Assembly (NCBI GenBank): GCA_047967505.1
Contig: CM106538.1
DNA: 64,000 nt
Strand: one strand, 5' to 3'
Origin: Dipteris shenzhenensis
Taxonomy: Eukaryota
Shown here: positions 1 to 64,000 of the stretch, piece after piece
Layout of the letters: every line of letters starts with the position of its first letter
Position numbering within the stretch: the first letter of the stretch is position 1
The notes under the pieces: generated by a model
The model's database searches: none
Told to the model about the DNA's origin: nothing
The model's input: only the letters and a program-made list of their open reading frames with translations
Program-made: the position numbers and the translations under genes

Positions 1-2100
1 TAAGGATTCTAGAAAATTTGGGCTCACTTTTCTCATTCAAATTCTTAGCCCGACACATGCTCTTGCCTCTTCAACTCTCATCACCTCCAAGTCCCATAGC
101 CTTCAACTACTAGATCGAATGGCTTCCACCCAATCAAAGATAAGGGGCATTGATAAGGGTGAAGGGCCACTACTAAAATATGAATGCTGAAAAGCTAAAA
201 GATCCAGAGATTAACCTAGCACTAGTAGCTATCAATTGGCTTCATCTCATGACCCTCAACTACTTCTTTGAGCTCCCATGGAATGCAACCTTCAACCACA
301 AAGTGAAAATTGAAGCAATCAACTTATATTATGAACATAATCCACACATAGGGTAAGTAGGTGATGATCAATAATGCGAAAGTCGCATCAATCTTTAAGG
401 TGCCCAATGAGCATGACCCCTTGGCAATCGAATGTGACCTACTATTCAATAATAATGCATGGATGCTAGCGTAAGGACATGTTATGAACAAAAATAAGGA
501 TTCTTTTGATTTCTCTCAATGCGAATCCAACTAAAGACCGTGGACACTAACATGCCGAGGATGTTAGTGTAAACAATACTCAAAGTGGTAAATAGAGAAA
601 CTGTATAATAGGCCAAGCTTATGGTGACACAAATTAATGACCAAATGATGTAGATAAAGATAGGGAAGTAATGAGCAGATTGGGTTGGGACACATATGTG
701 CCTCCTTACATGGAGGGATGATGAAACCCCAAGCCAATGACCTGAAGATGAATGTACTAGAGGGTTTGTTTTATAAATCCCTTGATCAAACCCCAAGAGA
801 TCAAAGCCTCTAGCCAAACTAGTAGAGCAAGGCCAACAACAATGTAAGGGACAAGAAGCTCCAAGACTCTCTTAGCGATCTCGTCAATCATAGCTTAAAG
901 ACAAAGGCAAGGACCCACTAGCTATCAATGTGATGAATGCGCCATTGAAGCAACTGGAGCAAGGCCATCCAAAGCCACTATCAGCCTCTACATCTACGGA
1001 TCTGACCCAACAAATGAAACAAACAAAGAAAATGAATTATTTGATGCTTTTTCATTGCTCAACAATTGGTCTAAATCTAGATCATAGTAGATTAGATCAT
1101 CCTAAGAGGAGAGAACTCCAAAGAAGCGACTCGAAGCCATGCCCTAAAATTTCCAAATAGTCCCTACTCGAAGTCAGCCCTTCGCTCACATGCAGTTTCA
1201 CACCATTATATTCCATCATTACATTTCTTGAAACCCAACTACGATCATTTCGATGAGCAGAATTCAAAGTGTTTAGAGGCATTGGCCAATTGATCACAGT
1301 GGGCATATTGCACATGGTTTGAGTTTACACATATGCCATCATTGTAAAGCCTATCGGCTATTTTTCTAGCATTGTGCACTCAAATTGAGCCTTGTAAAGC
1401 CTCTTGGCTATTCCCGGCATCTTTTTCTACAAGCCTTGTAACAACAGTTTCCCACTCCATAGTCTTCGTGATTTCTATGTGGGAGGTGATGTCATCAATC
1501 TTCTCTATATCTACGGTCACTAGGATACCTTTAAAAGATAAAGCATGACTCAATTCAACATCAAGGTGTTATGGGGTCGAGAATACTTGTCAATTTGGTT
1601 TGAAAGAATTTTGAGTCTCTTGGCATAATGTACCCTAGTGACTTGTTTGTTCTAATTTTGTTATGGTATATAACTTTTGCAATAATTGTTGTCTTATTAG
1701 CTCAAGGCCCTCAAGAAATGAATTTTTGAGGGCATCCCATTCAATAAATCTTTTTGTCGTGAGATAAGGACACCTTGATTGTCCCATTATGTTGAGGAAA
1801 ATTCACCATATTACAAATATTATGAGCTTCTAGAGGTAAATTCACCATATTATAAGTATGATTAGCTTCTTGCTTGAATTTCTTTGTTTCGTAGAACTAC
1901 AAACTTAGTTGTAGGAATTCTTATCATTCTCACTCTTTGATCGCATTATTTCAAACATTCCATTCTAGTCAATATTTGTAGGGTTGGTAGTCATATGCTT
2001 CGAGGGTGAAACTTTTCCATCAACTTTCATTCCGTCTTTGGTGCCTCAAAAATTTTGCAAATTTTTTTCCTTAGGAGGCTTGCTAAGAAGTGTTGGTGGC

Positions 2101-2330
2101 AGTAAACCACCTCTTAGATTCTAGCTCTAACAAGAAAGGACCATTGTGTATGCACAAAGATCTAGAAGGATATAACATCATCAACCAATGAAACTTTAGA
2201 ACTAGAAAGAATAAATAACACAAATCCTTTACCCTAAAACTTCCTCTTTATTCATGAAAAGAGAGCACATATCTCATTGCTATAAAAAGTGTTTTCTCTT
2301 GGATATACCTGCCATAAACTATGCCAAAAT
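2101..2330. repeat. Dispersed repeat (probable LTR fragment), inverted homolog of about 10890-11145
   Basis: GTAAACCACC.CTTAGATTCTAG.TCTAA and CCTCTTTATTCATGA.AA.AGAGCA...CTATAAA.A.TG.TTTCTCT occur here and on the reverse strand at about 10890-11145. Confidence 0.6.
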
Positions 2331-2492
2331 GTACCATACAAAACTCAACTTACCCATAACAAAACCATTTTCCATCCTTGATGATCCCACCATGAAACCA
2401 ATAATTTCTCTTGAAAGGAAAAAGTGCAACATATAAATACTAAAATAAAAGGCCTTACCTATCCTATTATGATACCAATGGAACATCTGGTA

Positions 2493-3197
2493 TGTAGTCC
2501 TCATTTAACTTTTTTGACTTCACCCTGAAAAATGCAAATGGTAATGGTGTGTTGTGGCCATGTTTTGATGCATCTACCTTTGTAAGGGCTGTCGAGATGG
2601 TGGGTGTGCTACTATCAAGAATTTCCATCTCCATCTCTCCAACTTCCACGCTTATGTCCTAAATCTCATCCTTTGTAACTTTCATATGAGTATCTCTTGC
2701 AAATCACAATGGCCTCTTCTTGATTAAAAATAGTGTTAAAGGTACAAAATGGCATCTTGATCTATGTGGAGGCAAATATGTGAGTCTATGTAGAGTTGAT
2801 AATAGTGCACCAAATTAGAATGAGGACTACATTTGGCAGGTAGTCCTCATTTAGCATGTAGTTGAATAATCCAAATGAGGACTAGATCTAGCATGCCATT
2901 TAAGTTATTGGACCTCACCCTTAAAAAAGAAGATGCTATGATGCAACATCTGGGGTTATAAGGTCCATCAAGATGGTGGACATGCTACTGTCATAATTGC
3001 CATCTCAATCCCTCCAACTTCCACAAGTGTGACTGCTTATGTCCCTAGTCTTACCTTCTTCAACTTCCACATGAGTCTTTTTTGCAAATATCAATTCCTC
3101 TCTTCTATTGTACCTTATATTGAAGGAACCAAATGACATCTTGGTCTATGTGGAGGCGAATTTTTGAGTCTATGTAGAAGCTTATGATAGTGTGCCT
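2493..3197. repeat. Diverged tandem duplication of about 350 bp (2493-2811 and 2838-3197)
   Basis: Collinear shared blocks GTAGTCCTCATTTA, AGATGGTGG, CTCCAACTTCCAC, CATCTTG.TCTATGTGGAGGC and TGAGTCTATGTAGA. Confidence 0.75.
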
Positions 3198-5624
3198 TAC
3201 TTTGCTCTAAACTTTACAAATAATAATACTCTTTAAACAAACAAGATTACTCTTTAAACAAAGATTCTAAACACCAATCACAGAGCTCTTTCCCATCACA
3301 CTTTTCTCACAAAGTAAAAATGAAAATACTCCCTCTAAAACTATTCTACTCCCTAGTGCCTAAAATCATTGAGGTGCAAAATAGCTTTAGGCCTACTACT
3401 TACAAATAAAACATTCATACAAATGAATTATGGTAATCAAATCATACATAACAAAAAGAAACCCTAAACTTTATCAAACCACCCATTTAGGTCACCCTAT
3501 CCTAACAAAACAAAAGTAAATCCAAAGAAGGAAAGAAAGTATAAACATTAAAAAGCATTAAATTTCAAAACAGATTAAAAGTAGATATAGAAAATTTTGA
3601 GATAAAGATGACTCAATGCCCAAAGAGAAAGATTTCAAAGGCTAAATCCCTTTACTATAAAGAAGGAGAAATCAAAAGAAGAAAATACCATGAAATTGGT
3701 GCTAGTAATTCAGCTTTGGAGGGAATGAAATGTTGAGATAATCATTTTGGTCTTTTGAAAACTTGAAAATTAATGGTGATATTCAAACAATTGCTTTCAA
3801 TGAAATGGAATAACGTTAGAGAACATGAAATATGATCTCAAACTCACCCTAGGTGTAAAGCCTTGGAAGCTCCTCTTATAGTGAGGGCGTCTCAAGAATA
3901 CCCCACACACTAGGGGGCAATGGCAGCATTCACACAAATGGATCTTCTCAAAGGCCCCCCTCACGGGGAAGGGTTCCCCCTTGACTCAGGAGCCTCCATA
4001 GGGTCTAGCAGAGATTAGCAAGGGGCCTCATTCGTGCTCGGACCCAATGCAGAGAGGAGTTCAAGCGTCAACCCCTTATTTGGCACCTGGCGATTAGGGA
4101 TCAGGATGGACATATACTCGAGCAACGGACTCACATTGTTTGGTCATAGTGGGACAGTGGACTGGCTGGTTCCATTGGCAAATGGAGTAGATTACCCATG
4201 AAGGAAGAGGCGATGCTTGGCACCTTAGCGCATTTACGAGGGGCAAGGTAGCGGATGAGAGAGATTGACCTAGCCATCCCTGAGTCCTTGTGGGAGGTAC
4301 TTTGTGTGTGGATGGACAGCAAATGATTGGTTAATTTTCTCAAACCGAGGTCCCCTTGAGGATGATGATGCACCAAGGCAGCACGCAGCCTCATTTTTTT
4401 CATGTAGGACCTAGAGGCCTACTCTAGGCACTCAGTCAGAGAGACCCAGAGATGGATGGGAGTCTGGATGGGATTCATTGGTAGATGATTAGAGTGGTGG
4501 GACGTTTGGGGAGGGAGTGGCACATTGATCCTCCTAGTATCCCAAAGCAGGATGCCCCCAGATGGCACCTCTAGCTTTGGGAGGGTAGGCCCTTGAGGGA
4601 GTTCCAGTGGGATCTGGGAAAGTGGTTTTGGCCCTCCAGGGGCGACCTTGTCGAGCAGGTGGATGCAATGCCCTTCTTTTCCTACACCATATGGATTGGT
4701 AGCAAGCTTCAGATGGACTCTTCAATTTGGACCCCTCAGAGGGAGAGGCATTGGGTGGACTAGAAAGTGGCCTAGGAGGTTCGTTCTAGGTATTGGATGC
4801 AGTTATGGTCTAGTGTGTCGCCTAGGAAGATCTCCTACTTATTCTAGCTGGAAGCCCATGGAGGCTTGCCCATCAGCCCATGGTTGGAGCAAATGCGGGT
4901 GGAGGGGTAGTGTCATTGTTGCTCTGCTAGTTTTCTGGAGATAACCCCTCACTCCCTCTGGAGCTATTGTAGCACAACCAAGATTTGGATGGGAGCCCTC
5001 AAGATTATGACTCGTATGCAAAGCCTTCAGAGGGACTACACATGGGGGATGGTGGCCTGGTTGACTGAGGAAGGAGACACATTCTAGGTTGATGAAAGCA
5101 TTCAGAGGATAGAGCTCCATGAGGTGGTCCCTCTTGATAGCCTCGTTCCTCATTCTCCTCCAGAGGACAGCGTATGGGAGGTAGTAGCCAGTATCACAGC
5201 GTAGAACATTTGGGTTGCTCGCTATAGTCTGGTGATGGGTGAGCATTCGGTTCCACCCTCAGCTACCTTGGTCGCCATCTCGCAGGATATCATCTACATC
5301 CTCCGCTCCACTTGGGGGCATGGGACCCCAAGTTCTAGGGCGACTGTCGCGAGGCATGCTCGATTCTACAAGGCTTGGCCTGCAGGAATTTTTTACATAT
5401 TCACTCTATGATGGACTCGCTGGTTGTATAGTCCTCCCACCTTCTTGTTAGCACTTTGTACCAGAGATCCCCTAGGTAGTGAGCTAGGTTTCTATGGAAC
5501 AGGTTGGTTTTATCTTCTTTCATCCATTTTCTAGTTTTTCCATACTCAGCACCTTCGGGGCTGCTGTTTTGTATGAAGTCTTTCATGCATTAATAGAAGG
5601 TTGCTTTCTTTGGGAAAAAAAAAG

Positions 5625-7890
5625 AGAGATTGTTTGAGCTTCAATTCAAGGAAGCAGTCTCCATTGCTTCTCACTTGAATGAATTCAATATTATTTTTAG
5701 CCAGGCTCAAAAGCTGAATTTTGACACAGAGACAAACGCAATATTCCTATTATGTTCATTGCCATCATCCTCATGGGATACCTTCCGTATAGCTGTCAAT
5801 AATCTACAGCGGGTGGAGTACTGAAGTTTGACGATGTTGTGGGTAGCTTGTTGGCCGAGGAGATTAGACGAAAGTGTATGGATGGCAACAAGAAGGATGT
5901 AGTCTTAAATGTGCAAAGGGGTAGATCATAGTTTAGGGGAAGTCGCAAGAAAGAGGGAAGTCTCGTAGCAAATCTAGGGCACGGAACATTGAGTGTTACC
6001 ATTGTGGCAAGAAGGGCCACATGAAAAAGGATTGCTACAAGCTAAAAAGAGAGCAAAAGGATAAGAAAAGAATGCAAATTGGGGTACAAATAAGAAGTAA
6101 GAGAGTCCCAGTGAGGACAAAGGAAAAGTGAAGATCGAGGAGATCAATGCAGTCACTAATGATAGTGACAATGACATTCTCTTCATGTCCAGTCTACCTG
6201 CAGAGTTGCTTACCAGTTCAGATGATGCATATTCCTAGGATTGGATTTTGGATTCTAGTGCTTCATTCCATGTTGCACCCCATAGGGAATGGTTCTACAC
6301 TTATGATAGTGGAAAGACAGGTTGTGTGCATCTTGGAAATAACTATGCATGTGACATAGTGGGAGCATGCGACATAATGTTTTCTTTTGCAAATGGGTCC
6401 GCATTTGTTTTGAAAAATGTGAGACATATGCTTAAGCTAAGCAAGAGTCTCATTTCAGTGGGCCGGCTAGATGATGCTGGTTTTCAGTCCACGTTTAGCT
6501 CACCTTTGGCTTTCAAAGTTGGAAAATTCAAAAGGGCTCTATGGTTTTGGCAAGGGGTGCTTAGTGTGGGAGATTGTATCCCTTACATGTATCAAGGGTG
6601 TCTGATCATGTTGTTGCAATAACCGAACATCCAAGTACTTCTTTGTGGCATTGCCCCATGAGCCATAATGGAATGAAACTCTTATGCCGTATGGGTTATG
6701 TACCACATTTGAGTTTTTTTTTATTTTGAATTTTGTGAGCATTGTCTCTATGGGAAGAAGACTAAATCAGCCCATAAAAGAAGGGGAAAGAAAGAGCTTG
6801 AAAGGCTTTGATTTGGTGCATTCAGATGTATGTGGTCCCATGCCTACACGGTCATTAGGCGGGGCTGAATACTATGTGACATTTGATGATGCAACTAGGA
6901 AAGTGTGGGCTTATGCTATAGCTCAGAAGAGCAATGTGTTCCAGGTATTTTAGAAATGGTTGGCTTTGGTTGAAAATCAGTCAGGTAAAACGCTTAAATG
7001 CCTACGAACTAAGAATGGTAGAGAGTATCTCTCTCATGACTTTCAGCATTTCTGTGATACATGTGGGATCAAGAGGGAGCTCACGTCCCCTCGTACTCCA
7101 TACCAAAATCCAGTTGCGGAACAAATGAGCCGCACCATTCAGACAAGGTTGCAATGTATGCTTTCCAAAGCAAATCTTCTGGTGGTTTTTGGGCTGAGGC
7201 ACTGAAGACTGCAGTGCATGTGATCAGTAGATCACCTAGTAAGAGTTTGGATGGTGGTATTCCTTAAGAGGCATGGAGTGGCAAGAAGCCCTCTTGCTCT
7301 CATTTGCGTATATTTGGGTGTGAGGCATATGCACATGAGCTTTGGAAGAAGCTAGATCCGAAGTCTAGGAAATGCATCTTTTTGGGTTATGGTGAAAGTG
7401 GAGAGATGGGTCATCGTCTCTGGGATTCAGAAGAAAAGAAGATCATACAAAGCCATGATGTGGTCTTCAATGAGAAGAAGATGCATAAGACACCCATGAG
7501 GGATGTGAAAATGAAGAGAATCACTTTCTAGGATGTGAATCGACTTGCATATGTTGATAGACAACAAGCTGCCCATGCACCGAATGTGCAAGAAATGGTG
7601 CCATCTGGTACTCCCATAGGTACACAATTAAGGGCAGATGATGGATCATCTATTGCTGGAAATGATGACCAAATGTGGCTAATATGCAGGTGGGACAACA
7701 AGCTGAAATTCCCTTGAGAAGATCAACTAGAGTGTCTAGACCGCCTGAGAGATTTGTTTGAGGGGCAGACTATGTGATGCTTACTAATTGCGAGGAGCCT
7801 TCTTGCTATAGGGAGGCTATGATGTGCGAGGATCAGCGCAAGTGGGAGTATGCTATGCAATCAAAGATGAATTCACTCATGAAAAATAAG
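5625..7890 (+). mobile_element. Ty1/Copia LTR retrotransposon internal remnant (gag, zinc knuckle, protease, integrase), with stops and frameshifts, truncated at the start of RT
   Basis: Gag SIASHLNEFN/IFLLCSLPSSSWD; CCHC knuckle CYHCGKKGHMKKDC (about 5994-6035); protease WILDSSASFH; integrase DLVHSDVCGPM...YYVTFDDATRKVW, TPYQNPVAE and [24 protein letters not shown]...WEYAMQSKMNSL. Protease-integrase-RT order is Copia. Confidence 0.93.
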
Positions 7891-8806
7891 TATATACACT
7901 ATCTACTTCATCCCAATGATAACCAAAACTTTTTGCATCCTTGTCTTGCCAATCCAACACCTCAGTGTCATCTTCATCTTTATAGTTGAGAATCTCCTTC
8001 TTTGGAGTAATGGAAGTAGGGGAAGGAGCCTTATCCTCATTGACCACCACCTTCTATAGCTTCTTTGCTATGAACGAAGTCTTTACCTTGAACTTCCACC
8101 AAGGATAGTTTGTTCCACTAGTCTTGCTTGCTTCTATGATGTTCATACTTGCAAGAGATGATGTCAGAGCTACCACAAAATACCCTACACTCCACATAAA
8201 GCTCCAAGATAGAGAAAAGAGGAAAGAGGGGCTAGCTTTGCGAAACTAGTTGGACTGAGTGCTGGACTAAGTGCTACATGAACACTCTTGGCTCTAATAC
8301 CATGTAGAAAAATAGAAAGAAAGACTTTCACAAGATAGAATGTTCACACACCATTCAATACACAAGTTCAACTCAACAATTGACTCTTAAAGCACATTGT
8401 GAACTGTACTACATATGGATTGTAGCAACAAATTGCAGCACCAAAATAGTGAAGCTATAAACAATGATTTACTATAGGGTTCCCACAAAGTGGTAAAATA
8501 TTGTAGCACCAAAACTCCTACTCCACACACCTTAGGGAGAGGTCTCAATAGGCAGAGTTAGGTAAAAGCAAAAGAGGATAAGCATTGGAACTGGGGGGAG
8601 AAGTCATAGGAGAGGCTTCAATGGAGCAATATTTATAGGGCTTGGAAGAGCCCCTAAAGCACATGACTAACCCTATTCTGAGCTGAGGGCTTGGATAACT
8701 TATTCAACCAAACAAAGACAACCAACTAGTCTATTGGTGGCCAATTGGCTCATTAGCCTATACAAGGCATGCTTTCCCTCACAATGGGGCTTGTTGTTTA
8801 GCAACC
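7890..8806 (-). mobile_element. Copia 5' end: LTR (8806-8303), tRNA-Met PBS (8302-8291) and decayed gag start
   Basis: On the minus strand the LTR ends in CTACA and is followed by TGGTATTAGAGC, then MNIIEASKTSGTNYPWWKFKVK (Copia gag N-terminus). The LTR contains CCTATAAATA and is homologous to 9643-10322. Confidence 0.8.
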
Positions 8807-9279
8807 TCCAACAACTATTATTGTGCGAGGCAAAGTGGGTGCTAGTTTTAGTATTAGAGAAATTGCCAGTTCTAGTGTTGTGACAGTCTGGTCTGGTATC
8901 TTTACCAAAATATTCTTGTAAAGAGCAAGAATATTACATTAAGCAGCACATGCTCAAGGAAATAGAAAAGGCTCTTTCACTACTTGCACCTTCTTAAGTT
9001 GGCATTTAAAAAGGTGCCCAAAAATTGGTAAAAGTAAAAAATCTCCCAAGGAATAATAGACCTTGAAGCCTTCCACCACAGATTTAACAAAAATTGAGCA
9101 CAAAACTGCTCATTGTAGAGCGGACGTCCCATCTTTTGCTAAAGAATGATAATGAACACTCCAAACAGTCACATCCCTAAGAAAAATATTAAAAGAATTA
9201 AAATCGCTAGGGACCCTTAGATTCAAAGATACACTAACTCAAATTGGTGGGGAGATGTCAATTTGTGAGAATCTACTAC

Positions 9280-10322
9280 ATGATACTATTTTTGCTTGGA
9301 TCAAAACTCATTTCTTGGTAGTTAAGCAAGAACCAATAGCAAGGTTATCTTCTTGCAAGGTTGTTTGGCTCTAGTCAATTGTTGGTAAGCTTGGGGCACA
9401 CACAAGATGATCCTTCATTGATCCAGTGTGATGGCAAGAGTTGCATTGCTATAGCTCACAATCCATTGTTCCATGAACGCATAAACGATATTGAGATGGA
9501 CTTAGGATGGCATGGTGGAGCTTATTCATTGTTAATCGAAGGAGAATGTGGCTGATCTTCTTAAGTAGGCACTTTTTCAAGAGAGGCTTGAGTAGCTTCT
9601 TCTGCGTGTGGGTATAGTCCCACAACCAAGCACTGAGAGGGGTATTGAAAACAACAATGCTTGCTTGTGAGTCTCAAGAGAGGAGATTAGGCTTGCTTGG
9701 GAAATTCTATATTGGTGTTATTATGTTCTGTTTTGGGATAGGCACTAGGGCTACAAAGAGATCCTTATTAGGATTAGTTTTCAAGGCTATTAGCCCAAAT
9801 TCAGTTGCAATAGTAGATCTTGGAAGCTATAGTATAACAGCCCCCACTGTGACGGAAACTAACCCAGCAGTAGGCCTTTCATAGGCAAGTGAGCAGTCGG
9901 CTAGCAATAGACTAGTTGGTCATCTTTTGGTTGGCTAAATAGGTTGGCCAAACCCCAAGTAGGGTCAGCCTTGAACTAGTCTAGTTGGCCAACTAAGGGG
10001 TTGTTCTAGCCCCTATAAATAATTCTCCACGCTTGCCTCTTCTGCCACTTCTCCCCCCCACTTCCAATGCCTATCCCCTTTGTTCTTGCCTGCCTCTACC
10101 TATTAAGACCTCTCATTGAGGTGTGTGGAGTAAGAGTTCTAGTGTAGTAGTGTTTCCTCCACTTTGTCGGAACCCTATAGAGGATCATTTTATACCAGCT
10201 CACTATTTTTGGGATGCAATATGTATAGAGTTCACTTTACTTTGTGGTTTTGAGGTTGAACTTGGTTGTACATGGTGCATGAAATTCTATCCAAGGCAAG
10301 CCTTTCTCTCATTTTTCCTACA
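9280..10322 (+). mobile_element. Copia 3' end: RNase H remnant, polypurine tract and 3' LTR (9643-10322)
   Basis: IQCDGKSCIAIAHNPLFHERINDIE matches Copia RNase H CDNQSAI..NPVFHERTKHIE; GAGAGGGG lies just before the LTR; TATA box CCTATAAAT at about 10012; the LTR ends in CCTACA. Confidence 0.82.
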
Positions 10323-13304
10323 TAACTCCCCTAACACCTTTTGATGCTTTTTCATTTGATTTATCTTTTAGTATGTCTACTTGGGCTGATTATTGATCCC
10401 ATTCTATTCTTTGGCTTTAGACTTAATATTCATAGAAACATCCAAGCTCCCACTTTAACACTCTTCAACTCAAAGGAATCAATGAAAGTTTGGGCTTTTG
10501 ATGGCCGCATACTACTTTGCCAATAAGGGGTTCATACTTCATTACATCCAATCCACTGAAAGTACCAAAAGTGTTGATAGCATAGTCAACACTTACATCT
10601 TTATACCCACCTAAAAACACTGGGAGTGGTAAAAGCGTCATTAATTCAAAAGGAGATAACCCTCATAATTGCCAAAGGGGTAAAAGCATCAATAATTTTG
10701 ATGGACATAACTCTTAATCGCCAAAGGGGTACAAATCTGCATAATTGCCACAGGGGGAAAATCTGCATAAGCATTCTTTAGATATGAAATGTTTTAACAA
10801 AGTTTAGTCGGAGAAATAGAGTAGCATCTTCAACCATTAGAATGCATAGAAAAAAGGCCGTGTTGTCTCTATACTTGGAAGCAAAACAATGCAATAAGCA
10901 TTTTGTGTGCAGTGAGTCTATGTATGAGAGAAAGCATTGTTTATAGTAGAGAGCTCTATGCTCTGTTCTCATGAATAAAGAGGCAGCTTATGGTGTACAT
11001 ACTTTGTGTTATTTCTTGTTCCTCGTTTTGAAGTATGTGATTTTCTATCATGATGTTGATGATGTTAGAAATATTATTTTAGTTCTTGGTGTGTACGCAA
11101 TCATTCTTCCTCATTAGAACTAGAATCTAAGTGGTGGTTTACCATCCTCATTAGAACTATAATTGATGATTTACCACCAATAAACCTACCCTCAATTATG
11201 ATCCTAGACACACACTAGAGCTATGCTAGCATAATCGTGGAAAGTAATTTTAGGTATTAAATTTATGTCACGTATGGGATCGAGATTGTCTGATTAATGC
11301 CAACTCCAAGTGCCAATTGACCCCAACACTTGGTCCTGTGCACAATTGTTTGAGGATTCTTAATGAATCTCAAATGAAATTTTGTATCTCCTTAAGCAAA
11401 GAACGATGGCATAGCACCACCAACTTTGGACCACTAAAGCAAAACATTGACATAGTTTCGCCGACCTAATTAATAAGCTTTGTGCTTTAGATGAGTAAAG
11501 ATCTTTGTTAAACATAAGCATAGAATTCATGGAATACCCACTTAAACTTTGTTAAGTGATAATAATTCAAAGACGACATGTTTGTGGCACCACTTTGGAT
11601 GGAGCTGTCACTATAGCTTTCAATTATGAGGAGGTTAGATTCAAGTGTAGCAATTTACACCTCACTTTGCAAGTGATTTCAAAGAAACCAATATCAATGA
11701 AAACATGTAAAGAAGATCGTTAGGAAGTAGCCAAGCGCCTAGGTTAGGACAATAACAACATAGCATGTAAGCATCCAGCTATCAAAATAACAAAGAAGTT
11801 GCAGTTAAAATAACATGAGCATGGATAAAGTCTTACTTTTTGAGTGAAGGAGAGAAAAAATGAGGCTTCTGCTTTAGATGCCTTCAACCTCATTGATCAA
11901 AATATTGGCCAAAGAAAAAAGACCTTCACTTGGTTGAGATAGTATTATAGATACTAATAGGAAAGTTAGCCTTGGTGCAAATGAGTTACAAACTAGTCAA
12001 CATGAACTTCATTGAGCTTGAACTCTATCCAACTCGTATGCTTATGTGAAGAAGAAGGTAGAAGATGCACTTCATTGAGATAGAAGTATACAAAATGAAA
12101 GGCCAAGTGGCCAATCATAATGTACTTGTGTTGTTGACCTAGAGCTAACACAAATGTTGTTAATTCTAAGCTAGCAAAAAGCTGATGTAATGTATACAAC
12201 TATGATAGTAGATGCAAGTTTAACAATCTATGGGATGACAGGGTTACAACATTGGAAATTTAGATTCTAGAATATGCAAAAAAGCAAAATTTGAGTGACC
12301 AAACTAGGTCATTCAACTCTTGGAAGGGTGTGGCATTTTAAGGAAAAGCCTATCATTAATTGGAAAATCACATCTACTAGTTCAAATATTATGTGAAAAG
12401 AATCTTCCATTCAGACCTTGATCTCGTCTAGAAAGGGATCTTCCTTCCTTAGGGCCCTTTAAGGTTTTTTATCACGTGTAGAAAATCATAAAACTTGAAA
12501 CCTTTCCTAGAATCCTTAGACTGTATGTGCAGAAGGTCATGAAACTTGAGGTAAGTTTTTCTACATTTGTAGCCTGCCCATAGAACCATTAGAGGATGCA
12601 TTGTCCAACGGTAGATAACAAATTCAACAACCTGTCAACAGCTTGCTGCCAAAAGATATTGAGGCTCCCATCCCTTGCTGTCGTTTGGAGCTTTGCCAAC
12701 ATGGGTGCTTACACATTCACGCATGTCCCTACATTATCTAGATAAGAACATCGCCATTCTTAGTCAAGAACACAACACAAAATGCCTCGGAGAGGTCAAA
12801 CAGTAGTGGAGATCGGGCTCCAAATCTCTCCCCAAAGAAAATGAGATACGTTTTTTACATTGTCAACAAATGGAAGCCTTATGAGAATACCATTAGCCAA
12901 CAATGAGGAGAAGACAAGTACCTTCATCTACAAACAGTCCAGAAAACTCGAAAGGTGATCTGTTCTTTTAAAAGGAAAACATTTAAAATATCTAAAGGAG
13001 ACGAGTTGGGAGAGCTCAGAAGGCTGAATAGCAAACACGCAACTTCTTGCATGTTTGGGACAAATAAGACATCGATTAGAGCAATTTCTTTGTGACACTG
13101 TGCACTCCAGGGTAACACTCCAATCCTTGTGCGAAGTGCCTCCCTTTTTTCTGAAGCACTAGTCACCTTTACAAACCTCCCCCAATTGCCAACAGGCTAC
13201 CACCATTCTAGCAAAGCACTTGGGAGAGAGAGTCTCTCGGAAGTTGAGAGCTCCTTCGCTTCATCAGAACTTCCAAATGCAAGAGCTACTGTCATTTGAA
13301 TCAG

Positions 13305-15770
13305 TTATGTATGCCTGGCCCTTAAGTCAACAACTACCACACTGATATTATCTTTGCTTCCCCTGCCATAGGCCAGCTTCACTAGAAGTGCAGCAGCTGA
13401 AGCAGATGCTTGGTCCTCAGGAGGGGACGCATCTCCCGAAACAGACTTCTTTGCAGCAGAGGCCAAGCATTTCCTTGCAACTTTACAAGCAAAATCGTTA
13501 CTGAGAACATCCCATAAACCATCAGTTGCCAGAATCAAGCACTCATCCTCTTCTGTCCGTTGTAGGCAGGTTACCTCAGGTTCTGACACAACGTAACGCT
13601 TCAAATAACGATCCCCTGCATTGTACATCAATAATCCACAATTGTAAAAAATCTGCAAAAACCAAGGTGGCAAAACCACTATTGCCCTGCTTTTAATAAA
13701 GCGTTTAACCTAAAAGGACGAGTACATGGATAGCCAGAAGAAAACACTAATGGCCTCCTTAACAAACTCAGCTTGACCAAATACAAACGAAAAACATGGA
13801 AGGCCCTTTGGACCAAAAAATCAACCGTGTTCCCATAATCCCATATAGCAGGGACAAAAACATAGCACAAAACATAGAAGGCCCTTTGGAACAAAAAACC
13901 AACCATCTTCCCATAATCCCTTATAGCAGGGACAAAAACATAGCACTCGGGGAATGAGAATGAACCTATTGCCCTGGACAGTGCAAGAAGGCCTCCCACT
14001 CTGTAGCCATCCCAGTATATAACACGCCCACCAGCAGCCTCGATGCGGCTAGTCTCATCATCTCTCTCTGGCTGAGCAACAACAAAGAAAGAAAATAAGA
14101 AACGTTCATGGGATCAATGAAGAAGGAGCTCAAGAGCTTCACGTATCTGAATAGCTATAAGTCACCGACTAGTTTAACCAATCTACCCATCTATTCCCAT
14201 CTATAAAGGCTAGCTTATTCCGTGCAGCTCAATTCAGAGATTGGGAAAAGGCCTGCAGTAACAGAATTCCTATACAACGAAGATAGCATACATGCTCAAG
14301 CACATGAACCTATGCGGTAGCAGAACTCCTATACAACTAAGATAGCAAACATACTCAAGCACATGATAATATGCACCTTGTGATCCTTGGAGAGGGGGAT
14401 AGTCTTCCCACGTCGTGACAGAATGGCTCTAGAATCTCCACAGTTTGCAACGATGATCTGACAGGAGCTTATCACTGCCACTGTAGCAGTTGTTCCAACA
14501 TTCTCTGGGGCAATGGCATTCCCACAGCAAGTAGAGGTGCTATCTACGTCGACACACTCGCCATTTGGACATACCCCACCTACTTCTTTGTCCATTCTGT
14601 AGAAGCATTCTGTCAGCACCTTCTCCCAATTGGAGCCAGCGTTCTCTCCTGAAATTCTAATCTCATCGGCAAGGGCCTTGTGAAGCCTCTGTACACAGTA
14701 TTTGGATGCCTGCATTTTTTGTAAAACCGTAAGCTGTAGGCATACAGGCAATTCTGAAGGGACTTTGAACAAATTCTCACCTGAGAACCGCCATGGCCAT
14801 CGTACACAGCAAAAAAGTGCAAGTCGGGAGATGTTCGAGTCTGTGGCTCCTTGTCACACGGACAGCCTCCCATCCAAGAGCCAGGGAGAACTGCAAAAGA
14901 TGGGACGATCGCAGCTGTATCTTCCATTTCTCTGCGCCTGCCACACAAGAGCAGTTTTCCACTGGGAGGGCATTTCTTAGCTCTCAAACAACGACCGAAA
15001 GAGGGTTTACTATCAGAAGCGGTGGACGAGACCCCTTCGATCACAGTATTGGGAGTAGCCTTCGGGGCTACCTCGCTTGTTTGAAGATCCTCCGGCAAGA
15101 CATCACTGGGCACAACCTCAACAACTACTTGATTGGAGAATTTGGAGACAGCTGAAGAAATCTCTGGAATGAGCTCCGAAGGCTTAACTACAGCGTGAAA
15201 AGTGCTCTCTGCTGTCTCTTGATTTTTTTCGAGTCGCTCTTTTTCTTCTACAAACGTAGTTGTGGCTTCAGCCATCCACGCCTCCCCGAAGCCTGCCGGG
15301 ACGTCCTTCGAGAGGCTGTCATGCTCCTCATTGACCACAGTAACGCAGCGGCCCTCGACTCCAGCAGCAGAACACGATGTGCTCGCCTTGCTGTTGATCT
15401 GGAGAATGCACTGCCTGCTCTTCCAGCCCTCAAGGGGAACGGACTTCGACCTGACCAGGCCAGCACCTGCTGCTGCACGCCGTGGGAGGGTATCATTGCC
15501 CAACGAGATGTGGGCGAAGACATCCTGGGTCGTGATATCAGCGAGGAACTGGCATGCGAGGGCCAAGTCTCCGTCAGTCTTGGCCTTGGAAAGGCGAGGG
15601 CGATTGTGGAGCTCACTGTCGCCGAGGCCAGTGCTGAGGGGGCGAGAGCGCTTGAGCTGCGAGCTGTGGGAGAAGGAAAAAATGGGCGTGCGTCGGGAAA
15701 CCACTGCTGCATCGAAGATGAGTCGAGCGGTGGAGGTTCCACATGAATCGGAAGCATACTCCGGATCCAT
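13305..15770 (-). CDS. PP2C: Clade A protein phosphatase 2C (ABI1/HAB-like ABA co-receptor), about 579 aa; exons 15770-14781, 14709-14377, 14071-13966, 13615-13305
   Basis: GT-AG introns join in frame (990+333+106+311 = 1740 nt). Motifs: [74 protein letters not shown] (with the clade-A ABA-sensing Trp), [11 protein letters not shown] and [12 protein letters not shown]. Confidence 0.95.
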
Positions 15771-16015
15771 GTCGCAAAGAATTCAAGCAGCAGGTTTCTG
15801 TGTCTCTCTCTCTCTCTCGTTGCACTCTTGCTTCTCTTCTCTTTCTCTGCTGGTTTCTGTTGATCTACCCTTCTTCTTCTACCTCCCGTGGGCTTTGTGT
15901 CATCGCCATCATCGGACAGGACGTGATCGGCCTTCCATCACCGAGCACTACACCTCCTCTGCTTGAGTCCTGGACGTCTCTCGCCCCAGCTGTCTTCCGA
16001 TAGCACAAGCAACAC

Positions 16016-16680
16016 CTCTCCTTCCAAGTCGCTCCTCCTCCTCCTCCTCCTCTTCTGCACCGCTTCCTCTCTACATCCTCCTCCCGCCTTCTCATCAGCC
16101 TTGTCGCTGTCTCACCCCAGCAGCAGTAGCAGCAGCGGCCGTAGCTCTCCTTCTTCCAAGTCGCTCCTCCTCTTCTGCACAGCTTCCACGCTGCATCCTA
16201 CCCCAGCACGCCTCCCGCCTTCTCATCAGCCTTGTCGCTGTCTCAAAGCAGCAGACGCAGACGCAGCAGCTTCAGCTTTAACCCCCCAAAAAAACCAACT
16301 ACTCTACAGTCCTCCTGCCTCGGAAACAGACTACAAACCCCTCTTCGCTACCCTTCTCTGCACCCTCCACGCTACATAGTTCGTACGCACCACGTCTCGA
16401 CGCCCGCCATGTGCCTCATTTCCAAAATTCCGCTACCAAACAGGCGAAGTCGCGAAGAATGAACGGCAAGTGTAAACTTCTCAAGATCCCACTGCTCTCT
16501 AAAAGGCTATGGGTAACTCACAAGCAATTCTTCGTCCTCCACGCTACATTCTACTCCAGCACGCCTTCCGTCTTCTCAGCCGGGTCGCTGTCGCAAAGCA
16601 GCACCTTTACCTCGCAAACCAGCTACTCCCAAAAACAGACTACGTCTATGCAACTTCCACGCGACAGAATACCACGTCTC
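16016..16680 (-). promoter_or_regulatory. PP2C upstream region built from degenerate direct repeats, with ABRE-core ACGTGG sites (16390-16395, 16672-16677)
   Basis: Units containing CCTTCCAAGTCGCTCCTCCTC and CCGCCTTCTCATCAGCCTTGTCGCTGTCTCA recur at about 16016-16113, 16146-16245 and, more diverged, 16530-16600. CCACGT on the plus strand is ACGTGG on the gene strand. Regulatory function is inferred. Confidence 0.45.
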
Positions 16681-17203
16681 CAAGCTCGCCATCTGCCGGA
16701 TTTCTGCCCGCTTTCCCGTATTATACTAAAAACTTTTGCTTTTCTTGTAAGTGCCGTGGAAGCCTTTGGCGGCTTCCCCTTTGCTTCATTCATTCATATT
16801 TGGCAACATCCCACAGCCTCCCTCACAATACAATTTTCTCAACCCACAGCTTGCATTTTATCAAGTTTTTCCTTTTCACATTTTGCACAACATGCCTTTC
16901 ATTTTACCACCACCTATTTTCGCATTTGAAGGTCGATTTCTACCCAAAAACAATTCTTCACACAAGAACCTGAATGGCCCAACGCATCGTTTGAATTTCA
17001 AGGTTGCATCCATCTAAAGTAGTCCTTGTGCTTGACACGTGTTTACATCAGTTGTTGACATTCATGTAAATGTAAAAGTCGAGGGTCCTTACAATGTTCA
17101 CAAGAAAACATTTTTCTCAACAAATCACAAAACTTGGGTTTCAAAATTTCGAAGGTTTCTCTTCAGAATTTGCGGATGTTTCAGCTAAAATATAACTACA
17201 TTG

Positions 17204-19249
17204 GTCGTGCCCTGGTAGCCAACCAGGTCCTCCTAGCCACGGCTTGGTATGTGGCTTCCTGTTGGTGTTTCTCGAGATCCAGCGTGGCACAGCTTAGGAG
17301 GTTGGTTCGGAACTTCCTATGGTCAGGGGAGGATGGCCTCAGAGATACCAGAGCCAGGGTTGCTTGGCAGACAGTCATTCTTCCGCAGGCTGAGGGTGGC
17401 CTGGGGGTCATCGATCCAGAGCTTCAGAGTCAAGCCCTGTTGGGCAAGCTAGTTATCCGCGGTTTGACCCTGGGGGGGCAAACGTGGAAGATGTTACTTC
17501 AGTAGGGGGTCGGTTCTTGTGTCCCGCGCCGAGGTGGAGAGTGGCTACCGTCCCTCAGGTGGATCTTCACTTCTGCCCCGCTCACTCAGCCCCGCTCCCC
17601 ACTCGTTCGTAGCCTCCTCATGGTTTGCAGGCGGCTCCACCTCAGTCTCATACAGTCCCCTCCTAGCTGCCAGGAGAAGATCGATCGCCACCCGCTTATC
17701 TAGAACGATCAGGTCAGAGATGCCGAGGGCCTTCAGTTGGGGGAGAGATCACACATCAGGTGGGACGGCTGGATGCGGGGGCTAGCCCAGTCCCTTCGAG
17801 TTTGGAGGGACACGTACAGACATTTGGAGACGGCTGATCTTGCAGACGCAGCTGGAGGTGCCCGTGGAGCCCAGGCGAGACGTACGGAGATCGACGGCGC
17901 GATTCCAGCTGATTGGTTGGTTCCACCCGAGCTTCAGATCCTCATGCCTGGTGATGACCGTTGGCTGGGACAGTTCACCCCCCGTGGCATCCCACTGGTG
18001 GTCGCAGGGCGGATGGACGACTCCTCTGTTTCCTTCTTCGCGGTTATGGGGGATGGCCGACTCAGGAGAGAGGATGTGCTCATCGACCCCCTACTCCCAT
18101 GGCAGAGGGTTCGGGTCGTAGGCCTCGTGGGGAAGGTTTGGCGGACCGATCCTAGCATAGAGCAGGATCAGCTGCAGCTTTGGCGACTCTGGCTCTGGGA
18201 GGGGCGGGCCTTGTCAGAGCTTGATTGGGACCTAGGAGAGTGGAGATGATCAGAGATTATGACAGGTTAGGGGCCGACCTCTTTCTTTGCCTACAGCACA
18301 ACATTGGGCAGGCGAGTTCTCGGGAGGATGCAGAGCCGCCCTCCCACCCAGCGGCCCAGTTGGTATGCACAGGGTATCTCCAGGTTCTTTTTGCAGGCCT
18401 TCTGGAAGGCCTTGTGGTAGAGCTGGCGGCCGCGGAAGATCTCCTACTTCCTGTGGCTTCTTGCCCACAAAGGTCTTCCAGTGGGGAGCTGGTTGCGGCA
18501 GATAGGCCAGGACGGACGTTGTCAGATCTGTCATGAGGACGAGGAGTCACCAAAACACTGCCTATGGAGTTGCACTCGCGCCCAGGAAGTGTGGACGTGG
18601 ACTTTCGGGATCCTTACTCGCGCGCAGCACCAGAGCTAGGATTGATCACTTGAGGCGCATTCTGCTGGTGCAGCATCGCACCTAGTTTTCATCACTTATT
18701 CGAGGCATGTCAGCAGGACCCCACATTCCTTATCACACAGGGGACGTGGGGGCCACTCGAGAGCATCCCGCCGCACCTGGCAGAGGCTGGCCCAGGAGCT
18801 CAGGAGAGGCAGCCAGTCTGGGAGATTATTAGCAGCATCGCAAGATGGCACATTTGGACCTCGCGCTGCGCGCAGATCCTCGGTGGCACCTCCTTATCGA
18901 CTGCCCAGATCATGACTGACATCTGGAGTGAGATTATACACACCCTCAGAGGCCAGTGGGACCAGATACAGGGGGACTCCCGGGCCGGTCGGGAGAAGCG
19001 GAGACGTTTCCTCCGGGTTTGGGACACACAGGGCCTCTTCTTCGAGCAGGCTTCGTAGGGCCTTCAGTGGCGCTACTCACCACCTCTCTGGCTGTTCATT
19101 CACACTCGCTTGATCCCTCCGTGAGAGAGAGCTTTACTTTTTGTTACCTTTTGGGCTGCGTCCAATTTGTGAACGCAGCCCGTCAGCTACAATGCTGACC
19201 TCTTGTATCTTGTTTTCGAAGTAATATAATTAGCACTGTTTTTTCGGCA

Positions 19250-19283
<34 letters not shown>
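17204..19283 (+). mobile_element. 5'-truncated L1-type LINE (ORF2 C-terminal part with zf-RVT), poly(A)+(TA)n tail, 14-bp TSD ATATAACTACATTG
   Basis: GRALVANQVLLATAWY, RNFLWSG, VAWQTVILPQAEGGLG and FLWLLAHKGLP...CQIC...HCLWSC; GC-rich block; A-tail 19249-19258; TSD at 17190-17203 and 19284-19297; in-frame stops present. Confidence 0.93.
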
Positions 19284-19289
<6 letters not shown>

Positions 19290-20469
19290 CTACATTGCTT
19301 AATATTTTGCAGATTTTACAAAATTGAGAAAATATTTTTTACATGTGAAAATGAGAATGGTTTAAGTTCATTGTATATAGTTTGCAAGTTTGGTCCTTAT
19401 CAAGTAGTACTTGACACCTGTTTAAATTAGTTTTTGACATTCATCAAGGTGTCCTTCATAAACGTGAAATGAATTTTGATTTTTTGTATTTTGTTTTCGA
19501 GGATTTGGGGCTATGGATGGCGGGGGGATAAGCGGAGGATTATGAGAGGAAATGATGTGCGATCTTTGAAGTTCAAAGATAGCCATAGAGAAATACCTCT
19601 TCCATACCGAGATTCATCTTGAAGAGAGATGCGATCTGTGCAACGGTCCTGCAATGGTTCACTCTAGCACAAAAATTCCACTTATTGTTACAATCTCCAT
19701 GTTAAAGTAGCAAGAATAAAGTAATCAACATAAGATAGAGCTGAGATTGGATAATTGAGTGTAGTTTCTTAGTATTAAATATATCTAAATTAATATGAGT
19801 TTATTAGTATTAAATATTTCTTAGTATTAAATATATATAAATTAATATGAGTTTATTTATGTAGTATTATATAGCCACACATAGTCTGGTTGAAGAGGTT
19901 GGGCGCTTCCTCTTCGAGAGCTAAAAAAACCAGGAATGGGCCCTTTCCTCATGATGTATCGATGTAATGATCCATCAGTCCATTGGTTTTGGTCCATCGG
20001 TTTGAATTGTTAAACTAGTGGAATAGCTGAGGAAAGTAGATTACCTTTTCGAATGTTTGTCACGTGATGAAAGGTATGAGCAAGCATTGTGAGACAGGAC
20101 TGATGATGTCTAGTTCGGTCCTAATCTGTGAACAAAGGATAGCATTAGAAACTTACGAATAAATATAATAAGAAATAACACAATAAGCCTACTGTATCAA
20201 TATCATGCTTCATGAACTAGGGAGCATCTAATTGACTAGATTCTTTCATAGTTTCATCTATTTACCATGACAAACAAAAATTACGCACTTCGTCTCAACA
20301 CATGCTTCATCAGATTATGTTGTCTCAAGCTAGAATGCACATTGTGTAGCGACACGACCATCTCCATGGACGTTGATTTTGCTGCCCATTCCTTTTATGT
20401 TATCTTATTGCCTACCACTGATCATGCCTGGAGCGAAGTCTATGATTCTAAGAGAGGCTGCTGGTAGCT

Positions 20470-20720
20470 TACGACAATTGGGACGTAGGCTACCTTTGTT
20501 GAATCTCGCCATATGACTTGTGTATAGTGACTACACTTCGAGGTTCTGTCCATACAAGGATTGCTCACATGTGAATAGTGCTCTTTGACCTCCACCCATG
20601 CACCCACGCCTGCACTACTGCTTCTAGACTCAAATCTCTCCATGCACTACCCACGTACATATTCTCCCTAGTGGTCCCCCCCTACCCCTAGTGTTGAATC
20701 TTGTAGTTGTCAAAACTACT
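20470..20720 (-). pseudogene. PR-1/CAP (SCP) superfamily gene fragment
   Basis: Minus-strand reading (G)ENMYVGSAW...AVVQAWV/EVKEHYSHVSNPCMDRTSKCSHYTQVIWRDSTKV matches the CAP signatures GENL and CGHYTQVVW; an 8-bp duplication shifts the frame. Confidence 0.8.
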
Positions 20721-22519
20721 CAATGGGTTGAATGGCCGGAGTATAGTGTTGTGCCTCTTACCTATAACTACTGCTTCACCAAAGTTCTTCCCTCCAGAGT
20801 TCTACCATATAAACCAATGCCTAGATAACCACCGAAGTATAACTTAGAGCACCACCCAACATTAACTTAGAGCAATGGAATTGTCATTTAAAAGAAGAGA
20901 CGAAAACATTAACCTCACTTGAAGTAACTTCGATCTTTGTATAATTTTGAACGCACCACTTCAACTCCACTCCAATAACGGAAACCATTTAGCAAGCTTT
21001 TCATGCACGTCAAACCATTCAATAACCTCCACTGCCGTTAACATGGCTGCTAAATCCAAAGTACACCCACACGACACTAGTACACAAACTACTCTGTGCG
21101 CAAATTCAATCTCAAAAGTTGGTTCTTCTTTATATGAACACGAAAGCTCCAATGACACAATTTGAAGTAGCCTCCCAACTTACTTGGTTAGCAAATTTTT
21201 AGTGTTGGCAACTTCAGGAAGCATTTCCTTGCAACACGTGGGCTTGGAATGTACTCCTCTAGGCTCGATGGAAGGAGCCCAACATCAAGTAGAGGCACCA
21301 CATAGTTTAGGTAGCACTTCTAAGGGCAAGGAGGTGACAATTCATTCCCTCATCCATGCTGATCAGGACCTTTTGTAACTCCTCTGTCTTTCCAGATCGA
21401 ACAAAGTGACCCTCGGGGCTATTGTACTCTCCTGCAACCTCATAACACTTTTGAACTTGGAAAAGACATAGAACTGATGAGTGGTAACAAGAGCCTTCAA
21501 GACAGGCGGGTCAAGCCAAGCTACTTTTTTAGGTGAACGTCGCAACTTTCTCAAACATCCAAGATGAATACACAAATTACCATCTCCTTCACGTTTTTGC
21601 CATGGAGATCTTCAAGAATAAGGGATTGTCACAACAATACTCTAAGTAGCATGTCATACTCGACGAGCTTGTCATCATCTGATACTTTGTTTAGGACCAA
21701 TTGTCGCATATGTGCTTGGTCGTAACTAGAGGCTTTATGCTTACCTTCTTGAGATCCATGTCAACCAGACTTGTTTCAAATCGATGCAACTAAAGCTCTA
21801 GCTAGAAAGGCATAGGATCATGGCAAGAGATGTAGCTCTGAGACACTAGGGAAGTGATTATCCTTTTATGAAGCTATACGTGCCATGGAAGTGATGTGCA
21901 AAATAAAAGGAAGTGATAAGAGGCGTGCCTCTGGAACTTTTCTCGTCTCTTGGGCATTCTCTCTTTCCCTCACACGGAGGTTGATCAAGCTGGCTTCCTA
22001 TGACCTTAGATTGAGAGGGTCATCAAGGCTTCCTACAAGTTGGCTAGGTGTTAAAGAAATCTGTGTTGATGCTAGTATGCCAATCACTCCAACCGCTCGA
22101 ATCTCTAGCGTTGGATTCACTTAGGACCAGAGCAACTAGAAAGAAACTTATCGAATGGCTGAGATAGCATCCAAAGAGCAACAAGCTGCAGTAGCGAATC
22201 TCCGAGATACCAAGCTTGGCTATGGTGGCAAGTGTTAATAATTCCTAGTAAGCTCACAGCAATCGCTTGCTCTTGCCCAATGTAGCAAACCGTCTGGCGG
22301 CTTGACGCTCGCTTGACAAAAGTGGCTATGCATCTGCATCCATATTGGATGCCTTATAGCACATCGATTCTTGCCTTTCCATGCAAGGGGCTATTGCTCA
22401 AAAGCAGCTCGAAGCTTCAACTACCAGAAACAGTTTCTTCTCGTGTGAAAAGCTGGGGTGACTTGGAGATTGCAAATTTGGAGCCAAGGCTTTAATTGAA
22501 AGTGCAGGTGCCAAGTGGC

Positions 22520-22871
22520 TGAGAAAACATGTGTGCCTCAAGACCTATGGAGCACTCTAAGGTGGATGGAACCTGTGTGGAAACATGATGAAGAGAGTGC
22601 TCATGACATGTACCTCAAGTCAATTAGGTTCCAAGATAGATTAGCTTGGACTCATTTCTCTACTCAACAATACATGATAGGCCTCTTATATAGAGAGTGC
22701 CCTTGGAATAGTCAACACTTGTGGGATCCTCTGATCCACATCTCTTCTTGTGGATATCCTTGATCCACATCTCCACATCATGTAGTCCACATCTTAGGGT
22801 GGCTACTTTAATACATTCCTATACCATACCTTAGCCTTTAATCTATGTGCTCATGGCACCATATCTCAACA
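22520..22871 (-). repeat. 3' LTR of the young element
   Basis: 351/352 identical to 24980-25331; adjacent to the PPT. Confidence 0.95.
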
Positions 22872-24979
22872 CCTCCCCTTGGTGCCATGATCCTTTGGCT
22901 ACTGCAAGGTGGTCAGATGTGAGTTAAATTCCATCACCTCCCCTTAGTGCATACATTGCTACTTAAGGTGGTCAAGTGTGGGTATTACAAGATCAAATGC
23001 TCCCCTGGGTGTTTACATGGCTACTCTCAGGTGGTCAGGTTTGATTTACAAAACATATGGGCTGAAGGTGGCAAGGATGTTGCTTCTCAATACATGTTGT
23101 TGATGTCGTTGTCTTCTTCACTTGATGTAGCTTGATGCATGATGCTTTATGTGTGGATGCCACGTTCTATGCTATGGTCATCTCATGCACTTGTGCTTTT
23201 GGCATGCTTTGTGCATTCATGCTTTGATTTGTCATTTGTTGCAAAGGTTTTACCAATTGATTTCTTTTAATATTGGTAGTGTCTAATTACTAACAATGAT
23301 TTTGATTTGACAGGCACATAGATCTCAAAAAGACGATCACTTTTCATTTTTGGAGTGCGTGCGAATTCTTCCTGGATTGGAAGTTACGGCTTGTTGAAGA
23401 TTTTATTTGAGAAGAGGCTTTTGATGATGATGTGGCACAGGGATTCATATGTTGAATTCGAAATTGTGCTTGGTAGGGGCTATGTTCTTAGGTAGCACTT
23501 ATGCCACATGGTAATCTTCAATCCCAAATGAGTTTATCCAAGTTAAAAACAAACCTAACCATGGTCACTTCATATCTTGACACGTGTCATGGATGACATG
23601 GCAAATAAGGGTGGGGTAACTTAACCCAGAGGTCATGTTGACTGGCTTATCTGCCACATGTCAATGCATTGACCACTAACCAAACCTAGCCTTATTTATC
23701 TAACTAGCCCTATCTACCTGTGTCAAGTCAACCTTTTTGAAGGAAACTTGTTTGTAACAGGGACGTCGGGGCGACGACAATGATGAGTTACAATGACCCT
23801 ACTGTCAAGATCTCCATGCTTGTAAAGTCTCGAGCGCTACGAGCACTGTTGGAGTAGCAGGAACGTAAGGTCTAGAAGAGCTTGGGAGCGCAATTACGCT
23901 TGGAGATGCTACTTGTTGACGAAAGCTTGTAGGTGGTCGTTGGCTATGGCGTTGTGGCTCGTTGGAGCCAATAGTCGAGAGTCTTGGAGCCTTGGAGTGC
24001 CTTTGCTACATAGCTGAAGTTCTGCTACTGAAGGTTGTGGAGAGGCGTCACTCGCTGAAGCTGCTATGAGATAGTTGATGGGCATAGCTTTGTTGCAATT
24101 CTATGGGACTTGGAGCAATGGAGGTGCCCGTGCGTCCACGGTCACATGTAGTTGGCGCTAAGCTTTGCGGGCTAGAGGTGCCTCTGTTGTGGGACAAAGC
24201 ATGGGCGTCGATGGAGCTAGGCTAAGCCTTCCCGGGTCATAGAAGCTAGCTGTGTAGCCGCCCATTGTTGGAGAGGTCGTTGCAGGAGGTGGAGCTTATA
24301 GAAGGGCTTATACGTTTGGTGGTTGTTGTAGAGGCAGTCCGTGTAGATACTGCTCACGCGTCATAGATGGAGGTCGTGACTAGCGGTCTGTAGGACTTAG
24401 AGGCTTCAAGGTCATCTCGTGAGGCAGATGGAGTAGCACTTGGCTCGTTGAGGTGGCTTGTGGATGGCATTGCACCTTTGGAGGAGAGGCTATAAAAGGG
24501 CCATCGAGCATGAAGGAGCAGCCAGTCTTGGCTGTTTTTGGCTTTTGATGCCCAAAGCAAGGGATAGCACTGCTCACGGGTGTTGATGGCATCGCGGGAG
24601 CCATTGTTCGTCTTAGTAAGTTGACGGCTTCTGATGTTGCTGAGCTCGCTGCTCGCTTGCTTGCTTGATTGGTGGCTGCTAGTGTTGTAGGTGCTTTGCT
24701 AGTAGCACTGCTTGCTTGTTGAAGTTGTCAAAGTCTGCCGCTTTGTTTGTGAGGCAAGCTTTGTGTAGATAGGCGATGAATCCCTCTCCCTCTTTTGAGA
24801 AGTATAGGACAAAACTATCTCTCTCTCCCTAAGAAGAAGAAGAACTCCTCACGAATCTCTCAATCATGAAGAGAACATAAATCTCTCACTCTAAAACTAA
24901 AACCAACCTGGGAGAACTCATGAGTTCCTAAGGCGTGCATATAACTAATCTAGGATACTAGACCTAAGCTCTGATACAA

Positions 24980-25331
24980 TGAGAAAACATGTGTGCCTCA
25001 GGACCTATGGAGCACTCTAAGGTGGATGGAACCTGTGTGGAAACATGATGAAGAGAGTGCTCATGACATGTACCTCAAGTCAATTAGGTTCCAAGATAGA
25101 TTAGCTTGGACTCATTTCTCTACTCAACAATACATGATAGGCCTCTTATATAGAGAGTGCCCTTGGAATAGTCAACACTTGTGGGATCCTCTGATCCACA
25201 TCTCTTCTTGTGGATATCCTTGATCCACATCTCCACATCATGTAGTCCACATCTTAGGGTGGCTACTTTAATACATTCCTATACCATACCTTAGCCTTTA
25301 ATCTATGTGCTCATGGCACCATATCTCAACA
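24980..25331 (-). repeat. 5' LTR of the young element
   Basis: 351/352 identical to 22520-22871; adjacent to the PBS. Confidence 0.95.
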
Positions 25332-26449
25332 GTGACTTCATGAGTGTTGAGAAAACAAAAAACCTTCTATAGGCTTCCTTATATAAAAACCTAAATATTA
25401 AGGATTTTCATTTGAAATTTTGCAGGTTTTAAGCAAAAGTATATGTAAAATGCCTTGGCTTTTAAAAACCTTCTATTTTCAAATTTGAAGGTTAATTTCT
25501 AAAATTTTCCATTCACATGAGAGTAAACCTTTGTCTTTCGTGAACACTACCCACATGCCATGTAGGACACCTTCCAAGCCCTTCCTCCCACAAAAACGTT
25601 CCTATCAATTCTCTAGAGCCTATGAGTGACATTTGGTATTGAGCATATGTGAGACAGAATCATGAAAGTCGTCTCTCATCAAGCATATGGTGCAAGGTAA
25701 ACAACTCCCCCAACTTGTTAGCGATACATGTCTTGTAGTCCCCATCCTAGCAAAGTCCCAAAATCTTGATGTCATCAATGCCATTTAGCACATATGCTCC
25801 TTGAAATTTTCCACATGTTCTTCCACAAATTTGAGCCTTTCAGTTCAAGCTTAAGCTCCCAAATATAATGGACATGGTGAAAGCCATTCCTCTGTTTCCA
25901 CCCTTCAAATTCTAGCTTGGAGTATTTTAGAGGAGGGGCTTGCTGTAGTCCTTACTCAAGGTCTATAAAGTGCACAAAATCTATTTACAACTTAGTCTCA
26001 TGGGCATCTACTTCAAATATTGAATCCTTGGGTTTCCCTCAACATGCCAACTTGCATACTTCTCCTTTCTCCTTCTCAAGTCAATTTGGTTAGTTAAAGG
26101 TGCGAGTGGGACATCAAAAGTGCCACACTGACTTGTGAAGCTAGCTCTGTCATGTGTTTCTTTAACATGAGTGAAGCTATACTTCCACCCATCTTAAAGA
26201 TCACCAAAAGCAATGATAAAATTATGTCTTTCACACTTGATTCAACTCGAGAACGTAGGACCCACCTTTTGAGTGTCATTCTTCCCCATGTGTGTTTCCT
26301 TCTTACTTGTGGGTTTAATATGTCGTTAAGAGTATCTCCATGGTGTTGTCCTATTTTAGTTTTTGATTTTTTTCTAGGTTCCTTTGCTTTGATTAGAGAG
26401 GTTGGAGCCAAGGAGGGGGGGCTTGGTCTGCACAATGGAACTACCTCCA

Positions 26450-27140
26450 TTTCACCACCATTAGTAAGTGAAGTATTTCAGGAATGCCAGTGGATTTGAC
26501 AGTTGATGGCGTAGCACCAAGTTCTTCCAAGAATAATCAATTCTTTGGTTGCTTTTGTAGGGAGAACATAAAAGCGTATATCCACAGCTTGCTGAACAAC
26601 CATTAGACTTAGATTTGCATAACCCAAGGTTTGTAGAAGTTGGCCATTTATAGCGCTTATTGAAGAGACGGTGAGGGTTAGGGGGTACCTGTAGCTTTTC
26701 CCTTACCTCTCGAGAGATGAAGTTGTGGCTTGCTCCTCGGTCCATGAGTGCTTTGATGTGCATGCGTGGAACCTGTAGCTAAACAAGCAACCTGGCTAGC
26801 TCTACTATTAGCTCATCTCTTAGTTGCATCTATTCAATCGTTGCCTTATGTAGGGTCATTTGTCTATGCTGCCGGATCTTAGCATTATGAATTCTGGCTT
26901 CCTCGATGGCCTGGTGCTCCATCCTAGCCAACTCTGCCTTGAGTTCTTTTTCTTTATGCATGGCTTGAAGGGTGGAGAGAGTGAGTGGTCAGTAGTATTT
27001 TTTAATTTTCTCTCGTTTAGGTAGCCATCCATTTTTGTTCCATCAAGGGTGGCTATTCGGCATGACCCCTGGGGAGTGATCTCAACTATACGGTAACGAC
27101 ATCCCTGATCATAAGAGATACTTGTTGATTTTTCACACCT
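26450..27140 (-). mobile_element. Ty3/Gypsy remnant: integrase C-terminal GPY/F-like module followed by a retropepsin-like domain
   Basis: RYRIVEITPQGSCRIATLDGTKMDGYLNERKLK, then KALMDRGASHNFIS and, after a frameshift, FYVLP...LIILGRTWC. Confidence 0.7.
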
Positions 27141-28509
27141 TCTTGTTGTTTTTGAAATTTCTTTTAATATAGTGGATATTCCCATGTTTGTGGGCACATG
27201 GATAAGAACTCTCAATATTATCTTTTGGCATTCAAGCATTAATGTGTATCTTTGAATTTGCTCATGGAGGATAGGTGGTTGTAGGTTCTTCCAATTTCTT
27301 TGGCATTGAAACATTGATGTGTAACTTTAAACCTACATATGGAGGACAGGTGGCTATAGGTTCTTCCAACTTTTTTGGAAGGTCTTACAAAGGTTTAGGA
27401 TGTAAAGCAGACCAATGTACTTAGATATAAGTGGGCAATATTGACTACATCACTCATGAAGAATTTTTGAAGAGGTGAGAAGCCTACCTCCTAGTTTTGA
27501 GGCTGGAAGAAGAGGAAAAAGGAAGAAAGAAAACAAGACCAAGTTGGCAAGCAAGGTTTCTTGTGTTCTACCAAAATGTGTAATGAGCCAAAAGCTTTAA
27601 TACTTAGCTTTTATACATAGGAATCTTTAACCTTGATTCTCCACTAAGCCTTAATCTCACTCACTAAGTCCAATGTGGGCTTGTAGCTTCATCCTAGCTA
27701 GTTCTAGTGGAGGGAAGAATGTAGTTGGCTCTTTCAATAAATGATATTACAAGAAATTTTCACAAATATACACTGTATTTAGCAATGTCAATCAATGTGG
27801 CTAACATGCTCCCCTTCCTAAGGTCAATCTAGTCCCTTGGATCACTCATGTCCATTGGAGTGGATTGTCGTCTTATTATAAACATGTGCCATGCCAATAG
27901 CATGTGAACAATTCTACAAAATTGTGTAGTGTGGACTCAGTGTGGATTCCAAAATTGAGTCTCAAGGAGGTCTCTAGAATGTCTTCAAAGTTGATGATAT
28001 GATGCCCATTGAGATTCCAAAGTCAGAAGTAAAGCCGCACCATTTGCTTTAGTCTTAGGCATCTGTCGATATGCTTGATCTCTTTTCTTGTCAGTGGGCT
28101 TCCTTTTATCCAAATTATGATGATCCAAATAAACCTCATAGTGGGCATCATTGCTACATCAAAAACTTTACAATGCTTCATGATAAAATCATCCATTCTC
28201 TCACACATGGTGATGACTACTACTACCTCATCACCTAGAATGTGGGGGAAGTTGTTGTTGGCTCTTTCCCACGGCTTCCGTAGAAAGAGCAGGATATTCT
28301 CAATATGCAAGGTTCCAAGGCTTTTTGTCACCTACAGATATATCGGGATTGTCATTTGTAGTATACGTGTAGCTTAGGACCTCGAGTCGTTTTTCGGTGA
28401 GAGATGTAGGCTTAAGTGTGGTAACCAAACATAGTGCATGCATGTGTGAAAGGAACGTGCATCATCATGGTTGAGGTAATGAAGGCTTTTGCCTTCATTG
28501 GGGGTTGCA

Positions 28510-28660
28510 GGGTTTAGGAGAAGTTTAAGGGTTAGAGGGAGGTTTAGGGTTTAGAAGGAGGTTCCAAGTTTTAGAAGGAGGTTCCACAGTTTAGAAGAGG
28601 TTCCAAAGTTTAGAAGGAGGTTCCAGAGTTTAGAAGAGGTTCCAGGGTTAGAAGGAGGAT
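28510..28660 (+). repeat. Telomere-like (TTTAGGG-related) repeats grading into a 19-20 bp minisatellite GTTTAGAAG(G)AGGTTCCA
   Basis: GGGTTTAGG, GGTTTAGGGTTTAG, then about 6 copies of the unit. Confidence 0.75.
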
Positions 28661-30149
28661 CCTAGTACAAGCGGAGCTTTGTCGCTACTCTACACACACA
28701 TTCTGTACTACCTAAGTCCATGTTGGCACTGAGACAACATACTCCTAGATCCATTTTATTACCCATCCTTGGGTTCTGGCTTATTGTGAGTACGTACTTG
28801 GGTTGCCATGCATGCAGTCCAGTGGCTGTGGAACTTGTGTCGTGCCAGTCAATCCTGCGGTATAGCCTTGGCACCATACAATTTTTGTTTAGTTTCCAGG
28901 TAAACTATATCCACCATTTGTTCGAACAGAGAAACACATATCCAAAAATATTGATTTAATCACCTCTTTTAACACTCCTCCCTACATTTTTATGACTTCA
29001 GGGGTGCTAGTGTGTGGAATATCAAAAGATGTGGTTATTATGGAAAATTGTGAAGCAAAAGTGGAAGGTGGTTAGGACAGACTGCTTGGTGTGTGAAAAA
29101 ATGGAGGTGGGGTGGCCTTGTAAGTGCAAGGTCTAGTGCCCTTTTCTAATAATGTCTATTTTCTTGTGGGATAATTGTTGTTAGAACCGTTAGTTAGACC
29201 ATTTGCATTGACATTAGTGAAGTGAAAAATGCCCTCCTATGTACTCCACTCCTTTTCTCATATGTTCTCGGGTGGGGCACTTGTTGGGTTATTTGTCTCC
29301 TCATCCAATGCTTTCACTTTGTCATCAAGTTCTTTTATACTTTGCTTTTACTTGATGGTGGCTTGGAATTTTTCTTATAGTTCTCTATTGTAGGCTTCAA
29401 CCTCCGCATCTTTTGCTTGGAGCCTTTGTTGGAAATCCAATTCTACTTCTGCTACCTCTATTTAGAAGTCTTTTTTACCTTCATGGGATGTTTTTCTAAT
29501 CCTTGGATCTTTCTTTCAATTATTCATTCCCTTTGCTAGATGCATAGCAAAAGAGGCAAAAGAGGCTCAATAACACAGAAAAGGCAAAGCAAGAGCAGAT
29601 ATGACTACAACAGCAAAATAGTTTGACTGCAATCAGAAAGATGTGTTGCAAGGAATTATAGAAATACAAAAGGATGGAAATGATGATAGATATGCAAAAA
29701 AGACAAACCATAGGAGATCAGTAGTAGCTGATACATTTGATGCACAACAAGAAAGCAAGAGTCTGGACCACCAAAGCAGATCCTCCTAAAGCAGATATCA
29801 AAATTCATGTCAAAATCCAATCGGATTCCGTCCAACAACCAGAATGCAGTAGCAAAGGGCAATTACAACATAATGTGGAAGAGGATGTATCTAATATGTA
29901 TGATAACACCTAATACTGAGGAAGGAGACCATCCAAAAGGCAAAAAGCCTAGGGCATCTTGATACTTTGTTTAAAGAGCTATTACACTCAAAAGTGAAAA
30001 ATCACATTGGACCAACTATTAAATCTTGTACGAGCTTTCAAGGAACAATTGTTTCAAGGTTTGGAAGGAGACAAACAAAAAAAAGCACCACAAGCTATGC
30101 TTGAAGAGGATGAAGAGGAATCTCCAGAAATCTATACATCAACAATAGA

Positions 30150-31480
30150 AGAGGTTGATTATAGAGTTCCAACAATTAATGTTGAGTACAAAAGGCAAAG
30201 AATATGAGATGTCCTAATTGATGGAGGATGTGGTGTTAACATATTATTTAAGGAGTTATTCTAGAAATTATGCTACAATGAGTTAGCTCCAACACCATTT
30301 CAAGTGAGAATGGTTGATCAAAGAAGAATCGAGCTACTTGGTATCCTCAAAGGCCAAGAAATTAGCATATGGGGATTAAGTTTCATTGTGACATTTGTTG
30401 TACTCATAATGGAAGAAAAAGACAGTTCCTACTCCGTGCTATTAGGAAGGCCTTGGCTGAGACTCGAGAGTTGCAAGAGTGAAATAAGACTGGGGAGCTG
30501 AGAGAATCACGATTAGAAAAGGTAAGCAAAAGTTCAAAAGAAGATGATCGAGAAGAAATGAATCTTGGAGACTATGATAACCCTAAAACAGTGCTTGTAA
30601 GCACTGGCCTCAATAGTTCATTCGAAGAACTCTAGAAATTGTTGGTCGAATACAAAGATGTGTTTGCATGGAACTATAGAGACATGAAGGGTGTAGACCC
30701 AAGATTTTGCCAACATAGAATCAATCTCAAAAAAGATGCAACCCCAATGATACAACATAGATACAAGATGGGCCCCCATTATGCCAGACAAGTGAAGGAG
30801 GAACTAGACAAACTACTCAAAGTTGGATTCATACATCCCTTGGACCATGTAACATGGTTATCACCAATTGTCATTGTACCAAAAAAGAATGGAAAACTTA
30901 GAATATGTGTGGATTATAGGAAATTGAATGCTTCCACAATCACTGATCCATTTCCACTCCCATTTTGTGACTCATTACTAGATGTTGTTATAGGCCATGA
31001 ACTTTATAATTTCCTTGATGGATTTAGTGGCTACAATAGGATTACAATGAATCCTGAGGACAAAGATAAAACAACATTTGTAACTGAGTGAGAAGTCTTT
31101 GCATCTAATGTGATGACATTTGGACTAAAAAATGCACCACCTACTTTCCAAAAGTACATCCAAAATGTATTTGCAGAATACTTAACAACTTTCATGAGAG
31201 TATTTTTGGATGATTTTTTAGTGTTTGGAAAAAGGCATGAACACCTTGATCAATTAAGACTATGCTTTGAAAAATGCAGGTTGGCTAGGCTCAGCCTTAA
31301 CCCTATAAAATGTGCATTTGCTGTCAAAAGAGGAGTACTACTAGGACATATCATATCACAAGAGGGATGGAAATTGATCCTAAGAAATTCTATGTCATTC
31401 AAAAGGCAAACCCACCAAAGAATGTGGAACAATTACAAGGTTTTTTGGGCAATGCAGATTTTAGAGATACTTAGCTGTGA
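30150..31480 (+). mobile_element. Ty3/Gypsy pol remnant (protease and reverse transcriptase), with stops and frameshifts
   Basis: VLIDGGCGVN...LLGRPWL; YKDVFAW, WLSPIVIVPKKNGKLRICVDYRKLN, FLDGFSGYN, MTFGLKNAPPTFQ, RVFLDDF, LNPIKCAF and LLGHIIS. Confidence 0.93.
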
Positions 31481-32230
31481 TATGCAAGATGCAACCAGTA
31501 CTCTGGATACAATTCAATGACATCAAAACAAGAAAACAAGTAAGACTAAGACAATCTTGGTACACCCACAACTTTTACTTGATGCACCTTTCCTTCCACT
31601 CCTTACTGCTCATAAATTTACAACATTTTTACTGAAAATGTACATTAAAAAGCACACATGTTGGGCATATTGAATGCAAACTTGTAACTCTACCCTCCCT
31701 TCTTCTAAAATAGCATTTAAATCACCTTGCACCTCACTAGTCAACCAAATGTTTCAAGGTTCTAGATGCCATGTCTCCTATTAGTCTCTTTTCTTTACTA
31801 GTCCATCCAATCTGATAATCACATGGTAAAATATTCCCCTTCATTGGAAGGCAAAGTAACATTTTATTGAATAAATCCCATTAAGCTATTACATCCACGA
31901 GCAAACAAGAATAGAGTACTATATCTTGCACTTTGGACATCTCCATTCCAGATTATATTTTTAAATGTTTGAATGTTGCAAGGTAAGAATATGAAGGAGC
32001 ATGTGAAGCTCGGTCTTCCATATTAGATTGAGTGCCATGAAATCTAAAGCATGAAACAATCATTATATTACAAGAAAGAAAAACACATCGAAACAATGAA
32101 ACACCGGCCAAGAAACTATTGTAAAGAAAGATGATGCATCAAATGCTAAAAAAAAGAAGAATGCCAAGAACTACAAATGTAAGAGACTCAACTAGTATAG
32201 AATGTAAACTATTAAACTCACAAAAATTAC

Positions 32231-32703
32231 ATGACACAATTATTATAGCATACATAATACATAATAAATTACAGTGGTCTAGCTATCACATATGAAATTG
32301 CTATCAAGACCTAAGACCTTTTTTTTTTTTAACTTTAAAGATAAAATAGTAGAATGAAACCGACATATACATTGGCTTTGCTAATCACACATTTTATTTG
32401 CAAGATTGTTATTGGGGTAATACATGCCACCATATAGATATGGGAGCCTCAACTCTAAATATCAACCGAGCTCACAAATGTACGTGACACAATGATTATA
32501 GTGAACTGGTTATCACAAGTATCAAATCACTACCAAGACCCTTAACCTTATTTAAAATAAGACTTTAAAGATAAAACAATAGTACAAAACCAATATCTAC
32601 ATTAGCTTTCCCAATCAGACATCTAGTTGGAAAGGCTAATATTAGGTTGATACATGTCACCATATAGATATGGGAGCCACATTCTTAGATATAAACTGAG
32701 ATC
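32231..32703. repeat. Diverged tandem duplication of about 240 bp
   Basis: TGACACAAT.ATTATAG, ACTTTAAAGATAAAA and ATACATG.CACCATATAGATATGGGAGCC each occur twice, collinearly. Confidence 0.75.
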
Positions 32704-32830
32704 TACTCGATATATCTATATGAAATAAAAACTAAATTATTGGGTCAAAATGATCAAGCTGGAAAATGTGAGCTGCATACCCAAATTCCAACTCCGCCTC
32801 CCCTTTCCCCCCGGCCATCTCCCCTGCCTC

Positions 32831-32884
<54 letters not shown>

Positions 32885-33130
32885 TAGATCTTGGTACACC
32901 CTTAGATTCTTCACAACTCCCAAGGTCTTTACCTTAGTGTTGTTAGCCAATTTGATGCAATAAGGAGAGGTAGTACTAGAGTATTTTAAATCAGCATCTT
33001 TCATTGTCTTCTCACTCATGACATTAATCGATGCACCTCCATCAATGTAAACATTAGAAACCACTTGACCATCAATGATCACATCAACCACAAGCACATC
33101 ATCACCAACATCTATACCTACCTTTTGAAA
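32885..33130 (-). mobile_element. Gypsy aspartic protease fragment, abutting a poly-C/(CT)n microsatellite (32829-32881)
   Basis: VVDVIIDGQVVSNVYIDGGASINVMSE...IKLANNTKVKTLGVVKNL. Confidence 0.8.
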
Positions 33131-34039
33131 ATACCCTTGTGCTTGCTAGCTTTCCCCATTCTCTACTGGTAGTTTTAGAGACAAAGCAAGTAGCTGACCA
33201 AAGGGGTCGGTCAACAAGTCATAGCTTCCAATGCCTTGTCCTAAAGGAAAGTCTGACTCGCTATTTCTCCTTCTAGATGCCTTCTTTTTCTTACTACAGT
33301 GTTCCTCTTCCTAATGTCCCTCATCTAGTTCCTCCTCACTTCCTTCTTCTACTTTTGCTTTACCACACCCTCGTTTAGCCATCATTACCTCCCTTCCATC
33401 GTTACTGGAAATGTTTTTCTCACAAAGCCAAACTATTATTCATACCTCGAGCATTTATTTTTTTCACTGTACAAGAACTCGGAACTTTACAAAGAACTAG
33501 AAATTGAACAAGAACTTGAAACTATACAAAGAATAGTGCCTTGGTTATTTTTTCTTATACAGTAACTTTTGCAAGCAAGTAACACTGTAGATGTTAACAG
33601 AAAAAGAAAGTCTTGTTGTTTGTCAGTGAATGGTTCGCAAATTTTCTTGTTCTTGAGATTTCTCAACAGAATGCAACTTCATTTCTCATAAAGAAAGTCC
33701 ACTCCTTCATCAATTTGTGTCAAAGTAAGAAGCCACGGTTCCTGCACGATCACATTAACAATTTCTCTGTCCGAAGTTCATATTTGTTTATGGATCTGTG
33801 CAATGTGTATAGGATCAACTTCTTTCTTGCATCGTTCACAAAACAAGATTTCTGTGCTATTTTGACTAACGATGTTGTGATGTTGCATTGGGCACAAGTA
33901 TTAAAGTATGGTGCCCCAGTGTTTTTTAAATTGAATTCCCCAATGACCTATTGAAACATCCATATAAGAAGTTGTAGCATAACCTTGAAGTTATGGACAT
34001 ATGTGTTAGACATAAGGAAGATGTTGTAAGAGGTATAAA

Positions 34040-35400
34040 ATTAACATAACTTTTTTATTGAACTTTTTGCTAATTTATGAAACGTAGCTACCTCTACTAA
34101 TTTCTTAACATCTTCTTCATATGTAACAGGAACTACAAAAGAGTATGTAAACAATAATTTCCTTGTTGTTGAATTGTCGTTTGTGAGCCCTAGATTTTTC
34201 ACCACATATGCTGCTACATGACCGTTAAACAATTCTTCTAGCATGTTGTTTTTGACATCTTCAAAGTCATCCCAAAAAGCAAGCTATAAAATAAAGTGAA
34301 CGAACAATTTGAATAAACTGAACTCATGCACTAAATGTGTTAGTGATTTTTACCATATATATTCACTAGCTTCTGTGATTAATAAAATGCAATGTAGTTT
34401 AGTTACCGTTGTAACATCCTCAAAATTTGTCCCATTAGCAACTTTTAGGTAATGTTGTTTAGCATATTGTCCTTCAACATAGCCTACATCTGCAAGTACG
34501 GTGAATTGAACAGCTCTGTTGCGCTGATGTGAACCTTATGGTTCGCATATATATGCCACTATGGTAGTTGTTTCCTTTATTGCCATTTAGGAAGAGCCGG
34601 AAATAGTCAGCTCTAGTGCTCATACTCCATCCAACCAAGCCAACAAAAACATCGCTCATTTCTTGTGAGAAATGAACCATCATTTTTTTGGAAGACAAGT
34701 TGTTATGCAAAACACCTTTGTTGTCTATATATTTGACAGTCTCAACTAAACCGTTAATAATGTCAAATATAAGGCATTTGAAATGTTCCAAAGTGCCCAC
34801 CTCTTTTGGTATGTCTAAAAAATCTTTAGGTACATACCTGCAAGCGTTTGTGTTCATTAGATATAGCCACCTATCCAAGTGGCTACCATTCTAGTATTTG
34901 TAAATGACCATTGGCTCATTTTCATCCCTAACCAACCCTATTGAGCTGATGATGCCTGGATGAGAAATACACAAACATGTAGCTTCTAGCAATGCATGCA
35001 TTTTCTTATTAATTTAATCATTTGTTTCTTACAAGCACTTTGAAGCGAACACATCATCCTTGAACCTTTCCTCTGAAACCCTAACCTTGCTGATCTGTGT
35101 AAATTTACCAATTCCTATATGTGCTTGTGGCAAGAAAATAATTTGCTCGCGATGAAGCAATTTGACGAAAGGTGCTTCGGGTAGCATTGCTATGGATACA
35201 AACATTGTGACCCTGTTGGATATCCATTTGATCTTTTGTGCAACTACCTTTACCTTTATATAGTTGCTCAATTAAAGCAATCTTGCTTTGAAAATGAGGA
35301 TCACTAGAAAGCTGACGATCTACTAATTGTATAGATACATTAACTTGCCCGATTATCCTCAAGCATTCTCCTCGCAAATATCCGTTTGTTAATAGCCAAG
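34040..35400 (-). pseudogene. Atypical protein kinase pseudogene, probably multi-exon
   Basis: One reading frame with stops gives kinase subdomains in order: IGIGKFTQI (I), VFASK (II), LLEA (III), HPGII (IV), Y*NGSHLDRW (V), VLHNNLSSKKMMVHF (VIb) and VGLVGWSM (VII). A probable intron lies at about 34285-34406. Confidence 0.72.
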
Positions 35401-35809
35401 TTTGACTCTCAAACTTTGGCCATTAGCAACATAGTTTTCTAAATGCAATGTCTACTAGTTGTTCCACGAAAGGAGGGACGTTCTTACTATTCACAAAAGC
35501 ATTCCTTAGCTGCTCTTAATGCATATTAGCTAGTGTTAGAACCACACACTATGAATAGTATCGAAATCCAATCCTTTTCTCTTTTCTCATGAATTTGCCA
35601 TGAATTGAAACATTGTTATGCATGAATTTTTTTTAGAAAATGATAAAATCAATACTAAAGAAATGTAAGCAAAATTTGAATGTGAAAACATATTTTTATC
35701 AATATGCATAGGCATAATATGGAAACAACATACATATTGGTTAGTAACAGGTTCATAAAACAGTGTACATGTACATGTACATGTAAATAGAACCAGTCCT
35801 ACACTGTCT

Positions 35810-36800
35810 AGAGTATTCCATTAAGGAATAGAGTATAGATACTAAGCATAACAACTCTTAGAATGCGCACACTATTCCATTGTAGAAATAGAATGTACAC
35901 ACTAAGTTACATCAATATGTTAAACGAAGATACAAAAAAGCTTGAAATGCAGACCTTGTAGCTCGTGTTCACACTATTCCACTAAAGAATAGAATGCGGA
36001 CACTAAACATAATAACTCTTACAATGGTCACACTATTCCATTACGAAATAGAATGCATACACCAAGGTAAGTAAATATGTTCAATGAAAATACATTGAAG
36101 CCTAAAACATGCACATTGCATTTTATATTGCACATATAATAGACACGGCGGTAAAATCAACCTTAGAATGTCCACACTATTCCATTACGAAATAGAATGT
36201 GCACTCTAAGCATTGTAGAATATAATGGGCACACTACATCAAGATGTTAAACGAAAGTACAATAAAGCTTGAAATATGCATATTGCATTTTGAAAAACAT
36301 ATACAGTAGACATATAAGTACAACCAATATCACAATATTCACACTATTTCATTATAAAACAAAATATATGCAGCAAGCATAATGAGACTTAGAATGTCTA
36401 CACTATTCCATTATAGAATAGAATAGGCACACTAAATATATAAAAGAATAATAACATCACACATTGAAAATGTATTTTGAACATATATATTGCATGTACA
36501 CAAAGGTAAAATGAATCTTAGAATGCCCACACTATTCCATTACGAAATAGAATGTGCACACTAAGCATAGTGAGTCTTACAATGTCCACACTATTTCATT
36601 GTAGAATAGAATGGACACACTACACTACATCAAGATGTTAATCAAAAGCACAGTAAAGTATGAAGTATATATATTGAATTTTGAAAGACATATACAATAG
36701 ACATGTAGAACAAAATGTTAATCGAAAGCACAGTAAAGTATGAAGTATATATATTGAATTTTGAAAGACATATATAGTAGACATGTAGAACAAAATAGGT
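35810..36800. repeat. AT-rich higher-order tandem array with about 9 copies of a quasi-palindromic core CACACTATTCCATT...GAATAGAATG, ending in an 80-bp near-perfect duplication (36635-36794)
   Basis: Cores at about 35813, 35868, 35970, 36029, 36173, 36340, 36400, 36528 and 36587, mostly as pairs about 55-60 bp apart. Confidence 0.85.
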
Positions 36801-38549
36801 ACACTAAGCCATATTAATATATAAAAGAAAAATAACAAACATTGAAAATGTAAAGGGAAAAAAATACCCATACAACAAGCATTGGTCACAAAATGTTGAT
36901 GGGTTATTCTCTATTTTCTCAACACAATTGTATAGTTGGACTCTAAACGCAATACCAAATGCATAGCAACGTTGTGTATAGGAGTTTGATCTCTAATTAG
37001 AAAACCTTCAATAGTGATAACTACACTACTTCAGCATTTGCTTTTAACCAAGAATCACTAGGACGGTGCAGTATTTGTACTACAACAAACTTATCAAGGG
37101 AGCCTCACATTGTGGGTTGTAATACCATGCTTGTGTACGCAACTATTTGTACGCAACTATTGTAGAACTATACCGAGCAAGCCAACAGCAATTATAAGTG
37201 GGTGGGCAATGTGAGGCCATGTCTAATGATATTGTCTATGTTGTGTTGACAACTGAGAGACCATGCCTAATGATGTTGTTTATGTTATGCCAACAACACA
37301 ACAAACCTAAAGGAAAAGAGAGGCAAACCTACATTGACCTAGAAAACAAAAAGGCTTGAAAAACATGGTAGAACTCGAAATCAAAACTCAACCCTACACC
37401 CGCATTGATCGATGCAAGGGCAAGCCATAATGTTGCTAGTCTCTACCCCCTATGTCACCTAGCTCCTCTCCTACCTTTGGTGTAGAACTTTATTCTTCTT
37501 CTTCTATCCATTTTGCGCCGCACACATTATTCTCCACTTGAATTTTTCATCATAGATTCTCTTGTTGAGCTTGATTGAGACATGATTCTGAGCTCAATTC
37601 TCTCGTACATTTCGGTCGATGTTGCCTTAATCGTTTACTATAGCACGCTGAGTTGGTCATCTTATGGTCAAATTGTCCTTTCACCACCTCTAGTAACTCG
37701 GGTAACATATGCTCAACCCATGTATGCGTGAGAACCCACCAAGTAGCTAGCCTAATACCTATTTACACAGCTTTCACCATCAATTAAATTGCGAGCCGCC
37801 TTTGTATAGCCACATTATCGTAATTATACTATCTACTCTCCTCTAGGATGCTAGCAGCCACAAACAAATCTGTCAGTTTTCGTCAAAGTAATCACCAAGG
37901 CAATGGTTCTTTACACGCTGCCAGCTACCGTCGTTGGATCATGTGTAGCCTACATCTTGGTATTACCTATAGTCCACGAACAAAATCATTTGCTACTAAG
38001 AGAACTTAATTCTCTCATCAAGTTCGACTGACACACAGCCAACGCTATCAGCCTGCGAATAAAATTTTCTACGGGCCAATGCAGTCATCTCTTTGAAGTG
38101 CCAAATGCAAGATGACGAGATTAGACACGGACACATGGTTTGTGCCACTGGCTTCCCAAGACCATATCCCCGAGACTACTTCCTATGCTCGAACCAACTA
38201 TCGAACTGAGCCTTCTTTACCAACTTGGCCACCTCATAGAACTGAACCTTCGAGGCAAAAGTTTCCTTGCAAAATGTGTGCAATAGATATGGATAAAGAA
38301 GCGCTCACACTGTGGACGTACTCGGCTCGGGATACCTACCTGTTGGTTTCTGCAACTACAAAGCAGGGCAAAATCGATTTGCTCATTTTTTGCCTACCCT
38401 GGTAAGTGGGTAGGTCATAGTAACGATTCAAAGCCTAAGAATGGAAAGTCACGAACCGCATTATTTTATTGAAGGTTTATTAGGTGGCGTTAAGGTATTG
38501 GCGGGGGGCGAAATACCAAGCCATGTGTCTATGAGAAGTGAGTGACCCT

Positions 38550-39680
38550 TTTGGAGAGCGTCCACTGTGGGCAATTGACTATCAGTCCATTTTGGGGAAC
38601 CGACGCTTGGATTGTGCGTGCGTGGAGGCGAGTAGAGGTATCCATCCTCTCCATTTCTAGTTGCGCGTTCCGTTCAATCTTCCATTCTGTGGCGTGTGTC
38701 TTCAACCTTGCGAATGTCTGGAGCGCAGCGAGTTGTGGAGTCTATGAATACCGGGAGCGAAACGTTTGGTAGATGTACCTAAACTACTCGTAACGTTCTT
38801 CGTTCTCTCAAACTAGCGAATAGCAAAGTTGGTCTTTCGATGAACTCTAGAATTCCGCTCGAATAGACTCTGTCTGCCTGTGTATACCATCATTGTTCAA
38901 GGCGATGCGACGTTCTCTTTTCATAAACTCTATCTGCATGTGTACACCATAATTGTTAAAGGCGATGCGACGTTCTCTTTTCATGTGTGCGCTAATATTG
39001 AAGTTAAAATTACGACGATAGCAAAAACAGAGACGACTGAGGAACTTCTATTTCCTTGTCTCTCTGGCTCTCTTGTGAGGCTTCCATTTCCTTTTCTCTC
39101 TGCCTCTTTTGTGAGGCTTCCATTAGGGCTCTCTGTTGAGCCTGGATGAGAGAATTGGTCAACTCCAAGAGCTGCTCGTTTCGCGTTCTATTGACTCTCA
39201 ATTGAGGCATGTCCACTTCTAGCAATCCCAGAATTGACAACACTCGATCTTTGTCGTGACCTGGTAGAGACTATCTTGGTTAGAATTCATTTGGTAGAAT
39301 TAGCATAGAGAGGAAAACAGAGCATATCGTGGGGAAAACGAAAAACTCACCTTCAGAACAATGGCGCCTATCTGAGATCTCCTGCAGTACTATGCCTATA
39401 AATTGAACAAGGGGATAACGCGTCATCTCTAACTGATGTTGAGAAACAGTGAAATCTATCATATACAGTTGTGACCCGTCCAGTGGTTTTGAGCAATTTC
39501 CACACTGTTCTGGAAATCCTTTCAACGTGTCCGAGATTAGCCCTTTGGAGCAGGAGTATGCGTACACCCCGGACTCGTACCATGAGGAGTAATAATAAAT
39601 CTCAGGCGTAACATGATAAGGAAGCATACCCTTTCTTTTCTGTCGGCATAAAAGAAGCAGACGCATATATATGTCATCTC
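38550..39680 (-). pseudogene. Unknown, probably spliced and decayed gene with a CxxC motif (possible Helitron accessory gene)
   Basis: Protein-like segments YSCSKG...CGNCSKPLDG...(SEG then GTGAG donor), LLEVDMPQLRVNRTRNEQLLELTNSL and QTESIRAEF...QTFARLKTHATEWKIERNAQLE, with stops. No family recognised. Confidence 0.35.
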
Positions 39681-40379
39681 TAAGGCGGCTCCCGTATAGT
39701 TTACTATCGCCACAAGCAGGCTCAGTTCCACGAATAAATTAGTGATTCGCAATTCTCAATTCAAATTCCATTGAGACGCTCTGTTTTTTGTTCGCTTGTC
39801 GAGAGCTGAAGAAATATGACACGAACGGAGGGTCCTGCTACGCTGATGATGGCGATTCATCCGAGGTTCACAAGGCTAGCGTGGGCACCGAAGTAGATAC
39901 AAGTACTAACGAGTATGTGCTCCATCGCAATAGCAGTTCGTTTCGTTGAAGTCACTCTTCCTAACCTTGATCATTGCGAAGCAGTAATACTAGTCAATTG
40001 CGCTGCTACATGCATGATTACTTCTTCTTTGCCATGCACTACCATAGATGTGCGAGTGGACGTGCTGAACGTGAAGAGTGTTTCTGAGAAGGGTGCTGCT
40101 TTCAACAAATTGGTTGGCGTGAAGAAGAAGAAGTCATCTCGCTGAGGAGAGGCTTCGAGGCTGTGGCTGAGCAGGCATACACGAGGGTAAGGTGTAGCAT
40201 TTTGTTTGGTTTCCTTATAGAAAAAAATTTGAATGATCGCAACGAGCCTTTTTTTTGCAGTTCGAAAGCTACTTAAGCACGAGCACATAAAAGGCACGAT
40301 AAAGTGCGCTATGAATATTTATATTAAGAAGAAACACCCACAACTATGTTTGACTCAAGTGTCATCGTGTAGAGACCGA

Positions 40380-42230
40380 ACGAGGGTTAACTCTGTCATT
40401 AAGGATACCATCTTTTGTATCATCATTGTGCATATTTCCAACCAAAAAAATAAACGAGGGAGTTTACTTGTCATAAAACACATTGCCAAAGTCAGCCTGC
40501 TTCCCTTCCATCCATGTTTTGAATTCCTGCTCGTTAATAATATTCAAGCATTAAATCCCTCCTTCGTTTGCAATCCACTTTTTCTAATGGCACCCAACGA
40601 AAATTATATATTATAAAGGTTTCAATCACTGCGAATGTTTGTTGTCAAATCGCCACATTCAAGGGAAATTTTCATGTGCACCGCTCACCCATAAAAGACC
40701 ATTTTCCAGATGTATGTAATCTACTAAAACTATGCGTTCTTGACAATTCCAAATGCAAGGAATGATAGCACATACACTAGAAATAATGGGATAATATGTT
40801 TGGCAACTATTAGTCTTTTAGCAAGAGATAGCTTCTTAGATGCCCACTTACTAAACATTCCCTCATATTTTCAAAAGCAGTAGTCAGGTATGTCTTTGAA
40901 AAAGATTCCCAGCCATAAAAGCGAGAGTGGATCCAGACGAGCTTGGCATTAGAAGGAGACCACATCCAAGAGGTCACCGACTATGGACGAGGCGTTTTCC
41001 TCATCTAGCTAAGCTCCCCCGACACTACCTCGACACTTGTGGAGCAAAGCCCCATCCTCCTCGGTCCACATCTTGTTTACCTCTTTCCTTGGTATCATGG
41101 GTTCACAGTGGAGGACATGGATAAGACACACCATGTTCCACGTTTCCTGGTTACACTTCGCTTCGTGCACAGTAGTTTGCTCCTTCACGATTGCGTTGCC
41201 TACAACTATGACCAAGAGAAAGGGGCTTCAGGGGGTTGCCAAGGCGCTATTATAAAGGGGGGTCGACCAAGAAAAATTTCATACCTTGACACAGGTGCAC
41301 GGGTTACATGTGATGCTCATAATTAGTGCTGGTTATGTTGCATTGCCTATGGAATTCAAATTCGGTGGCTAAGGTTTTAATTCTTCATCTGATTGTTTTT
41401 ATGGCTTCTATAAAGGGAATCTTTTTTAAAGACATACCTGACTATTGCTTTTTAAAATATGAGGGAATGTTTAGTAAGTGGGCATCTAAGAAACTACCTC
41501 TTGCTAAAAGACTAATAGTCGCCAAACATACTATGCAGTTATTTCTAGTGTATGTGCTATCATTCCTTCCTTTCACAGGGAGTGCACTGATTGCCACTGA
41601 TATAGTAGTGGCCCCTGCCACTGGAGGAGGTGACTGCCACTGATATAGTAGTGGCCCCTGCCGCTGTAGGGGCTGATCGCCACTGATATAGTAGTGTGGC
41701 CCCTCCTGCTGGAGGAGGTGGCTCGTGCTGTTCCTCCTTTGGGGCCACTTGGTCAACCTCTCTTTGCAATTGGCCCTCTGCCTGTGATGCTTGCAGGCCT
41801 GTTTGCTTGGGTTCTTTTTAACTTGGGTCGAGTCCCCTTCTGAGGGGGTAACCCAAGGGGTCTTAGACTCTTGTTGCTCCTGCCTGAGAGGACGTTGGCT
41901 CGGACCTACTGACTGCGTCTACTGTACAGAGGGGGAGGGGAGGCGCATGAGGGAGGCCACGGGGGCAATCTCTGGCGAGGTGACCCATCTGTCTGCACCG
42001 AAGACACTACATGGTAACCCAGAAATCTCCACCCTCTGGCGAAGTGTGCCACCTTCAAGGGTCTCGAGAAGGATCAACTCTGGGATGGAGGGACTCTGGG
42101 CTCTCAACCACCAGTCTGATCCTAGTGACTCCATAATCTGCTAAAACTGAGGCGGCCGACTCTGGCAGGGACTTGAGCACTGTGCTAAATGCCCCACCAA
42201 TGGAAGGGAGGATGGCTCGATACTCCTTGG
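40380..42230. mobile_element. Rearranged LINE fragments: ORF2 pieces as an inverted pair (40757-40920 minus, 41397-41568 plus), DUF4283-like ORF1 piece (40925-41170 plus), ORF1 CCHC piece (41770-42230 minus)
   Basis: SKWASKKL(S/P)LAKRLIVAKH on both strands; YGRGVFLI...PILLGPHLVYLFPWYHGF; QCLRCRQMGHLARDCP on minus at about 41960-42007. Confidence 0.75.
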
Positions 42231-42239
42231 AAAACAAGC

Positions 42240-43681
42240 TAGTGTCACAAGATGCTCCCCCCAGCATCCATGCATCATGCAAAGCCCTCGTTTCCAATGT
42301 CGCCAAGCCATGCAATTCGAACTCACTGCCCATAGTGAAGGTCAACGCCCTTTCTGAGTACATTGATTACCGATTCGCATTTGAGGGAAGAGTGCTATCG
42401 AAGTATGGCATGTTCAAGGCCGAGGACGCTCCCTATGCAACATATATGCGAGTTGATCTGACCGATCGCGACTACTAGCAAATAGTAACCCTTCATGTTC
42501 CACACATATATGTGCCCCAACTGAGGGATGTTCTAGAGGTAGATGGCTTCTATAGAATAGAGGGCCCAGCCATTGCTGCAAAGTCACCAGGTGAAGGTGG
42601 GACATCCTTGATCTCCCTACGTGTTGATGCAACCACCACTGTAATTAAAGGCAAGCCTTTTGATGGTCTCCATCCTTCATTCTGGACACCACAATCAGTT
42701 CATGTGCCATGGGTTTTCCAACAAATGCAAAGGTTCCCTTCACAACTGTAATGAAGACAATTGCTTTCGTGGTGGTGAAGGTTGACCTTGAGGGCCCTCT
42801 ATCTGACCAGATTATTATTGCAGATGGACCAAACCCAAAAGATCGCGCAACAGTACGTCTTCAATTGTCTATGAATCCACCCCCCCCCTTTTTTTGCGAT
42901 TAATTGCTAACACGCTTTTTCCACGTTTACACAATTGTCATTCGTTTCAATGATCAGAGGCCAAATTTAACGCGCATCATCCAAGAGTTCAACGAGGAAT
43001 CTATTGTCATGTACATCACACAAACTATTTCATACATGTGTGGCTATATTCGACTTTACCATTCTAGCAGATCTGCCAAAAGGAAGGCTTCGATACACCT
43101 TACAAGAAGCATTTGCACATCAAGTATCTAACCTTGGCTACGATCAGCAGGTGAAACTGTTCTGAGTTTGATTGCATGCATCTATTCTCATGTATGTATA
43201 TGCACAACTATAGTCTCTAACTGTGGTCCATACATGTGGACAAGTCAATGGAGTTTTGCAATTCACTGAGCTGAATGGACCTCTCGTCGAATTCCAGTGT
43301 GGTAAGTGCTCAAGCTCCCGCGTAAGCCGTGACCCAGCCAAACCATTCTCCTACTCATGCGCGAGCACACAGGACGTCTTCACACTTGCCTTGCTGAAGG
43401 GCCGAATTGTGCTATACGATGGTTTCGAGGTTGATGTAAAGCTTCATGGCTCCACTGCAGAGGACGTTTCAGGCCTACACCAATCATTCATGGAGTACCA
43501 TAGCCAAAGCATGGTCGCGACACAAAATTTGCTAATGGACCATCATCCTTCAAGCCAATTCACAATCAACAGCTCCGAGTTCGTCACTGCATTTGTGCGA
43601 GACGCATATGCAGTCTCGGTACTCGACATGTCCTTGCTATACATAAACATGCGCTCAACCTTTGTACATAGTTATTGCTGA
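42240..43681 (+). pseudogene. RPA70-like multi-OB-fold ssDNA-binding protein gene, decayed and spliced; Helitron-associated
   Basis: N-terminal part FEGRVLSKY...YMRVDLTD...LEVDGFYRIEG is OB-fold-like; C-terminal part FQCGKCSSSRV...YSCAS...GRIVLYDG..VDVKLHGSTAEDVSGL resembles the RPA1 DBD-C zinc ribbon; a GTACGT donor lies at about 42853. Judged by pattern only. Confidence 0.55.
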
Positions 43682-44799
43682 TCTGGTACAAGGTTGTCGT
43701 TGGGGAGGAAATAAAATGTCTCGTGCCACATGATTGTGCCGTTACTTTCAAAACTTCACCGTACTGTGTCTTTTTTTTTGCAAGACACAACCCCCCCCTT
43801 ACCACCTCCTTGGCGTAAAAGCAAAACCCCTATTTTTATGTTGCGTATAAATCCGAGCACACCAACAAGCTATATATGCTTCCAACAATAATATGTTTCT
43901 CTTGTATTTCCACACCATGCACCCAGAATTCGCTTAAATTTTTAGCTAGGCCCATGGATAGTGTTTGCAAGGAAACGATACATGGTTGCATCGAGACAAC
44001 CTCCGACAATATCGTATGCGATGGAAACCGTATGGTTTGCAAGCGAAAAACAACAAACATACTGGACTGTGTCGTAGCGCTTAATGGAAAACATTCATAC
44101 AAATATTTACTGGGCATCTTACACGGTCACATCTCCACAACAACTTGCAAAGCCACATCCCCTTAGTGCCAGCCGAGGCCTACACCACAGTACGAGGAAA
44201 TTGTTGCGCCAACGAAGGATGAGGTCATGTACCTTTTGCAAGGTTCCTCCACATCCAGGTCTCTTGTCCACGATTTCTTGCTACGCTTGGTTGAGGCGAT
44301 TAGTACGTCTTTCACTCTTGTCTTGCGTGACAGTGAATCAGTCATTCATCGGGCTGCAATCGATAGTGGACATGCAACCGCAAATCACAACATACTAATG
44401 AATGATTGGGCTTGCTCCCCTTTCGTCACCCCATGGTATGTGGACTGGGGGAAAAGGGCCTACATGCACTGGTGCACAGAAGATGAGCTGCGCTTGTAAA
44501 CACTTGTGAGTAGCCTGGCTCAATTGCCTGCAAGCAAGGTTGCTTTGCTGTTCAATGAAGCAACAGAGCAACTGCCAATACGCCATCTCTAGCGTTTGCA
44601 GCAAGATCTATAAGATCAAGTCTACATGCGCCAACAATTTTATCCCTGTAATGGTTTCGAGATTGTGCAACTCCCATGCAAGGTGCTCCCTCCAACTAGA
44701 GTTATAGGTGGGAGACCAACGTACCACAGATCTTGAACTTGGACATCCGAGGAGGAAATGCAAAGAAGCTACCAGAAGTGCCCAACATACAACACCAAC

Positions 44800-47700
44800 A
44801 TACAAGACACACCTAGGTATCCTTGCGCAAGCTATAAGACCCTCAAATTTGCTGCAAATTTGAAGAAGCTCCCTGTCTAGTTCATGGGTGTTTCGATATT
44901 GCTTGAGGATGCACCTGTCGAACTAACATGCACAAAACCATACATTTGCACCCTATGCTTGTTGCAGGAATTGTGAAAGACAAAACACCAACTTTTTATT
45001 TGAAAAACATGCCAATCCAACCTCCAGCACTACATGTATCTACTCTCAATAGGGTTGAGCAAAGACTCGTGGCTATAAGGCTGCCATTTGCGCAGATTCG
45101 TGAGCTGTCATATGAGGGCCAATATGGATTGCATGGGAGTGTCGTCAACGTGTTCGCAGACACTGACAGGGCACAGCAAGTACTACCGAGGTTCCTAGCA
45201 GACAACACGACAATCTTGGTTGCGATTAAGTGCAAGTTGGAATACACGGACAACTACATGAGTGGTGTCGTGCGGCCTACAAAAACCATGCAAGCAATGC
45301 ATAAACTTATACAGACACCGCTATACAGAGAGAGTGGAGTAAAGATAAATCATGTTTGGATAGAGCACATAGAGAGCATGCAGAGCGACGCAAAGGCTTC
45401 TGAAAGCACAACCACCATGGGAGAACAAACCTGCCAAGAGAACAATGTCGAGACAAACACGCTCGTGATGGCATATACACAGCACAATAGGTAGTTGACT
45501 TCCAGGATAAACCAATAGTCGTTGCACCATCAAAAGGGTTCTCTCCACCACTGAGCGTTTTTAAAGACAAGCATTACAAGGAGATGGCGTTCCCTAGATG
45601 TTTTATAACCACATGCGTTCTTACAAACTCCCTGAGCGTACAAGCTACCAAAGGATCGTGAAGTGGGAGTTGACAAGCCAGGACAGACGTTTTGCAACCT
45701 GCGTAGATAATATTTTCTTCAAGACAATGAAAGTTCTTGTACGTCACGTTCTATCGTCCACATGAGTTTGAAAACGAGAAGGGCAACTTAGAGGGAGAAC
45801 TATACAAGCTAGGGACACGCTCACTCACACGAACATAGAAAAATTGCTCCATTTAAACATTGGGTACTGTGACTTTACATGCCTTCGCACTTCGGCAAAT
45901 TATAAGCATCGCTTAAAGAAAAACTTATTCGGCATGCTGCGCCATCTTGGCCTTCATCGCTTTATCGGCTATGGAACGATTGTGGATCCCCCTCCTGCAA
46001 TGCCTTGCTGACTTGCAACAGCTTGTCCTTCAAGACTTGACTAAGAATGGCATACACAACATGATACGTAACGACCCCATCAATATAGCTAGGTACCACA
46101 TTCACAAATTCAAGGCCCTCAAGAATTTACTCAAGAAAGACCACTCCATCCTAGGACCATTCATTGACTTCTTATTAACAGAGTTCCAGAATAGAGATAG
46201 CCAACATGACCACCGGCTTCTATGGTATGACAACGCCCCAATTATTGGTCATGCTAAGAATGAGGTCATAGCATACATTGACAAATATATCACAACAGAT
46301 CTCTCTTTGTTTGACCTCCCAAAGAAAGAAATACAAACGCACAAGCATACAAAGACATGCAAGCAACGGGGTAAGGCTTGCAGGTTCGATTTCCCGAGGC
46401 CACCCATGATTGAAACAATGATTTTGTACCCTCATCCAGAGGACAGTGGAATGCAGGCAGCAAAAGCTAACATGAAGAAGATTACCAACCTAATGCTGGA
46501 GGAGGGCTCACTACAACTAGGTTTCGATATGTTCTTACAGAAACTTGGATTCTCTTACGATGACTACGTCAATGCGCTAAGGAGTAAACTCTACCAGCCA
46601 ACAATTCTACTCAAGTGGCAGTCGAAGGATAACTTCACAAACAATTTCAACCCAACAATATCCAAATTTTGGTACAGTGTGAACGCTGATATACAATTTG
46701 TCTTGAACCCCCATGCACAGTGGCATCTTATTACATATCATACATGATGAAGATGGACAGGGAAACCACGGAGGCAGTGAGGAGCGCTCTCAAGGCAAGC
46801 ATGGCCGACGACTCACCAACGAACGAGCGCATAAGAAATGTCGGGAACGCAATACTCAACACACAACACATAAGCTCACAACAAGCTGCGTACCTTTGCT
46901 TGTTGCTCCCTCTGACAAGTGCCACCAAAGAATTCTACTACATTAACACAATCCCTCCCAAGGAGCGGACACTCCTACTTAAGAGACGCACCCAGCTTCA
47001 AGCAATTGATCCTTCTAGCACAAACATTTTCTTCGATGATGTTATCAAAAAGTATGTGCACCATGCAAAGAGGCACTTGGACATTTGCCTCGCTACTTAC
47101 GCCAATAAACGCAGCGTACCAACGACCCAAAAACAACCAAGGAAAAGAGGAAAAATAATACGCTTCAACAACTACAATAAGACCAAGATCCGAAGAATCA
47201 TTACAAAGAATTGTGCCTGTTATACCTTCCTTTCCTTCACAGCGAGCACACAATATCATATGAATTTCCAACATGGCATGACATGTACCACTCGAATGCT
47301 GAGGTCATTGATGCTCAATTTAACAAAACCTCAATGTGCAGAGCGTTGCACAACAGGCTTGAGCCATCAATCTCTACAACCAACAACGAATCTACAAACC
47401 ACAGCTACGCGAGCGAGGAAAATTTTGACTTGGGATTGGAAATGAACATGCACGAGGCAAACACAACACGACGCGACCAGCAACAACCCTCACAGGCTTT
47501 AATGCCTAACCACCAATTCTATGGACTATTGAGAAAGCTTAACAATGAGCAGCGAGCAATCATCAACAACATCATGCTCAAAAAGATTAGCGAACCTAGT
47601 CAACAATTCCACCTCCTGCTCTCTCGAGAGGCAAGTACAAGTAAAACCTTCACACTCATGCTCTTAGTGCAAGCACAGCTCCGCTTCTACTCGCACAAAG

Positions 47701-48827
47701 ACACATCAAATGTAGACTTGCCCAAGGCAATCTTGGTCGCATACACTGGAAGAGCCACTCACGCTATTGGTGGGATGACTATACATGGAGCTTTCCACCT
47801 TCCACTACTTTCATCGGCCTACACGTCGCTTTCAGCAGAGAAACTACAATAGCTGTCAGAAGCATTCAAGGAAGTACAGCTACTGGTCATTGACAAAATT
47901 TCCCTGGTCGGCATCAATACCTTCATTGCCGCAAACTCCCGCACGAGAGAAATCAAGCACAACCACGACCAACCTTTTGGGGGCGTCAATGTTCTCCTAT
48001 GTGGAGACCTGTACCATGCAAGCCCAACCAAGGACTCCTGGATTTTCTATAGCAAACATCCTCCTTCGAACATGCTAGGTTCCTTTTGGACAAGCAAACT
48101 TTTTTACTACGAGCTACGACAGCCCGTGCAGCAAAAAGGCCCCCATTTCCTTGCATTGCTCAACAAAATCAGGATAGGATGCCAAACAAATGCCGACCTT
48201 GACCTCTTAAACAATGAACATTTCAAAAACCCACCAGTTAAGCACAACATTCCTCAGCTCTTCTACACAAACGCCGCAAAGGACGACCACAACGAAAATT
48301 TTTTCAACACCCTGCAAACAGAACCACGCGTGCTACTTACAAAGGACATTTGTCACAAGACATGCAGAGTCACGGAGGTTTGGGTGTTGCAACTTACTTT
48401 AGACCAAATCTACAACTTATCCAACAGACTCAAGTCCAGGTTGACGGGTACCAAATCCTTCTTGCAATGTTCAAAAGTCATGAAAACAAAAGAACAGGAA
48501 TACTTCACACGTACAAGTCACCACAAACAAAATTGCCAACGCTGCTGCAAAACATGCACAACCTCATGCAACTACTCCCGCAGTCTGCACTACATTTGCA
48601 CTCGGTGACTTCAACATTGACATCACCCGCCCTCCACAATGATGGCACAACTGCAAGGCTTCATGGTCCACCACGGCATGCGCCTGCTCAATAAAGGACC
48701 TACGACAATCTCCGGATCCGGAATAGACCATATCAGGTGCAACAACATAAAAATCAGCACACACACGGGACGGACATTCGCATATTGGTCTAACCACATG
48801 CTACTCCATGCAGAGACATCAATTTGA
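44800..48827 (+). mobile_element. Helitron2/Helentron-type RepHel gene remnant: DUF6570-like region, HUH Rep, PIF1 helicase and C-terminal AP (EEP) endonuclease; many stops and frameshifts, internal deletion
   Basis: EQRLVAIRLPFAQIREL..GQYGLHGSVVNV; RNDPINIARY; EFQNRDSQHDHRLLW (HUH); QTHKHTKTC..CRFDFP; NADIQFVL..ASYYISYMMK (YxxxY); LNNEQ, decayed Walker A REASTSKT, AYTGRATHAIGGMTIH, VIDKISLVG, PFGGVNVLLCGDLY; EEP motifs YKSPQ, LGDFNID, PTTISGSGIDHI and YWSNH. Confidence 0.9.
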
Positions 48828-50829
48828 ATCAAAGCGTTTTCCCCAAATCCATATCTATACCAAAGATCACAGGCAGGTGGAGGATGCATAGCCTTGCATC
48901 CATAAATAGAATGAATTAATCACCGAGGAGGAAATTTTTCTAGGGAGTGGAAAAATTAAGGAAAAAGGGGAAACGAAAGATGAGGGGGAGAGGGGTATAG
49001 GGGCCTCCTGACATTGATTGCTAAATATTACAACTCCCTATTACGAAAATCAGTTGGCCCACCGACGACATCAAACCTACTTTCATGTCTTGAGTTAGTA
49101 TTGCGGGCCAATTTGTCCCGCAATTCCTCAATCTCAACAGGGCAAGCCCACTGAAAAAATTCACCTTGTTTAAAGGTCAATTGGAATCGGGAAGCCCAAC
49201 AATTGAAAAACCTAGGTCAAATTGCTACATCGATGTAAATTTGACATCCTCTTTCAAGGAGAAGGGGAAGAATCAGGACAGGGAATTGAGAGATTGTAAT
49301 TCTGAGGTAGAGCTTTCCTCAAAAGTGATGGATGAAAAGCTAGGGCATTTTTCCTTGCAATCCTCGAAAGGAGCAACTGAAGAATAGAATAAAATGTAGA
49401 TGGGTAGTGTGCGCCGTTGAATTGTTCCAAGAAGTGCCAGAGCTCAACTTGCACAAAGAGGAAGGATGGTGAGATTTCTCCAAGCAGGGATTCAAGAAAT
49501 ATGGAGCATAGGAGTCATCATGTGAAGCAACCATCGTCAAGAAAACAATATCCCGAGAGAACGAAAGAGAAAGAGCTTTGACCACCCTTCATGGCTATGG
49601 CAGATCAAACCCCAGGAGTAGAACCACCTCGCTCACAAGAGTGACCTCTTGACGATCATGCTTCTCGACACCAACCTTCAGACGATCAACCAACTGCGCC
49701 GAATGGGTACAAAATTCGGAGCTCAAATCCATCCCCTTGCTGATACACAAGCATTTCGAGTTTACAACGCATGTTGTTCGTCACATTACATGTCTTCTCT
49801 GTTGTTTAATGGACGTAAGGCCATGTTCTATTTCCTTCACAAAACGAGCCTTTAACCATAGCTCAAAAGTGCTTCCTACCCGAAAGAAGTATTTTTTTTT
49901 CTGTAGGTGTTCCAGGGGTCTCCTTTTGAGGCCTACTATTTGATTGATTTGAAAGGTGTATCATGAGTTAACATTCTGCTTGCTTTTGATGAAGAAAAGC
50001 ATAGGCTGTTGCAAAGCAAAGGCAGTCAGGCAAGGCTACTGATTCAGAGAGACAACACAAGAAACACTGAGTTTGAGGGATAAATTTGACTTAGCATCTC
50101 AAGAGGCCGGGCGACGGACCGTGGTTTCAAAAGAAGGCTGAAAATGCAGATTGATGACTTGTTTTCGAAGAACGAAAGTTCTAAAATATCTGAAGGAAAA
50201 TAAGACACTATAATTTTTATACGAGGCGGAACACAGCTTTAAGATTTCTTCATCGTTTGAAATCTTTGCAGCAGCTAAGAGTGTATGGATCACGGCATTT
50301 CTTTGTTTTGTTGCACTATGACATGCTAATTTACCTAGACTATAAGCACAACCATTTGGTAGGGCAAAATGAATATCTAGAGCTGAAGCATTGAAGAAAG
50401 CATGCACTGACCGTCATATTCATAATATTTGCAATAGCCGAGGTAGAATTACAACTGCAGGCTTCTAATGGAGCAATTCGGGAAGAAAGGGCGACCTTGG
50501 AGTTTGTTCGGAGACAGCTAGAACAAGCGCAAACAGATCTCTTCTCAAATCGAACTCCTTGCTCCCAAAGTTTGCGAACGAAATCTATCTACGCGACTCC
50601 AAAGAACAATGACCACAACAAAACACGAATTCACAAGGCAGACCAACATAGCATCAAAAGAACACACGAAGGAACGAAAATAGCAACAAATGGGCAGGAG
50701 AAGCACGAGCAAGTTGACAGATAGACAAGTTGAGTCAGCAACATGTAATAAAACTAGCCAGCAATGTGTGATAAAACTAATAGAGGGACAGTTTCTGAAA
50801 AAGTGTCAAAAGAGCACTCCCTGCAAGGC

Positions 50830-51500
50830 AGTGCTAAACAAAGAAAAAAGTATAATAATACAAGACATTATGTTGGAAAAAAGAAAAGATAGCAATAACC
50901 AATACATTATTCTTTTGTCCAAAAATGCAAGAACAAGCAAGACTTACACTCTACATGTGATAGTACAAGCGTCATGACGACATTACTCCCATAAAGCCAA
51001 CACAAACGTTGAACTCCCCCGAGTACTTCTACTAGCATACACAAGTAAAGCAACTTTCAACATTGGTGGAACAACAATTCACTCTACATTGCACCTACCT
51101 CTTCTCATGTCCAACTACACATGCCTTTCAACAACGGTCACATTGCAATATGTTTCAATGCTATATCAAAACCTAGAATTAATAGTTCTCGATGAAATTT
51201 AACTGATTGGATTAAACACCTTCATTGTCATTGACATGCGCATGAGAGAAATTAGGCATAACCACTCAAAACCATATGGAGGGATCGATGTGCTCTTGTG
51301 TGGAGATCTTTGCCAAGGAAGCCCGACAAAGGATAGCTGGATTTTCTCTCAAAAAAACACATCCTTTGCAATAATGCCATCCATATGGCGAGAAAACGTC
51401 TTGTACTATGAATTGATTCAACCAATGAGGCAGAACACCATACCGTACATTGACATGATCAATAAAATAAGATTAGGATAGCAAACAAAAGTAGACCTCC
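50830..51500 (+). mobile_element. Second, diverged PIF1-type helicase fragment of a related Helitron2 family
   Basis: LNKEK..IIQDIML, RTSKTYTL, LAYTSKATFNIGGTTIHSTLHLP, VLDEI*LIG, KPYGGIDVLLCGDLCQ and YYELIQPMRQ; collinear with 47535-48200. Confidence 0.85.
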
Positions 51501-51769
51501 TTCACGGAAACATAATGAACAGATCTCTCAATTACAGGTTGAATTGGATGATCACATCAGAGATGTTGGGAGATGTACCAACTCCAACATGGACCTACAA
51601 GCTCAGTTCTTACCTTCCTTATTCTCTATCAAAGATGAACCTGCAAGCTGACTGTACACTTTTCCCTTCTGCCTAGGAGTTATCTCGATGCTGTCATGTC
51701 ACTATGGGAAGCAGATTTTGGCCTTTTTCCTCTAAGCAGGAAGTATTTTGCTTACATGCTAGTTAATAT

Positions 51770-54700
51770 CATGGTTGTTAAGACACTCGTGTCTTATGGT
51801 AAGACACTTAAGACACTTAAGACACGTGTCTTACCTTAAGACACGTTTAGACACGCTCCAAATTTTTTTTATAAAATTAAAAAAACCCTACGTTTTGGAC
51901 AATGGAACCTTAGACTTTGCATTTTCGTTTCGCCGTACAAGCCGTCCGGTTCCGTACGCTGTTTCGCCTCTCCCGCTGCAGCAAACTTCACGTACGCTGA
52001 CGATTTGCCGTACAAACTTCACGTACGTACCGTACGGACTCGAGTCTCGACGTACACACGTGACACCCCGTACAAATCCGCCGTACATCGTACGGATCCG
52101 CCGTACACTGTACGGATCCGCCGTACACTGTACGGATTTACTGTAGTCTCAGGTCTGTACGTTACCTTCTGCACCTGCTGGTTTCGGTGACGACCATCGA
52201 CGTTGGAGGCTGGAGCTCAGCCTGCCTTCAGGTTCACATTGTACACACTGCATCGTTTTCTTCAGCCTTCTTTTAGCTTGTTATATAGTGCTGGCTCCAC
52301 TCTGCATCTTGCTTTCTCCTTTCCCAAAAAATTGGGCCAATTATGGGCTGATTCCTGAATCCTGAAATCCCTAAGAAAGTTGGCCCTCTTCTGGGTTTGT
52401 TTCATATAAGAGCCTGCTAGAATAACAGTAAATTTAAAGGGGGCAAAGTATGGGCTGAAAGCCCTAATTAATTTGGCCTCCTTAGGGCTGCATAGATGAT
52501 AGCACCTTATGCATTAGACTTGTCACTGCTTAATGCTTGAGCCTTCAAGCTTCTATTGCAGCTTGCTTCAAGCTTGGCATGTGCATTTCTCAACACAATT
52601 AGTCTATAGATTGCAGTTCACTTGCTTGTTCTACTTCTCCCAAAATTTATATTGAATTATGCTCGTGTGCATGCCAACATGACAGGTCGCAGGTCATAGC
52701 AGCAGAGAATTACAGCATAGCAACAGAGAATTACAGCATAGCAGGCTGCAGCAGAGATTTACCATGCCTAAACCTCCAAATCCACTTTGGGGGATCCATA
52801 CCACTATGATTAACCCCGCTGTGGCAACGGGGTCAGGAAACAAAGAGTGGAAATGCAATTATTGTGGTGAGCCTTTTGTGAGCTCAGCGACACGTCTTAT
52901 TCTCCATGTGTCTGGACTTGGTGGTAGGGGAATTGGTGGATGTACTTCTGTTCCTTTTGAGATTGCGCAGAAAGTTATCAGAGATCATCCAAAACTTTGT
53001 GGTGGACCTAGTACCATGCCTGCTGCCTTGCAAGATGAGGATTTGTTGGGGCCTGAGTCTCACACTATCAACCTTGATGATGCTATGGATAGTGACTCTA
53101 GTGCTATTGGTTCCTCTCATGCAAAGAAGAGGGCCAGGAAAGAGGGCATTGCTTTTGCTACATCCTCACAACCATCCACCACTATGGCTACTTCGAAAAA
53201 GCACCAGGGGACTTTATCAGGTGCATTGTCCACACAGTCTTGGCAAAAAGAGCGGCAGCATTTGGCAGATATTGAAATTGGGAGGACTGTGATTGAATGC
53301 AATTTTGCTTTCAATGTCCTACAAACACCACAGTGGAAGAGGATGATCAAGGCAGTGGCAGCTGTGGGAGCTACAGATACATGGACAGGTGTGACATATG
53401 GTGCGATGAGGACATCTGTGTTGGAGGAGGAGATAGGCAGAATTAACAAAGCTCTTGATCCTATCAAGGAGGGATGGAAGAAATTTGGTTGCAGCATTCT
53501 GTCTGATGGTTGGAGTGATGTTAGGAGGAGGGGCATCATTAATATATTGGTATCCTCATGCCTTGGTACGTACTTTTTGAAAGCTGTTGATACAGGTCGA
53601 GGAGGTGCTAGCACTACAGGTGAAGTCATTTTTCAGCATATCCGAGCAGCTATCATTGAGATAGGGCCTGAGAATGTGGTCCAAGTTGTTACAGACAATG
53701 CAAGTAATTGTGTGAGGATGGGAGAGCTTGTGGAGGCAGAGTTTCCTTCCATTGTATGGACTCCTTGTGCTTCACATTGCCTAGACCTTCTCATGGAGGA
53801 CATCGGTCGGCTCCCTTGGATTGCTAGTGTGATGCAGACTGCTAGTACCATTGCAGCCTTCTTTAAGAAGAAGCCCAAGGCCTTGGCCATATTCAGGGAG
53901 CATAGCAACTTGGAAATTGTCCGGCCATCGAAGACACGCTTTGCATACATGCACATTGTTTTGGAGCGCCTTCTTGCAGTGCATGCAGCTCTTCGACAGA
54001 CAGTGGTGTCTCGGATGTGGTTAGAGTGGCCTGACTCTACCAGGGCAGAGAGCATGACGGTACAGAGGATGTGCTTGGATCACTCACTTTGGACTGACAT
54101 GGAGTCCATAGTGAAAGCTCTCCATCCTTTATTCGCTGTCTTGCGGGTGACTGATATGGAGGGAAGTACTCTTGGCTTGGTCCATCATTTCATGGAGCAG
54201 TTGCGTGTTTCGCTGAGTACATGTAGCTCCCTCGCACCTGAGAGGTAAGGTTGGTCTATGTCCATTATATTAATAAGTAATGAATCATCACTTATCATAA
54301 ATCCATTATCAGTGACAAGTGTTTATTATAATTTACAAATTATGTTGATATGTAGATTGGAAGAAATAAGGTCTCTAGTGGATACGAGATGGCAGTTCAT
54401 GTGTAGGCCCATCCATGGACTTGCAACACTTTTGCATCCACTGTTTAAGTCAGCTGATTTATTCAATAAGCCAGAGTTATTGGCGGATAGAGATGCCTAC
54501 ATAGGGAGGGTTTTTTCAGAGGATGAGCAATTGGAGCTGGACTTGGAGCTTTCTCAGTATCAGAATAGTGTGGGTGCTTCCTTCTCTAGACCCACGTCTA
54601 GAAGGAAAGAGATTTGTGTGAAGCCAATTGAGTGGTGGGAGACATATGGCTACTCCACTCCTCGAGTGCGGAAGTTGGCTCTCCGGATTTTATCTCAGGT

Positions 54701-56067
54701 GAGAGCTGAGACATATATCTTTGAAGTTTGGCATTTGCTATTCCTGGTTAGGTAAAGTTTAAACTGTAAATGTAGATGATGAGTGATCTTGATTCTCACT
54801 CCTTTAATCTCGATTTGTAAATACTAAATGCCAATCGGGATTTGGAACCAAATGGCAAAAGGAATGTGCAGCAGGAGCATGCGAGAGGAACTGGAGCTCC
54901 TACTCTTTGATCCATACGAAAATAAGGAACAAGTTAAGCACAAGGCAACTCGAGCGCTTAGTATACTGCCGTGCAAACTTGAGGCTTATAAGAAAGCTTA
55001 AAAACTTGGCAGGTCCAATGCAGGTAACATTGGTAGCTACTAGCTTGAGTCTATTGTAACATGTTCACAGTTCTATCATCTATGATTTCGATTTTAAATA
55101 TATCTAGGAAATTGAAATCATAACAATGAACATTGAACATAATAACATATGCTTCATTGCTTCTAAATGTTGTTGCAGGTGGATCCTACAACCATTGACA
55201 TAACCGAGTTGCCTACTTATGCTAGAGTTGAAGCTGATGAGGAGGAGATATATGCACAGCTACATAGAGAGCTAGAGACCATAGATAGACGAGTCACTCG
55301 TTCACGTCGTAGATCAGCAGCATCAGCCATTGCTATTCCAGCACAGAGGGACACATCAGAGGGCAGGGGCAGAGGCAGAGGCAGAGTCAGAGGCAGGAGT
55401 GGTGGAAGAGGAGCACGAGGTCGTGGTTGTGCCATCCGACGTGGCCATGGGAGAGCCGTGGCTATGGCCAGTACCTCGTCAGATACTCCTATGCGGTCTG
55501 CCTTGGACGAGGAGGAGGGGGAGGATGAGGAGGAGGAGGAGGAGGATGAGGTGCCCGAGGAGCCACAGTATGATAGTGAGGGTAACACTATCACTGATGG
55601 TGACTTTGGATCCAGCAGTGGCACTGACCTAGCAGATTCAGAGTCCAGACTAGGATGAGTCTTGAGAGACTTGACTCTTGACTCAGATTCAGACTAGGAT
55701 GAGTCTTGAGATTCAAAAGTTTTCCATTCAGTTATATGTATGAGGATTCAGATTTCATTCAAATTTCATGTGGCATTGGCCGAGTTATTTATGACATATG
55801 TTTAAACTTTATTGAAGACTATGATGATTGACTCTTAACTACATTGTACTTCTAAAATGTTAAAACTTAAAACTAGCAGCTAGTCATGCAGCATGCTACA
55901 TTGCTACCAAGTTGTACTTATACATACTTATATTTTTAAATTTAATATTTATTTAATATTCTTATAACTGGAAAACGTGTCTTACGTGTCTTATCTTTAA
56001 GACACTTTAGACACTCGTGTCTAAAGCGTGTCTAACGTGTCGTGTCTTAACGTGTCTTACAACTATG
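51770..56067 (+). mobile_element. Full-length hAT DNA transposon (4298 bp) with TIRs and subterminal AAGACAC/GTGTCT and CCGTAC repeats
   Basis: 5' end CATGGTTGTTAAGACAC versus 3' end GTGTCTTACAACTATG (reverse complement CATAGTTGTAAGACAC). Right flank CTAGTTAT, left flank CTAGTTAATAT (8-bp TSD with 3 extra bases on the left). Confidence 0.92.
52764..55658 (+). CDS. hAT transposase (BED zinc finger, DUF659, hAT dimerisation domain), about 821 aa; exons 52764-54244, 54356-54698, 54862-55023, 55179-55658
   Basis: In-frame GT-AG splicing (1481+343+162+480 = 2466 nt). Motifs WKCNYC, SILSDGWSD, VVQVVTDNASN, WTPCASHCLDLL, TRFA, WWETYG..TP.VRKLALRILSQ and CERNWS; RG-rich and acidic tail. Confidence 0.9.
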
Positions 56068-56099
56068 CTAGTTATTGCTCTCTAGAGAGGGGTCTTTTG

Positions 56100-56877
56100 T
56101 ACATATGGAACTTATGTGCACAAAGCTTATGATCATAATATAATCAGACTCTTATTTGCCCAAAAAAAAAAGAATAGGGGCTCCCACGAGGCATCATGGG
56201 TCGAAGACAACTTTTTCTGCAGATTATTCCCCACCTCCCTTCAGCATATAAAGAGGCTTTTCACCTACACTACTTCTAATCTCAGCAGAAGGGGATGTCA
56301 TGGGCATCCACAGCGCCTGGCAACCTGCGACTGCCGTGACAGTGCCACATGGCAATATCAGGTGCAGTGCCAGACAACCGCCACGTGGCAGGGTCAGTTG
56401 ACAGACAAACCTGACGCTGGGTCGGGATAGACAGGGGCTCCGGACGGTTCCTAGCCTGGTCTGGTGTGTTTCAGAACCCTTGGGGGCCTATAAAGGCAGC
56501 CCTTGGGGGCTCTCATTCCATCCACATCAGAGGCTGGAGTTGGGCAGTTCTCCCCTCAGCTAGCAACAACAGATCATTGCAGATCAGGCTGGGACAGGGC
56601 AGCAGCAGATCAGCTCCCACCTACAGCTCTATAGTCAAGTCCATGCATCAATGCCTGACAACAGCAATAGGGCGGCTTCATCACAGCCCCTTTTCTCCAT
56701 CAGCTCACAGTCTTCTACGTGAGGGATCAGTTTCCTCCATACAATACTTTCTCCATTCTTTTGCTTCCATACAGTACTTATTTCTCCATTCATTTAGTTG
56801 TACTCAGCCCTTTGGGAAACCAGAAAGACATATTTTTCCGCTTCGGAGGCCCCCTATATTCCTCCTCAATTCTTACA
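56100..56877 (+). mobile_element. Probable Gypsy 3' end: chromodomain-like remnant, purine tract and LTR (56296-56877)
   Basis: KNRGSHEASWVEDNFFCRLFP; GAAGGGGA then TGTCA...CTTACA; CCTATAAAGG at about 56487; no TSD seen. Confidence 0.5.
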
Positions 56878-57454
56878 CTCACCCCACCACTTCCACGTAG
56901 GTTTATGACTCAATTATATATACCTTTGTAAGACTAGAATAAGTCCAATCATATTGTTGTTCTAAAGATCAAAAATCTACACAGAAAATAAAAGAGAATA
57001 TGAAAGAGAAGAAAAAAGAGGTAAACAAAAACTTTTATGAAAAACAAAAGGAAGACATACTTAGCAAGCAAAGCAACACTTATGTCGTCATCAGTGCCCA
57101 AGCATACACAACTATATTGGGTTTCTAAAGACCCGCGGAGTCTCTTGGGCAAACCCAGTGCTTACTAAAATACGTCAAATAAACAAAAGAGAAAGAAAAC
57201 AAGAAAAAAAGAAGAAAGGAAGCAAGTGACTAAGCAAAAATAAACAAGCAAGTCAAGAAACAAAATCTTCCAAAAAACTGGAATATCGCTCTCTCTCTCT
57301 CTCTCACGCTCACTCTCACTCTCACTCTCACTCTTATTTAAAACATAAAAAGCTAAATAGTCCTTTACACTTATGTATCGTTTCCTATAAAGAGGCAAAA
57401 ATACATTTCTAACTTAGAAAGCACACGCATACTCAAACAAACTCTCTTTTGAAA

Positions 57455-58170
57455 CTAAAAGAAAAATGGGCTATTCAGCTCCCCGCTTTTTGTTTTCAGC
57501 TTATGTTCAATCATTCTAAACATACCTAAGGCCGATACACCATAGATAAAAGACTTCATATCTAAGATTGTGCGTACTTTTTTCATTATTTTCCTTGGAT
57601 TATACCTCTTGTGTAATAGTTAAGTGATCAAATTACTACATTGAGTGATAAAAGACTCCTTAGTTGTACAAAGGCGGGAAAATCTATGGAATTGGGAAGA
57701 AATGACTCCATATTTTGCCAAATCAAAAATGTTTGAGTCAATGTGAGGCATTTTTATAATGTGTAAACCACTATATTCAGGTTGTTCACGTTTATCGTAT
57801 ATATCAACCTCTAATCCTATGGTAGATTGAGAAATTCTAAGATCTAAGAAAACACAAGAATCCCCTCTTGAAGTGCAGTTCAGTTCACAAGAGTCACGAG
57901 ATAGATTCCTTTTCCAAAAGCACTAGCGTCTTTGTACATAAAGTCTTGAAAGTTAGGAACATCTCGTACAAATAAATCATTTATAAAACACCTAACTTGG
58001 CTTAGAAATAAATCATCTATAAAACACCTAACTTGGCTAAGCTTACGTAAAATGATAGGGCAAGTATTGATAGAAATAAGACATTGCATAAACTCAAATT
58101 CATAAGTGAAAAGATAAAAGTTTGCTAAAAAGACGGCACAATTAGTGCCCATGGGGATTCCTATAATTCC
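57455..58170 (-). mobile_element. Penelope-like element reverse transcriptase remnant (C-terminal RT and thumb, no downstream GIY-YIG)
   Basis: GIPMGTNCAVFLANFYLFTYE; RCFIDDLF; GIY/P; after one frameshift CVFLDLRI...VDIYDKRE...MPHIDSNIFDLAKYGVISSQFHRFSRLC..KESF...L..KRYNP, with one internal stop; the frame ends at about 57455. Confidence 0.85.
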
Positions 58171-58258
58171 TTCTCTCAATTATATCTCTACTTCAGTCAG
58201 CAGTTTGTAGGAGAGAGAGTAAGCCAGTCTTCTCCCTAGTACATCTCTTCTTCATCAT

Positions 58259-59007
58259 TGTTGGCAAAAACCTCATGGAGGGCTAGTGGAAACCTTTGGT
58301 ATACAACACATATTTTTATGGTAACTTGTGATTGGTGTTTGAGAGAGTAATGCTTGTGATTGAACGAAATATGAGGCTCGTGAAGTATTGACAAGATCCC
58401 AGCATGTGGTGGATTCATGTGGCAATTATCGGTTCTCTAGTGCATGAGCAACTAATCTTTGGTACATGGCGCTACCATGTGGCTCCAACGTGGACAACCA
58501 ACCAATGAAGCAAATCTCTGAGGTGGTCTGACGCATCAATGATATATGGGTTCTGCGCTTCTAGCTCACTCTCTTTGTCCAGTGCTTAGATGATTGTTCC
58601 TCCTCTCTGTATTTGTTGGACTCTTCCATTAGAGTCGGCCCTCTTAGTGTGATACTAAATTGTTTTGGTACTATAATGAAGGTATGTATGCGTGTGTGTG
58701 TGTGTGTGTGTGTGAATTCATTCACTTTATCACGTAGTACACCGTCCAACTGCTTGATAGGGTCGGTAGCTGAGACTTTGAGTCTTCTGAGTCTTTTGTA
58801 AAGACTACAAATCTAAAGTAGGGGTGCGGCTGTTGGTCTAGGGTCTTTAGTCCATGACAATACAGTGTCAAATATCCCTGATTCTTTTTGTTTCTTGTGA
58901 TATTTTATAGTGATTGTTTCGAGCTGAGAGAATTGCATACTTTAAGTTCAAATTCTCAGTGGTAACATACGTTGTATGCTCCAAATTCCAACATATGGTA
59001 TCAGAGC
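58259..59007 (+). mobile_element. LTR (58259-58993, TGTTGG...CCAACA) followed by tRNA-Met PBS TGGTATCAGAGC (58996-59007)
   Basis: 6-bp terminal inverted repeat, canonical PBS two bases downstream, internal (GT)n tract. Confidence 0.78.
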
Positions 59008-60563
59008 GGTTGGTAATAGTGGACTTGAGAGACTTTGAAGAGAGCACTCGGTGAGGTGTTGAGGATTAGTTTGAGCGTGAGGTTTTAAAAATCTTTCGAA
59101 AGTCTAGAAGAGAGTTTGTCCAAGTTTTAAGTAGGAATCGAAGGAGAAATCTGCAGATTGTGAAAAGTTTGTCTTGCATCACCAAATCGGCGTGACTACA
59201 GGGGATTCATGAATCGATTTTCAGCAAACAAGGGAGAAAGAAGCGGTAATTATCATGCAGCAGTGAATCAGAGTGACACAGGAAAGTCATACGTTTCAAA
59301 TGTTACTCTCTGGCCCTTATTATGATATCAAAGGTATGGTAGCTTGCCTGATGGCAGTGTATTTTGTTGCAATTGCAGGCGAGAATTCAAATTATGATTG
59401 GGCATTTTCACTTCCATTACATCTACATTTTTTTCTCCTGGTCTGACCCTTAGTGGGTGGCTGGTTTTAGTTATTGGACTTGGCCCCTTGCTGGGTGGAT
59501 CGTCAACTTCTTGCAGGTGCTTTCTGGTATGTAGACTTCCTTCAATTTTGAGTCTGCAGACAGTTTGGAGATCTTTGGAGCAGCTTGACTCTATTGCAAA
59601 AGACACCTGGACATTTTTAAGACTTTATGGTGCATCATGAGGCTGTTCTGGCTTTTCGCAGGCGTTCAGCTCTTTTTGGTGATTTGGCTCTAGTATATTG
59701 CCTTGGGAAAAGAGGGCCCTCCTAGTCTATCTCTGGCAGCCCACATGAGTCCAGCCTAGTTGTTTGACTCAGTCTAGATAGGTGATTATTTGGAATGAGA
59801 CATCTGTGTGGAGGGTCTGTTGGAGTCATGTACGAGTACCAGCAGTTGGATTGTTGTACCATTTGACCCAGTGTATCAGTACCATATACCTAGATGAATC
59901 CAGGAACATAGTGCAGTTTCAATCTCATGAGAGTCACTCATAAGATTGAGAACCATAAACTCCATCATGCATAGCAGGGACTAGCTACTATGACATCCCC
60001 ACTGACGTCATCAGCGCCCAACAGTGGGTGTAGACCATAGTATAAAAGTATGCTCTCACACATACAAATCCACACACCCACACATACTTGAGCATCCATT
60101 TATACAAAGTCTTCGTACTGAGTTTCTGTCGGCACTCCGGAGGTGAAGGGCAAACTCAGCCATGACGAAGGCTAGCACTGAAGGAGAAGGCTAATCAAAA
60201 GGTAGTCCAAATCTCTTCGTTCAAGCTCCAACTGCTTGTGAAGTCTAAACGATTTCGTTTTAGTCTCTCCCAAACGAGCATCTAAATCTAAATCTAGCTG
60301 GTAGGGCAACGCACCATTTAAGATAGAAAGAATTATTGCAATACCAACAGACCAGAGGAGTATACCTAGCACCTGTGGCCTGGAAGCAACTGTTCCAGGT
60401 TTCCAGTGATCGTGCTGAGGCGGTTCGAGCCACGAGGGGACTTCTTCGACAATACATGTGGCGGTCTTCAGCGGTGGATCATCACACGATGGATTCCTCT
60501 AGTTGTTCCAGCAGCACACCCAGCTCCCTGACGTTTCTATTCCATCCAGGAGCTGAGAGGGGG

Positions 60564-61441
60564 TGTCAGAGGTCCACTTCTCCTGATGTCACCTAGAGAG
60601 AGGGCCTTGTTTGTGGGTGTGCCCGCCCAGTGAGTGAGGCTAGGGTAGATGAGTGAGGACCGATGTGGATGTGCCCCCACCCCTCTTGTGAGGCTTAGGT
60701 AGAGTAGGGTTGGCAAGACACCCAATGCTGGAGGGGTTGCTGCCCAAGTGCGGGGCTGTTCAGGGCCTTCTTGAGGCATGCTGTGCTGCCGCATGGCAGC
60801 CCCTTCTGAGGCGCCTAGGGAGTCCGCTCCCTGATGAGCTGGTCAGCCATGGGGGACGGCAGGGGGCCCTCTAGGGACGTGGCAGTCGGCCCTTTCTGGG
60901 AGGGCTGCAGCTCATACAAGGGCCTTGTGCAGCCCTAGTTATAAACCTGGGGGTCGGCCCCCTAGAGGCCTCCAATCGGCTGGTTCCAGGCAGGTGGGTC
61001 GGCCTCTATGCAGGCTGGTCGTCCAGCCTGCTGTACCCGATTAGGGAGGGGCTGGGGGGCTATATATAGGGCCCCCCTCAGCCCTCTTTGCATCATGTTC
61101 TGAGCTGGAGCAGTTCTTCCAGTAGTGCATCTTGTGGAGCAGATCATCATCTCTTGGAGGGCCTGGCAGAGGAGCAGAGCCAGCCCTCTTGTGCATCTGA
61201 GGAGCAGGGTAGTGGAGCAGTTCATCCACTCCCTAGTGCTCCATTCACTTGGTTGTTGAGCTGTGTGTTCCGAGCTCTCAAGCAACCCGTTGTTTCCGTG
61301 GTTTTCGCCAAGGGTTTTCTTCAGAGATCACTTGCAGTTCTCCTGTGCCTCTCTCTCCTTTCTCTCCTTCTCAGTGTGGGTGTGTGAGGCATGCTATCTC
61401 TCTCTCTCTCTCTTCTGTTCATTTCTGCTGCACTTCTCACA
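60564..61441 (+). mobile_element. Probable 3' LTR of a Gypsy element, preceded by PPT GAGAGGGGG
   Basis: The purine tract directly precedes TGTCAGAG; the GC-rich block ends in TCTCACA; CTATATATAG at about 61060; decayed chromodomain-like coding lies upstream. Confidence 0.6.
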
Positions 61442-62442
61442 TATAGTTGGGACAAGACTATAATTCGTGCTCTCCATGTTGTACAAAACCTGGTAAACAT
61501 TGATGATCTTAACCTTGGTTTTACCTAACTGCTTCAAATCTCTCAGATTACAAAAATTCTTCAGGACTTGCAAATGCTGTGGAATGCCATCAACAAAGGA
61601 TGACATGCAGATAACATTTGCCAGTGTATAGCAAACTTCACACCACTATGTATGTCAAAAGTAACCCCAAGCATAGTTTTAACTTGAAAACACCGGATCC
61701 GTCAAAAATACAGAGCCTGACAGCAAAAGAGTTCAAAATAAACTACTAGAGGGAGCCACCGTACAATCTACAATAGTGTATGAACACAACTGATTAAAGA
61801 TTCTGATGACTGACCTGCAAAGGCCTCTAGGACCTCTCTGTGGTGATAGGAAACCCTCAAATAATTCAATTCGTGCGGCCAGAACAGGTAGAAGAGGCTG
61901 ACAGCGAAGGATTTGAAAGAAGCAGAACGTGAGCCTTGAGTTCAAATTACGATGCTGCTATGCTATATCACAACAGAATTGATAGATGCTTTCAATACCT
62001 CACCTACAAGGCCTTTGTGTCTGCAGAGGACCTCCTCTGTTGAGTGATTGGAAAAATTTGCCCACCACACAGCTGATCATGAAGTGTACATTATAAAACA
62101 TAGTAAGTAATAAACAATTAGACTCCGCATTCAAGTAGCAGCAGATGCTTGAATCCATGCAGAAGTATATAGCAGACAAAATATTCAAATATGCAGCAAT
62201 GGCATGGTAGCAGAATATATACCTCGTAAGCAAGTAACATGCCCATGCCACTCCCCGCAACTCTCATGCACCTATCAATACTCTCCACACTTCCCCTCCA
62301 CCGAAGGGATTTTTTTAATGACAATCTAACACTTGCCAACGTAATGATTGTCATATTGTACCATAGAAGAAGTAAAGGACATCTGTGCTATACATATGGT
62401 ATTTTTGGATCTGCTCGTGGTCCAAAAGCTTACTGTAACTCA

Positions 62443-64000
62443 TCATAATCCCCACACTGCATGTTCGATGTACTCATCTGACATTGGCTTGATCACAGAG
62501 TCCAACCGTGGCCAATACCCTACCTTTTTCAATAGCTTATTCAAACTCTTCAGCTTAAAACAGATCTCATAAATCTGTGCGTGGCTGTTGCCTCCAACAA
62601 TGAACTCATGCACATTGTTGTCAACCTCAATCCAGGCCATCCCAGGTTTCTTCCATGCACCTGCACTATTTCTAAGCTCTTGAATTTTTTGAATTTCCTC
62701 CCAGATTTGAGAATCTGCATAAATGTTGGACATGAGCACATACCCAGAAGCATCAACTGAATCCAACTGAAGGACTTCATTGAAGCATCGTCTTGCAAGC
62801 TCAACATTGCCATATGTCTGGCAGCTGGATAGCAGAGACATCCACACAATAAAATCTGGAAAACCTGGCATACTCTGAAGGTAATCTAAAGCCTCACTCA
62901 AACATCCGTTACGGCCAAGAAGATCAATCATGCAGCTATAATGCTCCACATTAGGAGCTATGCCATGGACTTTCCTCATACAATTAAAAAACCACCGTCC
63001 TTCCTCCAGTTGGCCAGCATGGCTACAAGATGCAAGAATACTGGTGAATATCACATCATCTGGCTTCAGTCCTAGGTTTTGCATGTCATCCAAACATTGA
63101 CGGGCCAGCTTGAAGTTGCCAAACTGAGCATATCCAGAAATAATTGCACCCCACGATACCACATTTTGAAATGGCAATACATCAAACACTTTGCGTGCAC
63201 TATCAAGGTCACCGCATTTGGCATACATGTCAATAATAGCATTTCCAACGTTCATGTCAGTTTCAAATCCACTTCTGATGATCTGATCATGTATGAGCCA
63301 ACCCTGCTTGATGACTCCTATGCTCCCACAAGCTTTCAAAATGCACAAAAATGTGACTTTGTCTGGGTTCATACCATCATCTTGCATCCTCACATAGAGC
63401 TCAAGAGCAGCAACACCAAGCCCCTGCTGTGCATAGCTTGCAATCATTGAAGCCCATAAAACCACATCCCGATTAGGCAATTCATCGAACACATCCCGTG
63501 CCTCCTCCAGGCACTTACATTTTGCATACAGATCAACAATACAGCTCCCAATGACTACATCCAGCTCAAGTCCGAGACTGACAATCTGTTCATGTACCAA
63601 TCTGCCCTGGCATATTGCTCCTATGCTGCTACAAGCTTTCAAGATGCACGAGAAAGTCTCTTTGCTAGGCACCATTCCCTCAGCTTGCATTTTCTGGAAC
63701 AGCCCAAGGGCACATATGCCATCTCCTTGCTGGACATACCCTGCAATAATTGAACCCCATGAAACCCTATTTCGATTGGGCAGTTTCTCAAATACTCTGT
63801 GCGCTTCTTCCAGGCTCCCACATTTGGCATACATGTCAATCAGCGTGTTCCCAATGACAGAATGTGAAGCAAATCCATTTCTACTGACCTTATCATGTAT
63901 CAACCTGCCCTGCCATATGGCTCCAATCGTGGTGCATGCTTTCAACGCACACGAAAATGTTACCTCGCTTGGTGTTGTGCCCTCTTGTTGCATTCTCTCA
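62443..64000 (-). CDS. PLS-class pentatricopeptide repeat protein with E/E+ extension (organellar RNA editing factor); 5' end lies beyond the window
   Basis: Uninterrupted ORF with repeats VTFSCALKAC, NTLIDMYAKCG and VSWGSIIAGY; E domain HYSCMIDLLGR/WMSLLSSC/GYVLMSNIY; PG box KKPGMAWIEV..VHEF; GYWP; stop comes before the HxE motif. Confidence 0.95.
   Translation of the reverse strand, partial: ERMQQEGTTPSEVTFSCALKACTTIGAIWQGRLIHDKVSRNGFASHSVIGNTLIDMYAKCGSLEEAHRVFEKLPNRNRVSWGSIIAGYVQQGDGICALGLFQKMQAEGMVPSKETFSCILKACSSIGAICQGRLVHEQIVSLGLELDVVIGSCIVDLYAKCKCLEEARDVFDELPNRDVVLWASMIASYAQQGLGVAALELYVRMQDDGMNPDKVTFLCILKACGSIGVIKQGWLIHDQIIRSGFETDMNVGNAIIDMYAKCGDLDSARKVFDVLPFQNVVSWGAIISGYAQFGNFKLARQCLDDMQNLGLKPDDVIFTSILASCSHAGQLEEGRWFFNCMRKVHGIAPNVEHYSCMIDLLGRNGCLSEALDYLQSMPGFPDFIVWMSLLSSCQTYGNVELARRCFNEVLQLDSVDASGYVLMSNIYADSQIWEEIQKIQELRNSAGAWKKPGMAWIEVDNNVHEFIVGGNSHAQIYEICFKLKSLNKLLKKVGYWPRLDSVIKPMSDEYIEHAVWGL

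Follow-up and report, generated by a model that had tools for sequence, protein, structure and literature searches.

Probable core of a dead HLE2-group Helitron-like element with an RPA70-like gene in a presumed fern genome

The DNA analyzed here (the window, 64,000 nucleotides) carries, in succession on its plus strand, an RPA70-like single-strand-DNA-binding gene, the DUF6570, Rep, and PIF1 parts of a RepHel protein, and an endonuclease-like piece. A kinase pseudogene, a palindromic array, two open frames, and an inverted-repeat element lie to the left of these genes. Table 1 lists the features with their coordinates.

Table 1. Features of the locus, from left to right in the window
Feature	Position	Strand	Remarks
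Protein-kinase pseudogene, neighbor	34477..35271	-	Intronless; one frame, 3 in-frame stops
Irregular array of short palindrome-bearing units, neighbor	35767..36852	+	Self-similarity
152-codon open frame with CxxC	39283..39738	-	No family, no fold
Small ORF	39817-40145	+	Open frame, one internal stop
Separate inverted-repeat element	40752..41573		822 bp; 159-nt arms, 92% complementary, 504 nt between; upstream of RPA-like gene
43-bp tandem repeat, ×3	41588-41720		After the inverted-repeat element
RPA70-like single-strand-DNA-binding gene	42137..43678	+	Frameshifted, one in-frame TAG; N-terminal OB fold, probable C-terminal OB with zinc-ribbon motif
DUF6570 domain of RepHel protein (HLE2 marker)	44907..45494	+	Pfam PF20209, E 9.5e-11, 42.7 bits versus cut-off 24.3
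Rep (HUH endonuclease) domain	45917..46752	+	Helitron_like_N and tblastn
PIF1-type helicase, N-terminal RecA part only	47181..48296	+	Pfam PIF1 E 1.4e-4 and 3.7e-7 (Pfam span to 48608)
Probable C-terminal half of endonuclease/exonuclease/phosphatase (AP endonuclease-like) domain	48374..48814	+	Three frames
Two candidate right terminal repeats	48847..48876		Both compatible with chance
7-bp-stem hairpin, possible 3' stem-loop of the element	48882..48901	+	At chance level

A phmmer search with the RPA70-like gene retrieved 43 homologues at E ≤ 1e-3, the best at 7.4e-29; 16 of them were looked up, of which 15 are named, all 15 being Adiantum proteins distributed over many contigs. A family HMM built with the window row left out matches five collinear ORF pieces of the gene (E from 6e-20 to 1.4e-3), which confirms the plus-strand RPA70-like gene reported in the preliminary description of this DNA. 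Pfam RPA families were detected neither in the window pieces nor in any of the 32 homologues scanned, among which a weak tRNA_anti-codon OB match was seen in one and a Helitron domain in only one, and no solved chain in the PDB matched the gene at the sequence level, even when the family profile was used. The core of the protein was predicted by AF2 with a pLDDT of about 90 to 98, and Foldseek placed RPA70 DBD-A/B and Teb1 OB-A/B on top of the matches to the predicted OB fold (1jmc_A at 6.2e-5, Teb1 at 6e-5 to 1e-4). The OB fold is thereby predicted to be of the DBD-A/B type, in keeping with the RPA70-like identity first proposed. In the C-terminal domain, the family alignment displays the pattern CxxC-x13-15-CxxC, of which the window copy retains three of the four Cys residues; we liken this four-cysteine ribbon to that of RPA70 DBD-C.

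In the RepHel reading, the DUF6570 piece aligns with residues 449-545 of P0001, a 1,736-aa DUF6570/Rep/PIF1 protein, while the Helitron_like_N match at 45917-46747 (E 3.7e-4, 21.2 bits) is below the curated Pfam cut-off of 28.9. The Rep region is also matched in tblastn by P0001 residues 737-904, with 35% identity at E 4.6e-16, and residues 531-652 of a second protein, P0013, align with the window at 45598-45963 with 46% identity. The HUH-type motif reads SQHDHRLLW (46199-46225) and the two-tyrosine motif ASYYISYMMK (46723-46752), the latter in a shifted frame. Residues 1132-1524 of P0001 align with 47184-48296 at E 1.1e-26. DUF6570, Helitron_like_N, and PIF1 thus stand in the correct order on one strand, collinear with P0001. 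The nearest proteins, P0001 and P0060, combine DUF6570 with OTU or UCH. In the HELIANO survey, DUF6570 is found almost exclusively in HLE2 and serves as the marker which splits HLE2 from canonical Helitrons (PMC11417382).

The RPA-like gene and the RepHel reading are connected by P0013, a protein of Adiantum nelumboides with a Helitron_like_N match in Pfam, which aligns with the window both at 42350-42664 (OB) and at 45434-45963 (Rep N terminus, 46% identity). Since this OB domain and this Rep N terminus are joined in P0013, the gene order recurs in another fern. We therefore read the plus strand from about 42.1 to 48.9 kb as the core of a single, now dead, Helitron-like element that belongs to the HLE2 group (Helentron/Helitron2) and lies in a land-plant genome, probably that of a fern; we give this reading a probability of roughly 0.7. 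This putative assignment to HLE2 is made by domain content, the DUF6570 marker, and the position of the RPA gene. With DUF6570 above the Pfam threshold and with the OB domain and Rep N terminus of P0013, the Helitron2/Helentron-type element with an RPA-like gene that had been proposed at this locus is supported.

This copy is unable to move. Its RPA-like gene is frameshifted, and its RepHel reading, broken up over three frames into five or more pieces, has lost about 210 C-terminal helicase residues by comparison with P0001; the endonuclease-like domain lacks its N-terminal half. Both losses fit a single internal deletion near 48.3 kb. The endonuclease-like piece meets the helicase at the deletion junction and contains GDFN (48604-48615), IDHI (48723-48734), and SNH (48789-48797), a triple with a single occurrence in the window and none in 300 resampled windows, and a stop codon follows nine codons past SNH. 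In the Atlas, a language-model lead with a score of 0.94 goes to a cluster whose name is [quoted passage not shown] The piece matched nothing in Pfam or among PDB sequences, and no profile method detects an AP endonuclease. The domain was also absent from all seven matches among the retrieved RepHel relatives and from the three RepHel/PIF1 proteins (P0060, P0001, and P0053) among the five proteins scanned. Of the Rep-PIF1-AP endonuclease gene previously suggested on the plus strand, then, Rep and PIF1 are borne out, whereas the AP endonuclease, on which Pfam and the PDB are silent, is recognizable by its motifs and the language-model lead as a probable C-terminal half.

Alternatively, the element could be a Helitron2-type HLE2 without endonuclease, the piece at 48374-48814 being left over from a non-LTR retrotransposon that inserted into the helicase and removed its C terminus. 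This would account for the abrupt end of the helicase at residue 1524 of 1,736 in P0001, right where the endonuclease-like frames start, and for the retrieved RepHel relatives without such a domain. However, a truncated LINE insertion usually retains its 3' part and not the endonuclease, and no reverse-transcriptase signal is present in the 1.9 kb of plus strand downstream of the piece or anywhere in 33.6-52 kb: Pfam detected no RVT family in the ORFs of at least 50 aa in 33.6-52 kb, nor in the read-through frames of 48.2-50.7 kb. The stop nine codons beyond the last motif is, moreover, as expected of a C-terminal domain. As for known elements, the HELIANO survey describes EN as mainly confined to one HLE2 subgroup, yet this EN-bearing subgroup b takes in land-plant hosts (PMC11417382). 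We regard an insertion of this kind as possible but do not favor it over an HLE2 element with its own endonuclease.

The statement that only LINE debris interrupts the run of genes is likewise not borne out: searches of 33.6-52 kb found neither a reverse transcriptase nor an endonuclease family, and the visible interruption is the 822-bp inverted-repeat element. This element is a separate insertion, at which no target-site duplication was seen. At least one module internal to the proposed run has its own 159-nt inverted arms, a finding of the sort that the preliminary description had listed as refuting a single element.

The candidate termini of the HLE2 element do not stand out from chance. 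The hairpin noted in the preliminary description does exist, with a 7-bp stem, but is ordinary: its fold has a z score of -0.01, 87 of 200 shuffles fold equally well, and there are 127 such stems within the window, 22 of them with at least 4 G+C. Canonical Helitrons (HLE1) have CTRR within about 11 nt of their 3' hairpin and lack DUF6570; here no CTRR occurs within 20 nt after position 48901 and DUF6570 is present, which sets the copy apart from them. HLE2s insert between T and T, share their ends among many copies, and carry short terminal inverted repeats (12-16 nt) with a stem-loop behind the right one. The candidate right repeats in the window belong to two inverted pairs, both at chance level, 48847-48858 with 38283-38294 (12/12 matches) and 48861-48876 with 41778-41793 (14/16 matches).

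Farther left, a spliced CxxC gene on the minus strand and a small ORF on the plus strand had been described. The open frames are there, while neither their status as genes nor the splicing finds support, and the proposed second exon of the CxxC gene overlaps a 36-bp tandem repeat. Pfam reports no family for the CxxC ORF, hhalign against the RPA family gave a probability of 0.2, and its AF2 model, computed without an alignment, has a pLDDT of 38. Both ORFs would be genes of the element if this were about 10.6 kb long and began near 38.28 kb, with the perfect 12-nt inverted pair ATAGATATGGAT / ATCCATATCTAT as its ends. The right arm of this pair lies 24 nt ahead of the hairpin, as in HLE2 ends, where the stem-loop is described as following the right repeat (PMC11417382), a five-T run lies 33 nt past the hairpin, and GC content is uniform from 38 kb on. 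Yet a 12-mer inverted pair of the same kind was found in 55 of 365 control zones, the left arm shows no T-run, neither ORF has a family, a fold, or a detected relative, and the rival pair at 41778-41793 and 48861-48876 fits equally. We consider this extension unlikely.

The atypical kinase on the minus strand reported earlier is a pseudogene. When it was read through its stops as X, Pfam gave PK_Tyr_Ser-Thr (E 1.1e-8; 35.2 bits, cut-off 23.1) and Pkinase (E 3.4e-7); the best PDB chains were 2qkw_B/3hgk_A, "Protein kinase," at E 0.005. The top Atlas score was 0.93, and the ten best family-bearing matches all share the family or clan of the best match, those shown being PF00069 Pkinase. The translation has HNN at the catalytic-loop position and VGW at the DFG position, where a catalytic kinase would have HRD and DFG; hence a domain above cut-off is present, but not the intact frame with HRD/DFG of an active kinase. 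The palindromic repeat array was likewise recovered, the motif CACACTATTCCATT occurring eight times at 35868-36600 against 0.66 expected, a count reached by none of 100 shuffles.

Because GC content steps up at about 37.0 kb, from 0.29-0.39 over 33.5-37.0 kb to 0.41-0.55 further right (0.42-0.55 over 38-50 kb), we kept the kinase and the array out of the element, and they are most likely unrelated neighbors; the GC step alone would also be compatible with captured host DNA. The preliminary description had instead joined all modules in a single element of about 15 kb (about 33.6-48.9 kb), in which RPA and RepHel-EN would be accompanied by four pieces of cargo: the kinase, the array, the CxxC gene, and the small ORF. 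It is true that a Gypsy fragment and the hairpin flank the whole set and that no recognizable host gene lies among them, that captured domains are reported in large number from HLE2s and proto-Helentrons with several ORFs exist (PMC11417382, PMC4067079), and that tandem-repeat arrays are reported in Helentron derivatives (PMC4067079, PMC7492417). The GC-poor block is nevertheless set apart in composition, no left terminus and no termini enclosing the kinase and the array were found, and the kinase is an intronless pseudogene of host type (RLK/Pelle-like) on the opposite strand; in the HELIANO supplementary tables consulted, "Pkinase" has 0 occurrences (PMC11417382). The inverted-repeat insertion with its own long arms weighs on the same side, and an 18-nt inverted pair (33456-33473 / 36849-36866, 16/18), which is T-rich and not significant, exactly brackets the GC-poor block and hints that this is its own unit. 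The 15-kb element therefore appears improbable to us. We are just as skeptical of the broader proposition that ferns have their own Helentron-type (HLE2) lineage and a fern-specific RPA70-like family without a Pfam model, of which this copy would be a 10- to 15-kb composite with a pseudokinase, a palindromic satellite-like array, and two ORFs of unknown nature as cargo.

Judging by its family, an intact element of the kind to which we assign the 42.1-48.9 kb core would move by rolling-circle transposition. The HUH Rep domain would nick the element end and become covalently attached through a tyrosine, the fused PIF1 helicase would unwind 5' to 3', and the RPA70-like protein of the element would presumably coat the displaced single strand. 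In the Helentron subgroup, the C-terminal AP-type endonuclease may nick a T-rich target.

Among known systems, cellular RPA70 (PDB 1jmc) and its paralogue Teb1 provide, with the DBD-A/B OB fold, the best structural match of the predicted fold, although the RPA-like gene has no sequence-level match to solved chains and no Pfam RPA family. Canonical plant Helitrons (HLE1) share the rolling-circle Rep-PIF1 transposase with an RPA70-like gene; they have neither DUF6570 nor EN, of which our element has the first and perhaps the second, and it is downstream of RepHel that their RPA genes are enriched (PMC11417382). Helentrons of mites, mosquitoes, and Drosophila likewise have a Rep/helicase/endonuclease protein, the endonuclease being probable in our copy, and a separate RPA ORF; their 3' end has a subterminal repeat followed by a short palindrome, for both of which we have chance-level candidates. 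Their 12- to 15-bp subterminal repeats are verified and common to many nonautonomous copies (PMC4067079), whereas here there is one decayed copy with half of the endonuclease missing and an RPA-like family whose members known to date are all Adiantum-type sequences. The combination of RPA with AP endonuclease is not new: HLE2s may carry EN, RPA, and OTU (HELIANO, PMC11417382), and Helentrons have been drawn with an RPA ORF (Thomas et al. 2014, PMC4067079). What is new is the fern host only, table S10 of the HELIANO survey listing no HLE in the sole fern sampled, Ceratopteris (0/1; PMC11417382). HLE2 ends, with their terminal repeats and stem-loop, and insertion between T and T are not demonstrable in this single copy, but it shares with HLE2s DUF6570 N-terminal to Rep, a possible C-terminal EN, and an RPA-like gene that precedes RepHel in the same orientation; RPA ahead of a DUF6570 RepHel, with or without endonuclease, is the layout already published for HLE2 (PMC11417382).

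According to our analysis, the window harbors a dead element of the HLE2 type (the Helentron/Helitron2 group of Helitron-like elements) with its own RPA70-like gene, lying amid most likely unrelated debris, and this element is probably of the endonuclease-bearing kind. The analysis is based on this single copy and on its protein relatives found in public databases. The window is land-plant DNA; it includes a PP2C gene and a PPR gene carrying an E motif, besides pol fragments of the Gypsy/Copia type. A pair of 352-bp direct repeats (22520-22871 and 24980-25331), 99.7% identical and separated by 2.1 kb, resembles the LTRs of a small LTR element of recent origin. The 33.6- to 52-kb region was scanned with Pfam on stop-to-stop frames (21 frames, then 115 frames of at least 50 aa), the coverage of 33.6 to 48.2 kb consisting of ORFs of at least 50 aa plus the kinase frame, while read-through frames were scanned further to the right. 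DUF6570, Helitron_like_N, PIF1 (in two places), and DUF659 were the only families recognized in this ORF scan.

Features of the window, with the evidence for each where available
Feature	Position	Strand	Evidence
PP2C phosphatase exons, host-type gene	13308-14853	-	
Kinase frame	34477-35271	-	
Repeat array (extent of self-similarity)	35767-36852		
CxxC ORF	39283-39738	-	
Small ORF	39817-40145	+	
RPA70-like gene	42137-43678	+	Family HMM, E 6e-20 to 1.4e-3
DUF6570	44907-45494	+	Pfam E 9.5e-11, 42.7 bits
Helitron_like_N	45917-46747	+	Pfam E 3.7e-4, 21.2 bits (under the curated 28.9)
PIF1	47181-47852 and 47853-48608	+	Pfam E 1.4e-4 and 3.7e-7
EEP-like piece	48374-48814	+	
Second PIF1 fragment	50978-51481 (region 50684-51499)	+	Pfam E 2.4e-4 and 3.6e-7
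Motif cluster	51776-52140	+	
DUF659, intact 521-codon frame	52683-54245	+	E 9.9e-47
PPR protein with E motif, host-type gene	62446-63999	-	518 codons, open to the window end

The core of the element is the RepHel transposase, a fused Rep and PIF1 helicase, whose pieces lie on the plus strand in frames 0, 2, 1, 0, and 0 and are collinear with the RepHel relative P0001 (1736 aa, with OTU [weak], DUF6570, Helitron_like_N, and PIF1). Together with the Pfam matches, this bears out the Rep and PIF1 assignments of the preliminary description. The alignment to P0001 ends at its residue 1524, corresponding to window position 48296, so that the helicase lacks some 210 residues. A HUH-type motif is readable at 46199-46225 (+), and a two-tyrosine motif at 46723-46752 (+). 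A homologue search with the Rep ORF returned one match, and that with the helicase returned six generic PIF1 matches, none of which carries an endonuclease/exonuclease/phosphatase (EEP, AP endonuclease-like) domain.

An AP endonuclease had also been claimed downstream of the helicase. Three frames there resemble by eye the C-terminal half of an EEP domain, with GDFN, IDHI, and SNH and a stop codon nine codons past SNH. The pattern GDFN ... [IV]D[HY][IVLF] ... S[DN]H, modeled on the motifs of the family, occurs with plausible spacing once in the 64-kb window, both strands counted, and in 0 of 300 first-order Markov resamplings, a comparison to be read knowing that the pattern was chosen after the sequence was seen. 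The protein atlas pointed, at 0.94, to a cluster whose name is that of an endonuclease/exonuclease/phosphatase fragment and, at 0.92, to a cluster with PF03372 in 15% of its members. The motifs of the C-terminal half and the atlas lead bear the claim out only in part; Pfam at E≤10 matched neither the pieces nor their read-through frames, PDB sequence searches gave nothing relevant, and the EEP domain was found in none of the retrieved RepHel relatives. Such a domain could instead derive from a LINE; however, no reverse transcriptase follows it within 1.9 kb on the plus strand, nor is there one on the minus strand, which favors a C-terminal transposase domain. The abrupt junction between helicase and EEP-like piece fits one internal deletion.

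The RPA70-like gene upstream of the transposase was investigated using the frame 42137-42748, its single TAG read as X. Among 1.84 billion representatives searched, 43 proteins matched at E≤1e-3, 18 of them at E≤1e-10, the best reaching 7.4e-29 with 46% identity. Sixteen of the 43 were looked up; one was unnamed, and the other 15 are all annotated as "hypothetical protein," in either Adiantum nelumboides or A. capillus-veneris, and come from many different contigs. When 32 of the 43 homologues were scanned with Pfam, 29 had no family, one had an integrase fragment, and one (P0013) had Helitron_like_N; an RPA family was found in 0 of the 32, along with one weak tRNA_anti-codon OB match, and the family profile found no solved chains by sequence. 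The structural prediction, for which the window piece was aligned with 41 of the 43 matches (P0039 and P0044 of this family excluded), yielded an AlphaFold model with a core at residues 61 to 175 (block pLDDT 89 to 98). Foldseek gave 28 PDB matches for it at E≤0.001, the best being RPA70 in a repair complex, RPA70 DBD-A/B (1jmc_A, 6.2e-5), and OB-A/B of the RPA70 paralogue Teb1. The 43 homologues and this predicted fold uphold the RPA70-like gene of the preliminary description. Moreover, a family HMM built without the window row matched five collinear frames, which therefore make up a single gene, frameshifted but almost complete in length. In the family, the C-terminal domain carries a CxxC-x13-15-CxxC ribbon, of which the window copy retains CGKC...SYSC.

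The association of this gene with the transposase is not confined to the window. In P0013 (660 aa, A. nelumboides), residues 204 to 308 align to window 42350-42664 and residues 473 to 652 to window 45434-45963 (46% identity over 122 residues), so that at another fern locus, too, this OB gene immediately precedes a Rep of this kind. This linkage was seen in 1 of the 32 homologues scanned, the other predictions being short and uninformative on neighbors. Several Adiantum predictions of the family (among P0003 to P0045) fuse the RPA-like domain with unrelated pieces such as an integrase or Ig-like domains, a hint that transposon genes were mis-annotated there. The OB-fold family with its 43 relatives, for which Pfam has no model, probably belongs to transposons and not to the host's own genes.

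A second helicase fragment lies to the right. It corresponds to a protein segment that the first fragment also covers (P0001 residues 1298 to 1492) and shares 72% DNA identity with that fragment over 153 bp, which marks it as part of another copy, older or diverged; Rep, RPA-like, and EEP pieces are missing beside it. Next comes a cluster in which the motifs TAAGACAC and CCGTAC occur in both direct and inverted orientation. The palindromes at 51776-51855 were considered as a Helentron end; that reading was rejected, and they were assigned instead to the subterminal repeats of the neighboring hAT-like (DUF659) element. Together, the cluster and the DUF659 frame resemble a hAT-like element, with its subterminal repeats and a gene related to transposases, that truncates the second helicase fragment.

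The preliminary description had envisaged a single element of ~15 kb (33600..48901) closed by a hairpin. Shuffled sequence folds as well as the hairpin region (z -0.01), and the 7-bp stem is ordinary, with 127 such stems in the window, which leaves the hairpin a candidate end. The best inverted pair nearby is a perfect 12-mer (38283-38294/48847-48858), the like of which occurs in 55 of 365 control zones, and a 14/16 pair (41778-41793/48861-48876) is an equally good candidate. In view of these controls, the rival pair, and the hairpin score, the termini are candidates only.

As regards the kinase and palindromic array assigned to the left part of that element, both are real. The kinase frame is continuous save three stops and, read through, matches PK_Tyr_Ser-Thr (E 1.1e-8, 35.2 bits, profile positions 5 to 137) and Pkinase (3.4e-7). 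Its best solved chains, 2qkw_B and 3hgk_A ("Protein kinase," E 0.005), are presumably tomato Pto kinase; a 138-aa piece gave only E>0.1 against the PDB, and a word-based homologue search with the kinase piece found no relative. With HNN in the place of HRD and VGW in that of DFG, we deem it a genuine kinase pseudogene, decayed and without introns, or perhaps a pseudokinase. The array motif occurs in 8 copies versus 0.66 expected. GC content is 0.29 to 0.39 over 33.5 to 37.0 kb versus 0.41 to 0.55 over 37 to 50 kb, a step that sets kinase and array apart as a compositional block of their own. An 18-nt inverted pair (33456-33473/36849-36866; 16/18, T-rich) exactly brackets this block and may mark a separate unit or be due to chance. 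Just downstream of the kinase frame, at 33727-34283 (-), four Adiantum RPA-like proteins align collinearly by tblastn (E 0.07 to 0.9), including a CxxC stretch; a second RPA-like remnant was rejected here, as the family HMM gave only E 3.1.

The spliced CxxC gene proposed between array and RPA-like gene retains its open frame, but it lacks a family and a confident fold (AF2 without alignment, pLDDT 38), and its supposed second exon overlaps a 36-bp x2.2 tandem repeat. Neither this frame nor the small ORF has a Pfam family, a confident fold, or similarity to the RPA family, and a zinc-ribbon RPA fragment was rejected for the CxxC ORF (hhalign probability 0.2). An 822-bp unit whose inverted arms measure 159 nt (92% complementarity) is situated between these ORFs and the RPA-like gene, with no visible target duplication around it; a 43-bp repeat in three copies (41588-41720, 84% matches) directly follows it, upstream of the RPA-like gene.

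No description of HLE2 elements in ferns was found in the titles and abstract starts of the open-access papers that full-text searches listed. The HELIANO survey of 404 genomes (PMC11417382) lists Polypodiopsida as 0 of 1 for Helitron-like elements, the single fern being Ceratopteris richardii; fern genome annotations may therefore miss this class. Rolling-circle elements of the DUF6570 type (HLE2) that carry an RPA70-like gene upstream do occur in fern-type genomes, and the significance of this is mainly for annotation, with modest interest for that of fern genomes. The HELIANO paper describes DUF6570 as almost exclusive to HLE2 and used as its marker, HLE2s as possible carriers of EN (endonuclease), RPA, and OTU, RPA as found preferentially before RepHel in HLE2 and after it in HLE1, land plants as hosts within the EN-bearing subgroup b of HLE2, and HLE2 ends as 12- to 16-nt inverted repeats plus a 3' stem-loop with T-T insertion. 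Helentrons are likewise drawn with an RPA ORF by Thomas et al. 2014 (PMC4067079). The combination of RPA and AP endonuclease, earlier held to be remarkable, is, judging from these two papers, the standard layout, and the element reveals neither a new mechanism nor a new architecture.

Follow-up and report, generated by a model that had tools for sequence, protein, structure and literature searches.

Helentrons, for which Poulter 2003 is said to be the reference, were to our knowledge long believed to be absent from land plants. They are recognised by an AP endonuclease at the C-terminus, by S rather than L after RG in motif 2 of the Rep, and by an F/Y-x-R signature before motif 2, which is stated to hold "in most cases" (PMC4067079). 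Transposition in the family is described as a rolling-circle route in which Rep nicks and joins and the helicase unwinds (PMC8788227), with HLE insertion at TT (PMC11417382), and one passage of PMC8788227 terms the function of the Helentron nuclease undetermined. The HELIANO survey of Li et al. 2024 (PMC11417382) reported HLE2 in 13 of 74 land-plant species from six of eight classes, and land plants are among the named hosts of its nuclease-enriched subgroup b. Cases given there include HelenSM92 of Sphagnum and the HLE2 of Physcomitrium, Diphasiastrum, Taxus, Sequoiadendron, Allium, Papaver and Sambucus, all of which share with the locus described below an HLE2-type RepHel in a land-plant genome, as does the Repbase entry Helitron-5_SMo of Selaginella. 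Which plant families carry the nuclease is not specified in the text of that survey, whose example family carries GIY-YIG and whose figures may show nuclease-bearing ones; Ceratopteris richardii was the only fern screened, and no HLE was detected in it.

The locus analysed here lies in a 64-kb stretch of DNA from the fern Dipteris shenzhenensis, the whole of which is called the window. We read positions 44760-48827 on the + strand, with a probability of about 0.9, as a decayed and internally deleted Helentron of the nuclease-bearing HLE2 type, a fossil copy in a fern genome. The architecture itself is already known, being that of a textbook Helentron, and HLE2 elements in land plants are already published (PMC11417382). 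What may be new is the fern host, together with a sub-lineage whose His-Asp-His Rep motif is common to two database proteins, P0002 and P0144. An earlier reading of the same DNA from its sequence only (the sequence-only reading) had called this a poorly characterised plant lineage, which is a fair wording, although the surprise that it implied was overstated given the land-plant HLE2 reported in 2024 (PMC11417382). No earlier report of a fern Helentron was found in the literature covered by our search, which left most subscription papers and Repbase outside. The gap left by the single-fern survey of 2024 would be filled by a diverged fern family with a nuclease; in large fern genomes, old families can escape tools that require intact ORFs; and intact copies, if they exist, would allow the role of the Helentron nuclease to be studied in a plant.

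Domain order of the element

When the window was aligned on both strands to a profile built from 39 full-length relatives, it was collinear with the profile from position 242 (at 44761) to position 1560 (at 48365). The surviving order, as far as the letters can tell it, is a zinc finger, DUF6570, Rep, the front half of a PIF1 helicase and the back half of an AP-type endonuclease. The decayed zinc-finger-like region (44761..44970, +, profile positions 242-312) reached 12.6 bits against a sub-profile built on 25 relatives, and none of 500 shuffles scored as high (maximum 8.3); it is followed by the DUF6570 domain (44979..45359, +; Pfam E 9.5e-11 on the natural ORF, above the cut-off), a domain that upstream of Rep is a published marker of HLE2 (PMC11417382). 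The Rep (HUH, Y2) runs in three frames over 45598..47184 (+, profile positions 551-1089), with motif 2 at 46181-46213 and the tyrosine motif at 46729-46752; on natural ORFs, Helitron_like_N was matched here at E 3.7e-4, below the Pfam cut-off. Over 47181..48365 (+, profile positions 1116-1560, 267 bits) come a linker and the front of the PIF1 helicase, with Pfam PIF1 matches of 1.4e-4 and 3.7e-7, a decayed Walker A at 47622-47648, a decayed Walker B and one stop at 47850. Rep and helicase are thus both present, in pieces but, by Pfam and the profile, collinear with a one-gene order. Last comes the AP-type (EEP) endonuclease, of which the back half is left, spread over three frames at 48365..48827 (+), with its stop at 48825-48827.

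All eight motifs named in the sequence-only reading were recovered in place between 46181 and 48797 on the + strand, across three different frames. They comprise, for the Rep, EFQNRDSQHDH (motif 2) at 46181, QTHKHTKTC at 46334, NADIQF at 46682 and the tyrosine motif YYISYMMK at 46729, and for the nuclease, YKSPQ at 48512, LGDFNID at 48601, PTTISGSGIDHI at 48699 and YWSNH at 48783, all on the + strand. Upstream of the zinc finger and in frame with it, a stretch broken by stops (44167..44760, +) may be a lineage-specific N-terminal part, its membership in the element being uncertain; it was unmatched in 80 loci, 252 stored proteins and Pfam, none of its Atlas matches exceeded 0.77, and an Atlas search with the N-terminal ORF at 44167-44496 gave no usable match.

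The ancestral gene would have encoded one protein, which by our estimate had roughly 1,600-1,850 residues, in the order zinc finger, DUF6570, HUH/Y2 Rep, PIF1 helicase and C-terminal AP-type endonuclease. If the mechanism is borrowed from the family, the Rep of the intact element would use a catalytic tyrosine to nick one strand at the end of the element, the helicase would peel the nicked strand off, and the Rep would join the peeled strand into a TT target by rolling-circle transposition. Our guess, at about even odds, is that the Helentron nuclease acts on the target DNA at insertion, by nicking or processing it.

Relatives and separation from canonical Helitrons

With the 276-aa Rep ORF as query, 1859 proteins were found at E<=0.001 in a set of 1.84 billion representatives, and the best 150 were taken forward. 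Among these best relatives (151 stored proteins), 117 of the 121 that could be parsed have the Helentron-type S at the diagnostic position of motif 2. Pfam (E<=0.001) gave Exo_endo_phos or Exo_endo_phos_2 in 16 and DUF6570 in 17 of 26 relatives, which had been chosen for scanning by rank and length. Among 51 long proteins in which helicase motif VI is present, 39 have a tail of 240-340 residues after that motif, and at least one of these 39 tails is apparently not a nuclease: that of P0079, a Helentron-type RepHel, looks by eye like a cysteine protease, unlike the usual nuclease. Of 351 relatives from a metagenome scan, 80 were kept, with a best identity of 38%; 53 of the 80 loci reach motifs V-VI, and 41 of these 53 run on into a nuclease, the other 12 including any that are cut by a contig end. 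A word-index search returned one match for the Rep piece and, for the helicase, 42 matches with identities of at most 35% and no plant among the named ones, and viral contigs yielded no relatives.

Canonical Helitrons (HLE1) likewise encode a transposase of Rep and PIF1 helicase, and the window was compared with controls of that class, namely 28 loci with the GLPH motif taken from bacterial genome records. The read-through of the window gave 425-536 bits with the top 15 Helentrons, 60-82 bits with eight more distant, fungal-type HLE2 proteins (one of them named Metarhizium), and at most 25.7 bits with the canonical-type ORFs from the 28 loci. Whereas canonical Helitrons have L in motif 2 (GLPH), the window has S; and the six control ORFs that were scanned all have Helitron_like_N and none has DUF6570 or a nuclease, in contrast to the window, which has both. 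In two Rep trees (58 and 35 rows), both of them quick searches without bootstrap and with references that are database relatives classed by motif and domains rather than Repbase entries, the window fell among nuclease-bearing HLE2 (SH-aLRT 96), and HLE1 formed a separate clade (100). In the first tree P0079 was labelled as nuclease-bearing (EN) and P0002 and P0046 were absent; P0002 was included in the second. An AU test rejected a clade of the window with HLE1 (p 0.033). A grouping of the Rep with canonical Helitrons, which the sequence-only reading itself had named as evidence against its proposal, was thus looked for and not found, the Rep being nested in HLE2. Identity as a canonical Helitron was rejected because GLPH is absent, DUF6570 and a nuclease are present, the scores are 26 bits or less, and HLE1 forms its own clade. 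Profile collinearity, read-through scores and both Rep trees agree with the assignment to the Helitron2/Helentron group that had been made from the motifs.

The 28 contigs (L081-L108) that bear the canonical Helitron motif 2 come from bacterial genome records of GTDB, several of their ORFs have 1400-1640 aa, and seven of the contigs belong to one Dehalococcoidia MAG. These canonical Helitrons in bacterial records are probably eukaryotic contamination.

A Rep sub-lineage with a His-Asp-His motif

Motif 2 of the window reads R-D-S-Q-H-D-H, with S and not L. Before motif 2 the window reads D-F-L-L-T-E, in which the aromatic residue of the F/Y-x-R signature is there and the R is missing, as the R is also in P0002 and P0144. 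A Q before the first histidine of motif 2 was found in only 2 of 133 parsed relatives, and a D after it in 5 of 133. Because this rare Q/D variant is common to P0002, P0144 and the window, which form a clade (SH-aLRT 99), the odd His-Asp-His motif is a trait of the lineage and not a product of decay. P0002 and P0144 are 46% and 54% identical to the Rep piece of the window and have the same motif, T-E-F-Q-x-R-G-S-Q-H-D, but are fragments (399 and 130 aa) that hold no helicase or nuclease part. This lineage motif was found in none of 108 loci.

The closest described system is Helentron/HLE2 subgroup b, a label which rests on domain content, the sequences of PMC11417382 not being in our Rep trees. 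The order of DUF6570, Rep, PIF1 and C-terminal AP endonuclease is the same, as is the S of motif 2. In contrast to that subgroup, the copy in the window is dead, internally deleted and hosted by a fern, its motif 2 reads T-E-F-Q-x-R-x-S-Q-H-D with no R of F/Y-x-R, and no Herpes_teg_N match was found upstream in the window. It is conceivable, though unlikely, that ferns host a long-resident nuclease-bearing Helentron sub-lineage of their own, set apart by the acidic residue at the centre of its HUH motif (His-Asp-His) and by an N-terminus unique to it, maybe also by an upstream RPA-like gene, and maybe acquired horizontally from a lineage of invertebrates or protists. Such an entry would fit the nesting of the element inside the diversity of these lineages and not beside it.

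Internal deletion and decay

The alignment to the main profile contains a single jump, from position 1560 to position 1837, at 48365, and the frame changes there. The deletion junction (48360..48370, +) corresponds to about 277 missing codons (about 830 bp); across the 39 relatives, the skipped span measures 254-290 residues with a median of 277. The skipped profile positions were matched nowhere in the window, whichever strand was read. The absence of helicase motifs V-VI and an internal deletion near 48360, both proposed from the sequence at the outset, are therefore borne out by the profile jump. The loss is not confined to those motifs, since domain 2B of the helicase and the front of the nuclease have gone as well. 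After insertion, these 830 bp or so would have been lost in one deletion with its ends in mid-helicase and mid-nuclease, which are now joined.

By a segmentation count, the frame changes 9 times over 44167-48824, and there are 8 stops. The fusion of RepHel with an EEP nuclease, as claimed in the sequence-only reading, thus appears true of the ancestral gene but not of any ORF that is present today. The evidence for the fusion comes from distant relatives (30-40% identity). One G-to-A step separates the family residue from the codon now found at the glycine of motif 2, at three of the Walker A glycines, at the glutamate of Walker B and at the last aspartate of the nuclease; a fourth Walker A glycine differs from the family by G-to-C. 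The G-to-A pattern would fit the decay of methylated DNA, and it may be that, after the deletion, the element decayed by frameshifts and by G-to-A changes in catalytic codons, as in a methylated plant repeat. The present copy is, to judge from these lesions, a pseudogene from which no functional protein would be made today.

We also considered whether Helentron parts could have been domesticated or could still be expressed as a host gene, the deletion being an adaptive fusion. Several natural ORFs of 195-276 aa are still open, and both Rep tyrosines and both histidines of motif 2 are retained, which speaks for this reading. The same stretch, however, carries the frame changes and stops counted above, substitutions have hit the glycines of Walker A, the glutamate of Walker B and the conserved motif-2 glycine, and the junction at 48365 is out of frame, which makes domestication extremely improbable compared with a dead Helentron copy.

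A second, diverged helicase fragment of the same lineage lies at 50833..51521 (+, Pfam PIF1), with 61% DNA identity over 692 nt and 51% protein identity to the first copy. The closest database helicase among the 42 word-index matches is at most 35% identical to that of the window, and because the second fragment is closer than this, it is likely that the family diversified within the host lineage.

The nuclease remnant

Taken alone, the nuclease pieces had no match in Pfam, and because of this silence a profile of the relatives was needed. When read through with X at the breaks, the nuclease reached 92.1 bits against a profile made from the C-terminal tails of Helentrons, a score that none of 500 shuffles reached (maximum 5.7), and the remnant consists of three matches collinear with tail-profile positions 119-192, 194-209 and 211-265. 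The stop falls 9 residues past the last motif, the corresponding distance being 7-21 residues in 28 of the 31 relatives in which the motif was found. The AP endonuclease at the C-terminus of RepHel is thus represented by its back half, which is collinear and terminal; as the copy is deleted and frameshifted, that the fusion was in frame is an inference.

A different origin of this piece has to be weighed, in which it would be what is left of an independent LINE, inserted into a Helitron2-type element that had no nuclease and cutting the helicase off. In LINE ORF2 the nuclease continues into a reverse transcriptase, and truncated LINEs retain the 3' end and not the nuclease. The frame change at the junction would fit such an insertion, a LINE-like remnant with no Pfam match was seen by eye elsewhere in the window (17059-19058), and no congruence with the rest of the element was seen: across 39 relatives, nuclease similarity was not significantly correlated with either Rep or helicase similarity (rho of 0.13 and -0.13 in the two comparisons), and vertical co-inheritance is therefore not shown. 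On the other hand, the piece is collinear with Helentron tails, it lies on the same strand and at exactly the usual place of the nuclease in the family, its ORF ends after those 9 residues instead of continuing into a reverse transcriptase, and ORFs of at least 85 aa between 48626 and 50974 gave no reverse transcriptase match. No LINE nuclease that could serve as a control was found in 108 loci, and the LINE origin is set aside only by where the piece lies, its orientation, its early stop and the missing reverse transcriptase downstream. On these grounds we consider it very unlikely and retain the nuclease as a part of the Helentron. A search of the PDB with the 74-aa nuclease piece brought up neither the human L1 nuclease nor other solved nucleases.

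Genomic setting and host

The host of the element was judged from its surroundings. An intron-containing, clade-A-like PP2C gene lies at 13314-15755 on the - strand. The named matches that cover more than 60% of its first exon are all from Adiantum or Ceratopteris, and those from named seed plants, Selaginella and algae reach at most 34%. In a FastTree tree of 30 of the 59 matches plus the window, the window sequence is placed within the ferns (99), to the exclusion of Selaginella and seed plants; this tree represents one gene, and the matches include no named moss, liverwort or horsetail protein, so that by this evidence a fern host is likely rather than certain. The land-plant host proposed from sequence is in agreement with this nesting of a gene from the same 64-kb window among fern proteins.

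Several other features were noted along the window. A PPR protein with an E motif is encoded at 62446-63999 (-), its 518 aa open to the window edge. A hAT transposase (52683-55059, +; DUF659 E 9.9e-47), with a 521-aa open stretch and intron-like breaks, starts just past the second helicase fragment. Degenerate 19-20-nt repeats resembling the plant telomere unit occur at an interstitial position (28501-28685), and an identical direct repeat of at least 300 nt (22520-22819 and 24980-25279, 2460 bp apart) is a candidate young LTR pair.

It could be argued that the element, though real, is foreign to the fern, having come from an animal, fungus or protist by contamination or a misjoin, or that the junction at 48365 is an artefact of the assembly. 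There is a precedent for this concern, since Thomas et al. 2014 were unable to exclude contamination for the few plant matches that they had (PMC4067079). Here, however, the same window holds the fern-type PP2C gene, the PPR-E gene and the DUF659 hAT transposase, the GC content of the element resembles that of its flanks, the diverged second fragment lies 2 kb away and is 51% identical, against at most 35% for database helicases, and the element is heavily decayed. Foreign DNA or an assembly artefact is therefore a highly improbable explanation, and a fossil Helentron resident in the fern genome accounts better for the locus.

Termini and upstream region

Elements of the HLE2/Helentron group have short subterminal inverted repeats and a 3' hairpin, and they insert at TT without duplicating the target. 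A hairpin with a 7-bp stem (48882..48901, +), located 55 nt after the stop, is a candidate 3' terminal hairpin. Such hairpins number 24 in the 64-kb background and, under the same rule, were found within 1.5 kb in 5 of 33 related loci. A subterminal inverted repeat of 11 nt (48866 / 41778) was rejected as being at chance level, its like occurring in 4% of shuffles and in 94 of 1412 natural segments.

Upstream of the element, broken ORFs at 42194..43681 (+) resemble, by eye, RPA-type OB folds, in what we take to be the three-OB-fold pattern of RPA. The HELIANO paper describes an RPA gene upstream of RepHel in HLE2 (PMC11417382). The region 42194-43681 had no match in Pfam or in local searches, 43214-43678 had none in the Atlas or the PDB, and the AlphaFold model of the latter had a pLDDT of 30.

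Between the two Helentron pieces, 1.7 kb (48920-50600) contain stretches that look by eye exon-like and coiled-coil-like, with no match in Pfam or among the stored loci. Further upstream of the Helentron, several short ORFs with no Pfam match lie on both strands at 38097-40616 and could be cargo of the Helentron or of another transposon. They are followed at 40752-41573 by an 822-bp MITE-like element, whose terminal inverted repeats of 159 nt are 92% complementary.
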